From positions 1 to 57,346 of the IMG/VR virus record IMGVR_UViG_3300032297_000501: a DNA stretch of 57,346 nucleotides, one strand, 5' to 3'. This document shows, piece after piece, positions 1 to 57,346 of this stretch. Below the pieces are notes generated by a model, which did no database searches, was not told where the DNA came from, and saw only the letters and a list, made by a program, of their open reading frames with translations. This stretch comes from a virus. Taxonomy: Duplodnaviria; Caudoviricetes. The translations under genes and the position numbers were made by a program. The first letter of the stretch is position 1. Each line of letters starts with the position of its first letter.

Positions 1-2
1 AT

Positions 3-1028
3 AGCGATGTACTATTTCGCCCTAAGCGAAGTACAATGGGCAGTCGTAGCGAAGTTGACCTAAAGAGAACTTATACATTTAGGAACAGCCAACAAACCTA
101 TACAGGTATTCCTATCATGGCTGCTAACATGGATGGTGTTGGTACTTTTGATATGAGTTTGGCATTGGCAAAGCAGGGCTTGTTTACTTGCTTGGCTAAG
201 AGTTATCAACCAGCTGATATTCACGAATGGCTCAATACTAGTGAATATAAAGATGACCTAGTAAAAGCTATTGCAGTTAGTACCGGCATTACTGATGTTG
301 ATAGCGAACGTATTGAAGCTACACTTAAGTTTAGTCGCAGTATCAAATATGTTTGCATCGATGTTGCCAATGGCTATAGCGAAAAGTTTCTAGACTATGT
401 AGCACGTTTTAGGGACAGGTTCCCTCACGTAACTATTATTGCAGGCAATGTAGTAACGCCCGACGTAACAGAGGAATTGATTTTACGTGGAGCAGATATT
501 ATTAAAGTGGGTATCGGCCCCGGCAGTGTTTGTACTACTCGTATTAAGACTGGCGTAGGTTACCCGCAACTCAGCGCCGTCATCGAATGCGCGGATGCTG
601 CACACGGTCTCGGTGGGCATATTATTGCCGACGGCGGATGTACTTGCCCTGGTGATGTAGCTAAGGCATTTGGTGCAGGCGCGGACTTCGTGATGCTAGG
701 AGGCATGCTTGCCGGATGCGATGAAGGCGGAGGAGAGATTGGCTCCGACGACAACACAGTTAGCTTCTACGGAATGAGTTCTACTGCGGCACAAGACAAG
801 CATGGAGGCCGCAAGAGTTACAGAGCCAGTGAAGGGCGTGTAGTTAAGATTCCTTATCGCGGCGCTGTTGCTCCTGTGGTCCAAGATATTTTAGGTGGTG
901 TGCGTAGTACGTGTACATATGTGGGTGCTAAGAGTTTGAAAGAACTTAGTAAGCGTACAACCTTTATACAGGTTAATAACGGTAAACAATTTAACACAGT
1001 ATACGAAAGTAGTACTATAGGTAGCTAA
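3..1028 (+). CDS. guaC: GMP reductase (5' end lies outside the window)
   Basis: Frame is open from nt 3 ([11 protein letters not shown]), matching the GuaC N-terminus. Motifs [43 protein letters not shown]. Confidence 0.95.
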
Positions 1029-1029
1029 T

Positions 1030-1950
1030 ATGAACACAATAGATAAAATTTTTAAGTACAATAGAAGTCCAGTTATTTCTGATTTCTTTAAAGAAAAACT
1101 AAATGAGCTAATTGGTTTTGGAACCTATCATAATGAAATTGAAAAGGTCCGTGATGGTATTGTTCAAGAGCTAATTAACTACAGAGAAAAATATAAAATT
1201 ACAAATGTAGTAATTGGCATGAGCGGAGGTCTTGATAGCGCACTAACAGCAAGTCTGTATAAGGCTGCTGGTTATCATGTTATCGGTGTTACACTGCCCA
1301 TCCATCAGAATCCAGAAGAAACTGCTCGAGGTATTGAAGCTATCAAGACATTAGGATTGGATCATGTGCATATCGACTTAACTAAAGCATATGATAACTT
1401 AGTTGGTTTCTATCAAACAGAGACTGTTGACCTCACAGACAACGATAAACCTACACTAATGCGTAAAGGTAATATCAGAGCTCGCCTACGTATGATTACG
1501 CTATATAATCTTGCAGGTAGGTATAAAGGCTTTGTTGCTAGCACTGATAACTTTAGTGAGTTAGCTGCCGGCTTTTGGACACTGCACGGTGACGTAGGTG
1601 ACGTAGCACCTATCCAAAGTTTAACTAAAAGTTGGGAAGTGCCTGCATTAGCAGAGCTACAAGGTGTACCCAATAGCACTATCTATGCAGTGCCTACAGA
1701 TGGTCTAGGTATTGCCAACGGTGATGAGGATCAGTTTGGATTTAGTTATTTAGAGTTTGACATTGCTGTGTTTACTCTTATTAAAGGATTGAGTTTAGCA
1801 AATGCCACAGAACAAGATATTAAAATTATTGAAAGTGTTAAATCTAGACTAAGAGGAACTGCATTTAAACGCTCTAATCCTTATAACTTATTTCACCCTT
1901 TGTTTGGTGCTAGATTTGACGAACTCAGGATTTTAGATGAGACGCTATAA
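1030..1950 (+). CDS. nadE: NH3-dependent NAD+ synthetase
   Basis: PP-loop GMSGGLDSAL, GNIRARLRM, STDNFSE, GFWTLHGD, PTDGL, DEDQFG. No glutaminase domain. Confidence 0.9.
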   Translation: MNTIDKIFKYNRSPVISDFFKEKLNELIGFGTYHNEIEKVRDGIVQELINYREKYKITNVVIGMSGGLDSALTASLYKAAGYHVIGVTLPIHQNPEETARGIEAIKTLGLDHVHIDLTKAYDNLVGFYQTETVDLTDNDKPTLMRKGNIRARLRMITLYNLAGRYKGFVASTDNFSELAAGFWTLHGDVGDVAPIQSLTKSWEVPALAELQGVPNSTIYAVPTDGLGIANGDEDQFGFSYLEFDIAVFTLIKGLSLANATEQDIKIIESVKSRLRGTAFKRSNPYNLFHPLFGARFDELRILDETL

Positions 1951-1956
1951 TTATCA

Positions 1957-1964
1957 TATAAATA
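1957..1964 (+). promoter_or_regulatory. T4-late-like promoter TATAAATA
   Basis: Exact T4 late consensus in the intergenic gap, followed by AGGAG RBS and ATG 1998. Confidence 0.65.
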
Positions 1965-1997
1965 CTGTGTGATACACATTTATAACAGGAGAATATC

Positions 1998-2333
1998 ATG
2001 GGTATTGAACTATTAATTGTTGTGGTGCTAGTTGGCACAGGTTTAGCATTCTGGTACTTTAACAGAGATGCTAAGTCAGCTGACTTAAACAACGATGGCA
2101 AGACAGATGTTAAGGATGCAGTAGTTGCTGTTGAAAACACAGTTGAAGGTCTTAAGGCCGCCGCTGATGTTAACAACGACGGCAAAGTAAATGCAGAAGA
2201 TGTTAAAGTTGTTGCAACAAAAGCTAAGGCTACTGCTAAAAAAGCAGTTAGTAAGGCTAAGGCAGCTACAGCTAAGACAGCTAAGTCAGCTAAGACAACT
2301 ACAGCTAAGACGCCAAAGTCTCCGAAGAAGTAA
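1998..2333 (+). CDS. Small membrane-anchored protein with two EF-hand/dockerin-like loops and a Lys/Ala-rich tail
   Basis: N-terminal hydrophobic helix; DLNNDGKTD and DVNNDGKVN; KATAKKA-type C-terminus; AGGAG RBS. Confidence 0.75.
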   Translation: MGIELLIVVVLVGTGLAFWYFNRDAKSADLNNDGKTDVKDAVVAVENTVEGLKAAADVNNDGKVNAEDVKVVATKAKATAKKAVSKAKAATAKTAKSAKTTTAKTPKSPKK

Positions 2334-2342
2334 GTAGCTTCA

Positions 2343-3089
2343 GTGTTTTTTGCGTTTGACGTAGACGGCACGTTAACGCCGAGTAGGCAAAGAATTGACC
2401 CTGATTTTGAGCAGTGGTTCGTCAATTGGATGAGCTTTGTTCAAGAAAAGGGTCATTCTGTCCTTTTAGTCACAGGTAGTGATTACGAAAAGACTGTTGA
2501 GCAATTAGGTTCATCTATCACTGAATCTGTAGATTATTGTTGCAACTGTTTGGGTAATCATGTATTACACAAAGGCCAACTCATCGAATCTTACACATTC
2601 ACTCCTACACAGGAATTAATTAGATTTTTAGAAAATGAGCTTGCTAATAGCTCATATACTGAACGTTACGGAAATCATATTGAACACAGAGGAAGTATGA
2701 TCAACTTTAGTGTAGTTGGTCGTAACGCTGTAGGTGAACAGCGCAAACGCTACTATGATTGGGATAAGTTTAGCTGTGAGCGACTGACATTGGCAGAAAA
2801 GATTAACACACTCTTTCCCGATGTGTCTGCACAAGCAGGCGGCGAGACAGGTATAGATATTATACCTAATGGCAGAGACAAGCGTCAGGTAATCAAGTAT
2901 ACCGGAGATCATAAGGTTTGGTTCTTTGGTGATAGGTTGGACGATGGCGGCAACGACAAACCCTTAGCAGATGTACTGTTAGTATCTGGAACACATTCCG
3001 AAGCATTTCATGTAAAGTCATGGCAAGAGACTTGGGAGATGCTACAGGATATAACTATCAACGATTTAAATATTATGATGCATAAGTGA
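2343..3089 (+). CDS. HAD-IIB phosphomannomutase-like protein (eukaryote-type PMM family)
   Basis: FDVDGTLT, VTGSD, IEHRGSMINFSVVGRNA, GGETGIDI, FFGDRLDDGGND. Confidence 0.85.
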   Translation: MFFAFDVDGTLTPSRQRIDPDFEQWFVNWMSFVQEKGHSVLLVTGSDYEKTVEQLGSSITESVDYCCNCLGNHVLHKGQLIESYTFTPTQELIRFLENELANSSYTERYGNHIEHRGSMINFSVVGRNAVGEQRKRYYDWDKFSCERLTLAEKINTLFPDVSAQAGGETGIDIIPNGRDKRQVIKYTGDHKVWFFGDRLDDGGNDKPLADVLLVSGTHSEAFHVKSWQETWEMLQDITINDLNIMMHK

Positions 3090-3096
3090 AAAAATA

Positions 3097-3104
3097 GATA
3101 AATA
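3097..3104 (+). promoter_or_regulatory. Late-type promoter motif GATAAATA
   Basis: Intergenic copy of the recurring motif, upstream of ORF 3135. Confidence 0.55.
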
Positions 3105-3134
3105 CACTTATATAACTTATTTTAGGAGTTCACC

Positions 3135-3485
3135 ATGGGGACAGTTACATATCCAGCAGGCGCAACAACATGGAGCGTTGCTGATAGACAAGCACAAAAA
3201 GAATTTGCTGCAAAGCTACACAATATTGATATTGAAGATCTAGTTGTTGGTGTACACATCGGCCCAGAAGAATCAAACGGAGTAGGATTACCTGAAGACT
3301 TTGAAGGTCTTCGTCCTTTCCATAAAGTTGATAATCCTGCGGAAGGTTGGAACAATGGTGCCAAATATGTAGTGTATTTTGAAAACGATGCAGGTGAAAT
3401 ATTCAAAGCTATTAATGCTGATCCTTCAACTATTTCTGCACTATCAGAAGGCCCTGAGTTTGAGTCAGTGATTTCTTATAAGTAA
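3135..3485 (+). CDS. Hypothetical protein
   Basis: 116 aa ORF with AGGAG RBS; no recognised motif. Confidence 0.7.
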   Translation: MGTVTYPAGATTWSVADRQAQKEFAAKLHNIDIEDLVVGVHIGPEESNGVGLPEDFEGLRPFHKVDNPAEGWNNGAKYVVYFENDAGEIFKAINADPSTISALSEGPEFESVISYK

Positions 3486-3488
3486 TTC

Positions 3489-3517
3489 TTGACTTTTAAC
3501 AATATAGACATTATACT
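3489..3517 (+). promoter_or_regulatory. Sigma70-type promoter
   Basis: TTGACT-17 bp-TATACT upstream of the sufE-like gene and clpP. Confidence 0.7.
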
Positions 3518-3526
3518 TACTGTATT

Positions 3527-3934
3527 ATGTCGACAAATACTTTAGAAACTTATATCGAAACTATAAACGATATAAAAGATTATAGCGAATTTGTAGAGTG
3601 GGTTAACTTGCTATCTAAACAGCTAACAGTTGATCCCTCTATCAGAACACCCGAACATTTTGTCTATGGTTGCCAGGTGTCTACCTGGTTTAAGTGTTCT
3701 GTTGACGATAATAAACTTTTCTTTTCCTTTGACAGCGATTCAAATTTTGCTAAAGGGGTAGTAAAAATACTACTTGATATTATTAATGGATCAACAGCAG
3801 AAGAAATTAAAAAGTTATCATTTTATGATTTTAGACAAATTAGTCGTTACTTGCCCACAGAACGACAACGCACATTACAAATTATCTTAAATAAAGCGCA
3901 TGAACTTGCAAACACAACAGGAGAAACACAATGA
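3527..3934 (+). CDS. sufE: SufE/CsdE family sulfur acceptor
   Basis: VYGCQVSTW (GCQ catalytic Cys), FDSDS..AKG, typical length. Confidence 0.8.
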
Positions 3935-4518
3935 ACTTTGTACCATTCGTAATTGAAAAAACCAGCCAAGGCGAGCGCAGTTATGACATTTATAGTCGCT
4001 TACTCAAGGAACGCATTGTGTTTCTCAACGGCGAAGTTAACGACGCAGTTAGCAACAGCATTTGTGCTCAGCTGCTATTCCTTGAAGCAGAAGATCCTGA
4101 TGCAGACATCAGCTTCTATATTAATAGTCCGGGTGGTGTAGTTACTGCTGGTATGGCTATGTACGATACTATGCAGTACATCAAACCTGATATCAGTACT
4201 ATTGTTATGGGCCAAGCATGTAGTATGGGGTCACTGCTAGCGCAAGCTGGTACAGCAGGCAAGCGTAAGATGTTGCCAAATGCCCGGCATATGATTCACC
4301 AGCCCAGCGGCGGCGCAGGTGGTCAAGCCACAGACATGGAAATCCAAGTACGCGAAATCCTTGTCATGAAGAAGAACCTCACAGAGATTTATGTAAAGCA
4401 TAATAGCCGCGGCAAGACATTTGAGGACCTTAGCCGAGACATGGAGCGTGACTATTTTATGAGTGCAAACGAAGCATTAGCATACGGCCTAGTGGACGAA
4501 ATTATTGCCGGCCGATAA
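3931..4518 (+). CDS. clpP: ATP-dependent Clp protease proteolytic subunit
   Basis: [30 protein letters not shown] (Ser), MIHQP (His), MERD (Asp). Confidence 0.97.
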
Positions 4519-4540
4519 AGGTTTATAGTTAAATAGTGTT

Positions 4541-4906
4541 ATGCAAATAGAAAAACATTCACCTAACAAAGAGCTAATTACATTTACGGAATCAGCGCAA
4601 GAACATTTTAAACAAGTTGCTGGGTCTGCAAATGCATTAGGCGTCCGTCTTGCATTAGGCGGCGGCGGCTGTGCAGGATTTAGTTACAAATGGGAATTAA
4701 TCAAAACACCGAGTGAAATCGATGCAAGTGATTATTCTCAAGCCTATGATGGTTGGACATTCTGGTTAGACAAAACTTCTGAGCTGTATCTTATCGGTAG
4801 TACGGTAGATAAGAAAGTAGACATTTCTGGTAGTGTAATCGATATTCAATCTCCTCTCGCAGCCAGCAGTTGTGGATGTGGCGAAAGTGTTAACTTTAAA
4901 ATCTGA
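4541..4906 (+). CDS. iscA: A-type Fe-S carrier (IscA/SufA/HesB family)
   Basis: GGGCAGFSY and C-terminal SSCGCGES. Confidence 0.9.
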   Translation: MQIEKHSPNKELITFTESAQEHFKQVAGSANALGVRLALGGGGCAGFSYKWELIKTPSEIDASDYSQAYDGWTFWLDKTSELYLIGSTVDKKVDISGSVIDIQSPLAASSCGCGESVNFKI

Positions 4907-5748
4907 TGTCAAATTTTAGCTTTATCGAATACAGTTTCGACCCATACGAAAGTAATCCAGAAGATATATATTCGTCCTTAAATAGGTTAGGTTTTGTTCA
5001 ACGTAATGTTCACACATCTAATGAATCTAGTATGTGGATACAGAATCAATGCATTGTTTTGCTGAGAGAAACTTCTCTTGTTGATACACCTAAGATAACC
5101 GGCTTAGGTTTAGTAATTGACGAGTCTATTGCTGACAATGATTTTTATTTTGAAGACCAATGTGGTATGTTAGTAGCACATGATCCAAATGGTTTTAGAA
5201 TATTAGCAATGCCTGAAAAAAGTTTAACTAAGATGATAACTCACGGTTATAGAGTTGTTGATCGAAAACAATACGAAACAACCGGGATAGAATATTTTAG
5301 TGGTATAGTTTATAATACCAAAGATTCAAAAATTATAAACTTTTATGAAAACTTAGGTTTTCGTTATACAAAAAATTCTGATCGATATGACACACTTATG
5401 TCAAAGAATAACAGATTTACCCTCCTTCTAAATAAAACAGATGATTCTAATTCTGTTGATATTCTATACGCTGATACAAATGATGTGTTTAAAACAACTA
5501 GTCATTATACAGTTGCAGGGTTTGACTCTAAAGAATATACAATTGACAAAGACAATTTAACTTTTGGCTCTAAACTTAATCATAAAATTATTGGTTATAA
5601 CTGTCTTGCTAAAGGTAACCGAGAAAGTTATACAATTGAAAATAGTGTTAGGCAACCGTTGCCTAGTTTTGATTTAATATTTAGAACTAGAAAGCAATAC
5701 CTACATATTGAAGAAGAAATTGTAGAGACGCACTATGCAACAGCGTAG
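4906..5748 (+). CDS. Hypothetical protein, possibly a divergent VOC/HppD-like fold
   Basis: N-terminus FSFIEYS...LGF...H.S...W.Q...IVLL resembles HppD; second FYENLGF repeat; metal ligands not evident. Confidence 0.45.
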   Translation: MSNFSFIEYSFDPYESNPEDIYSSLNRLGFVQRNVHTSNESSMWIQNQCIVLLRETSLVDTPKITGLGLVIDESIADNDFYFEDQCGMLVAHDPNGFRILAMPEKSLTKMITHGYRVVDRKQYETTGIEYFSGIVYNTKDSKIINFYENLGFRYTKNSDRYDTLMSKNNRFTLLLNKTDDSNSVDILYADTNDVFKTTSHYTVAGFDSKEYTIDKDNLTFGSKLNHKIIGYNCLAKGNRESYTIENSVRQPLPSFDLIFRTRKQYLHIEEEIVETHYATA

Positions 5749-6052
5749 CAGAATTTATTCCGAAATATTCCCCGACGAGTTAATGCTCGAAGCATTCGGC
5801 ACCATAATGCCTACTCAAGCAGCTAAGAATGAATATTTTTTTAATCATTGGATGATTTGGAAAGAACATGAACTCAAAGCTACTTCAAATGTTACTCCCA
5901 ATGTTTTTAAAAAATCTGTAAAGGAAAAATGTAATCAAATCGGATTAAGAGAATTTTGGGATTATCAAACTCGAGGTTTTTCAATTAGATTTAAAGATGC
6001 GGAACTATTAGCATTTTTTAGAATATCAGTAGGCGACCAATGGACTATATAG
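5735..6052 (+). CDS. Hypothetical protein
   Basis: 105 aa ORF overlapping its neighbours; C-terminal IRFKDAELLAFFRI motif typical of small phage proteins. Confidence 0.65.
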   Translation: MQQRSRIYSEIFPDELMLEAFGTIMPTQAAKNEYFFNHWMIWKEHELKATSNVTPNVFKKSVKEKCNQIGLREFWDYQTRGFSIRFKDAELLAFFRISVGDQWTI

Positions 6053-6348
6053 CAAACTTGTACAATCTTAGTGACGATAAGTTATCTCACGAAATAATGA
6101 ATCTCTATAAGAAACTTTCTAAAGTCAATAGCATATCTCCTATCTACGGACAGATTTTAGAAATGATTAATACAGCAGAAGCAGTTAGGCAGGAAAGAAT
6201 GCTTTCTTCAAAATTTTCAGCTGAAGATAAAATTGACAGTGTTATTGAAATTGGGTCAGTTGAATCTGTAGTATATACTCCTATATACTCACAAGAAGAA
6301 TTTTTAGAAGTTGTAGCTAAAATGTATTTAGATAAAGGTAAACAATGA
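6040..6348 (+). CDS. Hypothetical protein
   Basis: 102 aa ORF in a coupled run of genes. Confidence 0.65.
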   Translation: MDYIANLYNLSDDKLSHEIMNLYKKLSKVNSISPIYGQILEMINTAEAVRQERMLSSKFSAEDKIDSVIEIGSVESVVYTPIYSQEEFLEVVAKMYLDKGKQ

Positions 6349-7085
6349 TGAGAAGTCTATCGTTAGAAAAATCTAGTAATATCAAGTTAATTGTACTAGA
6401 AAACAAACGTTTCGTTGTTAGACATTACGAAATTAGTTTTTCGATGCTAACGAGAGTTGGTGAAGATCAAAAGGAAATGAGTGAATTGCATCTAGAGCAA
6501 AATATTAGTTTTGCTAAAGTGATGTGCTTTGTTGATGTAATACTCAACGACAGTATTGTTATTACCGCAGATAGCTTACCCCACTACGAAAAAACTTTGT
6601 GCGAATTTTCAAACAATTATGTTTTAATTCCTGATACAGAGGATTCATCGATCATCAATGTACTGACCTCAAAGTTTAATGCTATTGTTGGTGATAACAC
6701 TGAAGTTAATTCTGTTACATTGGTAGACCTAGATGATCAGTTAAAGTACCGGTTAGATTTGTTTGAAGATGATGAAGAAGAGGACAACGATATTATTAAT
6801 ATCAAGGAGTGGTTAGGTGAGTTTGCACTTAATGATGTTCCTTGGTGGCAGAGAGGTGACATCACTACTTGGGATGGTGTAGCTAAGAATCAAGAAGAAT
6901 TTGACGCAATTAAAAATATTACATCTGACGACGAACACGTATCTATATTTGACGATATCGAAGAAAGTATTAGAACTTTGTATAAATCTACACAGCAGAA
7001 AAATGTAGAAGCAGAAGCAGATGTAATTGAAGTAGATTTTCAAACCGAAACTAAAAAGAAAAAATGGAAACCAAAATTGGTTTGA
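6345..7085 (+). CDS. Hypothetical acidic protein
   Basis: 246 aa ORF with ATGA overlap; PWW motif; basic C-terminal tail. Confidence 0.7.
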   Translation: MMRSLSLEKSSNIKLIVLENKRFVVRHYEISFSMLTRVGEDQKEMSELHLEQNISFAKVMCFVDVILNDSIVITADSLPHYEKTLCEFSNNYVLIPDTEDSSIINVLTSKFNAIVGDNTEVNSVTLVDLDDQLKYRLDLFEDDEEEDNDIINIKEWLGEFALNDVPWWQRGDITTWDGVAKNQEEFDAIKNITSDDEHVSIFDDIEESIRTLYKSTQQKNVEAEADVIEVDFQTETKKKKWKPKLV

Positions 7086-7114
7086 TTGACATAGTAGATA
7101 AAGTGTGTTATAGT
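7086..7114 (+). promoter_or_regulatory. Sigma70-type promoter
   Basis: TTGACA-17 bp-TATAGT just upstream of ORF 7122. Confidence 0.7.
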
Positions 7115-7121
7115 TTAGACT

Positions 7122-7580
7122 ATGAATATAATTAAAGCAACTGAGTTAGATGGAATCGAGCTACTGTATAATAATAAGCAGATTGCAGGGATTCCTTTTG
7201 ATAACATTGCCCAATTTAATCAGTATGCAGATTTATTAGAAATTGAGAAATTAGTTGACTCAGTTGAGTATAGTAAAGATTTTAATATACCACAGAGGTA
7301 CAAAGAACTAGATGTAGAGGGTTTCTTAACCAGCATTGTAGAGGATGCTGACTCTAGTAGACGAGCGAGAGTATCCGAAGAGCTTGAGATGTTTCGTGCC
7401 AGGAACCTATTTCCAGTATTACAATTACTGATATATATTGTAGACACCATGCGTAAATATAATCTTGTTTGGGGTGTGGGTCGAGGCAGTAGCGTAGCCA
7501 GTTACTGTTTATACTTAATAGGTGTACATAAAATTGACAGCGTTAAGTATAATTTAGATATTCGCGAATTTTTAAAATGA
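7122..7580 (+). CDS. Stand-alone fragment of DNA polymerase III alpha (DnaE-like palm region)
   Basis: RVSEELE...YIVD..R....WGVGRGSSVASYCLYLIGVHKIDSVKYNL..EFL matches the DnaE GRGS..S...Y.LGIT.IDP..Y.L.FERFL block; only 152 aa. Confidence 0.85.
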   Translation: MNIIKATELDGIELLYNNKQIAGIPFDNIAQFNQYADLLEIEKLVDSVEYSKDFNIPQRYKELDVEGFLTSIVEDADSSRRARVSEELEMFRARNLFPVLQLLIYIVDTMRKYNLVWGVGRGSSVASYCLYLIGVHKIDSVKYNLDIREFLK

Positions 7581-7587
7581 GGAAAGT

Positions 7588-8019
7588 ATGACAATTAAAC
7601 GAAGCAACAGAGGCGTACAGATCGACTTTGATGCGCTAATGGCAAAGGCAGGAGAAGCTACTGCTGTTGGCAACATGCGAGTAAACGCCCAAGGTGATGT
7701 GCTCGGTAGAGGCGGCGAAGTCGTTCAGAAGAACGAAGAGCGTGTTAGAGCTTACTATAAAAATAATCCTCGTAGTAGTACATCAGCAAGTCTCAAGGGT
7801 GAAACGCCTACACAAAAGTTACAACCTGACACAACAGCCCCCGGAACACCAAAGACAGCCGCCACAGCAAAAGAAAATGTTCGTACTGCAAAACCAATTC
7901 CTGACCCTGTTACAGAACCGGATGAGTTTGATGCACCAAACGAACCTATTGGATATAGAGAAGTAGAATTGCCTAACGGCGATATTGAAATGGTTCCTGT
8001 GTACAAGCAAGATGAGTAA
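7588..8019 (+). CDS. Hypothetical protein
   Basis: 143 aa; AVGNMRVNAQGDVLG N-terminal block, Pro/Thr-rich linker; GAGG RBS. Confidence 0.7.
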   Translation: MTIKRSNRGVQIDFDALMAKAGEATAVGNMRVNAQGDVLGRGGEVVQKNEERVRAYYKNNPRSSTSASLKGETPTQKLQPDTTAPGTPKTAATAKENVRTAKPIPDPVTEPDEFDAPNEPIGYREVELPNGDIEMVPVYKQDE

Positions 8020-8365
8020 CACATCAACAATCACTACCGGCGGTATAGCAGTAGCTAACGGCGGCACCGGAGTTATCCAAACAACATCATTACCTACCAT
8101 AACTGCTGGTTCTCCTGGTCAAGTACTTACAACAGGAATCAACAGCTCACCATTTAGTTTTGTTAATCCTCCTAAAAACTTTAAAGCAGGAGCACTTACG
8201 ATTAAAGCCGGTGATGGTAACGAAGAAGCAGAAATTGATGCTGCCTTCATTAATGATTTAAAATTATTAATGGAAATAATTCAGGAAGTCCCAGACGAGC
8301 ATCCACTGGGAGATTTAAAACATGATTTGCGGAACCGCCGCGCTTTTAAGAAACTTGGAGGTTAA
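8012..8365 (+). CDS. Hypothetical protein with tail-fibre-like motifs (start revised to ATG 8012)
   Basis: IAVANGGTG and AGSPGQVLTT motifs; in-frame ATG overlaps the end of the upstream gene. Confidence 0.55.
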   Translation: MSNTSTITTGGIAVANGGTGVIQTTSLPTITAGSPGQVLTTGINSSPFSFVNPPKNFKAGALTIKAGDGNEEAEIDAAFINDLKLLMEIIQEVPDEHPLGDLKHDLRNRRAFKKLGG

Positions 8366-8737
8366 ATGAAACTGCGAGCAATTAGAGATAACATTCTTTG
8401 TACCGACGGCGACTTTGGAGACAAGGTTACTGCCGGTGGGTTAATTGTAAAAAGTACAATTGGTAAGAGCGAAGGTATTGTACCTCGCTGGTTCCGTGTA
8501 TTTGAAGTAGGCAGTGACATTGATTGGATCGAACCAGGGCAGTGGGTGTATGTCGAATACGGACGTTGGACTGAAGCTGTTGAAGTTGAAGACGAACGAT
8601 TTGACACCGAAAATAACAAAAAGAAGATTTGGAAGGTTGATCCTAGTGCTTGCCTGTTAGTATCAGATGAAGCACCTAGCGATACTATTACATTCAACAC
8701 AGAGGCAGTTAGCGCAATTAAGAAAGAGTTGTACTAA
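8366..8737 (+). CDS. groES: GroES-like co-chaperonin
   Basis: MKLRAIRDNIL, KVTAGGLIV mobile loop, V.EVG, I.PGQWV. Confidence 0.75.
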   Translation: MKLRAIRDNILCTDGDFGDKVTAGGLIVKSTIGKSEGIVPRWFRVFEVGSDIDWIEPGQWVYVEYGRWTEAVEVEDERFDTENNKKKIWKVDPSACLLVSDEAPSDTITFNTEAVSAIKKELY

Positions 8738-8913
8738 TGAAACTACCTGAATTTAATAATATAACTGTATCGGGAGGCTTAACAACAATTGGTTTGTTAG
8801 GTGTATCCCTTACTGTTTTAGTTGCCCTCGATAAAATTAGTGAATGGTGGCTTATTCTAAGTGTGTTATGCATACTTATGGGCGTTGGGATGGAATCAGG
8901 TAAACGTAAATAA
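8737..8913 (+). CDS. Small two-TM membrane protein (58 aa, not in ORF track)
   Basis: TAATG overlap with the groES-like stop; reads MKLPEFNNITVSGGLTTIGLLGVSLTVLVALDKISEWWLILSVLCILMGVGMESGKRK and fills the gap exactly. Confidence 0.7.
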   Translation: MKLPEFNNITVSGGLTTIGLLGVSLTVLVALDKISEWWLILSVLCILMGVGMESGKRK

Positions 8914-8916
8914 TAT

Positions 8917-9156
8917 ATGCCCTTCATAGAAAAACTAGGCGTTGAAAAAGTAAAAGAACAGATTTGGCAATACCAATATGTTTGCACTGACCCCAGAATG
9001 GACGGGTTTGTTGGTTTTGATTGTAAACAAAGATTATATGAAATAAAATTTGCTGTAGATGAAGCATTAGCTAAATGTCCTGCTTATCACGGCGAAGAAG
9101 AATGGCTTGAAGAGAAACGTACAGATAAAGCATTTCAAAAATTGGGGAATAGGTAA
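8917..9156 (+). CDS. Hypothetical protein
   Basis: 79 aa ORF translationally coupled to the ugd-like gene. Confidence 0.65.
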   Translation: MPFIEKLGVEKVKEQIWQYQYVCTDPRMDGFVGFDCKQRLYEIKFAVDEALAKCPAYHGEEEWLEEKRTDKAFQKLGNR

Positions 9157-9956
9157 TGAGACTAAGATTAGGTGTTGTCGGCAGTGGCTTCGTTGGCGGA
9201 GCAGTAATTAATGGTTTTAACGAACCTAATGTTGACATGTGGGTAGTTGATCCAAAGAAAACCACAACGACGCTACAACAGCTAGCAGAAGCCGGCACTC
9301 ATATTACATTCATTTGTTTACCTACACCTGAGGGTGCCGACGGCTCTGTTGATGTTTCTATTGTAGACAATGTGTTATCGGATCTCAACAAGTTTGCGTA
9401 TGATGGATTAGTTGTTATTAAAAGCACAATTACACCCGATCATCTAACACGATTTGTTGAGCAGTACGATCTACGCATTGTCTATAATCCAGAATTTTTA
9501 ACAGAAGCAAACGCACATCAAGACTTTATCAACCCGCCAATGCAGATCCTGGGCGGTGTTTGGGAAGAGTGTGAAATTGTTGAGCGTGCGTATGTTGAGT
9601 TCAGTAAGGTAAAAGTAGTACCTACGTTTAAAACTGATATTGTAAGTGCTAGTTTGCTCAAGTATACTATAAATAGTTGGCTAGCAACTAAAGTATCTTT
9701 TATGAACGAGTTGTACCAATTGCATAAAACCAGTGGTGCAAAAACTTCGTGGGATCAATTTACTGATATGTTACAGCGTGACAAACGCATAGGTGACAGT
9801 CATTTACGTGTTCCAGGACCAGATGGACAGTTTGGTTTTGGTGGACATTGTTTTCCTAAAGATACAGCAGGTTTGCTAAGTTACGCAGATAAGAATAAAG
9901 TTAACTTATCTGTACTAAGCAAAGCAGTAGAATTCAATGACCACATCAGGAAATAA
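9156..9956 (+). CDS. ugd: UDP-glucose/GDP-mannose dehydrogenase family protein (short form lacking the C-terminal domain)
   Basis: GSGFVG Rossmann motif, FICLPTP, IKST, YNPEFL, KYTIN, GFGGHCFPKD (catalytic Cys). Confidence 0.85.
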   Translation: MRLRLGVVGSGFVGGAVINGFNEPNVDMWVVDPKKTTTTLQQLAEAGTHITFICLPTPEGADGSVDVSIVDNVLSDLNKFAYDGLVVIKSTITPDHLTRFVEQYDLRIVYNPEFLTEANAHQDFINPPMQILGGVWEECEIVERAYVEFSKVKVVPTFKTDIVSASLLKYTINSWLATKVSFMNELYQLHKTSGAKTSWDQFTDMLQRDKRIGDSHLRVPGPDGQFGFGGHCFPKDTAGLLSYADKNKVNLSVLSKAVEFNDHIRK

Positions 9957-10704
9957 GTATAAAACAGTTTTTATCAGTGATGTTCACTTAGGCACACACG
10001 GATGCCAAGCAGAAGCATTAGTTAGCTTTCTCAAAGAACACACTTGCGATTCTTTATATCTTGTTGGCGATATCATTGACGGTTGGCGTCTTAAGAAACG
10101 CATCTACTGGCCACAAAGTCACAGCGATGTTATACGAAGAATATTAACTGTAGCTCGTAATGGTAATAGAGTTTATTACATATTAGGCAACCACGACGAA
10201 GCACTACGCAAATGGTTAACGTTTGATCTACGCTTCGGTCGTGTGCGTATTTTAAACAGACAAGACCATATTGCACTAAATGGTAAACGTTATCTTGTTG
10301 TACACGGCGACATGTTTGACGGCTTGATGCAGAAAGACTGGAAGTGGCTTATGCACGCCGGTGATATTGCTTATAATTTATTAATTTGGCTAAACATTAA
10401 ATTTAATATTGTCCGCGGTTGGTTAGGTATGGACTACTGGAGTTTAAGCAAATACTTAAAAACAAAAACCAAAGAAGCAGTAAGTTTTGTCGACGGCTTT
10501 GAAGAAAAGCTAGCAGCCTACGCTGATCAAAAGGGATATGCTGGTGTTATTTGTGGACACATTCACAGTGCTGCAATCAAAAACATTAACGGCATAGAAT
10601 ATTTAAACACAGGCGACTGGGTCGAAAGTTGCACTGCTATAGTGGAGACGCACGATGGAAACTTCAAACTTGTCGACTGGTCAAAAAATATTAATCGTAA
10701 CTGA
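9937..10704 (+). CDS. plcP: Metallophosphoesterase of the PlcP (LpxH2-like) phospholipase C type
   Basis: YKTVFISDVHLGTHGCQA, LYLVGDIIDGWRLKKRIYWPQSH, GNHDE, HGDMFD, YWSLS, ICGHIH, YLNTGDWVESCTA; adjacent to an Agt-like GT4. Confidence 0.8.
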   Translation: MTTSGNKYKTVFISDVHLGTHGCQAEALVSFLKEHTCDSLYLVGDIIDGWRLKKRIYWPQSHSDVIRRILTVARNGNRVYYILGNHDEALRKWLTFDLRFGRVRILNRQDHIALNGKRYLVVHGDMFDGLMQKDWKWLMHAGDIAYNLLIWLNIKFNIVRGWLGMDYWSLSKYLKTKTKEAVSFVDGFEEKLAAYADQKGYAGVICGHIHSAAIKNINGIEYLNTGDWVESCTAIVETHDGNFKLVDWSKNINRN

Positions 10705-11683
10705 TGCGTGGCGTCAGATTAATGGGGTAGTTACTACATTAGAAAATCTTAATCGTACTCTCACAGATATGGGTCACGACGTAGATTTTTTAAACTATGA
10801 TGATGCTGACTATACCTGCGATATGCCATTCTACCCTGAAGTCAAACTTGCTTATGTTAAGCAGTATGTTATAAAAAGAAAAGTAAACTGGGCTGATGCA
10901 GTACATATTGCTACGCCAGAAGGTCCAATTGGCTTTAAAACTTTACGCTATTGTGTAAAGAATAAAATTCCATTTACCACAGGCTATCATACCAAGTGGC
11001 CCGAGTTTGTGCGAGCCCGTTTACCTATACCAACTTCATTAACTTATGCGTATATGCGTTGGCTACACAAGCACAGCAAAAACATTTTAGTACCAACCCA
11101 AACTGTTGTAGACGAACTTGGATTAAAAGGATTTTGCAATCTTGTTGTTTGGACACGCGGTGTAGACCAAACTATATTCAATCCTAGTAGCAGAACAAAA
11201 CTTATTTGTGGTAAACCATTGTTGTTATGTGTAACCAGAGTAAGTCACGAAAAAGGCTTAGACGATTTTTGCAAACTCGCTTATCCTGGTGCAACTAAAA
11301 TGATAGTAGGTGATGGTCCATATCGTGCTGAGCTTGAAGCAAAATATCCTGATGTTATTTTCACAGGAGTGAAACGCGGTAAAGATCTAGCTGATTATTA
11401 TGCAAATGCTGATGTTTTTGTGTTCCCTAGCAAATCGGATACATTTGGTGTAGTAATGATTGAGAGCATGGCCTGTGGCACACCTGTTGCTGCCTTCCCC
11501 GTAACAGGACCATTAGATGTCATTAAACACGGTGTAACAGGTGCAATGGACAATAATTTGAATACTGCTATAGATATGTGTTTAACACTAGATAGAAAAA
11601 AGGTATATAGCAATAGCCTCGAATGGTCTTGGGAAAAATGTGCAGTTCAATTTATCAATAGCCTTACCAAAAAGAAATCTTGA
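10655..11683 (+). CDS. agt: GT4 glycosyltransferase, Agt-like diacylglycerol glycosyltransferase
   Basis: KILIVTDAW.QINGVV.TL, VHIATPEGPIG, FTTGYHTKWPE, WTRGVD, RVSHEK, DVFVFPSKSDTFGVVMIESMACGTPVAAFPVTGP. Confidence 0.8.
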   Translation: METSNLSTGQKILIVTDAWRQINGVVTTLENLNRTLTDMGHDVDFLNYDDADYTCDMPFYPEVKLAYVKQYVIKRKVNWADAVHIATPEGPIGFKTLRYCVKNKIPFTTGYHTKWPEFVRARLPIPTSLTYAYMRWLHKHSKNILVPTQTVVDELGLKGFCNLVVWTRGVDQTIFNPSSRTKLICGKPLLLCVTRVSHEKGLDDFCKLAYPGATKMIVGDGPYRAELEAKYPDVIFTGVKRGKDLADYYANADVFVFPSKSDTFGVVMIESMACGTPVAAFPVTGPLDVIKHGVTGAMDNNLNTAIDMCLTLDRKKVYSNSLEWSWEKCAVQFINSLTKKKS

Positions 11684-11708
11684 CAACTTTGCTTTTATAC
11701 TTTATAAT
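11680..11708 (+). promoter_or_regulatory. Sigma70-type promoter (perfect consensus)
   Basis: TTGACA-17 bp-TATAAT; the -35 box overlaps the TGA stop of the GT4 gene. Confidence 0.8.
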
Positions 11709-11730
11709 AAGAAAACTATAGGAGTAAGTT

Positions 11731-11919
11731 ATGCCAATACCTGAACAAATTATTATCCCTGCTGCCAAAGATCCAGGCCGCGGCCATTTTTATGTAAGTC
11801 TTAGTAAGAGTGCTATCCGCATTGCTGCTGGGGTATTTTTGATCCAAGGCAACATTGTGGGAGCAGGTCTTCTTCTAATTGGTGCTGAACTATTGGGCGT
11901 TATTGAAGAAATTGTATAA
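11731..11919 (+). CDS. Small membrane protein
   Basis: 62 aa, AGGAG RBS, hydrophobic C-terminal half. Confidence 0.7.
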   Translation: MPIPEQIIIPAAKDPGRGHFYVSLSKSAIRIAAGVFLIQGNIVGAGLLLIGAELLGVIEEIV

Positions 11920-11922
11920 GCA

Positions 11923-13380
11923 ATGAAAGTATGTATTCTTAGTGAAAATTCTAATGGTGTTGTCCCTTGGGTACATTATAGAAATTTAGGGGCCAGCGAA
12001 GTTTCTAAACGATTATACGCTAGAAACATAGAGTGTACTACAGTAGAGTGGTTCACGCATTGGGATCAGGGCGACCTCTATACTTGTGTTAAACAATATC
12101 TAAGCGGTACCGATCGACCAGTTATTGCTATTAGTGTACCTTTCGTGCCTGATGACATTTATAAGATTAAAGATGTTCTTTTTAAACTTAAACGTAGTAT
12201 TCCTAACCTCACTGTTATAAGCGGGGGCAACAGAACCTACGATAAAAAATTATCTGATGTAGTTGATTATTTCTTTATTGGCCGTAGTATGGAAATTTTC
12301 GAATCTTGGTTAGACGGCAAAGATTTATCTAAATTTATATCAAACCAATCAAATGTTTTTCTAAATAGAAATATTAATGTTGCGTTAGAGGATCCAGTTT
12401 TACCTCATTTTAGTGATGCAGATTATTTAAATTCAAACGATGTTTTAGGGTTTGAATTAGGTATTGGTTGTAGATTTAATTGTGCATTTTGTAATTTTGA
12501 CTTGAGAAAGATGCACAATCCTAAGATGGCAAATGCTGACAAAATTGCAGCTACCCTTAATGAATTGTATTCCAAATACGGAGTATATAATTATTTTGTC
12601 ACAGACGATACAATTAACGAGTCAATTGATAAAATGCAAGTATTAGCTGACGTAGTATCAAAACTAAATTTTAAAATAAACTTAACTGGATATTGTAGAT
12701 TAGATTTATTAGAAAGTCCTAAACAACAAGAGCTATGGCAGAAGATAAATTTAGCCGGCGTCTTTTTTGGTATTGAGACTTTTAATCCTGAATCAAGTAA
12801 GCTGGTTAGAAAAACCAGTCGCATTTCTTCTCAAATAGAAACTTTAAAAAAGCTAAGGAAACTTACACCTAATACTTTTTTAAGTTGTGGAATGATAATT
12901 GGTTTAACGGGAGATAGTAGAGAACATATCTTAGATAGTATGGAAAATGTATCTCAAAATAATCTTTTGGATTGTATGCAATACAACGTCCTTAATCTTC
13001 CTGAAATGGAAACAGATATTTTTGACGAATACATGCTTAGTGACATGTCTAAGAATCCTGAAAATTTTGGATATACAATAACTGGTAAGATACCTAGAAC
13101 AGACTTGTCGATACAATCAAAATTAAGGTGGAAGAACGATTGGTGCGATTCAGAAAGCGCACTTAAAATATATGGCGAAGTTAGACAAAAGCTAAAAGGA
13201 CAAAACTTAAGTAATGCTGATGCGTTTGAATACCTTTCCTTTTTGAGTTTAGGTATAGTTGATGAAAAGGAATCGGTTAGAAAAATGGAACAACTTATTA
13301 TTTCTAAAGCATCAAAAAAAGCTGATAAACTTCGTGCCGAATATATTGAAAAGAAAAAACAACATCTATTAAACAGTTAA
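11923..13380 (+). CDS. Radical SAM protein with N-terminal B12-binding-like domain
   Basis: GCRFNCAFC, TDDTINE, FFGIETF, GMIIGL. Confidence 0.85.
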   Translation: MKVCILSENSNGVVPWVHYRNLGASEVSKRLYARNIECTTVEWFTHWDQGDLYTCVKQYLSGTDRPVIAISVPFVPDDIYKIKDVLFKLKRSIPNLTVISGGNRTYDKKLSDVVDYFFIGRSMEIFESWLDGKDLSKFISNQSNVFLNRNINVALEDPVLPHFSDADYLNSNDVLGFELGIGCRFNCAFCNFDLRKMHNPKMANADKIAATLNELYSKYGVYNYFVTDDTINESIDKMQVLADVVSKLNFKINLTGYCRLDLLESPKQQELWQKINLAGVFFGIETFNPESSKLVRKTSRISSQIETLKKLRKLTPNTFLSCGMIIGLTGDSREHILDSMENVSQNNLLDCMQYNVLNLPEMETDIFDEYMLSDMSKNPENFGYTITGKIPRTDLSIQSKLRWKNDWCDSESALKIYGEVRQKLKGQNLSNADAFEYLSFLSLGIVDEKESVRKMEQLIISKASKKADKLRAEYIEKKKQHLLNS

Positions 13381-13396
13381 CACACAGGAAAAACAT

Positions 13397-14320
13397 ATGA
13401 AAGAACTTTGGACAGAAAAATATCGACCTAACAATATCAACAACTATGTGTTTCGCGATGCTAAACAGAAGCAACAAGTAACAGGTTGGTTGAAGGACGG
13501 AGCATTACCACACTTGCTATTCAGCGGTGCACCTGGTACGGGCAAGACTACACTAGCCAAAGTATTGCTCAACGAGCTAGGTATCAACAGTATGGATGTA
13601 CTAGAGATTAACGCATCTAACGAAAACAACGTTGATACTATTCGCAATAAGATTACTAACTTTGCAAGTACTATGCCATTCGGTGACATGAAGTATGTGT
13701 TGCTAGACGAAGCTGATTACATTACACCAAACGGTCAGGCAGCACTGCGTGGCGTTATGGAAATGTATCATACTTGCTGTCGCTTTATTCTTACCTGTAA
13801 TTATCCACAGCGTGTTATTCCTGCACTTCATAGCAGAACACAAGGCTTCCACATTGAGAAGTTGGATGTTACCGAGTTCACTGCTCGTATTGCAGAGATC
13901 TGTGTAACTGAAGGTGTTGATATTGATTTAGAAACACTAGACACTTATGTACAAGCAACCTACCCTGACTTGCGTAAGTGTATTAACCTAGTACAGCAAA
14001 ATGTTGTTGATGGTGCGCTACAGAAGCCTCAAGCAGGAGATGGTAACCAAAGTGATTGGATGCTTAGTGCTATTGACTTGTTCAAGAACGGTGAGTTCAA
14101 ACCGGCACGTGAACTTATTGTAAGTCAAGCTCGCCCAGAGGAATATGATGAAGTATATCGCTTCATGTATCGTAACTTAGATCTATGGGGCAAGAGTCAA
14201 CTACAGCAGGATCAAGCTATTGTTATTATTCGCGACGGTATGTCTAAGAGTAGCTTGTGCGCTGACCCTGAAATCAATCTTAGTGCAACACTAATTGAGC
14301 TACAATTAAATAGCAATTGA
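13397..14320 (+). CDS. Clamp loader AAA+ subunit (RFC small subunit/gp44-like)
   Basis: LWTEKYRP, GAPGTGKTT, EINAS, LLDEAD, FILTCNY, LHSR, PDLRKCIN. Confidence 0.93.
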   Translation: MKELWTEKYRPNNINNYVFRDAKQKQQVTGWLKDGALPHLLFSGAPGTGKTTLAKVLLNELGINSMDVLEINASNENNVDTIRNKITNFASTMPFGDMKYVLLDEADYITPNGQAALRGVMEMYHTCCRFILTCNYPQRVIPALHSRTQGFHIEKLDVTEFTARIAEICVTEGVDIDLETLDTYVQATYPDLRKCINLVQQNVVDGALQKPQAGDGNQSDWMLSAIDLFKNGEFKPARELIVSQARPEEYDEVYRFMYRNLDLWGKSQLQQDQAIVIIRDGMSKSSLCADPEINLSATLIELQLNSN

Positions 14321-15822
14321 TGCACACATATGACGGCGCCATAATTTTAGAATGTACTAATACGTTTGAAAAAAATCGTCAACGTAGTGGTATTATTAGA
14401 CCGTTGGCGCCGTTTGCTCTCAATCAATTATTTGTTGAACGTAACATACCTTCAACGGTAATCAACTATGTTAATGGTTGGCAACATACTGTATTAATAC
14501 AAACACTGTTGCAATGGATTAATAAAAATAATATATCTAATCCATTAATTCTTTGCAGTACATTATTTAATGAGTACCTTCTCAGTAAAGGTTCCCATGT
14601 TTCTAATATAATATTAGAACTGAAACAACATTACCCTAAACTAGGTTTAATTGTTGGTGGCCCCATCAATCTAATTGATTACAATTTCGATGAGTTACTT
14701 CCAGATGCGGTCTTTCAAGGTCGCAGTCTACATTTGTTTGAACAATGGTTGGACAAGCCCGATTATATTGAACCTAACACAGTAAAAGTTATTAATGGTA
14801 TTCCTACCTATCACAGGGAAACTAATACAGTTGTTGAAAATCCAATTGTACCTAAATTGTACAATGACTACTGTTTAACAGCAAATGATATTTTGCAGTT
14901 TGAAGTGAGATTAGGCTGTAAATTTAATTGCACCTTTTGTACATTTGAATTTAGAAATGCTAAACGAGTAAATGATACGTCAGCTGACTGTTTAACAAAT
15001 TTCTTTAAAGATGCAAACAATAATTTTGGTATCACTCGTTTTAGCTGTGTAGATGACACGTTTAACGAAGATGACAACAAGATTAAAACGCTTAAAGCCG
15101 CGGTTGATAATTTAGATTTTAAACCTATTATTGTTGGCTATAATCGATTTGATATTATGCAGGCCAAACCTGAACAAGCAGAATTGCTAGATAGTTGCGG
15201 CTTCATAGGACATTATTTTGGTATCGAAACTCTTCACCGCGAAGCTAGTAAGTATATTAGAAAAGGTATACATCGCGAGCAAGCATTTGAATTTTTGAGA
15301 TACATTAAAGAGCAATTTCCGCACTGGCACGTGTGTAGTGGGTATATCATAGGACTACCTAAAGAGCCTATAGAACATATCACTGAAACACATCATTTAA
15401 TTAGACACGAACGTTTGATTGATGCTATAATTCCTGTTGACTTAGGGTTGTATCAAATACCAGGTAATGAACATAACTACAGTGATTTCAGTAAGAATCC
15501 GGAACAGTTTGGTATCAAAGTACTAGGCGGCGATCCAAAGAATTTGAATTGGCAACATGAGCTAATGGATAAAGGTACAGCAAAAATACTTGCTAAAACA
15601 TTAGCTAGTAAGAATATTCGTGCAGGAGTTACAACTATTGATCCCTGGGAAGCACTGAGCAGAGACGCAATCGGTTCAGATGATATGTTTGGTTGTAAAA
15701 CATACAAGGACAGGATGGCTGCTGATCCTACACAGCTCTATAGTGATGAGTGGTATGTACTGAGCAACGAACATATTGCTCAGTACATACAGCGTAAAGT
15801 ATCTTACATTAACAGCTTATAA
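14317..15822 (+). CDS. Radical SAM protein (paralogue of 11923..13380)
   Basis: GCKFNCTFC, VDDTFNE, YFGIETL, GYIIGL, SDFSKNPEQFG. Confidence 0.85.
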   Translation: MMHTYDGAIILECTNTFEKNRQRSGIIRPLAPFALNQLFVERNIPSTVINYVNGWQHTVLIQTLLQWINKNNISNPLILCSTLFNEYLLSKGSHVSNIILELKQHYPKLGLIVGGPINLIDYNFDELLPDAVFQGRSLHLFEQWLDKPDYIEPNTVKVINGIPTYHRETNTVVENPIVPKLYNDYCLTANDILQFEVRLGCKFNCTFCTFEFRNAKRVNDTSADCLTNFFKDANNNFGITRFSCVDDTFNEDDNKIKTLKAAVDNLDFKPIIVGYNRFDIMQAKPEQAELLDSCGFIGHYFGIETLHREASKYIRKGIHREQAFEFLRYIKEQFPHWHVCSGYIIGLPKEPIEHITETHHLIRHERLIDAIIPVDLGLYQIPGNEHNYSDFSKNPEQFGIKVLGGDPKNLNWQHELMDKGTAKILAKTLASKNIRAGVTTIDPWEALSRDAIGSDDMFGCKTYKDRMAADPTQLYSDEWYVLSNEHIAQYIQRKVSYINSL

Positions 15823-16572
15823 TTATTCTTCGCCGTAAATGCGTAGCACTTCTTCTACTACAGGGTGACGTTCAATATCGCCTCTGTCAAAGTTTACTAC
15901 TTTAATTCTTTCTGAACCTCTATCTAATAGACGCTCCATAAACATTTTTAGACCATTGCTTTCGTAACCTCTATCATGTTGGTTAAGGTCACCGGTTACT
16001 ACTAGCTTGCTGCCGTCGCCGATACGTGTTAACAACATCTTCATTTGACTGTCAGTTGCGTTCTGCATTTCGTCTGCAATAATAAAACTATTCTTAAATG
16101 TTCTACCACGCATGTAAGCAAGGGGTGCAATCTCTAGTTTATTTGCTTTTAACAAATATTCAAGTTGCTCTGGATGATAGTATTCCTCAAAAATGTCAAA
16201 GATTGGACGAGTCCATGGTGCCATTTTTTCTTGTAGAGTTCCTGGTAGGAAGCCGTGTTGTTCGTCTACACTGACCGCTGGTCGTGTTAATACAAACTTA
16301 TCGATATATCCTTTTTTAAATCCTTTGATACCTGCTAAGGTTGAGATTAGTGTTTTACCTGTTCCTGCCGGACCAATCGCAAACACTATGTTGACGTTGT
16401 CATCTTCTAAATGACCCAATAAATCGTCTTGGTGAAAATTTCTTGGTACAATATTTACATCTTTCTGTCTGGGCTTTGTAACAGCACCGCCCTCGATTAC
16501 TCTCAAATGGTTTTCTCCTTTATTGTTGAACTCTTTTGCATACTCGCGTTCTTTTCTTCTGCGACGTGACAT
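15823..16572 (-). CDS. phoH: PhoH-like ATPase
   Basis: GPAGTGKT, LTRPAV, GFLPG, PLAYMRGRTF, IADEMQNAT, LTRIG, VTGD, RHP. Confidence 0.95.
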   Translation of the reverse strand: MSRRRRKEREYAKEFNNKGENHLRVIEGGAVTKPRQKDVNIVPRNFHQDDLLGHLEDDNVNIVFAIGPAGTGKTLISTLAGIKGFKKGYIDKFVLTRPAVSVDEQHGFLPGTLQEKMAPWTRPIFDIFEEYYHPEQLEYLLKANKLEIAPLAYMRGRTFKNSFIIADEMQNATDSQMKMLLTRIGDGSKLVVTGDLNQHDRGYESNGLKMFMERLLDRGSERIKVVNFDRGDIERHPVVEEVLRIYGEE

Positions 16573-16601
16573 CTTAAGGTACTCCCTTTAGTGTAGTCAA
16601 T

Positions 16602-16643
16602 AAAAAAGGCGCAGGCAGCACTTTCCGCTGTTCCTAACGCCTT
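16602..16643 (-). terminator. Terminator-like hairpin plus U-tract in the phoH 5' leader
   Basis: Minus strand AAGGCG..AGG..CAGC-GGAAAGT-GCTG-CCT.CGCCTT followed by a T run, about 30 nt before the phoH start. Confidence 0.5.
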
Positions 16644-16750
16644 GTTTAGTTGAGTGTTGTATAAAGTGTTTAACATCATACACTTTTATTTAGCAGGGTA
16701 TCCGAAACAATAACAGCTAACTTATTGATTTTGAAGGGTAATACAAACGG

Positions 16751-16780
16751 TTGACTTTATTAAACTATGTGTTATATTAT
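16751..16780 (+). promoter_or_regulatory. Sigma70-type promoter with a conserved upstream element
   Basis: AAACGG-TTGACT...TATATT/TATTAT; upstream sequence shared with the promoter at 35859. Confidence 0.6.
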
Positions 16781-16836
16781 TGTTACAGATGAAAATTAAA
16801 GTAATCTTATCTGAAACTTAAAGTAAGGAGAAACAC

Positions 16837-18024
16837 ATGAAACTACGACAATCAAAGACGAGAACATGGAATAAGAAGCAAGCAATTCTTGCGTTTGTAA
16901 AAAAGTTTAAATTCCCATTTGATATGAAAGACGACATGATCGATCTTCGAGAAATGGCAAAAAACTTTAATGATGGTCCAATTCCGGTAGAAGAAATTCA
17001 TAAAGCTATCGTTACTATGCTTGGGCCGCAATACGATAATATTGAATTTAATTATGATCCTAGCGGCGGACATTATCTTGGTTATGGCCCTGGGAAACGT
17101 CCAAAAGAATATTTTGATTATATTTCTTGGTTAGATTTATTTCTCTGGACAATTTTCCAGAGAGATGTTGCGCCTAATCACGTTGAAAAAATTTACAAAG
17201 ATTTTGAAGAATCTAGTGTAATTGTTCCGTGCATTATTAAAATTACATTACTTGATGGCCGAACAATTTATTGTGTGTGGGACGGTCACCATACAATACA
17301 AGTTTGCAGGCTTAAAGGATGGACTAAGTTTCCTGCTTGGGTAATTGATCTAGATCAATTTACGACACAAGAAATTGAAGAAGCAGGATTTGGTGATACT
17401 GATGAAGAACGTATTCGCTTTGGTTGCTACATTGCAGGAAAAAATTCTAGGCGGATCAACGGCTTAATGAAAAGAGTGATGAGCCCTTATGATGATTTTA
17501 TGATTGGGCTAGAGACACGAGATCCTAAATTTGTTGCAATGAATAATATTCTAGCACAATATGGCTGTATGCCTAAACGACACGCAAGTTGTGACGGGGC
17601 ATGGACGCAAATTAAAAGTGGTATTGAGTGTTTTGATATGGAAGGATCTCAAGGCCCTAGTAATGGTGCATTTTGGAGCCGAGCAATTGCATTCCAGCGC
17701 AATCACTGGAAGAAAGGGCATCTTGTTCTAGAACTTTATCGCCCCATGAGCTATCTTTATCAATTAGCAAATATTCAAGGATTTTCTATTCCGGCGGCTT
17801 TTGATACTGAACTTGCAAATATGCTAAGTAGTCGATTTGGTTCAGCTGAAGAGGTTCAGGAAGAAATCAAGGAGAGTTACTGGAAAGCAGTGCATACTAA
17901 TGCCACTGTAGGTGAGCAGCCACAGCACGATAAATTTCGTGTATTAAATGGCATCATTAATTTCTATAAACAATCCGGTGGCAAAGTATTGTTACCATCC
18001 CCTACAATACAATGGAAGGTATAA
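16837..18024 (+). CDS. ParB/Srx-like (DGQH-type) domain protein
   Basis: FQRDV...HV.KI and VWDGHHT motifs; AAGGAG RBS. Confidence 0.6.
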   Translation: MKLRQSKTRTWNKKQAILAFVKKFKFPFDMKDDMIDLREMAKNFNDGPIPVEEIHKAIVTMLGPQYDNIEFNYDPSGGHYLGYGPGKRPKEYFDYISWLDLFLWTIFQRDVAPNHVEKIYKDFEESSVIVPCIIKITLLDGRTIYCVWDGHHTIQVCRLKGWTKFPAWVIDLDQFTTQEIEEAGFGDTDEERIRFGCYIAGKNSRRINGLMKRVMSPYDDFMIGLETRDPKFVAMNNILAQYGCMPKRHASCDGAWTQIKSGIECFDMEGSQGPSNGAFWSRAIAFQRNHWKKGHLVLELYRPMSYLYQLANIQGFSIPAAFDTELANMLSSRFGSAEEVQEEIKESYWKAVHTNATVGEQPQHDKFRVLNGIINFYKQSGGKVLLPSPTIQWKV

Positions 18025-18413
18025 TGAATAAACTTTTTTATATCTTTAACGATCCGCTTGGCGCAAAAGATGCTAAGATTGGTATCACAGGACACCCAGC
18101 CGTAAGGCTGGGTGTCTATCAAAATAGTTACAGTAGAAACAGTCATGTTGCATGTTTTAATGTTGTATATGTTGGTTCAGCAAAAGCTATTGCTAGTTTA
18201 GAAAAAGTTGTTAAACAACAATTTGAATGGGATATTGAACGGGATGGCCGAGGGGCAAGCGAGTGGATAGGCGGTCAGACTGCTGACGAGATTGAAATTA
18301 AGATTGATTCTATCATAGATGGTTATAAGTTTAAGATAGAAAAAATTAGTAATGATTTTCTACCTTTAACAGTTGATCTCCTAGATGACCTAAAAGAGCA
18401 GTATGTATTATAA
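18024..18413 (+). CDS. GIY-YIG/T5orf172-like protein (likely start ATG 18024)
   Basis: FYIF...KIGITGHP..RL..YQ, LEK, SEW motifs; TAATG coupling to the upstream gene. Confidence 0.55.
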   Translation: MNKLFYIFNDPLGAKDAKIGITGHPAVRLGVYQNSYSRNSHVACFNVVYVGSAKAIASLEKVVKQQFEWDIERDGRGASEWIGGQTADEIEIKIDSIIDGYKFKIEKISNDFLPLTVDLLDDLKEQYVL

Positions 18414-18738
18414 AGTATCAAAGCTAGATGGGCGTAACACGTGGCATCGGCATTTTAGTCATCGTGTAGAAATTAGACGTCATCACAATGATCGAAAACT
18501 ATTTGAGCACACATCTAACTTTATAATGCTACGCCAGTGGTGTTGGGACAACTTCGGCCCTAGTGTTGAAACCATGTACTGGGAACAACTACAAGTTACT
18601 GAGCAAGCACATTTAGCTAGCGATAAGTGGGCTTGGTATGTAAACACACACGACGGATATAGAACTTTCCTGTATTTTGCTGACGAAACAGCATTATCCT
18701 TTTTTAAGCTCAATTGGCCCGTAATGTATAAGCATTAA
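18403..18738 (+). CDS. Hypothetical phage protein
   Basis: RQWCWDNFGPS and LYFADETALSFFKLNW motifs typical of a small phage protein family. Confidence 0.7.
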   Translation: MYYKVSKLDGRNTWHRHFSHRVEIRRHHNDRKLFEHTSNFIMLRQWCWDNFGPSVETMYWEQLQVTEQAHLASDKWAWYVNTHDGYRTFLYFADETALSFFKLNWPVMYKH

Positions 18739-18740
18739 AC

Positions 18741-18749
18741 TGATAAATA
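18741..18749 (+). promoter_or_regulatory. Late-type promoter motif TGATAAATA
   Basis: Intergenic, 20 nt upstream of ATG 18769, with AGGAG RBS. Confidence 0.65.
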
Positions 18750-18768
18750 GTTATAACAGGAGATTGTT

Positions 18769-19320
18769 ATGACTATATCAGTTAAGATGGTCAATGACCA
18801 GATTAAAAAGATCAGCGAAACTAACACCCTTCTAGACATGTTGCTAGAAGTTGAAAAGGTGTTAGACAGTTGCGATCTTTATGCCTATGCTAACTGGAAA
18901 AAGGGCGAAGTACTAGAAGGCCCTACATTAGAGCGCCATTGGGTAAATGTAAAACTACTTTATCCTTATAATGAGATGCCCGACCCTGAAGGTGCAAAGA
19001 GACTACTAGCACGTCAATGCATAGTTGACTATAAAAAAGACACTCTATTAACTCCTGTTAAAGTTAAAACATTTGACGATGTTGAAGTAGACGTTCGTCC
19101 AGATGGTAGTACACGATATAAGACTCGTACTGAAAGTCAGCCTGTATGGGTTGTTGAGTTGAAAATTCCTCGTAAGTATGTAGACGAATTCTCAACCTCT
19201 GTAATTGAAGCTGATGAAAATTCATATGTTGATACAGAGGATACAAATACTGAAACTGATTTACAATCACAGCAGATGGTAACTCCGCCTGAACAACAAC
19301 CTGACCAAGGAGCGTTCTAA
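18769..19320 (+). CDS. Hypothetical protein (late gene)
   Basis: 183 aa ORF with RBS; MPDPEGA.RL block. Confidence 0.75.
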   Translation: MTISVKMVNDQIKKISETNTLLDMLLEVEKVLDSCDLYAYANWKKGEVLEGPTLERHWVNVKLLYPYNEMPDPEGAKRLLARQCIVDYKKDTLLTPVKVKTFDDVEVDVRPDGSTRYKTRTESQPVWVVELKIPRKYVDEFSTSVIEADENSYVDTEDTNTETDLQSQQMVTPPEQQPDQGAF

Positions 19321-20126
19321 TGTCTCTCAAAGAAGGTGATCTAAAAAACGTTGTACTTAAAAAACTTAGTATTGACGAATTTGAACCTAAAACCGGCGAA
19401 GCTAAAGAAGTTCTAGTACTTGGATTCCAAGTAACAGAAAGTAATGTAGGCGAGGATTTATACGGTTTCCTAAATGGTGCTGTAGTTGAAGTACGCGATA
19501 TTGAAGTAAGCCCAAATCCAAATGATAATGGCTACTATATGGTATTTGTTGAAATGGACCGTAAGGAAGGTGTAGTTGAGGACATCAAAACTTTAATTCG
19601 CGATACTGAGCGCCTTGCAGGTAAACTTGCATGGGAGGCAAGAACGTATCTCAACGACGACTATCTTCCTCTAAGCGAAGATGAAATTTACGAATACATT
19701 ATTACTGATCCTGCTAACTATGTAACTCGCGAAGAGTTTGAAAATCAACGAGCTGCACGAATAGAAGAACAAAAGCGTTTGGAAGAACAAGCAGCCGCAG
19801 AGGCTGCGGCACAAGATAGATCAAACCAAATCTTAGAATTTCTCAAGGACAGTAATTTATTACAGGCAGGAATCAACGAAGGTCGCTTGGTACTGCAAGA
19901 TTCACGCAACGTTGTTGCGTTGGAACTAGTTGATTTTGGTCCTAGTAGTGAAGTAATGCTACAGCACGGCATAAAAGAAAGTGCTATTAAATTTGATTTC
20001 GATAAGGTACTGTTTGGTAAGTTAAAAGGTATGCTAGGTGAAATGGCAGCATTGCCAATTGACCAATACGTTGTTATCTATAACCCTTCAAAGCAAGATA
20101 ACATTTTAATTGCTAAAGCAACTTAA
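19320..20126 (+). CDS. Hypothetical protein
   Basis: 268 aa ORF coupled by TAATG. Confidence 0.75.
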   Translation: MSLKEGDLKNVVLKKLSIDEFEPKTGEAKEVLVLGFQVTESNVGEDLYGFLNGAVVEVRDIEVSPNPNDNGYYMVFVEMDRKEGVVEDIKTLIRDTERLAGKLAWEARTYLNDDYLPLSEDEIYEYIITDPANYVTREEFENQRAARIEEQKRLEEQAAAEAAAQDRSNQILEFLKDSNLLQAGINEGRLVLQDSRNVVALELVDFGPSSEVMLQHGIKESAIKFDFDKVLFGKLKGMLGEMAALPIDQYVVIYNPSKQDNILIAKAT

Positions 20127-20176
20127 TTTAACCGAAAGGTAAATTATCGAATACACAGAACAGGAGTGATTAGGCC

Positions 20177-20659
20177 ATGATGTGGTTGTTCTTTTGGATT
20201 ATTGGAAAAATACCTGCAACATTTTGGCTCATTACAGCTTGTGTTGGTGTTGCACTTTTCTTTGCAGCGGGCATATTAGGAAGACTTCCTCCTTTCAAAG
20301 CCTACTCGATCTTTATCAAACCCCTTAGCGTTATAATGACTGTAGTGGGAATCTACATGTACGGCGGAGCAAGTATCAATGATCATTATCAAAAAATGAT
20401 CAAAGAGTACGAACAAAAAATTGCTATAGCTGAACAAAAAAGTGTAGCAGTTAATACAGTAATCGAAGAACGTGTCAAATATCAAACACAGGTTATTAGG
20501 GACAACCAAATTGTGTACCAAGATAAAATTATTGAAGTAGCCAAGGAAGTAAATGGTCAATGCAAACTTGATCCTAGAGTTGCTGAGATACTTAATGGTG
20601 CTTCTGTTTATCCAATTACAAAACCTGCACTAGACACAGATAAGAAGGATCCAAAATGA
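20177..20659 (+). CDS. Putative inner-membrane spanin (Rz-like)
   Basis: N-terminal TM helices, then coiled coil with a Cys; overlaps a lipoprotein gene. Confidence 0.55.
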   Translation: MMWLFFWIIGKIPATFWLITACVGVALFFAAGILGRLPPFKAYSIFIKPLSVIMTVVGIYMYGGASINDHYQKMIKEYEQKIAIAEQKSVAVNTVIEERVKYQTQVIRDNQIVYQDKIIEVAKEVNGQCKLDPRVAEILNGASVYPITKPALDTDKKDPK

Positions 20660-20937
20660 AAAAACTGATACTGATTCCTATGCTGATCATAATGTCTGGT
20701 TGTGCAACAAAGGTTCCTGTTGCCATGAAATTTCCTGCCGCACCTGAAAGTCTGCTAATTACATGTAAGGACCTCGAACAGGTAAAACCTAATGAAGAAC
20801 AACTTAGTGAAATGCTCAAAACAGTTGTTACAAATTATGGTCAATACCACGAGTGCAGAGCAAAAGTTGAAGCGTGGATAGATTGGTATAAAGGCCAAAA
20901 AGAAATACACGATTCGGTTACGGGTAAAGGGAAATAA
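20656..20937 (+). CDS. Putative outer-membrane spanin lipoprotein (Rz1-like)
   Basis: MKK + hydrophobic + MSGC lipobox, Pro-rich segment, two more Cys, NYGQYHEC..K..AW..WY. Confidence 0.65.
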   Translation: MKKLILIPMLIIMSGCATKVPVAMKFPAAPESLLITCKDLEQVKPNEEQLSEMLKTVVTNYGQYHECRAKVEAWIDWYKGQKEIHDSVTGKGK

Positions 20938-20940
20938 CTA

Positions 20941-21213
20941 ATGCGTAAATGGTTTTTTGAACTGTTTGAACAAAAGGCAGCAAATAGCCTCAAGATGATG
21001 TTCATGGACACTCAACGTTTAATTAGTGAGTCTGAAAATGAAATTGCAAAATGGGAAGCTCTAATTAAAAATGAACGTGAGTTCCTAACAAAGTTAACAG
21101 CTAAGGCACGAGATATCTCAATTGAACGTACTAAACTTGCTAAAGATGAAGTAGCAGAACGACTAAAAGAATTTGACAGAGCAAACCAACTTGCGAATAG
21201 GTTTAAAAAATAA
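20941..21213 (+). CDS. Hypothetical coiled-coil protein
   Basis: 90 aa charged helical ORF. Confidence 0.6.
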   Translation: MRKWFFELFEQKAANSLKMMFMDTQRLISESENEIAKWEALIKNEREFLTKLTAKARDISIERTKLAKDEVAERLKEFDRANQLANRFKK

Positions 21214-21525
21214 ATGAGAACTAAAGAAGAAATTGTAGCTGCAATTATTGAACAGCTAGACGAAAAAGTAGCACCCATGGTTGACCAGCATGGCGGCATT
21301 GTTAAGTTTATGGATTTTGATGTAGACACAGGCATGGTAGAGCTCATGCTTAGTGGTTCGTGCAGTGGTTGTTCTGGAAGCAGTATGACACTTAAGTATG
21401 GAATCGAAAACTTGTTAATGCATTATATTCCTGAGGTTAAGGGTGTTACAGGACACCATGACCCAATGTCAATGAGTCAACCTTTTTACCATTCAAATTT
21501 GTTTAATCCTACATTTGATCGTTGA
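21214..21525 (+). CDS. nfuA: NifU C-terminal/NfuA-like Fe-S carrier
   Basis: V.PMV..HGG.V, LSGSCSGCSGSSMTLKYGIEN.L.HYIPEV (CxxC). Confidence 0.88.
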   Translation: MRTKEEIVAAIIEQLDEKVAPMVDQHGGIVKFMDFDVDTGMVELMLSGSCSGCSGSSMTLKYGIENLLMHYIPEVKGVTGHHDPMSMSQPFYHSNLFNPTFDR

Positions 21526-21550
21526 CAAAATAGTCTAACTATACTATAAT
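21522..21550 (+). promoter_or_regulatory. Sigma70-type promoter (perfect consensus)
   Basis: TTGACA-17 bp-TATAAT; ATG follows 6 nt later with no RBS, so the mRNA is probably leaderless. Confidence 0.8.
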
Positions 21551-21556
21551 AGTAGA

Positions 21557-22372
21557 ATGGACTATTATCAACAATTAGGCGTAAATCGTAATTCTTCTCC
21601 GGAAGAAATTAAACAAGCCTTTCGTAGACTAGCAATGAAACACCATCCCGATAAAGGTGGTGATGAAGCTGAGTTTAAAAAGATAAACGAAGCATATGCA
21701 GTATTAGGCGATCCTCAAAAAAAATCGGATTACGACAGTCCGCAATCTCAGCAGAGCTGGACAGGCTTTAATTGGAATAATGAAAGGCCCTCTCCGGGCG
21801 ACCCGTTTGACTTTGAAGATATTTTACGTCATGTAAGAAACTTCCAAGACCGCGGTCCGCGACAAAAAAATCCCGATGCTATCACTGATGTACATATTAA
21901 TCTAGAACAATTATTTACAGGCACAGATATGCTTGTTGATGTAGGCTATGCTAGAGAAGTAATTTATGTGAATCCAGGTACACGTAATGGTACTAAACTT
22001 AGAATTAAAGGTAAGGGTCCTAGAAGATACAAGGATGCACTACCTGGTGATTTAATTGTTCGGGTCAACGTTGATATACCTGAAAATATGGCTATTGACG
22101 GCAATAATCTTTATGCTAGAATAGATGTAAATGCATTAGAAGCAATTGTAGGTTCTGATATAACCCTTGATCATCCTCTCGGAAAAGAATTAAAAGTTAC
22201 TATTCCTAAAGGTACGCAAGGCGGAACAAAGCTACGATTAAAAGGACTAGGTATACCAGATTCTAATACTAGAACAACAGGAGACTATTTTGTTATAGTT
22301 AACATTTTTATACCAGATGTAAGCGATGTTAATCACTTAGAAGCATTAAATAAAATTATAGAGAATAGGTAA
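21557..22372 (+). CDS. dnaJ: DnaJ-class chaperone (CbpA-like, no zinc finger)
   Basis: DYYQQLGV, KHHPDK J-domain, C-terminal LRIKGKG/PGDL/IPKGTQ domain. Confidence 0.9.
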   Translation: MDYYQQLGVNRNSSPEEIKQAFRRLAMKHHPDKGGDEAEFKKINEAYAVLGDPQKKSDYDSPQSQQSWTGFNWNNERPSPGDPFDFEDILRHVRNFQDRGPRQKNPDAITDVHINLEQLFTGTDMLVDVGYAREVIYVNPGTRNGTKLRIKGKGPRRYKDALPGDLIVRVNVDIPENMAIDGNNLYARIDVNALEAIVGSDITLDHPLGKELKVTIPKGTQGGTKLRLKGLGIPDSNTRTTGDYFVIVNIFIPDVSDVNHLEALNKIIENR

Positions 22373-22379
22373 CTAATTA

Positions 22380-24584
22380 ATGAGCAATAATACCCAAGTT
22401 GAAAAGATTATTCGTAATGCAGCTAGTTTTGCTACAGACAAAGGACACGAGTACATTTGTTTAGAGCACGTGATGCTGTCATTGTTTGATGACGACGATA
22501 TTATTAGTCTTTGTGCAAATCTTAGTGTTGACCACGGTCAAATTAAAGAAGATTTAGTTAATTATTTGAGCGATCAAGATTTAAATGGTCTTGTTCCCAC
22601 AAATGGTATTAAAGGTGCACCTAAAAAGACTATGAGCTTAGATCGTGTTATTCAACGTTCTCTAGCACAGATTCTGTTTAGCGGCAGAGACAGATTGAGC
22701 CCTATTGATGTACTAATCAGTATTCTTACAGAGGATAATTGTCATGCACGTTATATCTGCGAAATAAACGGATTAGATAGAAACACAATTTCTCAATACA
22801 TTGAGCAAGAAAATCGCACAACAGAAAATCAAGAATTGCTCAATGAATTTACAACTAATTTAAATGAAGAAGCACTTAAGAGTCGGATTGATCCTCTTAT
22901 TGGACGTTATGAAGAAGTTAACGATCTTATTCATGTTCTTGCCCGGCGCAAGAAGAACAACTGTGTGCTGGTAGGCGAACCCGGAACAGGTAAGACTGCA
23001 ATTGCAGAAGGTCTTGCTAAGAAGATTGTTGAAGGCGAAGTCCCTGACATTCTTAAGAACAAAGTTGTTTACAGCTTAGACATTGGTAAGTTGCTTGCTG
23101 GTACACGTTATCGCGGAGACTTTGAAGAACGTATCAAAGGCGTACTGCAAACATTAGAATCAAACCCAAACACTATTTTGTTCATCGACGAAATTCATAT
23201 GATTATGGGTGCAGGTAGTGCCGGTGGTAGCAGTGTTGACGTTGCTAACTTGATTAAGCCAGTTCTAGGCAAAGGACGTTTACTAACCATTGGTGCAACA
23301 ACACCAGATGAATTTGCTGACAGCTTTGAAAAGGACCGCGCACTAATGCGTCGTTTTGCAAGACTAGATATTGAACAAACATCAGTAGAAGATACTAAAC
23401 TCATTGTTAAAGGTCTTAAGAGCTACTATGAAGAATTCCATGGTGTTTCATATGACGATAAGGTCTTAGAGAAGAGCGTAGAACTTGTTGACCGTTATGT
23501 AAAGACCAAATACTTTCCTGATAAGGCGCTAGATGCTGTTGACGCGGCTGGTGCCGCAGTTAAACTTCGTGGCGACAAGCAAGTAATGCTTAAGGATATT
23601 GTTACTGTTGTTGCTAAGACTAGTAAGATTGGTGTCGATGTTATTGATACAGAAAGCACCACAGGCTATAAGAATCTAGACGGACGTATCAAAGGCACAG
23701 TGTACGGACAGGATAACGCTGTTGACAAGATTGTAGAAGCTATCCTTGTTAGCAAGAGCGGACTACGTGAACCCAACAAGCCAATTGGCAGCTTCTTGTT
23801 TGTAGGTCCAACAGGTACAGGTAAAACAGAAACAGCACGTTCGTTGTCTAACGAACTACAAGCCAAGCTGGTCAAATTTGATATGAGCGAATATCAGGAG
23901 CGTCACAGTGTAGCAAAGTTAATAGGTGCACCTCCAGGATATGTAGGCCATGCTGAAGGCAAAATGGGACAAGGTCAGCTGATTGCTGCCGTTGAAGACA
24001 GTCCTAACTGTGTGCTACTATTAGACGAAGTTGAAAAGGCGGCACCAGAAGTGCTACAGGTTCTTCTACAGGTTATGGATGATGGACGACTAACTAGTGC
24101 TACAGGTAAGACTGTAGACTTTACTAACGTCATTCTTATTATGACATCTAACCTTGGTGCTGCCAACGCAGAGAAGCGTAAGATTGGTTTTGGCGACAGT
24201 GTTAAGGCTGGCGAGATCAACAAAGCAATCGAAAACTTCTTTACACCAGAATTTAGAAATCGCTTAGACGCTGTAGTTGAATTTAGCAAGTTAGACAAGG
24301 ACATGATGCTTAAGATCGTAGATCGTCTAGTAGTTGATACTAACAAACTATTAAGCAATAATGACAGTAGTGTGCGTATTGCAATTACAGAAGTTTGTCG
24401 CCAACAACTTTCAACAGACGGGTATGAGCCGAGTATGGGCGCAAGACCACTAAAACGTGTATTCGAAGAAAAAATCAAAAAGCCTCTGAGCCGTAAAATT
24501 TTGTTTGATAATCTTGCTGATTGCACGGTGGAGGTAAACTATGATCAAGAAAAAAACACCTACGATTTCTCAGTCAGAAGTTAA
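22380..24584 (+). CDS. clpA: ATP-dependent Clp protease ATP-binding subunit ClpA
   Basis: Clp N-domain, [40 protein letters not shown] loop (RKIGFG), GARPL; no ClpB middle domain. Confidence 0.93.
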
Positions 24585-25233
24585 GGTACTTAAAAAGAAG
24601 GCAGTAGGGTTTGACTTACTGCCTTCTAACAGTATCTATTTTGGACGTTATCCTTATAAAATAGTTTTTAATCTAAAGTTTGATCCTAACAAAAAATACG
24701 GCGAGCAAATCTTAAATTTCAAATTTGATTTGACAAATTTTACCGAAGAAGCTTTAAAGCATCCTACAAGGCAATTAATATCTACAGAAAAACCGAGTCT
24801 TTTTATTCAAGATTATAAAGACTTGATGCTTACATTAGCTGTTTATAAAGATTCTATTCATCAAGTTTGCGGGCCGATATCTAAGGAACACTTAGAATTA
24901 TTATTTTCAAATAACTATCGATGTCAAGGAAAAGACCGGTTGTGGTATGGGATTTATGATTGTAAGATTGAAACTTGGTTACCTTTCAAGTATCGGAAAA
25001 ATGTTACATACGGCAATATAAGGCACCAGGATAGCGAAGATGCAGAAGAAATTAAGTCTCTAATAGATTTTATTAAAGAAAATCTTAACGCACATATCCC
25101 CAAACACTGGACTGCTAGATTTACTACTACAATTTATTGTAAGTTTGATGAGTTTGTAAACATTCTACCTTTCCTTAAACTCAGCTACCCGAAGCACACT
25201 ATGATGATTACACGAGCAATACTAAACGGCTAA
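24541..25233 (+). CDS. Hypothetical protein
   Basis: 230 aa ORF; YFGRYPYKI and LWYGIYDCKI form an internal repeat. Confidence 0.65.
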   Translation: MIKKKTPTISQSEVKVLKKKAVGFDLLPSNSIYFGRYPYKIVFNLKFDPNKKYGEQILNFKFDLTNFTEEALKHPTRQLISTEKPSLFIQDYKDLMLTLAVYKDSIHQVCGPISKEHLELLFSNNYRCQGKDRLWYGIYDCKIETWLPFKYRKNVTYGNIRHQDSEDAEEIKSLIDFIKENLNAHIPKHWTARFTTTIYCKFDEFVNILPFLKLSYPKHTMMITRAILNG

Positions 25234-25234
25234 G

Positions 25235-25243
25235 TGATAAATA
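25235..25243 (+). promoter_or_regulatory. Late-type promoter motif TGATAAATA
   Basis: Intergenic copy preceding the structural module. Confidence 0.65.
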
Positions 25244-25269
25244 TATTGAAATAGTTATCGGGATTCAAT

Positions 25270-25683
25270 ATGCCAATTAATCGTAGAAGTGTAACAATTA
25301 TGAGTGCCTCGGGCACAGAAATGAATAAGTATAGTGAAACTGTAAAAGGTGACAGCTATTACGGCTTCACTGACGGTTTACACACTATCCAAGTTACCTA
25401 CAATCAGTATGTTGGCAGATTACGTATTCAAGGAACACTGAGCTTATCTCCCACAGCCTCAGATTGGTTCGATATTGTTCCTAGTACAACAGCAGGCGGT
25501 TTTTGGAATCCTGCAGGTTACATTCAATTTAACGCAAATAATCCAGCCGATCTTTCGGAAGCATATACCTTCCAGGGCAACTTCGCTTTCATCCGTGTTT
25601 ATATGGACAGAGAACACGTAGGTGACGGCGCTACCTACGACAGTTCATACGGTCAAGTTAGTCGAGTTATCCTATCGAGCTAA
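25270..25683 (+). CDS. Putative virion protein
   Basis: Beta-rich 137 aa ORF (GDSYYG..DGLHT, IQGTL...P...DWFDI, F.GNF..IR) behind a late motif. Confidence 0.6.
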   Translation: MPINRRSVTIMSASGTEMNKYSETVKGDSYYGFTDGLHTIQVTYNQYVGRLRIQGTLSLSPTASDWFDIVPSTTAGGFWNPAGYIQFNANNPADLSEAYTFQGNFAFIRVYMDREHVGDGATYDSSYGQVSRVILSS

Positions 25684-25685
25684 AG

Positions 25686-25694
25686 TGATAAATA
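25686..25694 (+). promoter_or_regulatory. Late-type promoter motif TGATAAATA
   Basis: Intergenic copy upstream of the giant fibre gene. Confidence 0.65.
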
Positions 25695-25736
25695 GTTGTA
25701 ATAAACAGCTATATTACTTTGCTGATAGGATGGCAG

Positions 25737-28700
25737 ATGGCAAACACCTTTATTGAATTAAACGACACCCCTTCAGATTTTACCGGTTCCGGATTAAAAT
25801 TCGTACGAGTTAATGCTGCCGCAAATGCGCTGGTTTTTGGTTCTGTTGAGATTAATGATCTTGTTGATGTCCAGGCAAATCTAGCATATACTCCACAAGG
25901 TGGCCAGGCTTTAATTTATAGTTCAGCAGCAGGTAAATGGCGTCCAGGAACAATGGACGTATATAGTCCTGGTAATGGTTTAAACAAAAGCGCACTAACA
26001 CTTAACGTAGTTGCAGGTACAGGCGGCGGTTTAACTTCTAATAGTAGTGGTTTATTCATTACCGATATTGCGGGTGTTTCTGGTACTTGGGGTAATGCTA
26101 GCCACGTTCCCGTTTTAACTATTAACAGTAAAGGTCAAGTTACTGGCGTAACACCTACCTTAATTACTGCAACACAAGCACAAACAATTACAAACCCATT
26201 TGTTGGTAATGTAACTGGTACAAGTGGTCAAATACGTGTTACTGGTGGCACAGGTAATAATTCGAACGCTGTTATCGATCTTGTAGCAACAGGTGTTACT
26301 GCGGCAACATATGGTAATACAACTCACTTACCCCGTATTACTGTTGACACTTACGGACGTATCCAAAACGTTGACTTAATTGAAGTCGCCGGAGGCGGCG
26401 ATGGTGGTGGTTACAGTTTAGGCTTCGCTAATATTATTGTAGCCGGGCAAACAACAGTAAGTGCTGATCAAGCGTCCGACGACCTGACACTTGTTGCAGG
26501 TTCTGGTATATCTATTACTACGCAAGCTAATGCTGATAGAATTACTTTCAGCGTGAACACTAGTACTGTAGCAAATTCAATTAATTTAGCTGACTTAAAT
26601 GATATTGATGCAACAGGTATTGTCAACGGCCAAGTATTAATTTGGAATAGCTCAACTAATAAGTTTGAAGCTGGTACTATTTCGGGCGGTGGCGGAAACA
26701 GTAACGTAGATCTAACAGATTTCAGTATTGTTACAGCCGCGCCAAGCGGCAATGGCAGTTTAGCATATAATAACGCAGGCGTGTTTACGTTTACACCCGC
26801 TAATGTACAGGCCAGCGGAAGCACACAATCATTAAGTTGGAACTCATCTACTTATAGTTTAAGTATCAGTGGTGGTAACAGTGTCGACCTAAGTGTATTA
26901 AAAGATAACACTGATTCTCAAACACTAAGTCTAAGTGGCAATGTTATTACTATCAGCGGAAGTAATAGTTCAGTAAATTTAACATCAGCGTTAGGAAATG
27001 TTGCTGGAAATTATGGTGACAGCAATGTTTTAACTTTACTTGGAAATGTTGGTGCAAATATTGTTCCAAGTTCAAATAATCTTTATAGCTTAGGTAGTTC
27101 TTCAAACAGATGGAAAGAGTTACACTTATCTGGTAACACTATCTATATTGCCGGTGCAACAGTAAGTGGTGATTCTAAATTAAAATACAACGGTTCAAAT
27201 CTAGCAACAGAATCGTATGTCACTAGCGCATTGTCTGGTGTATCCGGTAATTACGGAGATTCGAATGTCGCTGCATATCTAAGCACAAACAGTTATGCTA
27301 CACAAAGTTATGTTACTGCACAAATTAGTGCATTAACAGCAGGTGCATCTACTGCACTAGATACACTAGCAGAAGTAGCTAATGCGTTGAACAACAGCAA
27401 TGCTACACTTGCAACAGTAGCATTCACAGGTAACTATGCAAACTTAACTAACCGTCCTACGCTAACACTAAGTTCGAGTAACCTAACGTTAGATGGTACC
27501 ACAGTTAATCTTAGCAGTGTAATAGGCCAGCAAGGTATACAAGGTAATGCGGGTCTACAAGGTAATACTGGTGTCAGTGTTACAAGTGCAACACTTTCAG
27601 GTTCTAACTTAATACTAACATTAAGCAATGCATCTACAATTGATGCTGGCAATGTTCGTGGCGCCCAAGGTCCACAAGGTCTAGCTGGCGACGGTAACGC
27701 AGGTATTGCTAATGCTACTGTAGCTGGTAATAACAACTTAATTATTGGTCTTGTAAACGGCACATATATTAATGCCGGCAATGTACAAGGCCCAATTGGT
27801 CTTCAAGGTAACGCGGGTACAAATGGCGTAAGCATTACTAGCGTAAGTCTAGTAAGTAGTAACTTAGTATTAAACTATAGTAATACATCAACTCAAGATG
27901 TCGGTAACATCAGAGGTCCACAAGGTGATGCTGGTACCAACGGTACAAGTATTTCAACTGCTACAGTCAACGGTAGTGGTAACTTAATTATTACATTAAG
28001 CAATAGTTCTACCGTTGATGCTGGTAATGTTCGCGGTGCGGCTGGTGCTGATGGCGCAGCCGGTATTCAGCTTTCAAATCTAAGTGTAACTACAGCATCA
28101 GCTAGTGGCAACGGTAGTTTAGCCTACAATAATACAACCGGTGTATTCACATTTACTCCACCAGATCTAAGCAGCACAGGTGACATAACATCTGTAACAG
28201 CTGGCACAGGTCTAAGTGGAGGCGGAAGCAGCGGTGCAGTAACAGTAAGTTTAGGTACTAGTGGTGTAACAGCAGGCACATATGGTAACGCTACCACAAT
28301 GCCGCAGTTCACAGTTGATACCTATGGTAGAATCACTGGTGTAAGTAATATTGCTATTAGTGCAGGCGGCGGTGGTTCAGGCGACATTGAAGGTGTTACG
28401 GCAGGTGCTGGTTTAACCGATGGCGGTACTACTGGTACAGTTACGCTCAACGTTGGTGCGGGCGCAGGTATTACTGTAAACTCAGATAACATAGCATTAA
28501 CCAGCAATATTATCACAACAGGCGCTAAGACTTATGGTAGTGCAACATTAATTCCTCAGATTACTGTTGACACATACGGTCGTGTAACCAGTGTCAGTAA
28601 CGTTTCGGTAAGCGGTGGTGGTGGAGGTGGCAGTGGTGCTACTATCCAAAGGTTTAAACTTAATTATAGCACAACTGGTGCATTAGCCAGCACTGCCAAC

Positions 28701-29027
28701 TTATCAGCTGGTATAAGCTCGGTTACAATCGACAGCGCCAGCGGTGGTGAAGTTACTGTTAACTTCACAGGTTATTATTACCCACCAGGTTCGATTATGC
28801 TTTATGGTTATGATAGAACCAATAACAAATATCTAATATCGCATTTAGAAACTACAATGGGACAAAGAGAAGTTCCAGGTGGTGGTTCAGCCGGATCTCC
28901 TACAGCGTTTGATGGTGCAACCAGCAATACTGTTATAAAACTGAAACTTAGAGAAGCTGAAACAGGAGCCAGTCGTGCATTTGGTACAACCACACATGCT
29001 TGGATCCAGTTTGTGATGTATGATTAA
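25737..29027 (+). CDS. Tail-fibre-like virion protein with short collagen-like repeats (likely start ATG 25737)
   Basis: G/S/T/N-rich; repeated TYG..T..P.ITVD.YGR motif; Gly-X-Y runs (GQQGIQGNAGLQGNTG, GAQGPQGLAG); LDTLAEVANAL motif. Confidence 0.8.
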   Translation: MANTFIELNDTPSDFTGSGLKFVRVNAAANALVFGSVEINDLVDVQANLAYTPQGGQALIYSSAAGKWRPGTMDVYSPGNGLNKSALTLNVVAGTGGGLTSNSSGLFITDIAGVSGTWGNASHVPVLTINSKGQVTGVTPTLITATQAQTITNPFVGNVTGTSGQIRVTGGTGNNSNAVIDLVATGVTAATYGNTTHLPRITVDTYGRIQNVDLIEVAGGGDGGGYSLGFANIIVAGQTTVSADQASDDLTLVAGSGISITTQANADRITFSVNTSTVANSINLADLNDIDATGIVNGQVLIWNSSTNKFEAGTISGGGGNSNVDLTDFSIVTAAPSGNGSLAYNNAGVFTFTPANVQASGSTQSLSWNSSTYSLSISGGNSVDLSVLKDNTDSQTLSLSGNVITISGSNSSVNLTSALGNVAGNYGDSNVLTLLGNVGANIVPSSNNLYSLGSSSNRWKELHLSGNTIYIAGATVSGDSKLKYNGSNLATESYVTSALSGVSGNYGDSNVAAYLSTNSYATQSYVTAQISALTAGASTALDTLAEVANALNNSNATLATVAFTGNYANLTNRPTLTLSSSNLTLDGTTVNLSSVIGQQGIQGNAGLQGNTGVSVTSATLSGSNLILTLSNASTIDAGNVRGAQGPQGLAGDGNAGIANATVAGNNNLIIGLVNGTYINAGNVQGPIGLQGNAGTNGVSITSVSLVSSNLVLNYSNTSTQDVGNIRGPQGDAGTNGTSISTATVNGSGNLIITLSNSSTVDAGNVRGAAGADGAAGIQLSNLSVTTASASGNGSLAYNNTTGVFTFTPPDLSSTGDITSVTAGTGLSGGGSSGAVTVSLGTSGVTAGTYGNATTMPQFTVDTYGRITGVSNIAISAGGGGSGDIEGVTAGAGLTDGGTTGTVTLNVGAGAGITVNSDNIALTSNIITTGAKTYGSATLIPQITVDTYGRVTSVSNVSVSGGGGGGSGATIQRFKLNYSTTGALASTANLSAGISSVTIDSASGGEVTVNFTGYYYPPGSIMLYGYDRTNNKYLISHLETTMGQREVPGGGSAGSPTAFDGATSNTVIKLKLREAETGASRAFGTTTHAWIQFVMYD

Positions 29028-29035
29028 GGATTAGC

Positions 29036-31066
29036 ATGGCACTGATTAATTACAAATCTAGTCAGATTAGATTAAACATTCCTAACAAAGTTTTACCTGT
29101 ATCTGTATCCAGTATTGCAGGTGAAAACTATTGGGATTATGCAAATGGTACAGGCGACCTATGGTACTCTGGAGTAGGCACAAAAAAATATTATCAATGG
29201 ACTGTTACTTTTAATGTAACAGCACAGACGCACGGTAGTCATTTAACTCGTGATGATTTTACTTACAATGGTTTAGATATTGTTGTAGGCGACTGGATTG
29301 CAGGTGCTACTAGCGGTCAATGTCTTAAAATTGTAAGCATTACATCAAAGACTGCAAACACAGTTACTTGTGTTGTTGAAGATTGGTTACGCTATAATAC
29401 TTTTAAGAGTGCTACCGGTAACGGTATTTTTAATACTGGTGCAGCAGTTATATTTAGTTTAAATGAAAACGGATTGCCATTACTTGACCCATTACCTGGT
29501 ACTGTAAGCACAGACTTTTATCCTACAGTAATGAGTAGGTTTCAATATTTAAATCCTCTACTAAACTATGTACTAGAACAAGACAATCATGGGTTCAGCA
29601 AAGGTGATGTTATTGCTGTGACAGCAAATGGTTTTTCTGTAGCTAATACAACTACCATGGACAAGATGATTGGTACTGTAATTGAAACCGGTCCAGGTCC
29701 AAACTTCTTTATGATATCGCCTAACAATCGTATCATTGACTTTGAGCCTAGTATTCCAGGCACGCAAGGCGACTATATCTATTTAGATACTGACGGAGAC
29801 TTAACTGCCAGTGACGTGACAGGTAAAATTGTTTTCTTAAAGATCCAAGATGCTATTGCTACTGTAATAGAAGGCACAGTTGACAATCCGGAAGTGCCTG
29901 ACACTCACCAAATGGCTTTAAACGGAACCATTGTTACATTTGCTGGTACCGGTGGTGCCAATGCTAATCTTAGCCAAATGGTTTCAACTATAAATGCAAA
30001 CACCAGTAATCATTATGTTACAGCGTCTAGTGTGCCAACACCAACTGTTATTTCCAGTGATGCTGATAATACAATCTACGGTCTAGTTGGCGGATTTGTT
30101 CCTTTTAGTGCATACATAAACAGCGGTAGCGGAAATACGCTAGTTAATTTTACTACTGACACATCAGGTTCTGTTGCGTTCGGTTTGCCTGTTTCTATAT
30201 CATCAGACATGGCTATAGATATCAATGCAACCAATATAGCAAATTTGACTGCTACAGCTACCACAACAGCATTAACGTTGACAGAAGCAAACGGTAATGC
30301 AATTACTATCACCAACGCTAATGTTGACACTGAAGGTTATGGTTTTGTTGGTTCTGGCAATGTTTCAGGCCTACCTGCTTCAACCAGTGCTACTGGTGCA
30401 AGAAGATTAGTGTTGACTAGATCCGATGGCGGCGAAATTTTAATCTTCGAAGGCACAGAATTTTTCCGTGTGGGAACAGGTGTGGCCAGTGGTCACAACG
30501 GAATGTATCCTTTGGCTATGAACATTGAGCGTGGCCTTAGAAGTGCTGGCACAAGCGTAGTAGCAAATATTGCTGCCAGAGATGCACTAAATCCGCAAAT
30601 AGGTGATCAAGCATATGTTCTAAATGCAGGCACCGGTGAATGGGGCCTATATGTTTATAACGGTAGTGCTTGGGTACAGGTAGCTAACGCAGATAGTGCT
30701 ACCACTGACGCTAAAACAATGATCACAACATTTACTATGCCGGCTGTGGGTTTCGGCAATAGTACCACAAACACACTGGGTAATATTAGTCCGGGACGTA
30801 AAATTACCAGCGTAAGTTTCGATGTTCATACAGCATTTAGTGGCTACTCAGGTAACATTATTCCCAATATCGAAGTTGGTGTGCTAGGTCAACCTGCAGA
30901 ATTCGTAGCCTCAAGCGCAAACGATTTGACAGATACTACTGAATTTTATGTAAATCCAGAATATGTATACCCGGCATCAAACAGTCAAGATTTACAAATT
31001 CGTGTACGTTGCAATCATTATGGTGCAACATCTGGAAACGTCACAGTTAAGCTCACATACGTATAA
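29036..31066 (+). CDS. Putative virion structural protein
   Basis: 676 aa Thr/Gly/Asn-rich ORF between two fibre genes; VANIAARDAL...GDQAYV...W..YVYNGSAW motif. Confidence 0.7.
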   Translation: MALINYKSSQIRLNIPNKVLPVSVSSIAGENYWDYANGTGDLWYSGVGTKKYYQWTVTFNVTAQTHGSHLTRDDFTYNGLDIVVGDWIAGATSGQCLKIVSITSKTANTVTCVVEDWLRYNTFKSATGNGIFNTGAAVIFSLNENGLPLLDPLPGTVSTDFYPTVMSRFQYLNPLLNYVLEQDNHGFSKGDVIAVTANGFSVANTTTMDKMIGTVIETGPGPNFFMISPNNRIIDFEPSIPGTQGDYIYLDTDGDLTASDVTGKIVFLKIQDAIATVIEGTVDNPEVPDTHQMALNGTIVTFAGTGGANANLSQMVSTINANTSNHYVTASSVPTPTVISSDADNTIYGLVGGFVPFSAYINSGSGNTLVNFTTDTSGSVAFGLPVSISSDMAIDINATNIANLTATATTTALTLTEANGNAITITNANVDTEGYGFVGSGNVSGLPASTSATGARRLVLTRSDGGEILIFEGTEFFRVGTGVASGHNGMYPLAMNIERGLRSAGTSVVANIAARDALNPQIGDQAYVLNAGTGEWGLYVYNGSAWVQVANADSATTDAKTMITTFTMPAVGFGNSTTNTLGNISPGRKITSVSFDVHTAFSGYSGNIIPNIEVGVLGQPAEFVASSANDLTDTTEFYVNPEYVYPASNSQDLQIRVRCNHYGATSGNVTVKLTYV

Positions 31067-31078
31067 AAACCAGTTTTT

Positions 31079-31087
31079 TGATAAATA
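31079..31087 (+). promoter_or_regulatory. Late-type promoter motif TGATAAATA
   Basis: Intergenic copy upstream of ORF 31139. Confidence 0.65.
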
Positions 31088-31138
31088 TCAATAACGATTT
31101 CCAGTAGTTAAAATAATACGTATTATTAGGAGAAACAA

Positions 31139-34100
31139 ATGGCTGACATTAAGAACTTTGGTATCAAAGGTCTTGCAGCTGATGTTCAAATGGGTAAGAG
31201 CGGTGGTCGTCTAAAGTACGACTCTGCTAACAATCGATTCGATTTTACTCAGAGTAACGGCTCAACATTAGAAAACGTTCGTTTTGGTAGTGTTGTTGCT
31301 GGTACGTGGACAGGCACAGCGGTAGGTACACAATATGGTGGTACTGGGCAAGATTTAAGTAGCGCCAATGGTGTGCTACAATATAACAGTGGTGTTGCTA
31401 GTTCGGCAGCAATCAACTTAGCATCTAACGTTTTCGTTACAGGTGTACTACCAGTTGCAAATGGTGGTACTGGCGCCAATGCTGCACCAGCAGCAAGAAC
31501 AAACTTAGGTTTAGGCACAATTGCAACGCAAGATGCTAGTAACGTAGCATTAACCGGCGGCGCAATTAATGGTATCACAATTGGTGGTACTACAGCGGCA
31601 GCTGGTAGCTTTACAACACTAAGCGCAACAAGCGGTATCACAGGCGAACTAACAGGTAATGTTAGTGGCAATGCTGGTACAGCAACAACATTAAAGAACG
31701 CACGTAACTTTAGCGCAAGCGGTGATGCAACTGCAACCGCAGTAAGTTTTGATGGCAGCGGTAACGTTGACCTAGCTCTTACATTGGCTAACAGCGGTGT
31801 AGGTGCTGGCACATATGGTAGCGCAACTAACATTCCACAATTTACAGTGGATGCAAAAGGTCGTGTTACCAGCGTAAGCAACGTTGCAATCGCAACAAAC
31901 TTCAGTATCGCTGGTGACAGCGGTAACGTTGATGTTGTTAATGGCGGCGAAACACTAACAGTAGTTGGTGCAAGCGGTCAGCTTTCAACAGCAATCACAA
32001 ACAATCAAATTCAAGTTGCTATCGTTGATGGCGCTTCAATTGCTAACCTAAGCGTAACTGGTACATTTACTTCAGATGATATTACATCAAGTCAAGTATC
32101 GATTACAGGTGATGCAGTTATTACTGGTAACTTAACAGTTAACGGTACACAAACAATTGTTAACTCAACAACAGTAAACATTGATGATGCAGTAGTTCGC
32201 GTAAACAGCGATGGCGTTTCAACAAGTGCTGGTCTTGAAGCTAACATCGGTGGCACAATTCAGAGCATCCTGTTTAACCCAGTTTCGAGCAAGTGGGAAT
32301 TCAGCAAAGACATTTCAACTGCTAATACAATTACAGCAACAGGTGGTTTCGTTGGTAACTTAACTGGCGATGTAACTGGTAACGTAACTGGTACAGTAAG
32401 CAGTCTAGCTAACCACACAACTACTAACCTTGCTGAAGGTGCTAACCTTTACTTTACCACTGGTCGTGCAAACACTGCAATGGATGCATACCTAGTTGGT
32501 GGTACAGGCTTAACATATAGCGGTGGTACAATTGATCTAGACAACACCGCTGTAACAGCAGGTGTATACGGCGACGCCACAAATATTCCTCAGTTCACAG
32601 TTGATGCACAAGGTCGTATTACAGCGGCAAGCAACATTGCAATTTCAACACAATGGACTCTAGCAGGTGATACAGGTACCAGCACTATTGCTGGTGGTGA
32701 TACTGCTAACGTTCTCGGTGGAAGAAATATCACAACTATCGTAAATGGTGATAGTGTAACTATTGATTTAGACAACACTATTGCACTAAGCGGTAACGTA
32801 ACTGCCAACGGTACAGTACAAGGTGCTACACTAACTGATGGTACACTAAGCATTAATGCAGGTGATATTACCAATGGTAGTGACGCAACATTTAGCGGTA
32901 CTATCCAAGGTGGTAGCTTAACTGATGGTACATTAACAATCAGTGCAGGTAACGTTACAAGTGGTGTTTCTGCAACATTCAGTGGTGCAGTACAAGGTGG
33001 TAGCATTAAAGACGGTACAGCTACACTAACAGGCGGCGCATTAAGTGGTGCAACGACTGGTTCATTCAGCGGTAACGTAAGTGTAGGTAATTTAAGTACA
33101 TCTGGTACAGTTACAGCAAGTAATGCAAATGTCACTAATACATTAACATTTGGTTCACTAAGCGACGGTGCTATTACTATCACAGGCTTTGTTGACGAAG
33201 ACAATATGGTTAGCGATAGCAACGTATTAATTCCAACACAGCAAAGCGTTAAGGCTTATGTTGACTCACAACTAGGTGCAACCGCACTTGATATCGCTGG
33301 TGACAGTGGAACAGGTAACATTGACTTAGATAGTCAAACACTAACATTTGCTGGTGGTACAGGTTTAACTTCAAGCGTTTCAGGTCAAACTGTAACAGTC
33401 AACTTAGACAATACCGCAGTAACAGCGGCTACTTATGGCACAGCAAACAGTGTTGCTACATTTACAGTTGATGCACAAGGTCGTTTAACAAATGCTGTTG
33501 CTACAGCTATTAGTATTACTAATAGTCAAGTTAGTGACTTTAACGCAGGCGTTGATGCTCGTGTATCAGGTGGTGTTGGTTTAACATATACTGCTGGTGT
33601 ACTAGACTTAGACAATACCGCAGTAACAGCTGGCGTTTATGGTAGTGCAACAAATATTCCTCAGTTCACAGTTGATGCACAGGGTCGTATTACTGCCGCA
33701 AGTAACATTGCAGTAGCAACAAACTTCAGCATTGCAGGTGACAGTGGTGCAGCAGATGTTGTTAACGGTGGTGAAACACTAACAGTAACAGGTGCTAGCG
33801 GTCAGATCGCAACAACAATTACTAACAATCAAATTCAAGTTGGTATTGTTGACGGTGCAAGCATTGCTAACCTAAGCGTAACCGGTACATTAACATCCGA
33901 TGATATTACATCTAACCAGATTACAATTGCTGGTAATGCTATTATCACTGGTAACTTGACTGTACAGGGTCAGCAGACAATAGTTGATTCAACAACTGTT
34001 CAAACAGCTGATGCAGTATTCCGTGTAAACAGCAATGGTACAACTGGTGCTAACGTAGGCTTTGAAGCTAACGTTGGTGGCAGTATGAAGCAGATTGTTT

Positions 34101-35125
34101 ATACACCAACGAACGCATGGTCATTTGGTGCTGAAACTGTTAACGCATCTACATTCGTAGGTAACTTAACTGGTACTGCCGCTAATGCAACAGTACTAGC
34201 CACAGCACGTAACTTTAGTGCTACTGGTGACGCTACTGCTTCAAACGTATCATTTGATGGTAGTGCTGACGTAGCCCTAGCATTAACACTTGCTAACACT
34301 GCGGTAACAGCAGGTAGCTATGGTAGTGCAACACAGATTCCAACTTTCACAGTTGATTCTAAGGGCCGACTAACAGCCGCTGGTGTAGCTAACGTTGCAA
34401 CAGTACTAAACATTGCTGGCGATAGCGGTAGTGATGCTATTGACTTGTTAAGTGATACACTAACAATTGTTGGTGGTACAAACCTTACAACAGCGGTTAC
34501 AGCTAATACTGCAACAGTTAACTTAGATGCTAATATCAGCTTAACAACTGTAACAGCAACTTCACTAGTAGGTGACTTAACTGGTAACGTAACTGCTAGC
34601 GGTGTTGTTAGCTTTGGTACACTAACTGACTCAGGTGCAAACATTGCAATCACTAAGTTTGTTAACGAAGCTGATGGTATTGCTAACAATGACAACGATA
34701 CAACGATTCCGACAACAGCAGCCGTTATTGATTATATCTCTAACAACTCTGGCGACGGGTTATTACTACGCAGTACATTTACTGCAAATAGCAGTGCAAG
34801 TAGCTTTACAGTTGGTACAGTTCCAAATGTTGGCAACCGCACATACTATGCTGAAAAGGTTGTTATCAAAGTTGGTACAGCATTCAGCGGTGGTAGCTTC
34901 AACCATATCCTAGTTAAGGAAAATGGTGGTAGCGGTAGCACACTAGTAGCAGCAGATGATGCAGATGCAGCAACAGCAGGTACATACATTGTTGAGCTAG
35001 ACGGTGATACATCACTCACAAAGAATCAGGGTGTTGTAGTACAGTTTAAGCAGAGCGATGGTGCAACTGCGGCAGCTACATCAGCAGGTAGCATGACTGT
35101 AAGCGTACACTACAAGTACGTGTAA
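31139..35125 (+). CDS. Giant repeat-rich tail-fibre-like virion protein
   Basis: 1328 aa; LPVANGGTGA, ARTNLGL, five copies of a YG....(P).FTVD..GR module, IAGDSG repeats; strong codon bias; AGGAG RBS. Confidence 0.85.
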   Translation: MADIKNFGIKGLAADVQMGKSGGRLKYDSANNRFDFTQSNGSTLENVRFGSVVAGTWTGTAVGTQYGGTGQDLSSANGVLQYNSGVASSAAINLASNVFVTGVLPVANGGTGANAAPAARTNLGLGTIATQDASNVALTGGAINGITIGGTTAAAGSFTTLSATSGITGELTGNVSGNAGTATTLKNARNFSASGDATATAVSFDGSGNVDLALTLANSGVGAGTYGSATNIPQFTVDAKGRVTSVSNVAIATNFSIAGDSGNVDVVNGGETLTVVGASGQLSTAITNNQIQVAIVDGASIANLSVTGTFTSDDITSSQVSITGDAVITGNLTVNGTQTIVNSTTVNIDDAVVRVNSDGVSTSAGLEANIGGTIQSILFNPVSSKWEFSKDISTANTITATGGFVGNLTGDVTGNVTGTVSSLANHTTTNLAEGANLYFTTGRANTAMDAYLVGGTGLTYSGGTIDLDNTAVTAGVYGDATNIPQFTVDAQGRITAASNIAISTQWTLAGDTGTSTIAGGDTANVLGGRNITTIVNGDSVTIDLDNTIALSGNVTANGTVQGATLTDGTLSINAGDITNGSDATFSGTIQGGSLTDGTLTISAGNVTSGVSATFSGAVQGGSIKDGTATLTGGALSGATTGSFSGNVSVGNLSTSGTVTASNANVTNTLTFGSLSDGAITITGFVDEDNMVSDSNVLIPTQQSVKAYVDSQLGATALDIAGDSGTGNIDLDSQTLTFAGGTGLTSSVSGQTVTVNLDNTAVTAATYGTANSVATFTVDAQGRLTNAVATAISITNSQVSDFNAGVDARVSGGVGLTYTAGVLDLDNTAVTAGVYGSATNIPQFTVDAQGRITAASNIAVATNFSIAGDSGAADVVNGGETLTVTGASGQIATTITNNQIQVGIVDGASIANLSVTGTLTSDDITSNQITIAGNAIITGNLTVQGQQTIVDSTTVQTADAVFRVNSNGTTGANVGFEANVGGSMKQIVYTPTNAWSFGAETVNASTFVGNLTGTAANATVLATARNFSATGDATASNVSFDGSADVALALTLANTAVTAGSYGSATQIPTFTVDSKGRLTAAGVANVATVLNIAGDSGSDAIDLLSDTLTIVGGTNLTTAVTANTATVNLDANISLTTVTATSLVGDLTGNVTASGVVSFGTLTDSGANIAITKFVNEADGIANNDNDTTIPTTAAVIDYISNNSGDGLLLRSTFTANSSASSFTVGTVPNVGNRTYYAEKVVIKVGTAFSGGSFNHILVKENGGSGSTLVAADDADAATAGTYIVELDGDTSLTKNQGVVVQFKQSDGATAAATSAGSMTVSVHYKYV

Positions 35126-35154
35126 TAAATTAAACTTTCGGGATGGGAAGTTTG

Positions 35155-35183
35155 GGAAGGGGTCGAAAGGCCCCTTCCTTTTT
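35155..35183 (+). terminator. Rho-independent terminator
   Basis: GGAAGGGGTC-GAAA-GGCCCCTTCC followed by TTTTT, between convergent genes. Confidence 0.9.
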
Positions 35184-35188
35184 GAGTG

Positions 35189-35782
35189 CTAATCACTTAG
35201 TGTAAAATTACAGCAAAGAACTACATTATCAGCTATACTATTGTTTGGTGTGAAACCCCATGGAATATGAGCAGGGAAGAAAACAATTTTATTAGGCTCG
35301 GGCTGTATATAATGCGTCATTTCCTGTATATTAGGCGGGGTATTATGTAGTTTTGAACTATGTAAATCTAGATATAATGAACTACCTTTTTCAAATGTTT
35401 GTAAAAATAATACACATTGATACCACCTAACTTTTTCAACATTTTGCGGAATCATACCATTTGGCTTTATTCCATATAACCAAATGTCAGGTATTTCCAT
35501 TTTGCGATTCTTATTTTTCATTCTAAAATGACTAACAGCATTATCGAAAAATACACTGCCAGCAAATTGACTTGCTTTAATAATATTATTTCCTATTTGG
35601 CGTTGCTTGGCATTTTTATTAGTAGTCCAACCAAATACTGTGTCAGTGTAATTCCCATTAGTTTTTAATATTTCTACATCAGAAATTATAGATTTAGTAA
35701 TTTCCGGAGTTAATTGTAAATGACCTTCAAAAACCCACTCGGGAAATACTGGATAACTAGATAAAGTTGAATTTATTTTCAT
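35189..35782 (-). CDS. 2OG-Fe(II) oxygenase-like protein, possibly degenerate
   Basis: N-terminal VFP, C-terminal IQPEPNKIVFFPAHIPWGFTPN...V...NF pattern of phage DSBH oxygenases; His ligands appear substituted. Confidence 0.55.
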   Translation of the reverse strand: MKINSTLSSYPVFPEWVFEGHLQLTPEITKSIISDVEILKTNGNYTDTVFGWTTNKNAKQRQIGNNIIKASQFAGSVFFDNAVSHFRMKNKNRKMEIPDIWLYGIKPNGMIPQNVEKVRWYQCVLFLQTFEKGSSLYLDLHSSKLHNTPPNIQEMTHYIQPEPNKIVFFPAHIPWGFTPNNSIADNVVLCCNFTLSD

Positions 35783-35858
35783 ATTTTTATTTACTTAAAA
35801 TAACAGTTATTTTTGTAAGTTATTGAATTCTAATGGGGATTTTCTATACAAAAAACGG

Positions 35859-35886
35859 TTGACACTAGCTGTGATTCTGCTATACT
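35859..35886 (+). promoter_or_regulatory. Sigma70-type early promoter
   Basis: AAACGG-TTGACA-16 bp-TATACT with extended -10 TG, ahead of a run of small genes. Confidence 0.7.
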
Positions 35887-35918
35887 ATATATGTAGGATG
35901 AGAAATAAGGAGTGAAGA

Positions 35919-36194
35919 ATGCTGTATACAATTGAAATTTACAAGACCGACAAGCGCACTAAGATGGGTCAGCGCCTGGTTGGCAAATACGATTACGATC
36001 GCAAGGATCGTGCTAGCATGGAGCGTGAAGTCCAAGCACTTTACCCCACTTACAAAACCAAAGACGGTTACATTTTTAACATCATTGAAACTATGGTGAC
36101 CCGCACTAATGCAATGAGCGGTAAGACGTTTCAGGAGCGTTACGACACGCCCTACTACTGCTCAGCCAGTTCTGAATCTTATTGGAGCATGTAA
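35919..36194 (+). CDS. Hypothetical early protein
   Basis: 91 aa, AAGGAG RBS; C-terminal TP.YCS.SSE.YWSM motif. Confidence 0.75.
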   Translation: MLYTIEIYKTDKRTKMGQRLVGKYDYDRKDRASMEREVQALYPTYKTKDGYIFNIIETMVTRTNAMSGKTFQERYDTPYYCSASSESYWSM

Positions 36195-36196
36195 TT

Positions 36197-36343
36197 ATGA
36201 AGATTGTTTTTAATCCTTTGCTCAACGGTTGGTACATTGTTCGTGGACGTCATCAGACTCCCATCGGTGGCCGTTTTGAAAGCAAGCAAGCCGCACTTGC
36301 TCACTTGCGTCGTCGTAACCCTTTGTATACCGAGGTAATGTAA
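36197..36343 (+). CDS. Hypothetical 48 aa protein (not in ORF track)
   Basis: MKIVFNPLLNGWYIVRGRHQTPIGGRFESKQAALAHLRRRNPLYTEVM fills the gap exactly; GGAG upstream. Confidence 0.7.
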   Translation: MKIVFNPLLNGWYIVRGRHQTPIGGRFESKQAALAHLRRRNPLYTEVM

Positions 36344-36344
36344 A

Positions 36345-36572
36345 ATGGTTGATAATAAAGTTGAATATGATACCCGCCATGGTGGTCCATATGACCGTGG
36401 TTCAGCAGATAGTTACTACGGTCGTCCGTTTAATCCTCATTATTATCAAGGTGCTACTTATAGCACACCTGAAGTAAAATTGGAAGATATGACTGCTGAA
36501 GAAATTGTAGCCTATACCGCTGGCTACCGTGATAATGAAGCTGATGGTAACTTTAAGGATTGGGGTCGATAA
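36345..36572 (+). CDS. Hypothetical early protein
   Basis: 75 aa; RHGGPYDRGSADSYYGR motif; GAGGT RBS. Confidence 0.75.
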   Translation: MVDNKVEYDTRHGGPYDRGSADSYYGRPFNPHYYQGATYSTPEVKLEDMTAEEIVAYTAGYRDNEADGNFKDWGR

Positions 36573-36575
36573 ATT

Positions 36576-37175
36576 GTGTTTAGTGTAATTAAAAATAAAA
36601 TTATTTTAACTGATGTTGATGGTGTGCTACTCGACTGGGAAGAAGGCTTTGGTATTTGGATGGAGCATCACGGTCATACAATGGTCGATGGTGGTAAGCT
36701 AATTTATAACATCGGTGACCGCTACAATATCACTAACGATCAAGGTAAGCAGTTAATCAAGCAGTTTAACGAAAGTGCCGCTATTGGCTTTTTGCCTCCG
36801 GTACGTGATGCACAGTACTATGTAAAGTTGATGGCAGAAAAACATCAATATCGTTTTCTTGCTGTTACTTCGTTGAGTTTGGATCCGTATGCTAAGAAAT
36901 TACGTATTCGTAACTTGATGAAAATTTTTGGTAACGACACGTTTATGGATGTTATCTGTTTGGACACTGGTGCAGACAAGGACGAGATTCTTGCAGAACT
37001 TGCACATACGTACAAAGGTAACTGGTGGATCGAAGACAAGCCTGCTAACGTAGATGCAGGTGTTGCAGTTGGGTTTAAGGGAATTCTTGTAGAACATGGT
37101 CATAACATGGATTACGAGGGTAATGCTGTAGTAGCTAAAACTTGGGAAGAAATTTACAATGTCATCACTGCCTAA
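36576..37175 (+). CDS. HAD-superfamily phosphatase (5'-nucleotidase-like)
   Basis: LTDVDGVLLDW, VTS, KDE, WIEDKP.N. Confidence 0.8.
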   Translation: MFSVIKNKIILTDVDGVLLDWEEGFGIWMEHHGHTMVDGGKLIYNIGDRYNITNDQGKQLIKQFNESAAIGFLPPVRDAQYYVKLMAEKHQYRFLAVTSLSLDPYAKKLRIRNLMKIFGNDTFMDVICLDTGADKDEILAELAHTYKGNWWIEDKPANVDAGVAVGFKGILVEHGHNMDYEGNAVVAKTWEEIYNVITA

Positions 37176-37821
37176 TCAATTCAATACCAACGAAGTAGTT
37201 GCCGTTTCTTGTGCTGTTGACCGAGTAAATGGTTTTGTCAAGAAGACAGAAGTTGGTTACGGAGAAAATGCTAATAAGAAACCTAATGTCTCCTTTTTGT
37301 ATGAGCATTTTTGTAACAACGAAAAAGTTGAAATTTTAGATGCTGACCGTGAAATGGCAGCAGAAATTATTGATTATCTTAAAGGTCTTAGCTTTAAAGC
37401 ACTTGAGCGTCGACTCACTGATTTCGAATCCAACGTCCTAAACTTTGTTGGTTCTGAAACTGTAGGTAAGGAACAGCTAGGTATTGCTGCCAGCTTACCA
37501 AATGTATATCGTAACAAGCTAGAAGCTGATACATGGACAGCTAGAGAAGCAGAACTTGCTCGTACTAGCGATTATATCGGTGAAGTAGGCAAGCGCGGAG
37601 AGTTCACTGCTAAGATTGAAAACTTACGCTATATTGCTAAAACTTCGAGCTATCTTGTTAGTTGCAGTGTTGACAATAAACATATTCTAAAGTTCTTTAG
37701 CGGTGTTGCATCTGGCAAGGTCGGTGATAATGTACAAATTACAGGCTTTGTTAAGAGTCAAAGTATTAGCTCATATAGTAATGCTAAAGAAACAATGATC
37801 AATAGAGTTAAACTTACTTAA
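37159..37821 (+). CDS. Hypothetical protein with a possible C-terminal OB fold
   Basis: S.YIGEVGKR...ITGFVK...KETMINRVK pattern. Confidence 0.6.
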   Translation: MSSLPNQFNTNEVVAVSCAVDRVNGFVKKTEVGYGENANKKPNVSFLYEHFCNNEKVEILDADREMAAEIIDYLKGLSFKALERRLTDFESNVLNFVGSETVGKEQLGIAASLPNVYRNKLEADTWTAREAELARTSDYIGEVGKRGEFTAKIENLRYIAKTSSYLVSCSVDNKHILKFFSGVASGKVGDNVQITGFVKSQSISSYSNAKETMINRVKLT

Positions 37822-37843
37822 TTAAAAACTGTGTTAATAAACT

Positions 37844-37868
37844 AACCCCAACTTAGTTGGGGTTTTTT
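37844..37868 (+). terminator. Rho-independent terminator
   Basis: AACCCCAAC-TTA-GTTGGGGTT followed by TTTT. Confidence 0.85.
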
Positions 37869-37880
37869 ATTGACCTTTTC

Positions 37881-37889
37881 TGATAAATA
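37881..37889 (+). promoter_or_regulatory. Late-type promoter motif TGATAAATA
   Basis: Directly after the terminator, upstream of ORF 37926. Confidence 0.65.
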
Positions 37890-37925
37890 CTAATACCAAC
37901 GAACGTAGGAAGGGAGATTGGTATT

Positions 37926-38273
37926 ATGGCAAGAAAAACAGTAACAGTTGACGATGAAGTCTATGCTAAGGACACAAACGGCGACGGACACATTTCTAAG
38001 TTAGAGATTGAAATGGATATGGAATTTAAACGCAAGCGTTTAGAAGACGAAGATGCAATGCGTGATAGTCAACGTAAAATGGCTTGGTTCGCATTATTTG
38101 GTATGTTGTTATACCCAGCTTGTGTATTAATTGCATCATATTTTAGTATGGAAAATGGCGCAGGTGTATTAGGTGATATGGCACCTACATACTTCGTATC
38201 AGTGGCAGCGATTGTTGCTGCATTTTACGGTAAAACTGCGTTTGAAAATACAGCTAGAAAAGACGGCGAGTAA
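37926..38273 (+). CDS. Two-TM membrane protein with an EF-hand-like loop (holin-like candidate)
   Basis: DTNGDGHISKLE followed by two hydrophobic helices. Confidence 0.6.
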   Translation: MARKTVTVDDEVYAKDTNGDGHISKLEIEMDMEFKRKRLEDEDAMRDSQRKMAWFALFGMLLYPACVLIASYFSMENGAGVLGDMAPTYFVSVAAIVAAFYGKTAFENTARKDGE

Positions 38274-38282
38274 AGGTAAACA

Positions 38283-38579
38283 ATGGCTTTTGTAAAGAAT
38301 TTTTGTAGGTTAGTCACAGATCACGAGCTCACTGATGAGGAGGTGATTGATTTCTTTGATATTGTTCAAAGTATTGTGCCTACAAAAATTCTTACAGGTT
38401 TTAGTGGGACAGGTGATGTTGTCAGTGTAGATGTTATAGCATACACTGATCAAAATCAACAAGTCTACGAAGTAGTCCTCAAAGAGAATATCGGACCAGA
38501 TGACGGCGATATTATTGCTGAAGAACTAGCAAATGAATTTAACTTTGACTTCGATTTTGAAGCAAGTGTAGAAGTATAA
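38283..38579 (+). CDS. Hypothetical acidic protein
   Basis: 98 aa ORF. Confidence 0.65.
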   Translation: MAFVKNFCRLVTDHELTDEEVIDFFDIVQSIVPTKILTGFSGTGDVVSVDVIAYTDQNQQVYEVVLKENIGPDDGDIIAEELANEFNFDFDFEASVEV

Positions 38580-38602
38580 CATTATAACAAAAAGAGAAAA
38601 CT

Positions 38603-40312
38603 ATGCCTTATGATCCGCCCGAGCAACCTAATGAATTAAATAATATCCACAACGCTATGCAATACAATGCTAGCGGGGAACCTGTTGTCAGGGTTCACGT
38701 CGACGGCATAAATCTAGAAGGCGACGTTATTGTAAGTGAAGTAACAATTAACAATCCTACCAGTAATCCAGCTAACGTAAGAGTTAATAGTGGTACAGTT
38801 AATGCTAACATTACTGGTGGCACCGTTGCTATAACAGATGGTGGTGGAAGCATAACCGTAGATGGTAATGTTGGGGTAACAGGTAACGTAGGCGTCAACG
38901 GTAACGTTACTGTTGTAGACGGCGGCGGAAGTATAACCGTAGATGGCACCGTTGGTATTAGTGGAACCCCCACGGTTAATATCGGAACTATGCCAGAAGT
39001 AGAAATTAAAAACGATTCTGGTAATGCTATTCCTGTAACAGGAAATGTAAATGCTACTATTACCGGCACAATCACATCTACTGTGCAAGACGGACAACAA
39101 GATGCATTTGGTCGTTTACGAGTATCAGAGGCATTTACTCTAGGCGATTACAAGCACACCTATGGCATAGATCCTAACTTTAGAGATACATATATCAATG
39201 GCGGAACAGTAACTCATATTCTCAATCAAGCCTGTGCCAGATTAGCTACCAGTAATAATAGCAGTAGTCGCGCAATACATCAGACTAAAATGTATCACAA
39301 CTACATGCCCGGTAAGAGTCAGTTAATTAAAAGTACTATTAACTTTTATGCTCCTGTGGCTAACGTAACCAAACGTACTGGATATTTTGACGATCTCAAC
39401 GGCATATATTTTGAACAAAATGGCGCAGGTGTGTTAAGTTTTGTAATTAGAACTAATACATCTGGCACAGCATCAGATGCTCGTAGAATTGTACAATCTA
39501 GTTGGAACAAAGATACGTGTGATGGTAATGGTCCAAGTGGGTTTGAATTAGACATTACTAAAACACAGATTGTGTTTATTGACTTTCAGTGGTTAGGTGT
39601 TGGCCGTGTTCGTTGCGGATTTGTTCATGATGGACAGATGATTATAGCTCACGAGTTTTACAATAGTAACAATCTAACAGAAGTGTATATAAGTAACCCC
39701 AACTTGCCTATACGTTGTGAAATACTAAACACCGGTACTACTGCTGGAGGATTTTTTGATCAGATCTGTAGCACCGTAGTATCAGAAGGCGGCTATGTAG
39801 AAAGCGGCATTGACTTTAGCATAGACAGTGGGCAAACATCGCAAAGCATTACAGTGGCCAATGGCATGTATCCTGTTGTAGCCATCAGATTGAAAAACAC
39901 CTTTAGAGGTTATCCTAATAGAGTTGTGGTGCGTTCAGGTAACATTAACATCTACGGCGAAAATTATCCAGCTTATTGGGCGCTGATTAAACTAGATGCG
40001 CTTGCTAATATCACATTATCCAACGCAACCTGGACTTCAGCAGATGCTGATTCTGCTGTTGAATATTCTTTAAATGCCACAGCATTTACAGGCGGCGATA
40101 GAATAGATGGTGGTTTAGTTGGTACTACTAGTCCTGGCGGGTCAGCCAAAGGCACAGGTACTGCGCCAGTGAATCAACCTAGTGGTGCTAAAAAGAACTT
40201 TATTGCCCAAAATTTAGATTCAACCGACAGCGAGATATATGTAGTATGTGGCAAGGCAATTGGCGGGACAACTAATATATGGGTTGACTTCCAGTGGCGA
40301 GAAATTTACTAA
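38603..40312 (+). CDS. Putative virion/receptor-binding protein
   Basis: Val/Gly/Thr-rich stalk with duplicated DGGGSITVDG, DAFGRLRVS motif, beta-rich C-terminal domain (DFQWLGVGRVRCGF). Confidence 0.65.
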   Translation: MPYDPPEQPNELNNIHNAMQYNASGEPVVRVHVDGINLEGDVIVSEVTINNPTSNPANVRVNSGTVNANITGGTVAITDGGGSITVDGNVGVTGNVGVNGNVTVVDGGGSITVDGTVGISGTPTVNIGTMPEVEIKNDSGNAIPVTGNVNATITGTITSTVQDGQQDAFGRLRVSEAFTLGDYKHTYGIDPNFRDTYINGGTVTHILNQACARLATSNNSSSRAIHQTKMYHNYMPGKSQLIKSTINFYAPVANVTKRTGYFDDLNGIYFEQNGAGVLSFVIRTNTSGTASDARRIVQSSWNKDTCDGNGPSGFELDITKTQIVFIDFQWLGVGRVRCGFVHDGQMIIAHEFYNSNNLTEVYISNPNLPIRCEILNTGTTAGGFFDQICSTVVSEGGYVESGIDFSIDSGQTSQSITVANGMYPVVAIRLKNTFRGYPNRVVVRSGNINIYGENYPAYWALIKLDALANITLSNATWTSADADSAVEYSLNATAFTGGDRIDGGLVGTTSPGGSAKGTGTAPVNQPSGAKKNFIAQNLDSTDSEIYVVCGKAIGGTTNIWVDFQWREIY

Positions 40313-40519
40313 ATGCGAGTTGAAGTTCATTTCATTGGCAACCAATTCGTTGCCTACGATGAACGTGGCAACCAAATACGAGATCGTTACATTCTCGATC
40401 AGATTAGCTTTGACCAAATGCCCGGTTTCAAGACTTCCTACTATATAGAAGTTGACAAAAACCAGAATCCTGTTATAATGAACACTGTTAAAATAAATAT
40501 TAACACACAAAACACTTGA
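40313..40519 (+). CDS. Hypothetical protein
   Basis: 68 aa ORF abutting the upstream stop; its 3' part carries a promoter. Confidence 0.5.
   Translation: MRVEVHFIGNQFVAYDERGNQIRDRYILDQISFDQMPGFKTSYYIEVDKNQNPVIMNTVKININTQNT
40452..40479 (+). promoter_or_regulatory. Sigma70-type promoter
   Basis: TTGACA-16 bp-TATAAT with extended -10 TG, upstream of ORF 40527. Confidence 0.65.
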
Positions 40520-40526
40520 GGAACAT

Positions 40527-40790
40527 ATGGCATATAACAGATCTTTTAATGAAGAAGAACGAGCACGTCTTAAGCGCCTAATTGACGAAGGCATGCAAGT
40601 TACCTATGAGATTGAAACTCTCAAGGAAGGTTTGAGCGATACCGTCAAAGCCATTGCTGAAGAAATGGATATCAAGGCTGCTACACTAAACAAAGCTATC
40701 AAAATTGCACACAAGGCAAAGTTCGGTGAAGAGCGTGATAAGTTTGACGAGCTCGAAACTATCCTAGAAGCTGTTGGTAAGACTCTTTAA
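40527..40790 (+). CDS. Small DNA-binding protein (T4 DsbA/GapR-like)
   Basis: 87 aa helical: LK.LIDEG....EIE.LKE...D.VKAIAEE.DIK...LNKAIKIAHK; located before the polymerase. Confidence 0.55.
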   Translation: MAYNRSFNEEERARLKRLIDEGMQVTYEIETLKEGLSDTVKAIAEEMDIKAATLNKAIKIAHKAKFGEERDKFDELETILEAVGKTL

Positions 40791-40806
40791 CTAGGATATA
40801 AATTTC

Positions 40807-41349
40807 GTGCATAACGACGGAATACTAGTTAAAGAAAACGCATTGTCTTTTGATGAAATATCTCAAATTTTAAATAGTGGCGATCTTGCTTTTAAAAAAG
40901 CAAGTGTATTGTTACAAAACGACAGTGTTGGAAGACTTTCAAACTACAGGAGAGTTTGGACTGCTACCTTTATTGATAATAATTTAACAGAAAAATTAAA
41001 TCAACTTTTTAAAGAAGCGTCTGATATTTTTAACATTTCCTTCGATTCTTCTTTAACCGAATTGGCTATAATGCGATATAAATCAGATGACTATGGACAT
41101 TATGGTTGGCATGTTGATACTATTGATGATTCTGAAATTAAAAAAAATAGAAAACTTTCTATGACTATTGTATTAGATAAAAATTATACAGGTGGTAGTC
41201 TGTGCTTTGAAAATAAAAAATTTGAAAATTTAAACGCAGGCACCTGTGTTATTTTTTCCAGTGCGTTGAAGCATTGTGTTGAACCTGTTATATCAGGAAC
41301 AAGACATTCTTTAGTATCATGGGCTTACGAAAAAGCACTTGACTATTAA
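40807..41349 (+). CDS. 2OG-Fe(II) oxygenase (prolyl 4-hydroxylase-like)
   Basis: YGWHVD (HxD), RKLSM, YTGGSL, FSS.LKHCVEPVISGTRHSLVSW. Confidence 0.88.
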   Translation: MHNDGILVKENALSFDEISQILNSGDLAFKKASVLLQNDSVGRLSNYRRVWTATFIDNNLTEKLNQLFKEASDIFNISFDSSLTELAIMRYKSDDYGHYGWHVDTIDDSEIKKNRKLSMTIVLDKNYTGGSLCFENKKFENLNAGTCVIFSSALKHCVEPVISGTRHSLVSWAYEKALDY

Positions 41350-41415
41350 AACTTCTATAATAAATAATATTGGTATTGCGTCAGCCGTAAATGATGCTTA
41401 GAGAAAGACACACAT

Positions 41416-44097
41416 ATGAGTTACGTAGATGCCTTCTATGATAAGGCAAAAGACTTTATTCGAGTAGTTGAGCGAGTCAACGGTAAAAGAATATTGATCG
41501 ATCACAGGCCCGAATATAATTTTTATATCGCAGATCCGCGTGGTACCCATCGCAGCATATATGGCGATCCTGTAAGTGAGATACGCTGTAAGAATGTCAA
41601 AGACTTCAGAAAAAACGTTGCTATCAACAGTCAATCTAAGAAGTTTGAAAGTGACATTAAACCTCTAAACAAAACTATTGCTAAACACTATAGCGGTGCT
41701 GATACACCAAAACTGCAAACAGCATTTTGGGATATTGAGGTTGACTTTGACCCTGAGCGCGGATATGCTAATCCGGAAGAAGCATTTATGCCTATTACTG
41801 CTATCGGTGTTTATCTCCAATGGCAAGAAGCTATGGTATGTTTAGCTGTACCACCTAAGACACTAAGTTGGGAGCAAGCGCAAGCAATTGCCAGCAGACT
41901 GCCCGAAGTTATTTTATTTCGCACAGAAAAGGAAATGCTTGAAACATTCCTTGTACTAATTGAAGATGCTGATATCCTAAGTGGTTGGAATAGTGAGGGT
42001 TATGATATTCCTTACACTATCAACCGAATCATTAAAGTATTAGGTAAGAATGAACTACGCAGACTATGCCTATGGGACCAAATGCCAACCGTGCGGGAGT
42101 ACGAAGCATATGGTAGTCAACGCCAAACATATGACTTAGTTGGTCGTGTACACTTGGACTACATGCAGTTGTACCGCAAGTATAACTATGAAGAACGTCA
42201 CAGTTATCGACTAGATTACATCGGTGAGATGGAGATCGGTGAACGCAAGGTTGCGTATGAAGGCAGTTTAGATCGCCTTTATAATCACGACTTTGAAAAG
42301 TTCTTAGAATATAACATTCAAGATACTGTACTGCTTAACAAGCTAGATAAGAAGCTACAGTTTATTGATTTAGCTAATACTATTGCCCACGATAACACTG
42401 TGCTACTGCCTACAACAATGGGCGCTGTTGCTACTACAGAACAGGCTATTATCAATGAAGCTCATCGCAGAGGATTTGTAGTACCTGATCGCAATAGAAG
42501 TGAGCGAGGCGATACGCAAGCCGCAGGTGCTTATGTGGCCTTCCCAAAGAAAGGCTACCATGATTGGGTGGGCAGTATGGACATCAACAGTCTATATCCT
42601 AGTGTGTTCCGGGCGCTAAACATGGCTGCTGAAACTATTGTTGGACAGCTACGGCCTGAGTACACCGAAGAAGAAATTAACAACAAGATCAAATTAGAGA
42701 AAGCTAGCTTTGCTGACGCTTGGTTAGGCAAATTTGGTACAAATGAGTTTGAGTTTGTAATAAACAAAGACGTTAATCATGTCATGAAGCTTGATATGGA
42801 AGATGGTGCTACTGTTGAAGTTACTGGTGCCGATGTGTATAACCTAATCTTTAACAGCGGCCAACCTTGGAATATTAGTGCTAACGGTACTATCTTTAAA
42901 ACTGACTTCCAAGGTATTGTTCCAGGTTTGCTAGAGCGTTGGTATGCTGAACGTAAAGAGCTACAAGCCAAAAAGAAAGAAGCAACCACAGACGAAGAAA
43001 AGGCGTTTTGGGACAAGCGACAGTTGGTTAAGAAGATTAACCTGAACAGTTTGTACGGTGCTATTCTTAATCCAGGTTGCCGCTTCTTCGATAAGCGCAT
43101 CGGTCAAAGTACAACGCTAACTGGTCGTCGCATTACACGGTTTATGGCAGGCAAGACTAACGAATTGCTCACTGGTAAGTTTGACCACGTAGGTGATTGT
43201 ATTATTTACGGCGACACTGACTCTGTATACTTTACTGCGGTTCCTGCACTTCCTCAAGGCAGTGAACTTGATCTAGACAGTGCTGTTAAACTATATGATC
43301 ATATCAGTGATACTGTTAGCGATGGTTTCCCTGGTTTCTTAAAAACAGAATTCAATGTTCCTTATGAAAACGGTAAGGTTCTAAAGGCAGGTCGTGAAGT
43401 AGTTGGCCGTTCCGGACTATTCATTACTAAAAAGCGTTACGCTATTAAGTGTCTAGATATCGAAGGTTACCAACCAGAAGGTGGTAAGCTCAAGATCATG
43501 GGCATGGAGATCAAGCGTAGTGACACGCCTGAATTTGTGCAGGACTTCCTAGAAGAGGTTCTCGATGATGCACTAAGTGGTGCAACTGAAAAAGAAGTTA
43601 TCACTAAGGTAAAAGAGTTTAAGAAGAACTTCCAAAGTTTAGATCCGTGGAAGAAAGGCATGCCCAAGCGTGTCAACAACTTAACTAATTACACCGAAAA
43701 ACTAAAGAGTACACGTAAGACAGAAAACATGAAACTGTTCAAACTAGAGTCTCTAAAAGATGAATCTAGCAATAATATGATTCCAGGTCACGTTCGAGCA
43801 AGTATAAACTGGAATGACATTAAAACTGCATTCGGCGACAATTACAGTATGACTATCATGGATGGTATGAAAGTTATTGTATGTCGCTTGAAGAATAATG
43901 CTATGGGTTATAGTAGCATTGCGTACCCTACCGATGAACTAAACCTACCGCAATGGTTCAAAGATCTACCATTTGACAATGAAGCAATGGAAGAAGCGGT
44001 ATTAGATAAGAAGGTAGAAAACGTTCTTGGGCAAATGGGTTGGGACTTGTCTCAAACCAAAGAAAGCGAAGCACTTAGTGAATTTTTTGATTTTTAA
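41416..44097 (+). CDS. Family B DNA polymerase (T4 gp43-like)
   Basis: Exo WDIEVD, GWNSEGYDIPY, YNIQD; Pol DINSLYPS, KKINLNSLYG, YGDTDS, KKRY; no intein or intron seen. Confidence 0.97.
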   Translation: MSYVDAFYDKAKDFIRVVERVNGKRILIDHRPEYNFYIADPRGTHRSIYGDPVSEIRCKNVKDFRKNVAINSQSKKFESDIKPLNKTIAKHYSGADTPKLQTAFWDIEVDFDPERGYANPEEAFMPITAIGVYLQWQEAMVCLAVPPKTLSWEQAQAIASRLPEVILFRTEKEMLETFLVLIEDADILSGWNSEGYDIPYTINRIIKVLGKNELRRLCLWDQMPTVREYEAYGSQRQTYDLVGRVHLDYMQLYRKYNYEERHSYRLDYIGEMEIGERKVAYEGSLDRLYNHDFEKFLEYNIQDTVLLNKLDKKLQFIDLANTIAHDNTVLLPTTMGAVATTEQAIINEAHRRGFVVPDRNRSERGDTQAAGAYVAFPKKGYHDWVGSMDINSLYPSVFRALNMAAETIVGQLRPEYTEEEINNKIKLEKASFADAWLGKFGTNEFEFVINKDVNHVMKLDMEDGATVEVTGADVYNLIFNSGQPWNISANGTIFKTDFQGIVPGLLERWYAERKELQAKKKEATTDEEKAFWDKRQLVKKINLNSLYGAILNPGCRFFDKRIGQSTTLTGRRITRFMAGKTNELLTGKFDHVGDCIIYGDTDSVYFTAVPALPQGSELDLDSAVKLYDHISDTVSDGFPGFLKTEFNVPYENGKVLKAGREVVGRSGLFITKKRYAIKCLDIEGYQPEGGKLKIMGMEIKRSDTPEFVQDFLEEVLDDALSGATEKEVITKVKEFKKNFQSLDPWKKGMPKRVNNLTNYTEKLKSTRKTENMKLFKLESLKDESSNNMIPGHVRASINWNDIKTAFGDNYSMTIMDGMKVIVCRLKNNAMGYSSIAYPTDELNLPQWFKDLPFDNEAMEEAVLDKKVENVLGQMGWDLSQTKESEALSEFFDF

Positions 44098-44121
44098 TCT
44101 AAGAAAATGATAACAAAACAC

Positions 44122-44150
44122 TTGACTTTTCTAAATAACAATAGTATAAT
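44122..44150 (+). promoter_or_regulatory. Sigma70-type promoter with a nested late motif
   Basis: TTGACT-17 bp-TATAAT with CTAAATA inside the spacer. Confidence 0.75.
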
Positions 44151-44172
44151 ATCTAAAATATAGGAGCACTCT

Positions 44173-44928
44173 ATGGCAAATAATTATATCAAAGACACAT
44201 TAAAAGACATTATCAAGCACACACATAGCCTTGGCATTTATGAAATGGTAAAGGTCACTGGAACACTTGAGGAAACAAAAATTGAAACTGTTGACGCAAA
44301 TAAGACAGTAATTTTTAAAGGCAAGACAGTTAATCCTGTAGCAGACTTCGTTGATGCTACTGTTGGTCTGAGCCGTATGAGCGTACTTGACGGATATCTA
44401 AAGTATCCTGGTTTTGACAGCGAAGAAGCAACTGTTGCTGTAGTTTCGCAGAAGCGTAACGAAGTAGACATTCCAGTTGAAGTTAAGTTTGTAGCTAATG
44501 ACGGCACAGATGCTAACTATCGCTTTATGCTAGCAGATGTTGTTAATCAGCAGTTAAAGGACATTACATTTAAGGGTGCAGAGTTTGATATCAACATTGT
44601 GCCTACTGCAAAGAATCTTAAGGACCTTGGTTACTTTAACAGCGTTCTTGGCGCATATGAATCAACCTTTATGCCTAAGACAGATGGCGGTAAGTTATAT
44701 TTCCACATCGGTGACGGCGTAAGTGATCGTACAAAGATTCTCATTGCCGAAGGTGTTGACGGTGAAACTAAACATGAGTTCCGTTGGCCACTTGATATTG
44801 TACTAAAGATTTTACGCCTCGGTGATAGTGCCGGTATGGTTCTAAGTATTAATAACAAAGGTTTGCTACAAATTAAGGTAGATAGTGGCATGGGCGAATA
44901 CACTTACCTACTTCCAGCTAAAGGTTAA
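44173..44928 (+). CDS. Probable sliding clamp (gp45-like)
   Basis: 251 aa directly after polB; two-domain size and C-terminal YTYLLPA resemble PCNA-fold clamps; clamp loader present in the window. Inference only. Confidence 0.5.
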   Translation: MANNYIKDTLKDIIKHTHSLGIYEMVKVTGTLEETKIETVDANKTVIFKGKTVNPVADFVDATVGLSRMSVLDGYLKYPGFDSEEATVAVVSQKRNEVDIPVEVKFVANDGTDANYRFMLADVVNQQLKDITFKGAEFDINIVPTAKNLKDLGYFNSVLGAYESTFMPKTDGGKLYFHIGDGVSDRTKILIAEGVDGETKHEFRWPLDIVLKILRLGDSAGMVLSINNKGLLQIKVDSGMGEYTYLLPAKG

Positions 44929-44931
44929 TTA

Positions 44932-46488
44932 ATGAAAGACTTAGGAAAACGTCAAAGCGACTATGCGGTATATTTGCCTGCTATCAGTAGCTTTTATACA
45001 AAGCAATTACAAAAAACATTAGCTAATCCAACCGAATGGCGTACTCCTCCGGGGTTTGAATTAGGTAATGCAGGGTTAGATTTTCTTAACCCAGAACACA
45101 GCTACTATCATTATCCTTACGGACTTTATTCCGCAGGCCACGCACACTTAGATACTACTAAGAGCGACAATGAAGAACCAATGGTTCAAAAGCGTAATAG
45201 GTCTGTAACAACTATCCTCGGTGACTCAGGCGGGTTCCAGGTTGCTAGTGGTGTGCTAAAACTAGATTGGTCTAATGCAAAAGATCCTGCAGATCCTAGC
45301 CGTATTGAGCTTTGTGAAAAGATCTTACGCTGGCTTGAGCATACAGCTGACTGGGCTATGACACTAGATATTCCAGGTTTTGCTGCCGTACCTCCATACA
45401 ACAAGAAGACTGGACTGACTAAGATCCAGGACACTATTGATATCAGTATGCTTAACCTAGATTACTTTGTACGCAATCGCGTACCAGGTAAAACTAAGTT
45501 TCTAAATGTGTTATCAGGTACTGATCAAAAGAGTGCCGATGACTGGTATGAAAGTGTTAAGCATTTTAGTGACCCTAAGTTTGTTGCTGCTAATTACGGT
45601 GACGCAGATCGCACACTAGAAGGCTATGCGTTCGCTGGTATTAACATGCGTAACATGCCAATCGCTCTTAAACGTATCTTAAAGCTACGTGAAGATGGCT
45701 TACTTGAGGACAAAGGATGGATTCACTTCCTTGGTACAGGTAAATTGAATTGGGCTTGCTATTTAACCAGTATTCAGCGTATGCTACGTAAGTATGACAG
45801 TCCAAACATAACAATCAGCTTTGATGCCGCTAGTCCGTTTGTTAATACAGCATACGGTCAATGTTACAGCTACAACTACTTTTCTCCAAAGCGTTTTGGT
45901 TATTTTATGAACCGTGCATTTGATAATCAACAGCTAAAGGGTAGTACATTACCAATGCCATTCAATGGTCCAATTATGGAACGTCTTGTAGCAGGCGATA
46001 TGTGTTGCATGGAAGAAGGCGACTTGGATCGTAATGGTAAAGCAAAGACTAAAGACAGTACAAGTTGGGACACACAAAGCTATCTTTACTATATGGCCCA
46101 TAGTGTGTTCAATCATATTACTGCGGTACAAGAAGCTAATCGTTTAGCTGATATGGAAAAGTATCGTGCTAATGTACATTACAGCGATTGGATCAATGAC
46201 AAAACAAATAAAGGTACAAACGAGTTTAGTCCGTATGTTCCTTATAGTGTTGTATACTTTGACAGCTTTGTTCAGGAAGTACTTGATCCTGCATGTCCTA
46301 ATCCTTATGAACTCATCGACAAGTACAGTAAATTCTTAGATGAAATCAGCTTTGGTAGCTATGCCACTGAAACACATCTAGATACTAGTTTCTTCGAAGA
46401 AGCATCAACTGCGGTACACGACGAAACTGTTAGTAGAGAAGATGAAATGCTTAGTCCTGCAATGATGGGAGACTTCGATGGAGAATAG
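44932..46488 (+). CDS. dpdA: tRNA-guanine transglycosylase-fold protein, DpdA-like DNA transglycosylase
   Basis: ILGDSGGFQ, AMTLDIP, FLNVLSG, GYAFAG, IHFLGTG, ISFDAASP follow the TGT motif order; clustered with folE, queE and a T-fold gene. Confidence 0.75.
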   Translation: MKDLGKRQSDYAVYLPAISSFYTKQLQKTLANPTEWRTPPGFELGNAGLDFLNPEHSYYHYPYGLYSAGHAHLDTTKSDNEEPMVQKRNRSVTTILGDSGGFQVASGVLKLDWSNAKDPADPSRIELCEKILRWLEHTADWAMTLDIPGFAAVPPYNKKTGLTKIQDTIDISMLNLDYFVRNRVPGKTKFLNVLSGTDQKSADDWYESVKHFSDPKFVAANYGDADRTLEGYAFAGINMRNMPIALKRILKLREDGLLEDKGWIHFLGTGKLNWACYLTSIQRMLRKYDSPNITISFDAASPFVNTAYGQCYSYNYFSPKRFGYFMNRAFDNQQLKGSTLPMPFNGPIMERLVAGDMCCMEEGDLDRNGKAKTKDSTSWDTQSYLYYMAHSVFNHITAVQEANRLADMEKYRANVHYSDWINDKTNKGTNEFSPYVPYSVVYFDSFVQEVLDPACPNPYELIDKYSKFLDEISFGSYATETHLDTSFFEEASTAVHDETVSREDEMLSPAMMGDFDGE

Positions 46489-46993
46489 AGACGGACATGA
46501 CAACGACACTAAGTTTTTTGTTGGTGTTGAGGTAGAGTATAGTCCTGCACACGGGCAGAGAACACTGTTTGTTGTAGGATTACAGCCCAAAGAAGAAATC
46601 TTAACTCGTGCGTTTAACAACAAATGCCCACATATCTATTTAGGTGCTAATCAAAGTTTTAATCCATCCAACGATGACTGGGATGCGTGGAATGAACTTA
46701 TTACTGGGTTACTGCAAGATGGCATTTGGGTTACACTAGATTTTGATAGTGATTACGCACAGCATCCTTGGTTCCACGACGGTGGTTGGTGTGAGTTTGA
46801 TAACTTCATCCCCATGATTAGTGTTAAAATACCCTATATTCGTTTATTCAATTATAATGCTACAATTAAAATTGACGATATTGGATTTAGGAAGTCTAAT
46901 CCCGGTGTTTGGTGCCATAGCTTGCACAACCTACAAAACAGAGAAAACTTCACCGACTGGTCTAAATACACTAGCGATGAAGTTATCTCTTGA
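46478..46993 (+). CDS. Hypothetical protein coupled to the dpdA-like gene
   Basis: 171 aa, overlaps the dpdA-like end; F.GVEVE.SPA.G.RTLFVVG, HIYLGANQSF, KIDD..F..SNPGVWCH. Confidence 0.75.
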   Translation: MENRDGHDNDTKFFVGVEVEYSPAHGQRTLFVVGLQPKEEILTRAFNNKCPHIYLGANQSFNPSNDDWDAWNELITGLLQDGIWVTLDFDSDYAQHPWFHDGGWCEFDNFIPMISVKIPYIRLFNYNATIKIDDIGFRKSNPGVWCHSLHNLQNRENFTDWSKYTSDEVIS

Positions 46994-47019
46994 CATACAC
47001 AAAAAGTGTAGTATATTAT
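46990..47019 (+). promoter_or_regulatory. Sigma70-type promoter
   Basis: TTGACA overlapping the upstream TGA stop; TATATT/TATTAT at 16/18 bp. Confidence 0.55.
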
Positions 47020-47027
47020 AAACTAAT

Positions 47028-47210
47028 ATGAATATAAAATTAGAATGTGATGACGATGGGGTAGTAGTACATACCACTTTAAAGATTGATAGTTTAGAAA
47101 CTGAACAAGAACTACAGGAAGTTTTTATGAAGTTTATTAAATTCATTCGCAAGTGTGGTGCTAAGTTTCCTGAAGAGTTAGAACAAATAGAGCAGGAGTT
47201 TAGAAAGTAA
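47028..47210 (+). CDS. Hypothetical protein
   Basis: 60 aa ORF coupled to the next gene. Confidence 0.6.
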   Translation: MNIKLECDDDGVVVHTTLKIDSLETEQELQEVFMKFIKFIRKCGAKFPEELEQIEQEFRK

Positions 47211-47404
47211 TGGAAATAATAACTGACATTATAGTTGGCTTAGCCGCATTTGTTTTCTTTTCAATTCTAACTTGGTTCGTTTGGGAATCAAACAAATATA
47301 TTTCTGAAAGAAACCGTTTGAGAAAAGAAACAGGCAAATACTACGAACATGAGATTCACGAAGAAATTCTAAAGCGTTCTGCTGAAAGCAAGGATAAAAA
47401 ATGA
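47210..47404 (+). CDS. Small single-TM protein
   Basis: N-terminal hydrophobic helix, charged tail, AGGAG RBS. Confidence 0.65.
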   Translation: MEIITDIIVGLAAFVFFSILTWFVWESNKYISERNRLRKETGKYYEHEIHEEILKRSAESKDKK

Positions 47405-47811
47405 AAACTATTTGGGTTACGTTTCAAAAAGAAGGTGTACATATGTACCCGGGGGCCGATACAGATCCTAAACTAGCCACAGGCAGTTGGGATGATGTAA
47501 GTTTTCTAGGTGTGCCACACAGGCACATCTTCCATTTCAAAGTATGGCTAGAAGTATTCCATGATGACAGAGATATTGAATTTATTCAGTTCAAGCGTTG
47601 GCTAGAACGGCAGTACAGCGAAGGCGTACTTGAATTGAATCATAAGAGTTGCGAAATGATCGCAGAAGATTTAGCAGTGGAGATTACTAACAAGTATCCT
47701 AACCGCTGGCTAAAGATTTCTGTAGCCGAAGATAACGAAAACGGCTGCGAAATTGATTTTCCTGTCAAACAACAAGACTGGCAGGTTGATGGTCCAACAT
47801 ATTTTAAATAA
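47401..47811 (+). CDS. dpdL: QueD-like T-fold protein with a DpdL-type motif
   Basis: LGVPHRHIF (LxxxHRHxF) replaces the QueD CxxxHGH motif; DIEFIQFK, SCEMIA, V.EDNENG. The DpdL motif is recalled from the literature, not searched. Confidence 0.65.
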   Translation: MKTIWVTFQKEGVHMYPGADTDPKLATGSWDDVSFLGVPHRHIFHFKVWLEVFHDDRDIEFIQFKRWLERQYSEGVLELNHKSCEMIAEDLAVEITNKYPNRWLKISVAEDNENGCEIDFPVKQQDWQVDGPTYFK

Positions 47812-47823
47812 TAGGAGAAAAAC

Positions 47824-48012
47824 ATGACCGAGACACACTTAAAATTAAAGGCTCTTTTCGAAGAGTATGTTAAAGAATCAGATGCATTTGAAGTTAAGGG
47901 CGTAAAGGCAGCAGCCGCTCGCGCTCGTAAGGCACTAGGCGAAATTGGCAAGTTGTCAAAGGTTCGTCGTGCAGAAATTCAGGACAAGAAGAACGCTGCC
48001 AGCGCAGCCTAA
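47824..48012 (+). CDS. Small basic histone H1-like (Hc1-like) protein
   Basis: KGVKAAAARARKALGEIGKL.K.RR.EIQ; AGGAG RBS. Confidence 0.65.
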   Translation: MTETHLKLKALFEEYVKESDAFEVKGVKAAAARARKALGEIGKLSKVRRAEIQDKKNAASAA

Positions 48013-48023
48013 GGAGACCTATA

Positions 48024-48701
48024 ATGTCGTTTGATACAACCGTTAAGACAGCAAGTGATATTAATCTTGCAATGGCTCGTGTATATAATAACATGTTCTT
48101 TGCTGTGCTAACCAGTATGGTAGTAAGTTACTTTGTTGGCACATCACAAGAGCTACTACAATTTTTCTTCACGGGATTTATTAAGTGGATTGTAATTTTT
48201 GCACCGCTTGCATTTATCTTTGCTGTGCCAATTTTGCTCAACGCAGGTATTGGCCGTACAGGCAAGCAACTAGTACTGCATAGTTTTGCGGCACTAATGG
48301 GACTTAGTTTTGCTATCATTTTTGCTGTATACACAATGGGTAGTATCTTTAGTGCATTTATGGGTGCAGCCGTACTTTTTGGTACTATGAGCTTCTATGG
48401 CTACTTTACTAAAAAGGATCTTAACAGCATGGGAAGATTCATGTTTGTCGGACTAATTGCTATCATTATTGCTAGTATTATCAATATCTTTATTGGTAGT
48501 ACATTGTTCTCAATGGTGATCAGCGCACTAGCAATCATTATTTTCCTAGGACTAACTGCTTACGATACACAAAAGATTCGTGAGCAGATCATGTACGGCA
48601 ACTTTGACGACAGTGCCGAAATTTCAGGTGCGCTAACGCTGTACTTGGATTTCATTAACATCTTTTTATCATTGTTAAATCTGTTTGGTGACAGGAAGTA
48701 A
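48024..48701 (+). CDS. Bax inhibitor-1/YccA family membrane protein
   Basis: About seven TM helices; TKKDL, GLTAYDTQKI, GALTLYLDFINIF. Confidence 0.92.
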   Translation: MSFDTTVKTASDINLAMARVYNNMFFAVLTSMVVSYFVGTSQELLQFFFTGFIKWIVIFAPLAFIFAVPILLNAGIGRTGKQLVLHSFAALMGLSFAIIFAVYTMGSIFSAFMGAAVLFGTMSFYGYFTKKDLNSMGRFMFVGLIAIIIASIINIFIGSTLFSMVISALAIIIFLGLTAYDTQKIREQIMYGNFDDSAEISGALTLYLDFINIFLSLLNLFGDRK

Positions 48702-48702
48702 C

Positions 48703-48879
48703 ATGAACGATACACCCAAAAGTGCTGATGACAAAGCAGTGGTTCCTCAACCTGAAATAGTTGATCGTGCTACTGCTGATCGTCTAAATAACTACGCACA
48801 GAGTCTAGATGAACCTATTACTCATGTAGTAGATTACGGTGGTCTAGTTGATGGATCTAATAAAAAGAAAAAGCAATGA
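48703..48879 (+). CDS. Hypothetical protein (likely start ATG 48703)
   Basis: Fills the gap; AGGA upstream; ATGA overlap with the next gene. Confidence 0.5.
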   Translation: MNDTPKSADDKAVVPQPEIVDRATADRLNNYAQSLDEPITHVVDYGGLVDGSNKKKKQ

Positions 48880-49955
48880 AAATCTTTTTAGTTGAATTGG
48901 AACCAGTTGAAACACGCTATACTGCACAGTGGAAGCAATTCCTGCCTGAGCAGATGCGAGCTGCCGGGCTTAATGTTGAAGTAATTGAAGGACCGAGTGA
49001 TGCGCCTCAGGATACTACTCCTGGGGCCTTCCTCAACTTTAGTGGCACTAACTATTGGAAAAGTGAACAGCTAAAAACTATTGCACAACTGTTCGCAGAC
49101 GGTAAAGTACAAGATGGCGATTACTTTTTGTACACCGATGCGTGGAACCCCACAGTACTACAACTCAAGTATATGAGCGAACTGTTAGGTGTTAAGGTAC
49201 GTATTGGTGGTATGTGGCATGCCGGTAGTTATGATCCTGCTGACTTCTTAGGGCGTCTAATTGGTAATGCACCTTGGGTACGTCATGCAGAGATGAGCAT
49301 GTACGAATGCTTTGACGATAACTTCTTTGCTACACAGTTTCACTTAGACCTGTTCCTTAATACATTTTGGAATGATGACAGAGATATTGATAGACAACTG
49401 CTACATAAAGTTCATCGTGTAGGTTGGCCTATGGAATATCTTGTTGGCAAGTTAAACGGATACAAGAACTTAACTAAAAAGAATCTTATTCTTTTCCCGC
49501 ATAGAATTGCGCCCGAGAAACAACTAGATATTTTTGAAGACTTAGCCAAACACCTACCACAGTATGACTTTGTGGTATGTCAGAATAAGAAACTAACCAA
49601 GCACGAATATCATACACTGTTAGGTCAGTCAAAGATGGTGTTTAGTGCTAACTTACAAGAAACACTTGGTATAAGTTGGTATGAAGGAATCGCAGTAGAT
49701 GCAATACCTATGGTACCAGATAGACTAAGTTATAGTGAAATGGCGCTTAATGAATTTAAGTATCCCAGTGACTGGACAATAAGCTATGAGTCGTATCTAC
49801 GACACAGAGAACAGGTTGTACAACATGTTGATTATTTAATGACAAATTATGATAACTTGAAACCAGTTATCCAAGAACAACGTAAAAAACTAGCAGATGA
49901 TTTCTTTAGTGGTAACGCACTTTATGATGTCGTCAGGAGAAACAATAATGGCTAA
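48876..49955 (+). CDS. GT-B fold glycosyltransferase
   Basis: FPHRIAPEKQ, SANLQETLGISWYEG, PMVPDRLSYSEM (ExxGxxxxE-type signature). Confidence 0.75.
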   Translation: MKIFLVELEPVETRYTAQWKQFLPEQMRAAGLNVEVIEGPSDAPQDTTPGAFLNFSGTNYWKSEQLKTIAQLFADGKVQDGDYFLYTDAWNPTVLQLKYMSELLGVKVRIGGMWHAGSYDPADFLGRLIGNAPWVRHAEMSMYECFDDNFFATQFHLDLFLNTFWNDDRDIDRQLLHKVHRVGWPMEYLVGKLNGYKNLTKKNLILFPHRIAPEKQLDIFEDLAKHLPQYDFVVCQNKKLTKHEYHTLLGQSKMVFSANLQETLGISWYEGIAVDAIPMVPDRLSYSEMALNEFKYPSDWTISYESYLRHREQVVQHVDYLMTNYDNLKPVIQEQRKKLADDFFSGNALYDVVRRNNNG

Positions 49956-50925
49956 AGATATACAAAAAACAGTACTTGTTACAGGTGGTAGCGGATTCGT
50001 AGGAGGCATGGTATGTCGCTTACTTGTTGCTGCCGGACATAACGTTATTAACATCGATAAAAAGAAGAAAGATATTGACGGTGTAACTCAATATCCGTTT
50101 GATATCGATAATCACCAACTTAAAGGTGTTATTCAATTAACAAGGCCGGACACCATTATGCACTTTGCTGCCGAACATGAAGTTGGCCGTAGCATGATTG
50201 AACCTGGCAAATACTACTGGAACAATGTTGCTAATACCATTGCACTTCTTAATCATGCGGTTGGCGCAGGTGTAAAAAACTTTGTGTTTAGTAGCAGTAG
50301 TAGCGTATATGGTATGATCGATACATTCCCTACTCCAGAGACAACTGACCGCGATCCTGCATCGCCATATGGCAGAACGAAAAAGATGGTAGAAGATATC
50401 CTAATCGACTATTATCGCGCATACGGGCTTAATTTCGCTGCACTACGTTATTTTAATGCCGCAGGGGCCGACCCTGAACTAAAGCATGGTTACACACAAG
50501 AGCCTGCTAGTCATCTTATCCCGATCTTAGCAAGAGCAGCAATTACTGGTGACACAGTCAATGTGTACGGTAATGATTATGTTACTAAGGACGGTACAGC
50601 AGAGCGTGATTATACACACGTTTTTGATATTGCAACTGCACATTTATCTGCTATGCATTATCTAGAAGATGGTGGTACCTCGGGAGCATTTAATATTGGC
50701 GCTGGTACGACATCTAGCGTATTAGAAGTTATTAATACATTTAATCGTGTCAATCAGACTAGCATCGAATATAATATTACTGATCGAAGACCAGGTGACC
50801 CTAAGCAAACATTTGCAGATATCACAAAGGCAAAAAGTTCGTTTGGTTGGGAGCCGGTATATAAATTAGAAGATATTGTTAAACACGCCTATGAATGGGA
50901 AAAGAAAGTACAGAAGGTAAAGTGA
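49948..50925 (+). CDS. galE: UDP-glucose 4-epimerase (likely start ATG 49948)
   Basis: VTGGSGFVG, HFAA...VG.S, FSSS, YGRTK (YxxxK), LRYFNAAGA, DGTAERDY.HV, RRPGDP; AGGAG RBS before 49948. Confidence 0.92.
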   Translation: MAKDIQKTVLVTGGSGFVGGMVCRLLVAAGHNVINIDKKKKDIDGVTQYPFDIDNHQLKGVIQLTRPDTIMHFAAEHEVGRSMIEPGKYYWNNVANTIALLNHAVGAGVKNFVFSSSSSVYGMIDTFPTPETTDRDPASPYGRTKKMVEDILIDYYRAYGLNFAALRYFNAAGADPELKHGYTQEPASHLIPILARAAITGDTVNVYGNDYVTKDGTAERDYTHVFDIATAHLSAMHYLEDGGTSGAFNIGAGTTSSVLEVINTFNRVNQTSIEYNITDRRPGDPKQTFADITKAKSSFGWEPVYKLEDIVKHAYEWEKKVQKVK

Positions 50926-50926
50926 T

Positions 50927-51109
50927 ATGGTAAAAGAAGTTAAAGGTGGTACATTTGCTCAAACTGATATTCCTGTAATCAAGCGAGCAATACAATTATA
51001 CGTTACAGAAATTCAGCGCATCGAAGGATACAGTGATCGTGAACCACATCCTGATCTTAGCATAGCTGCAAATCTTTTACACAGATTAGGACGTATCAGC
51101 GATGCCTAA
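50927..51109 (+). CDS. Hypothetical protein
   Basis: 60 aa ORF in the operon. Confidence 0.6.
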   Translation: MVKEVKGGTFAQTDIPVIKRAIQLYVTEIQRIEGYSDREPHPDLSIAANLLHRLGRISDA

Positions 51110-51566
51110 ATACGAATATTTGTCGCACAAGGATATGGATAGCTACTATGCAGAAGTTATTCGTGCTATGACAGTTGATAAATTTAAACCTGATGTAGTT
51201 TTCGCACCAATGCGCGGAGGGGCCGACTTTGGTATTAAACTAAGCAACTACTATAATATTCCGTTTGAATCAATTCAATGGCAGACACGGGATGGGTCAA
51301 TTAAAGATACAACTCAACTAATTGAGATGTATACAAAATATAATGGAAAAAATATTCTAATTGTTGATGATATCTGTGATAGCGGAGAAACCCTTAAAGG
51401 AATCGAAGCAGCATCTGGATACCGCAGAACTAATATTAGATTTGCAGTTGCTATCGAAAATATCGAATGTGGATTCGCGTGTGATTATTCGTCCAGAGAA
51501 ATTAGTCGCACAGAAGATACACAATGGTTTATTTTTCCTTGGGAAGATTGGTGGCGTAGAAATTGA
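51102..51566 (+). CDS. Type I phosphoribosyltransferase (xanthine/guanine PRT-like)
   Basis: MRGG, ILIVDDICDSGETL PRPP-binding loop, WFIFPWE. Confidence 0.88.
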   Translation: MPKYEYLSHKDMDSYYAEVIRAMTVDKFKPDVVFAPMRGGADFGIKLSNYYNIPFESIQWQTRDGSIKDTTQLIEMYTKYNGKNILIVDDICDSGETLKGIEAASGYRRTNIRFAVAIENIECGFACDYSSREISRTEDTQWFIFPWEDWWRRN

Positions 51567-51607
51567 CAAAAAAATGCACAGTAAAACAATACTTTGCCTA
51601 AATAACA

Positions 51608-51636
51608 TTGACAAATAAACAATTTGTCTGTATAAT
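51608..51636 (+). promoter_or_regulatory. Sigma70-type promoter for folE (perfect consensus)
   Basis: TTGACA-17 bp-TATAAT; a late-like CTAAATA lies just upstream at 51598. Confidence 0.8.
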
Positions 51637-51643
51637 AAAACAA

Positions 51644-51670
51644 ATAGACATCCTCGTCTATAACTCGGAG
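51644..51670 (+). promoter_or_regulatory. Structured folE leader (hairpin, possible pseudoknot)
   Basis: ATAGAC-ATCCTC-GTCTAT hairpin followed by AACTCGGAG containing the RBS. Confidence 0.4.
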
Positions 51671-51678
51671 ATTTTAAC

Positions 51679-52491
51679 TTGACACAAAAATTTAAATTAG
51701 ACGCTACTATGACCGGTGATTCACGTACACCGTTTACAGCAGATGAATACAAAAACATAGCTAAGGCAGGTGATGATATGAGCGACAAGGGGTACGAAGA
51801 AGAAAAGTACCTAGGCAATTATCTTCGTGCTAAAATGAAACGTGATAATAAGCGTTTCTGGGCAGGCGATAACATTAGTGATTACGTTACAGAAGAACAA
51901 AAAAATCAGCTTATCGACGAAGCTACAGAAGCATTTGAACTAGTTCTTGATCGATTGCTCATCGATCGTGAAACCGACCCAAACAGTAACGGTACAGCAA
52001 GACGTCTTGCTAAAATGTACTTTAATGAAATTATGGCAGGAAGATATGACCCAGCACCAGACGCAACAGCATTTCCAAATGACTCGCAGGACCGTTACGA
52101 AGGTATGCTTGTTGTTCGCAGTGAGCTTCGCAGTATGTGTAGCCATCATCACCAACCCGTTACTGGCGTTGCTTATATTGGCATTATTGCTGCCGAAAAG
52201 CTCATTGGACTTAGCAAGTACACACGAATCGCACAGTGGTGTGCTAGACGCGGAACTCTCCAGGAGGAACTTGCTAATGACATTGCTCGGGAGATCGAAA
52301 AAGCTACAGGAGCCAAAGACTTAGGTGTTTACATTCAAGCCGTACATGGGTGCTGTGAGAATCGTGGTATTATGGCACATAGTAGTCTAACACAAACAAC
52401 TGTTCTAAAAGGTGCGTTTAAGAATGATCCAGGAACTAAGAAAGAGTTTTTCGATAACATTAAACTACAACAGGAATTTGCGCCACGATGA
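51679..52491 (+). CDS. folE: GTP cyclohydrolase I
   Basis: TARRLAKMY, SMCSHH, IGLSKY.R, LQEEL, HGC...RG, TT...G.F; TTG start with GGAG RBS. Confidence 0.93.
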   Translation: MTQKFKLDATMTGDSRTPFTADEYKNIAKAGDDMSDKGYEEEKYLGNYLRAKMKRDNKRFWAGDNISDYVTEEQKNQLIDEATEAFELVLDRLLIDRETDPNSNGTARRLAKMYFNEIMAGRYDPAPDATAFPNDSQDRYEGMLVVRSELRSMCSHHHQPVTGVAYIGIIAAEKLIGLSKYTRIAQWCARRGTLQEELANDIAREIEKATGAKDLGVYIQAVHGCCENRGIMAHSSLTQTTVLKGAFKNDPGTKKEFFDNIKLQQEFAPR

Positions 52492-52718
52492 CAATGTATA
52501 AATCATATGACCGCATAGCTATTGTTGAATGTATTGATAATAACAAAACAGTTCAAGCAGATGTAATAACATTTGTTGAGGGTAAGTATCTAACAGTTTC
52601 TTTGAATACAGTTAAAGTTAATCTTCAATATAACAGCAAGTACAATAATTACATTGGTGCAATGGGCGGATTAGAATTCCAAAGCACAGGACCAAAGATA
52701 TTGGGGCATCATCGATGA
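52488..52718 (+). CDS. Hypothetical protein
   Basis: 76 aa ORF with ATGA overlaps on both sides. Confidence 0.7.
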   Translation: MTMYKSYDRIAIVECIDNNKTVQADVITFVEGKYLTVSLNTVKVNLQYNSKYNNYIGAMGGLEFQSTGPKILGHHR

Positions 52719-53254
52719 TTAAAACTAAAGGGCCTCGCAATATTCATGTTATTGCAAGAAATAGTGTTCCCGTATCAGACATTTGTGATTGTGTTGCTGA
52801 ACACAAGACATTGGAGTGGATTACAAACAGATACCTCATTTCTGAAGATGAAGTGTTTGAGTGTTTAGATACATACGTTGATCTGTTTGAAAAGAAGCCG
52901 TACATGCTTAAACTAAGTTGTATTGCTGATCCAAAAGGTTCTGACATTTATGGAATAGAAACTTCAGAAATCAATGATAAGATGTATTTTAGCATTTTAA
53001 CATATGGTAGACTGTTTTTTGATATTAAATCATTACAAGAGATGTTTACATATGCTCTTAACCTAGTTATTATTGAAGCTATACTTGATCTTAAAGAAAA
53101 TATTGTAGTTGACGAAGATAGTATGCATGGTGTAGTATTAAATGCATTTAAGCAGAGCTACGGTGATGTTGACCAAACAAATATTGATCATGTTTTAACA
53201 CAGCTAGATCATAACGCACTTATGAGAATGATGAAAAATGGAAAAACCAATTAA
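52715..53254 (+). CDS. Hypothetical protein with a DUF433-like N-terminus
   Basis: VPVSDI...V......EWI...Y.ISEDEV.ECL.Y pattern. Confidence 0.5.
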   Translation: MIKTKGPRNIHVIARNSVPVSDICDCVAEHKTLEWITNRYLISEDEVFECLDTYVDLFEKKPYMLKLSCIADPKGSDIYGIETSEINDKMYFSILTYGRLFFDIKSLQEMFTYALNLVIIEAILDLKENIVVDEDSMHGVVLNAFKQSYGDVDQTNIDHVLTQLDHNALMRMMKNGKTN

Positions 53255-54128
53255 ATATAGCGAACTCTTTTACAGCGCACAAGGTGAAGGGAAATACGTA
53301 GGTATACCTAGTCTTTGGTTACGTTTCTTTCTTTGCAATCTTCAGTGTAATGGATTCGGCCAATGCAACCCAACTGACCCAAGCACTTACGAGTTGCCTT
53401 ATGAGACTATTGATATCAGTGATATTACTCGTGTAGAGGACTTGCCTGTTTTTGATAAGGGTTGCGATAGCAGTTACACTTGGAGTAAGCGTTATAGTCA
53501 TCTTATTACAGAACGTACTGTAAAAGAAACAGTTGATAATCTAACAGCACTATTACCAAACGGGACCTTTCAACATCCTAAGAGTTCTCAATGGGCACAC
53601 ATGGTGTTTACTGGTGGTGAGCCTATGCTCAAGAAGTCGCAGGAAGGCATTGTTGCTATCCTTAACGAATTTGGCCGTAGAGATAATATGCCTAAAAATA
53701 TCACAATAGAGACCAACGGCACTCAACCAATCACGCCCGAACTAGAACAATTTATTACTGAATACTTTTGGAAGCATGGTGGCGATTGGTATTGGAGTAT
53801 TAGTCCTAAACTCTGGAGTACAGCAGGCGAGAAGCATAAGAGAGCCATACAACCCGAAGTGGTAGCACAGTATGCAAATGTTTCACGTCATGGTCAGTTG
53901 AAGTTTGTTGTCAATGGCAGTAAAGAAAGCTGGCAGGAAGTAGAAGAAAATACTAAGTTATTCCGAGAAGCTGGATGCAACTTCCCTGTGTGGATCATGG
54001 GCGTTGGTGGCACACTCGAAGGCTTAAAGATTACTGAAGCAATGATTGCTGACGAAGCAATTCAACGTGGATACAATTACACAAGTCGAGTACACGTACA
54101 CATTTATGGTAATGCAATTGGAAAGTAA
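53238..54128 (+). CDS. queE: 7-carboxy-7-deazaguanine synthase (radical SAM)
   Basis: ELFYSAQGEG.YVG.PS.WLR...CNLQC, then an insertion and CDS; FTGGEPM, IETNGT, SISPK, KFVV, RVH. Confidence 0.88.
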   Translation: MEKPIKYSELFYSAQGEGKYVGIPSLWLRFFLCNLQCNGFGQCNPTDPSTYELPYETIDISDITRVEDLPVFDKGCDSSYTWSKRYSHLITERTVKETVDNLTALLPNGTFQHPKSSQWAHMVFTGGEPMLKKSQEGIVAILNEFGRRDNMPKNITIETNGTQPITPELEQFITEYFWKHGGDWYWSISPKLWSTAGEKHKRAIQPEVVAQYANVSRHGQLKFVVNGSKESWQEVEENTKLFREAGCNFPVWIMGVGGTLEGLKITEAMIADEAIQRGYNYTSRVHVHIYGNAIGK

Positions 54129-54693
54129 AAAATTTCTTGTTGTAGATAATATATTTTCAGATAAGGTTTTAAAAATCTTAGAACCTTATGCTAAATTATT
54201 GCCTACTGATAAAAGTAGTTACAGTGCATGGCCAGATAAGTCTACTAACAATAAAACTGCACCTGAGTGTTTTACTTGCGATATAACAGGAAAAGATAGA
54301 TTATTGATAATCGAAGAGTTATATAATAATCCTATCCTTCCTTGTTATCAAAAGAACTGGCTTAAAAGCAGTGACATTGCAATTCAAAAAATACCTATAA
54401 CCGGTTTTATACCTAAACATAGTGATTACTGTTTGTTTAGTCTTACTGTATTTCTTTCAGGTTGCGAAGGGGGAGAATTTTGTTGGTGGGACGAAAACAA
54501 TACTAGTTATTTGATTGAACCTTATATCAATAGAGGAATCATTAATAGTTATTGCGAAAATTTTAGTCGAGGTGCAAGCCATAAAGTATTACCTGTACAA
54601 AGCGGCACAAGATTTACACTTCAACTATTTGTATTTGATAAAGTTTTAAATACTCAACAAGGTGCTATAATAGAGGACGATACAAATGAATAA
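54112..54693 (+). CDS. 2OG-Fe(II) oxygenase (likely start ATG 54112)
   Basis: IPKHSD (HxD), TVFL, GGEF, HKVLPV..GTRFTLQLF. Confidence 0.8.
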   Translation: MQLESKKFLVVDNIFSDKVLKILEPYAKLLPTDKSSYSAWPDKSTNNKTAPECFTCDITGKDRLLIIEELYNNPILPCYQKNWLKSSDIAIQKIPITGFIPKHSDYCLFSLTVFLSGCEGGEFCWWDENNTSYLIEPYINRGIINSYCENFSRGASHKVLPVQSGTRFTLQLFVFDKVLNTQQGAIIEDDTNE

Positions 54694-55180
54694 AAAACTA
54701 CCATTTTGGATGCTACCAGCTAGCTGGGGTCTTAAAGGCAAAACACGGGCGGTAGCTGAAGCTGAGTACATGTTTGAAGGCAAAGAGCTAGAAGAAAAAC
54801 TAGCTGAAATTAATGCTGATACTCCTGAAGATAAGGAAATAGCTGTACTTGCTATTAAACTTAAGCATGAAGAAATTAGTCAAGCGGCACACGATAAAGC
54901 TGTTGCAACTATCCGCAAAGAGCCTTGGGTGAATGTTGTTAAGATGGGAGTAAACCCAACTAATGTTGCGGCTGGATTCTTTGAGTTAGACTGGAATGAT
55001 GAGTTCATTGCTATGCTACATGAAAATGCATATGTAGGTCAGAGCGATGAAGAAGTTGTTAACAAGTGGTTCAATGATGTTTGTCGAACAGTTCTTATCC
55101 AAGAGAAGGCTGACCAGGACTACGGCTTAGAGCAAACGGAGCGTGAAGATGTCGAAATTAGAAGAGACAGCAAGGAATAA
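54686..55180 (+). CDS. Hypothetical conserved phage protein
   Basis: 164 aa; EPWVNV, GFFELDWNDEFI..L, VVNKWF..VCR; GAGG RBS. Confidence 0.75.
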   Translation: MNKKLPFWMLPASWGLKGKTRAVAEAEYMFEGKELEEKLAEINADTPEDKEIAVLAIKLKHEEISQAAHDKAVATIRKEPWVNVVKMGVNPTNVAAGFFELDWNDEFIAMLHENAYVGQSDEEVVNKWFNDVCRTVLIQEKADQDYGLEQTEREDVEIRRDSKE

Positions 55181-55382
55181 ACTGGGCACACTAATGGCCG
55201 CGGTGCAGCCTATTATTGATCAACATATTTTAGAAATGGATACAAAGGAGGTAGATTATATCTTGACAAACTACCGAAAGTATCTTAAAATAAACTTAGA
55301 AAGAGACTTTGAGAAGGCACGAGTTTCTAAACTAACAGCAAGTCCTTTTGACGATATATTGAACGGTGGATTAAATGGCTAA
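55149..55382 (+). CDS. Hypothetical protein
   Basis: About 77 aa ORF overlapping both neighbours. Confidence 0.55.
   Translation: MSKLEETARNKLGTLMAAVQPIIDQHILEMDTKEVDYILTNYRKYLKINLERDFEKARVSKLTASPFDDILNGGLNG
55263..55291 (+). promoter_or_regulatory. Sigma70-type promoter inside a coding region, upstream of rnh
   Basis: TTGACA-17 bp-TAAAAT. Confidence 0.5.
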
Positions 55383-56385
55383 TTATATTCTAGTAGACAG
55401 TCTAAACATGTTTTTTCGTGCAAAGCACGTGGGTGGCGGTAAGGACATTGACATGCGTGTAGGCATGGCTATGCATATCATGTTTAACAGTGTACGCAAG
55501 GCATGGCGCGACTTTAATGGTGACCATGTTGTGTTCTGTTTAGAAGGTCGTAGCTGGCGCAAAGACTTTTATCCTCCGTACAAAGCTAATCGCAAAGTTC
55601 TTGCAGACAAGAGAACACCACGCGAAATTGAAGACGACGAACTCTTCTTTGAAGCATATGATAATATGGTTAATTTCTTTAACGACAAGACTAATTGCAG
55701 TGTTATTCGATGCCCTAATGCTGAAGCAGATGATCTTATTGCTACTTGGATTCAAACTCATCCAGACGATAATCATATTATCGTTAGCACAGACAGTGAC
55801 TTCTACCAGTTACTAGCTAACAACGTGAAGCAGTATAACGGTACTACAGAACAGATTGTTAGCTTAGACGGGTTCTTTGATGCTAAGACTGGCAAACAGG
55901 TTGTAGATAAGAAAACAGGTAAGCCTAAGGTAGTTGAAGATCCTGCGTTTATCCTTTTTGAGAAGTGTGTACGTGGTGATCCCACTGACAATGTGTTTAG
56001 TGCTTTTCCTGGTGCGCGACTAAAGGGCAGTAAGAACAAGACTGGTATCACTGAAGCATACGAAGATCGCGAACGTGGCGGATATAATTTTAACAACTTC
56101 ATGCTACAGCGTTGGGTTGACCACGAAGAAGTTGAACACCGTGTACGTGATGATTTTGATCGTAATCGTGTGCTCATTGATCTTACTGCACAGCCCGACG
56201 ACATTAAAGACGCTTGTCGCGCAGTTGTACGTGATGCAGTTAACAAACCGCATGTTGGACAAGTTGGTATTCATTTTATGAAATTCTGTTCTAAATGGAA
56301 TATGCAGCGACTAAGCGATAGTGCAGGTGACTTTGCTGAAATTCTAGGTAAAGGAATTACTGAAAGCAAAATGGTCGAAGCTTAA
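55375..56385 (+). CDS. rnh: T4 RNase H-like 5'-3' exonuclease (FEN family)
   Basis: ILVDSLNMFFR, SWRKDFYPPYKANR, EADDLIA, STDSDFYQL, GDPTDNV, NRVLIDL. Confidence 0.92.
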   Translation: MANYILVDSLNMFFRAKHVGGGKDIDMRVGMAMHIMFNSVRKAWRDFNGDHVVFCLEGRSWRKDFYPPYKANRKVLADKRTPREIEDDELFFEAYDNMVNFFNDKTNCSVIRCPNAEADDLIATWIQTHPDDNHIIVSTDSDFYQLLANNVKQYNGTTEQIVSLDGFFDAKTGKQVVDKKTGKPKVVEDPAFILFEKCVRGDPTDNVFSAFPGARLKGSKNKTGITEAYEDRERGGYNFNNFMLQRWVDHEEVEHRVRDDFDRNRVLIDLTAQPDDIKDACRAVVRDAVNKPHVGQVGIHFMKFCSKWNMQRLSDSAGDFAEILGKGITESKMVEA

Positions 56386-56387
56386 GA

Positions 56388-57346
56388 ATGAAAATTAATC
56401 GCTATAATCAAGCTCTGTCAGCATTTGATAGTTGCATTTGTGATGCAGTACAGCTTGCTTCTAACGAATATAAAAATTTAGGAATCATAAATTGGTGGTG
56501 GACATCTGAAGAAGAAGCGCAACTAGAAAATTTAAAAAAGTTTGTTGAGTCACAGGATATATGTTTCTTTATTAGCGAAGAAATTTTCGATCGACATCGC
56601 AGTACTGATATTAACAAAGTATTTGAACTTCTTAATTCATATAATGTTTATTATATTTTGTTTTCTCGTGACCTAACATTAAAAATTCAACCAAATCCAA
56701 GTAAGACTTTTTGTAATCCATGGTTTTTTAAATCTCCTATATATGTACCTTCTAGCTTTACACCAGATCTGGATTATATCGAAAAAGCGTATGCTTTTAA
56801 TTTAATGTTAGGATCTAAAAAGTCGTATAGAACGTTATCATATAAAGTATTAAAAGACAACAAGGATATATATTCTAAATATGTAGGTCATCCTGATTTT
56901 AAATTTGACAGTGTACCTAATTTAGATGAAAGAGAAGTTTACGCTGATCTAATTTCACAAGATGTGGTGCAACATAAATTAAATACAATGAACTTTATTG
57001 AAAAAGGTGATTGTAAGTATCCAATATCGCATGTTATACCAGAAAAAATTTATGCTAACACACATTTTGACATTGTAACAGAAACTTTTGTAAAACAACA
57101 AAATATGTTTATCACAGAAAAAACAGCTAAACCATTAGCTACCGGTAGATTTTTTTGTTGGTTCAATTCAAATAATGTTATAAACTATCTAAGCCAGTTT
57201 GGATTTGACTTTACACATTATGAAGCAGAGTACGACAAAACGTACAATGATGTTGATCGATTAAATGCAATGTTAGAAGTAGTAGAGGAAATTTCTAACA
57301 ATCCTCTTTACATAAAAAATATTTACGAAAAATCAAAGAACGCACG
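56388..57346 (+). CDS. Glycosyltransferase-like protein (GT10-like motif); runs off the window end, not in ORF track
   Basis: Frame open from ATG 56388 to the end; contains FDIVTET...FITEKTAKPL..GRFF...YL..FGF. Confidence 0.6.
   Translation, partial: MKINRYNQALSAFDSCICDAVQLASNEYKNLGIINWWWTSEEEAQLENLKKFVESQDICFFISEEIFDRHRSTDINKVFELLNSYNVYYILFSRDLTLKIQPNPSKTFCNPWFFKSPIYVPSSFTPDLDYIEKAYAFNLMLGSKKSYRTLSYKVLKDNKDIYSKYVGHPDFKFDSVPNLDEREVYADLISQDVVQHKLNTMNFIEKGDCKYPISHVIPEKIYANTHFDIVTETFVKQQNMFITEKTAKPLATGRFFCWFNSNNVINYLSQFGFDFTHYEAEYDKTYNDVDRLNAMLEVVEEISNNPLYIKNIYEKSKNA

Follow-up and report, generated by a model that had tools for sequence, protein, structure and literature searches.

A phage-borne plcP-agt gene pair predicted to convert membrane phospholipid to glycolipid, inserted beside a truncated phage dehydrogenase gene

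In many lakes and ocean gyres growth is limited by phosphorus, an element in which phages are rich. Marine T4-like phages carry auxiliary genes for phosphate acquisition (pstS, phoA and phoH), and the phage phosphate genes we know of act on uptake. Phosphate-starved bacteria carry plcP and agt, whose order, plcP then agt, has been called the "type 2" arrangement (PMC4796936, section 13). The functional residues of GTcp, the Agt of Pelagibacter, including its His104/Asp256 catalytic dyad, are given in sections 5 and 9 of PMC8231724, and PA3219 of Pseudomonas aeruginosa shares 46-47% identity with two PlcPs that have been characterised (preprint 10.1101/2021.04.14.439775). For phages, a passage of PMC9983427 treats pstS as a phosphate gene, while UDP-glucose dehydrogenases (UGDHs) and glycosyltransferases of pelagimyophages have been labelled LPS or O-chain genes (PMC7029224). 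The earlier note on this DNA knew of no phage in which a plcP-agt pathway had been characterised, and our literature search likewise found no description of a phage plcP or plcP-agt pathway; unassigned metagenome PlcPs in PMC4796936 might include phage ones. The paper on phage S-SRM01 (PMC8557907) does not mention the plcP homologue of that phage, a term search of the genome announcement of phage Mosig (PMC7892664) came up empty, and PMC13691135, on the PlcP of B. cenocepacia, held nothing usable on LpxH, motifs or the active site.

The window, the whole stretch of 57,346 nucleotides analysed here, is an IMG/VR virus record rated 14% complete by CheckV. It covers part of the genome of a large T4-like phage that is related to jumbo phages and resembles the jumbo myoviruses. 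PHROG matches include a gp31-like protein, clamp loader, DNA polymerase and virion protein, and the polymerase is nearest to those of jumbo phages (42-46% identity) with genomes of 349-490 kb; the locus is phage-borne, as had been supposed. A blastn search of the 2.5-kb gene block against phage records gave no match. The marine, SAR11 frame of the earlier note is not borne out: at least half of the sampled words are present in 12 sequencing runs, of which 11 carry a freshwater or riverine label and one, perhaps the source sample, plain "metagenome", and the polymerase points to jumbo phages.

The three overlapping genes described in the earlier note are same-strand ORFs at exactly its coordinates, all on the plus strand. 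The first, ugd (9156-9956, 266 aa), encodes a mini UDP-glucose-dehydrogenase-like protein with domains PF03721 and PF00984. The second, mpe (9937-10704, 255 aa), encodes a PlcP-type metallophosphoesterase (PF00149), a predicted diacylglycerol-forming phospholipase C, and the third, gt4 (10655-11683, 342 aa), an Agt/GTcp-type GT4 with GT-B domains (PF13439 with PF00534/PF13692), a predicted diacylglycerol glycosyltransferase. The first and second ORFs overlap by 20 nt, the second and third by 50 nt. Upstream, the small conserved orf79 (8917-9156, plus strand, 79 aa) abuts the dehydrogenase start; it has no Pfam or PHROG family match, and in related loci, both viral and metagenomic, homologues of it with 38-96% identity precede the mini-dehydrogenase. 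The phoH gene, placed earlier at about 4 kb, is indeed 4.1 kb downstream of the block on the minus strand (15823-16572; PF02562, E 8.7e-68) and serves as context only. A tRNA scan found none.

The esterase is of the PlcP type and an orthologue of bacterial plcP, with phospholipase C activity predicted from this assignment. Its PF00149 domain (E 9.2e-15) has the full calcineurin-like set of metal motifs (DxH, GD, GNHD, HGD and GHxH), and D15, H17, D45, N85, H86, D87, H123, D125, H208 and H210 are invariant in the family alignment. The motifs SDVHLGTHGCQA, DGWRLKKRIYWPQSH and NTGDWVESCTA, on which the earlier note had relied, are all in the translation and are specific to the family. In the third motif the window esterase reads GNHD, a form shared by 127 of the 129 PlcP-type rows and by none of the five LpxH, whereas all five LpxH and none of the 129 read GNRD; GDW[VIL]E is found in 126 of the 129 and again in no LpxH. 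In a tree of 134 rows, anchored like the GT4 tree by synteny, residue numbering and published identities rather than by any experimentally characterised PlcP or Agt, and sampled unevenly (bacterial rows by likeness to the query, viral rows by patterns of the window proteins), a branch with SH-aLRT 100 separates the 129 PlcP-type rows, the window esterase among them, from the five LpxH. Scores against the LpxH equivalog models are low: 53.5 bits on TIGR01854 (cut-off 190.35) and 61.6 on NF003743 (cut-off 134). In genomes with both paralogues, true LpxH scores 170-240 bits and the second paralogue 36-46. The esterase query finds one match per genome in five of five genomes, always the agt-adjacent gene. 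It is 48-58% identical to the proteins of the best 80 bacterial loci, some of them from Pelagibacteraceae, Roseibium and Mesorhizobium, and its orthologues in Pelagibacteraceae and other Alphaproteobacteria are agt-linked genes.

The GT4 is an Agt/GTcp-type enzyme and an orthologue of bacterial agt, which predicts that it glycosylates diacylglycerol (DAG). Both motifs singled out earlier, IVTDAWRQINGVVTTL and HIATPEGPIG, are in its translation. It retains all 15 of the GTcp residues implicated by mutagenesis or docking (taken from PMC8231724, whose numbering holds in the 334-aa Pelagibacteraceae homologue used for alignment). H112 and D262 align with His104 and Asp256, with Asp in place of the Glu of other GT4 enzymes, and T167, R168 and W326 correspond to Thr162, Arg163 and Trp320 of the predicted DAG site. 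The UDP-sugar motifs read TRVSHEKG and FPSKSDTFG against GRVAxEKN and FPSxTDTFG in GTcp; every residue of the mutagenised set (R, K, D, T, F, G and E) is retained, while the flanking G, N and T differ. As a query against the five genomes, the GT4 finds the plcP-adjacent gene as best match in each (220-303 bits), other matches reaching at most 35 bits apart from a single 263-bit match, perhaps another agt, in one of the five. It is 36-49% identical to the Agt of bacterial plcP-agt pairs. The phage Agt sequences nonetheless form their own clade, apart from all 64 bacterial rows (98*), and with the TRVSHEKG motif this means that donor or acceptor specificity may have shifted. Against phage isolates, tblastn gave only distant matches (at most 34% identity, some in bacterial-looking records) and no phage Agt among the isolate genomes. 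The earlier calls of a PlcP rather than an LpxH and of an Agt are thus borne out, the first by the phylogeny and GNHD, the second by the 15 residues and the plcP-adjacent best matches.

The arrangement of the pair is also that of the bacterial operon, as had been claimed. A GT4 gene lies directly downstream of the esterase gene, in the same order, in 64 of the best 80 bacterial loci; 13 of the others have room but no GT4, and a contig end truncates the remaining 3. Among 71 GT4-seeded viral loci from IMG/VR the esterase is directly upstream in 48, further off in 4, cut in 7 and absent in 12. The dehydrogenase is distributed differently. It is present without plcP-agt in 16 of 16 ugd-seeded viral loci, only two of the 71 GT4-seeded loci contain it, and in none of the best 80 bacterial loci is there a ugd homologue less than 8 kb from plcP. 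One close relative, L090 (clamp loader 94% and PhoH 98% identical), has the dehydrogenase and no plcP-agt; it is collinear with the window on both flanks and lacks the part corresponding to 9866-11702. Because relatives without plcP-agt have the dehydrogenase, it is a resident phage gene, and only plcP-agt is the insert. A two-gene insert therefore sits beside a resident gene, and the "ugd-plcP-agt cassette" of the earlier note is only partly right: the pair stands as a unit, and the dehydrogenase does not belong to it.

A sigma-70-type promoter consensus match at 11680-11708 (plus strand; TTGACA-17-TATAAT, 12/12), at the 3' edge of the block and preceding the next gene, is a putative promoter by consensus alone and marks the downstream boundary of the insert; L090 has a similar element (TTGACA ... 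TATACT) before the same 62-aa ORF, with no plcP-agt there. Promoter-like sites in the region 8300-12100 number 11, against 11.3 expected from shuffles, and a terminator scan of this region found 0 against 2.7 expected. Matches to the Pho box CTGTCATNNNNCTGTCAT with at most 3 mismatches number 4 against 5.8 by chance, none of them within 3.5 kb of the genes; the consensus is of the E. coli type only, and the phage may use its own timing. Three freshwater metatranscriptome runs yield short contigs at 95-100% identity that map to the ugd/mpe junction and to stretches of ugd, mpe and the 3' end of gt4, leaving most of gt4 uncovered; such RNA libraries can contain DNA.

Purifying selection is strong on each of the three genes, with dN/dS of 0.015-0.156 over 19 gene pairs (dehydrogenase 0.017-0.093, 7 pairs; esterase 0.015-0.057, 8 pairs; GT4 0.090-0.156, 4 pairs). 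Their GC and GC3 fall inside the range of the window, a phage-like composition. Contigs from an independent DNA run span the orf79/ugd, ugd/mpe, mpe/gt4 and gt4/downstream junctions, and the three genes occur together on at least seven metagenome contigs at 78-99% amino acid identity, with an eighth that has ugd, mpe and, of gt4, just the initial 30 residues. Composition, independent contigs and dN/dS rule out a chimeric assembly or a recent transfer.

The phage carries the bacterial phosphate-stress plcP-agt operon and probably uses it to turn membrane phospholipid into glycolipid, freeing phosphorus for replication. A link to phosphate is seen in phoH, 4 kb off, and in the phosphate transporter gene beside the plcP homologue of phage Mosig. 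During infection PlcP would cut host glycerophospholipids to diacylglycerol and phospho-head groups, and Agt would then glycosylate the diacylglycerol from UDP-sugars. The membrane would stay intact, and lipid phosphorus would be released for copying a very large genome in water that is poor in phosphorus. We infer that phosphate mining for DNA synthesis is the purpose. PlcP yields phospho-alcohols rather than phosphate, and no phosphatase gene was identified beside plcP.

A fuller route would result if the 266-aa protein were an active UDP-glucose 6-dehydrogenase supplying UDP-glucuronate, so that the phage itself makes anionic glucuronosyl-diacylglycerol. The protein consists of the NAD-binding domain (PF03721, 63 bits) and the central, dimerisation domain (PF00984, 68.5 bits), with a GGHCFPKD motif that aligns with GGSCFPKD of 3gg2 and whose cysteine we take to be the UGDH nucleophile. 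Across 19 family members, the most distant at 59% identity, there is no variation in the NAD motif, NPEFLTE, the K..N pair or GGHCFPKD; the dN/dS is low, the ORFs overlap in one string, and relatives with as little as about 60% identity have the genes in the same ugd-mpe-gt4 order. Both GTcp and Agt can use UDP-glucuronate (PMC8231724). The structure model (pLDDT 88.6) matches UGDH and GMD folds, covering about 40-50% of the targets. A homodimer model also passes (score 0.92, best of three controls 0.00), at a mark that 20 of 30 proteins with structures solved as one-chain pairs attain, and 1 of 23 solved single, with at least 98% contact agreement between runs and partner pLDDT of at least 94; since UGDH dimers are already solved, this pass may come from model memory. 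Against such a route, the C-terminal UDP-binding domain (PF03720) is absent from the protein, a search at E<=1 found it nowhere in the window but in 14 of 14 control genomes (above the family cut-off in 11), and the window, about 14% of the genome, holds no separate ORF to supply it. The N-terminal domain is also some 30 residues shorter than in solved UGDHs, and the score on TIGR03026, the nucleotide-sugar dehydrogenase model, is 149.2 bits, below the cut-off of 189.8. The distribution of the gene, resident without plcP-agt in phages and absent from the surroundings of plcP in the bacterial loci, also speaks against a shared route. The earlier statement that Ugd makes UDP-glucuronate therefore lacks support in that form, the feeding of UDP-glucuronate to Agt is doubtful on domain grounds, and we think the three-gene route unlikely. 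The best 120 homologues are all 263-281 aa long and the Atlas clusters of the protein are 100% or 73% Viruses; the short form looks virus-specific.

The same lipid chemistry could instead benefit the phage through an altered envelope, by superinfection exclusion, receptor display, lysis timing or membrane stability over a long latency. Lipid renovation alters membrane-protein content and may affect phage receptors (a passage of PMC9804370), phage glycosyltransferases have been read as surface modifiers against coinfection (PMC7029224), and Pho-type regulation was not found here. However, several phages, including Mosig, S-SRM01 and four further examples, have plcP alone with no agt, a pattern easier to reconcile with the release of head groups than with the display of glycolipid. 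In Mosig, a Pelagibacter phage, the PlcP homologue (56% identity) is moreover the divergent neighbour of a pstS-type phosphate ABC transporter gene. An envelope benefit in place of phosphorus is in our judgement improbable.

A slimmer chance still attaches to the idea that the mini-dehydrogenase, rather than using UDP-glucose, oxidises a nucleotide-free glucoside, most attractively the glucosyl-diacylglycerol made by Agt, to give an anionic glucuronosyl lipid at the membrane. If this were true, the UGDH superfamily would gain a new substrate class and the phage, with plcP-agt, a specific and self-contained route from phospholipid to an anionic glycolipid replacing PG.

That the esterase is the lipid A enzyme LpxH, with the GT4 and the dehydrogenase modifying LPS or O-antigen, is scarcely credible: source names of homologues say "LpxH", the gene is annotated as UDP-2,3-diacylglucosamine hydrolase or diphosphatase in Mosig and S-SRM01, LpxH heads both the NCBIfam rows and the PDB folds, and lpxH is counted among LPS auxiliary genes in a virome study (PMC10653327), but the window protein misses both LpxH cut-offs, has GNHD, lies across the tree's 100* branch and has agt-linked orthologues, while the GT4 has the DAG-site residues of GTcp. 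If the same genes are concerned, part of the "LPS" signal (virome lpxH, pelagimyophage UGDH and glycosyltransferases) would be lipid renovation.

The plcP-agt pair is not a one-off, given its 48 of 71 GT4-seeded loci, an Agt clade of its own and purifying selection, and it would let a phage tap host membrane phospholipid while the membrane stays intact. The truncated dehydrogenase is a separate, testable puzzle within a well-studied enzyme family.

Four known systems resemble this locus. LpxH, the UDP-2,3-diacylglucosamine diphosphatase of lipid A synthesis, shares the metallophosphoesterase core and helical insertion, and the best 25 PDB fold matches of the esterase model are all LpxH (TM 0.52-0.64); solved LpxH are only 18-22% identical to it, and it differs by GNHD for GNRD, by scores below both equivalog cut-offs and by its separate clade. 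With UGDHs (PDB 3gg2, 4a7p, 1dli) the mini-dehydrogenase shares the fold and the alignable NAD-binding domain, central domain and catalytic-cysteine motif, and its model dimerises through the central domain, but it is without the whole C-terminal domain and some 30 N-terminal-domain residues. The phosphate genes of marine T4-like phages are alike in being a host-derived phosphate-stress function, and phoH is nearby here; plcP-agt, in contrast, would target the cell's own membrane lipid, not external phosphate. The nearest system is the PlcP-Agt operon of phosphate-starved bacteria (PB7211_983/PB7211_960 of Pelagibacter sp. HTCC7211, the latter being GTcp; Agt of Agrobacterium; PA3219/PA3218 of P. 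aeruginosa), which has the same two families in the same plcP-agt order and the same 15 of 15 functional residues in its GTcp. The bacterial genes are spaced by a median gap of 67.5 nt, whereas the phage ORFs overlap; the phage version is carried by a virus, has its own Agt clade and no Pho box found, and is preceded by a truncated dehydrogenase gene seen at none of the bacterial loci.

Three overlapping ORFs run along the plus strand of the window: a mini-dehydrogenase of 266 aa (9156-9956), in which Pfam recognizes the UDP-glucose/GDP-mannose dehydrogenase N-terminal and central domains; an esterase of 255 aa (9937-10704), by Pfam a calcineurin-like phosphoesterase; and a glycosyltransferase of 342 aa with Pfam GT4 domains (10655-11683). 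The overlaps are 20 nt and 50 nt, respectively. The block is confirmed where an earlier note had placed it, with all three ORFs on one strand and every motif quoted there present in the translations. The 79-aa orf79 (8917-9156, plus strand) directly precedes the dehydrogenase ORF, and phoH (15823-16572, by Pfam) lies on the opposite strand to the three. Just past the GT4 stop, a perfect sigma-70 consensus (TTGACA-17-TATAAT, 11680-11708) precedes a hydrophobic 62-aa ORF without an assigned family (11731-11919). Pho box matches in a scan of the window were not above chance, and no terminators were found in the region scanned around the block. Contigs from RNA libraries overlap some of the block, although such coverage is no proof of transcription.

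The earlier note described a three-gene ugd-plcP-agt cassette for lipid remodelling, which the comparative data do not support as stated. All 16 viral loci seeded by the dehydrogenase (16/16) lack both the esterase and the GT4. One relative, L090, has a clamp loader and PhoH 94% and 98% identical to those of the window and is collinear with it at the DNA level on both flanks; it is missing window 9866-11702, and its dehydrogenase is followed directly by a similar promoter-like element (TTGACA ... TATACT, at the matching place) and the 62-aa ORF. Two radical SAM genes on either side of the clamp loader, 11923-13380 (485 aa) and 14317-15822 (501 aa), are variably present among close relatives; this pair has weak B12-binding/PhpK/HpnJ-type NCBIfam matches, all far under cut-off, and no PHROG family. 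The order orf79-dehydrogenase-esterase-GT4 is held, as far as each reaches, in metagenome contigs L188-L196, L208, L213, L214 and L218, at 59-99% identity. The esterase and GT4 genes (plcP-agt) are therefore an accessory insertion of two genes beside a resident dehydrogenase gene, within a variable island flanked by gp31 and the clamp loader. The mini-dehydrogenase family itself (window, L090-L105) occupies a conserved gp31-to-clamp-loader neighbourhood in related phages, independent of plcP-agt.

The proposed role of the dehydrogenase as Ugd, supplying UDP-glucuronate, is not supported in the form given. The C-terminal UDP-binding domain, PF03720, is absent from the protein in Pfam and from the entire window at E<=1 (the same search finds it in 14/14 control genomes), and the score to TIGR03026 is under the cut-off. 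The protein aligns with residues ~72-301 of 450-aa UGDHs, some 30 N-terminal-domain residues being missing as well. Its best 120 homologues (P0241-P0360) are all of 263-281 aa with two domains only, on contigs of up to 334 kb, and the nearest ESM Atlas clusters are of 257-274 aa (of the four listed, three are 100% Viruses and one 73%). The closest known phage isolates reach at most 37.5% identity; the version in S-SSM7 is full-length (CDS 1,152 nt, ~383 aa). It would appear that UGDH-like proteins of 263-281 aa without a UDP-binding domain form a large, virus-specific family. All 19 members compared share the NAD motif, the NPEFLTE stretch, K169/N173 and GGHCFPKD without variation. A structural model (pLDDT 88.6) matches UGDH and GDP-mannose dehydrogenase over ~40-50% of the target, and a homodimer model passes with a score of 0.92 against 0.00 for the best of 3 controls, its runs having at least 98% contact agreement and pLDDT of at least 94. 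That mark is reached by 20/30 proteins solved as same-chain pairs and 1/23 solved as single chains; the pass may reflect likeness only, since UGDH dimers have already been solved. On these data the protein resembles a dimeric enzyme that is active and NAD-dependent; UDP-glucose as its substrate cannot be assumed. After its GT4, the sister contig L004 has another UGDH-family ORF (8214-9362, at least 383 aa), which the contig end cuts off before the expected start of a C-terminal domain.

For the esterase the rival identity is the lipid A enzyme LpxH. Its best NCBIfam rows are indeed two LpxH equivalogs, but it scores 61.6 bits on one (cut-off 134) and 53.5 bits on the other (cut-off 190.35). 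The AlphaFold model (pLDDT 78) shows a phosphoesterase core interrupted by a helical segment at ~124-198, and the first 25 PDB fold matches of the model are all LpxH, at 18-22% identity; no PlcP structure is among the PDB sequence or fold matches. Solved LpxH chains match by sequence only at E ~1e-6, and have GNRD where the phage protein has GNHD. Of five gammaproteobacterial genomes with an esterase homologue, searched with TIGR01854, four gave true LpxH at 170-240 bits and the fifth gave no match; three of the four also have a second paralogue at 36-46 bits, and the phage protein scores near this paralogue. Searched with the phage esterase, five genomes each yield one matching gene (290-305 bits), always adjoining a GT4 homologue. 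Identity to the 80 best genome loci, including Pelagibacteraceae, Roseibium/Labrenzia, Mesorhizobium, Bradyrhizobium and SAR86, is 48-58%. A 134-row tree was built from the window, 46 viral contigs, 80 bacteria, 2 phage isolates and 5 LpxH, the annotated E. coli lpxH being among the last. In it, a branch with SH-aLRT 100 separates the LpxH rows from the other 129, the window among them, although the LpxH branch is long; the nearest rows to the window are two viral contigs (support 98). The motif counts agree with this split, GNHD occurring in 127/129 non-LpxH rows and GNRD in 5/5 LpxH. The sub-cut-off scores, GNHD and the tree split rule against LpxH, and the PlcP-type identity proposed at the outset is borne out by scores, tree, motif count and agt-adjacent orthologues. 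Orthology, residues, synteny and selection all speak strongly for assignment as PlcP. Esterases on two MAG contigs, L010 (58% identical to the window's) and L011 (56%), sit within a clade that is mainly viral; in L010 a GT4 is missing despite room for one, and the contig end cuts off the neighbourhood in L011. These contigs may be of phage origin and wrongly binned, may hold prophages, or may reflect transfer from phage to cell.

The GT4 likewise proves to be of the proposed Agt type. Wei et al. (PMC8231724) characterised a Pelagibacter HTCC7211 enzyme that moves Glc, Gal or GlcA from UDP-sugars onto diacylglycerol, and named 15 residues (Gly16, Leu56, Gly82, Gly85, His104, Thr162, Arg163, Arg190, Lys195, Asp256, Thr257, Phe258, Gly259, Glu264 and Trp320). 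The same 15 letters stand at identical numbers in L017, a 334-aa homologue from Pelagibacteraceae, and the window GT4 keeps 15/15 (G24, L65, G90, G93, H112, T167, R168, R195, K200, D262-G265, E270 and W326). That paper puts the GTcp clade at <25% identity to GT4 enzymes outside it; between the phage protein and plcP-linked GT4 genes, identity is 36-49%. In five genomes it matches the plcP-linked gene at 220-303 bits and all other GT4 at <=35 bits, the exception being one genome with a second match at 263 bits. In a tree with 60 viral and 64 bacterial rows (unevenly sampled, both sets being chosen by likeness to the window), the viral rows and the window form one group, support 98, separate from all 64 bacterial rows. 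Together with synteny and selection, this makes Agt a well-supported assignment. Against close relatives, with several dS values near saturation, Nei-Gojobori dN/dS is 0.015-0.057 in 8 esterase pairs, 0.017-0.093 in 7 dehydrogenase pairs and 0.090-0.156 in 4 GT4 pairs, which suggests that the function of all three genes is retained. Their GC and GC3 are inside the window's spread.

The window spans an entire IMG/VR virus record (57,346 bases), whose completeness is rated at 14%. By PHROG match its genes include a gp44-type clamp loader, a gp31-like protein of head morphogenesis, a virion protein and a DNA polymerase of family B. This polymerase shares 42-46% identity with those of phages whose genomes measure 349-490 kb (Sinorhizobium phage Phosso, Vibrio phage 2.275.O, Agrobacterium phage Atu_ph07 and Pectobacterium phage CBB), and a 343-kb contig carries a GT4 95% identical to the window's. 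Twelve runs hold at least half of the words sampled from 8900-11950; 11/12, from several studies, are labelled freshwater or riverine, and the remaining one, labelled plain "metagenome", may be the source sample. Because of the polymerase kinship, the 343-kb GT4 contig and these labels, the source is probably a large freshwater myovirus rather than a marine pelagiphage; a marine setting had been assumed earlier. A dense host-like gene set lies at 1-5000 and 21557-24584 (GMP reductase, NAD synthase, SufE, ClpP, an IscA-type Fe-S protein, DnaJ and a 734-aa ATP-dependent protease/AAA protein). A 7-deazaguanine pathway may be represented at 51679-52491 and 53238-54128, by GTP cyclohydrolase I and a small radical SAM/4Fe-4S protein (radical SAM match under cut-off). 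A Bax1-inhibitor family membrane protein (48024-48701; PF01027, E 2e-50) is 63-67% identical to ORFs of the plcP-agt-type viral contigs L134 and L170. GalE UDP-glucose 4-epimerase (49897-50925; 331.7 bits against an equivalog cut-off of 262.3) and a phosphomannomutase-like HAD protein (2343-3089), 38 kb and 7 kb away, could bear on UDP-Glc/UDP-Gal supply for Agt.

None of the papers returned by the literature searches describes plcP or a PlcP-Agt pathway in phage. A pelagimyophage survey (PMC7029224) assigns UDP-glucose dehydrogenase and glycosyltransferases of phages to the O-chain, and a Mediterranean virome study (PMC10653327) counts lpxH as an LPS auxiliary gene at surface depths. Phosphorus mining is a reasonable inference as the purpose of plcP-agt in this phage. 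Two cultured phages have the esterase without GT4. In Pelagibacter phage Mosig (56% identity; L001 6900-8735) it is divergent from an adjoining phosphate ABC transporter gene, and Synechococcus phage S-SRM01 (37%; L002 4995-5699) has it near psbA fragments; both records name it a lipid A enzyme. Among 71 GT4-seeded IMG/VR loci, the esterase is directly upstream in 48, 0.8-1.3 kb off in 4 and absent in 12, while 7 loci are cut by a contig end. Other phage genes of the window recur in some of these loci: L121 has the gp31-like gene, clamp loader and phoH, L109 and L110 the polymerase (45-48%), and L126 the virion protein.

None of the 80 bacterial loci has a dehydrogenase homologue within 8 kb (E<=1e-8). 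A GT4 homologue is directly downstream on the same strand in 64 (gap 8-430 nt, median 67.5); another 13 have room but no GT4, and 3 end too soon. The methods of Sebastián et al. (PMC4796936) describe complementation of a MED193 plcP mutant with PB7211_983, and the arrangement in these 64 of 80 loci corresponds to the "type 2" plcP-agt of that paper.
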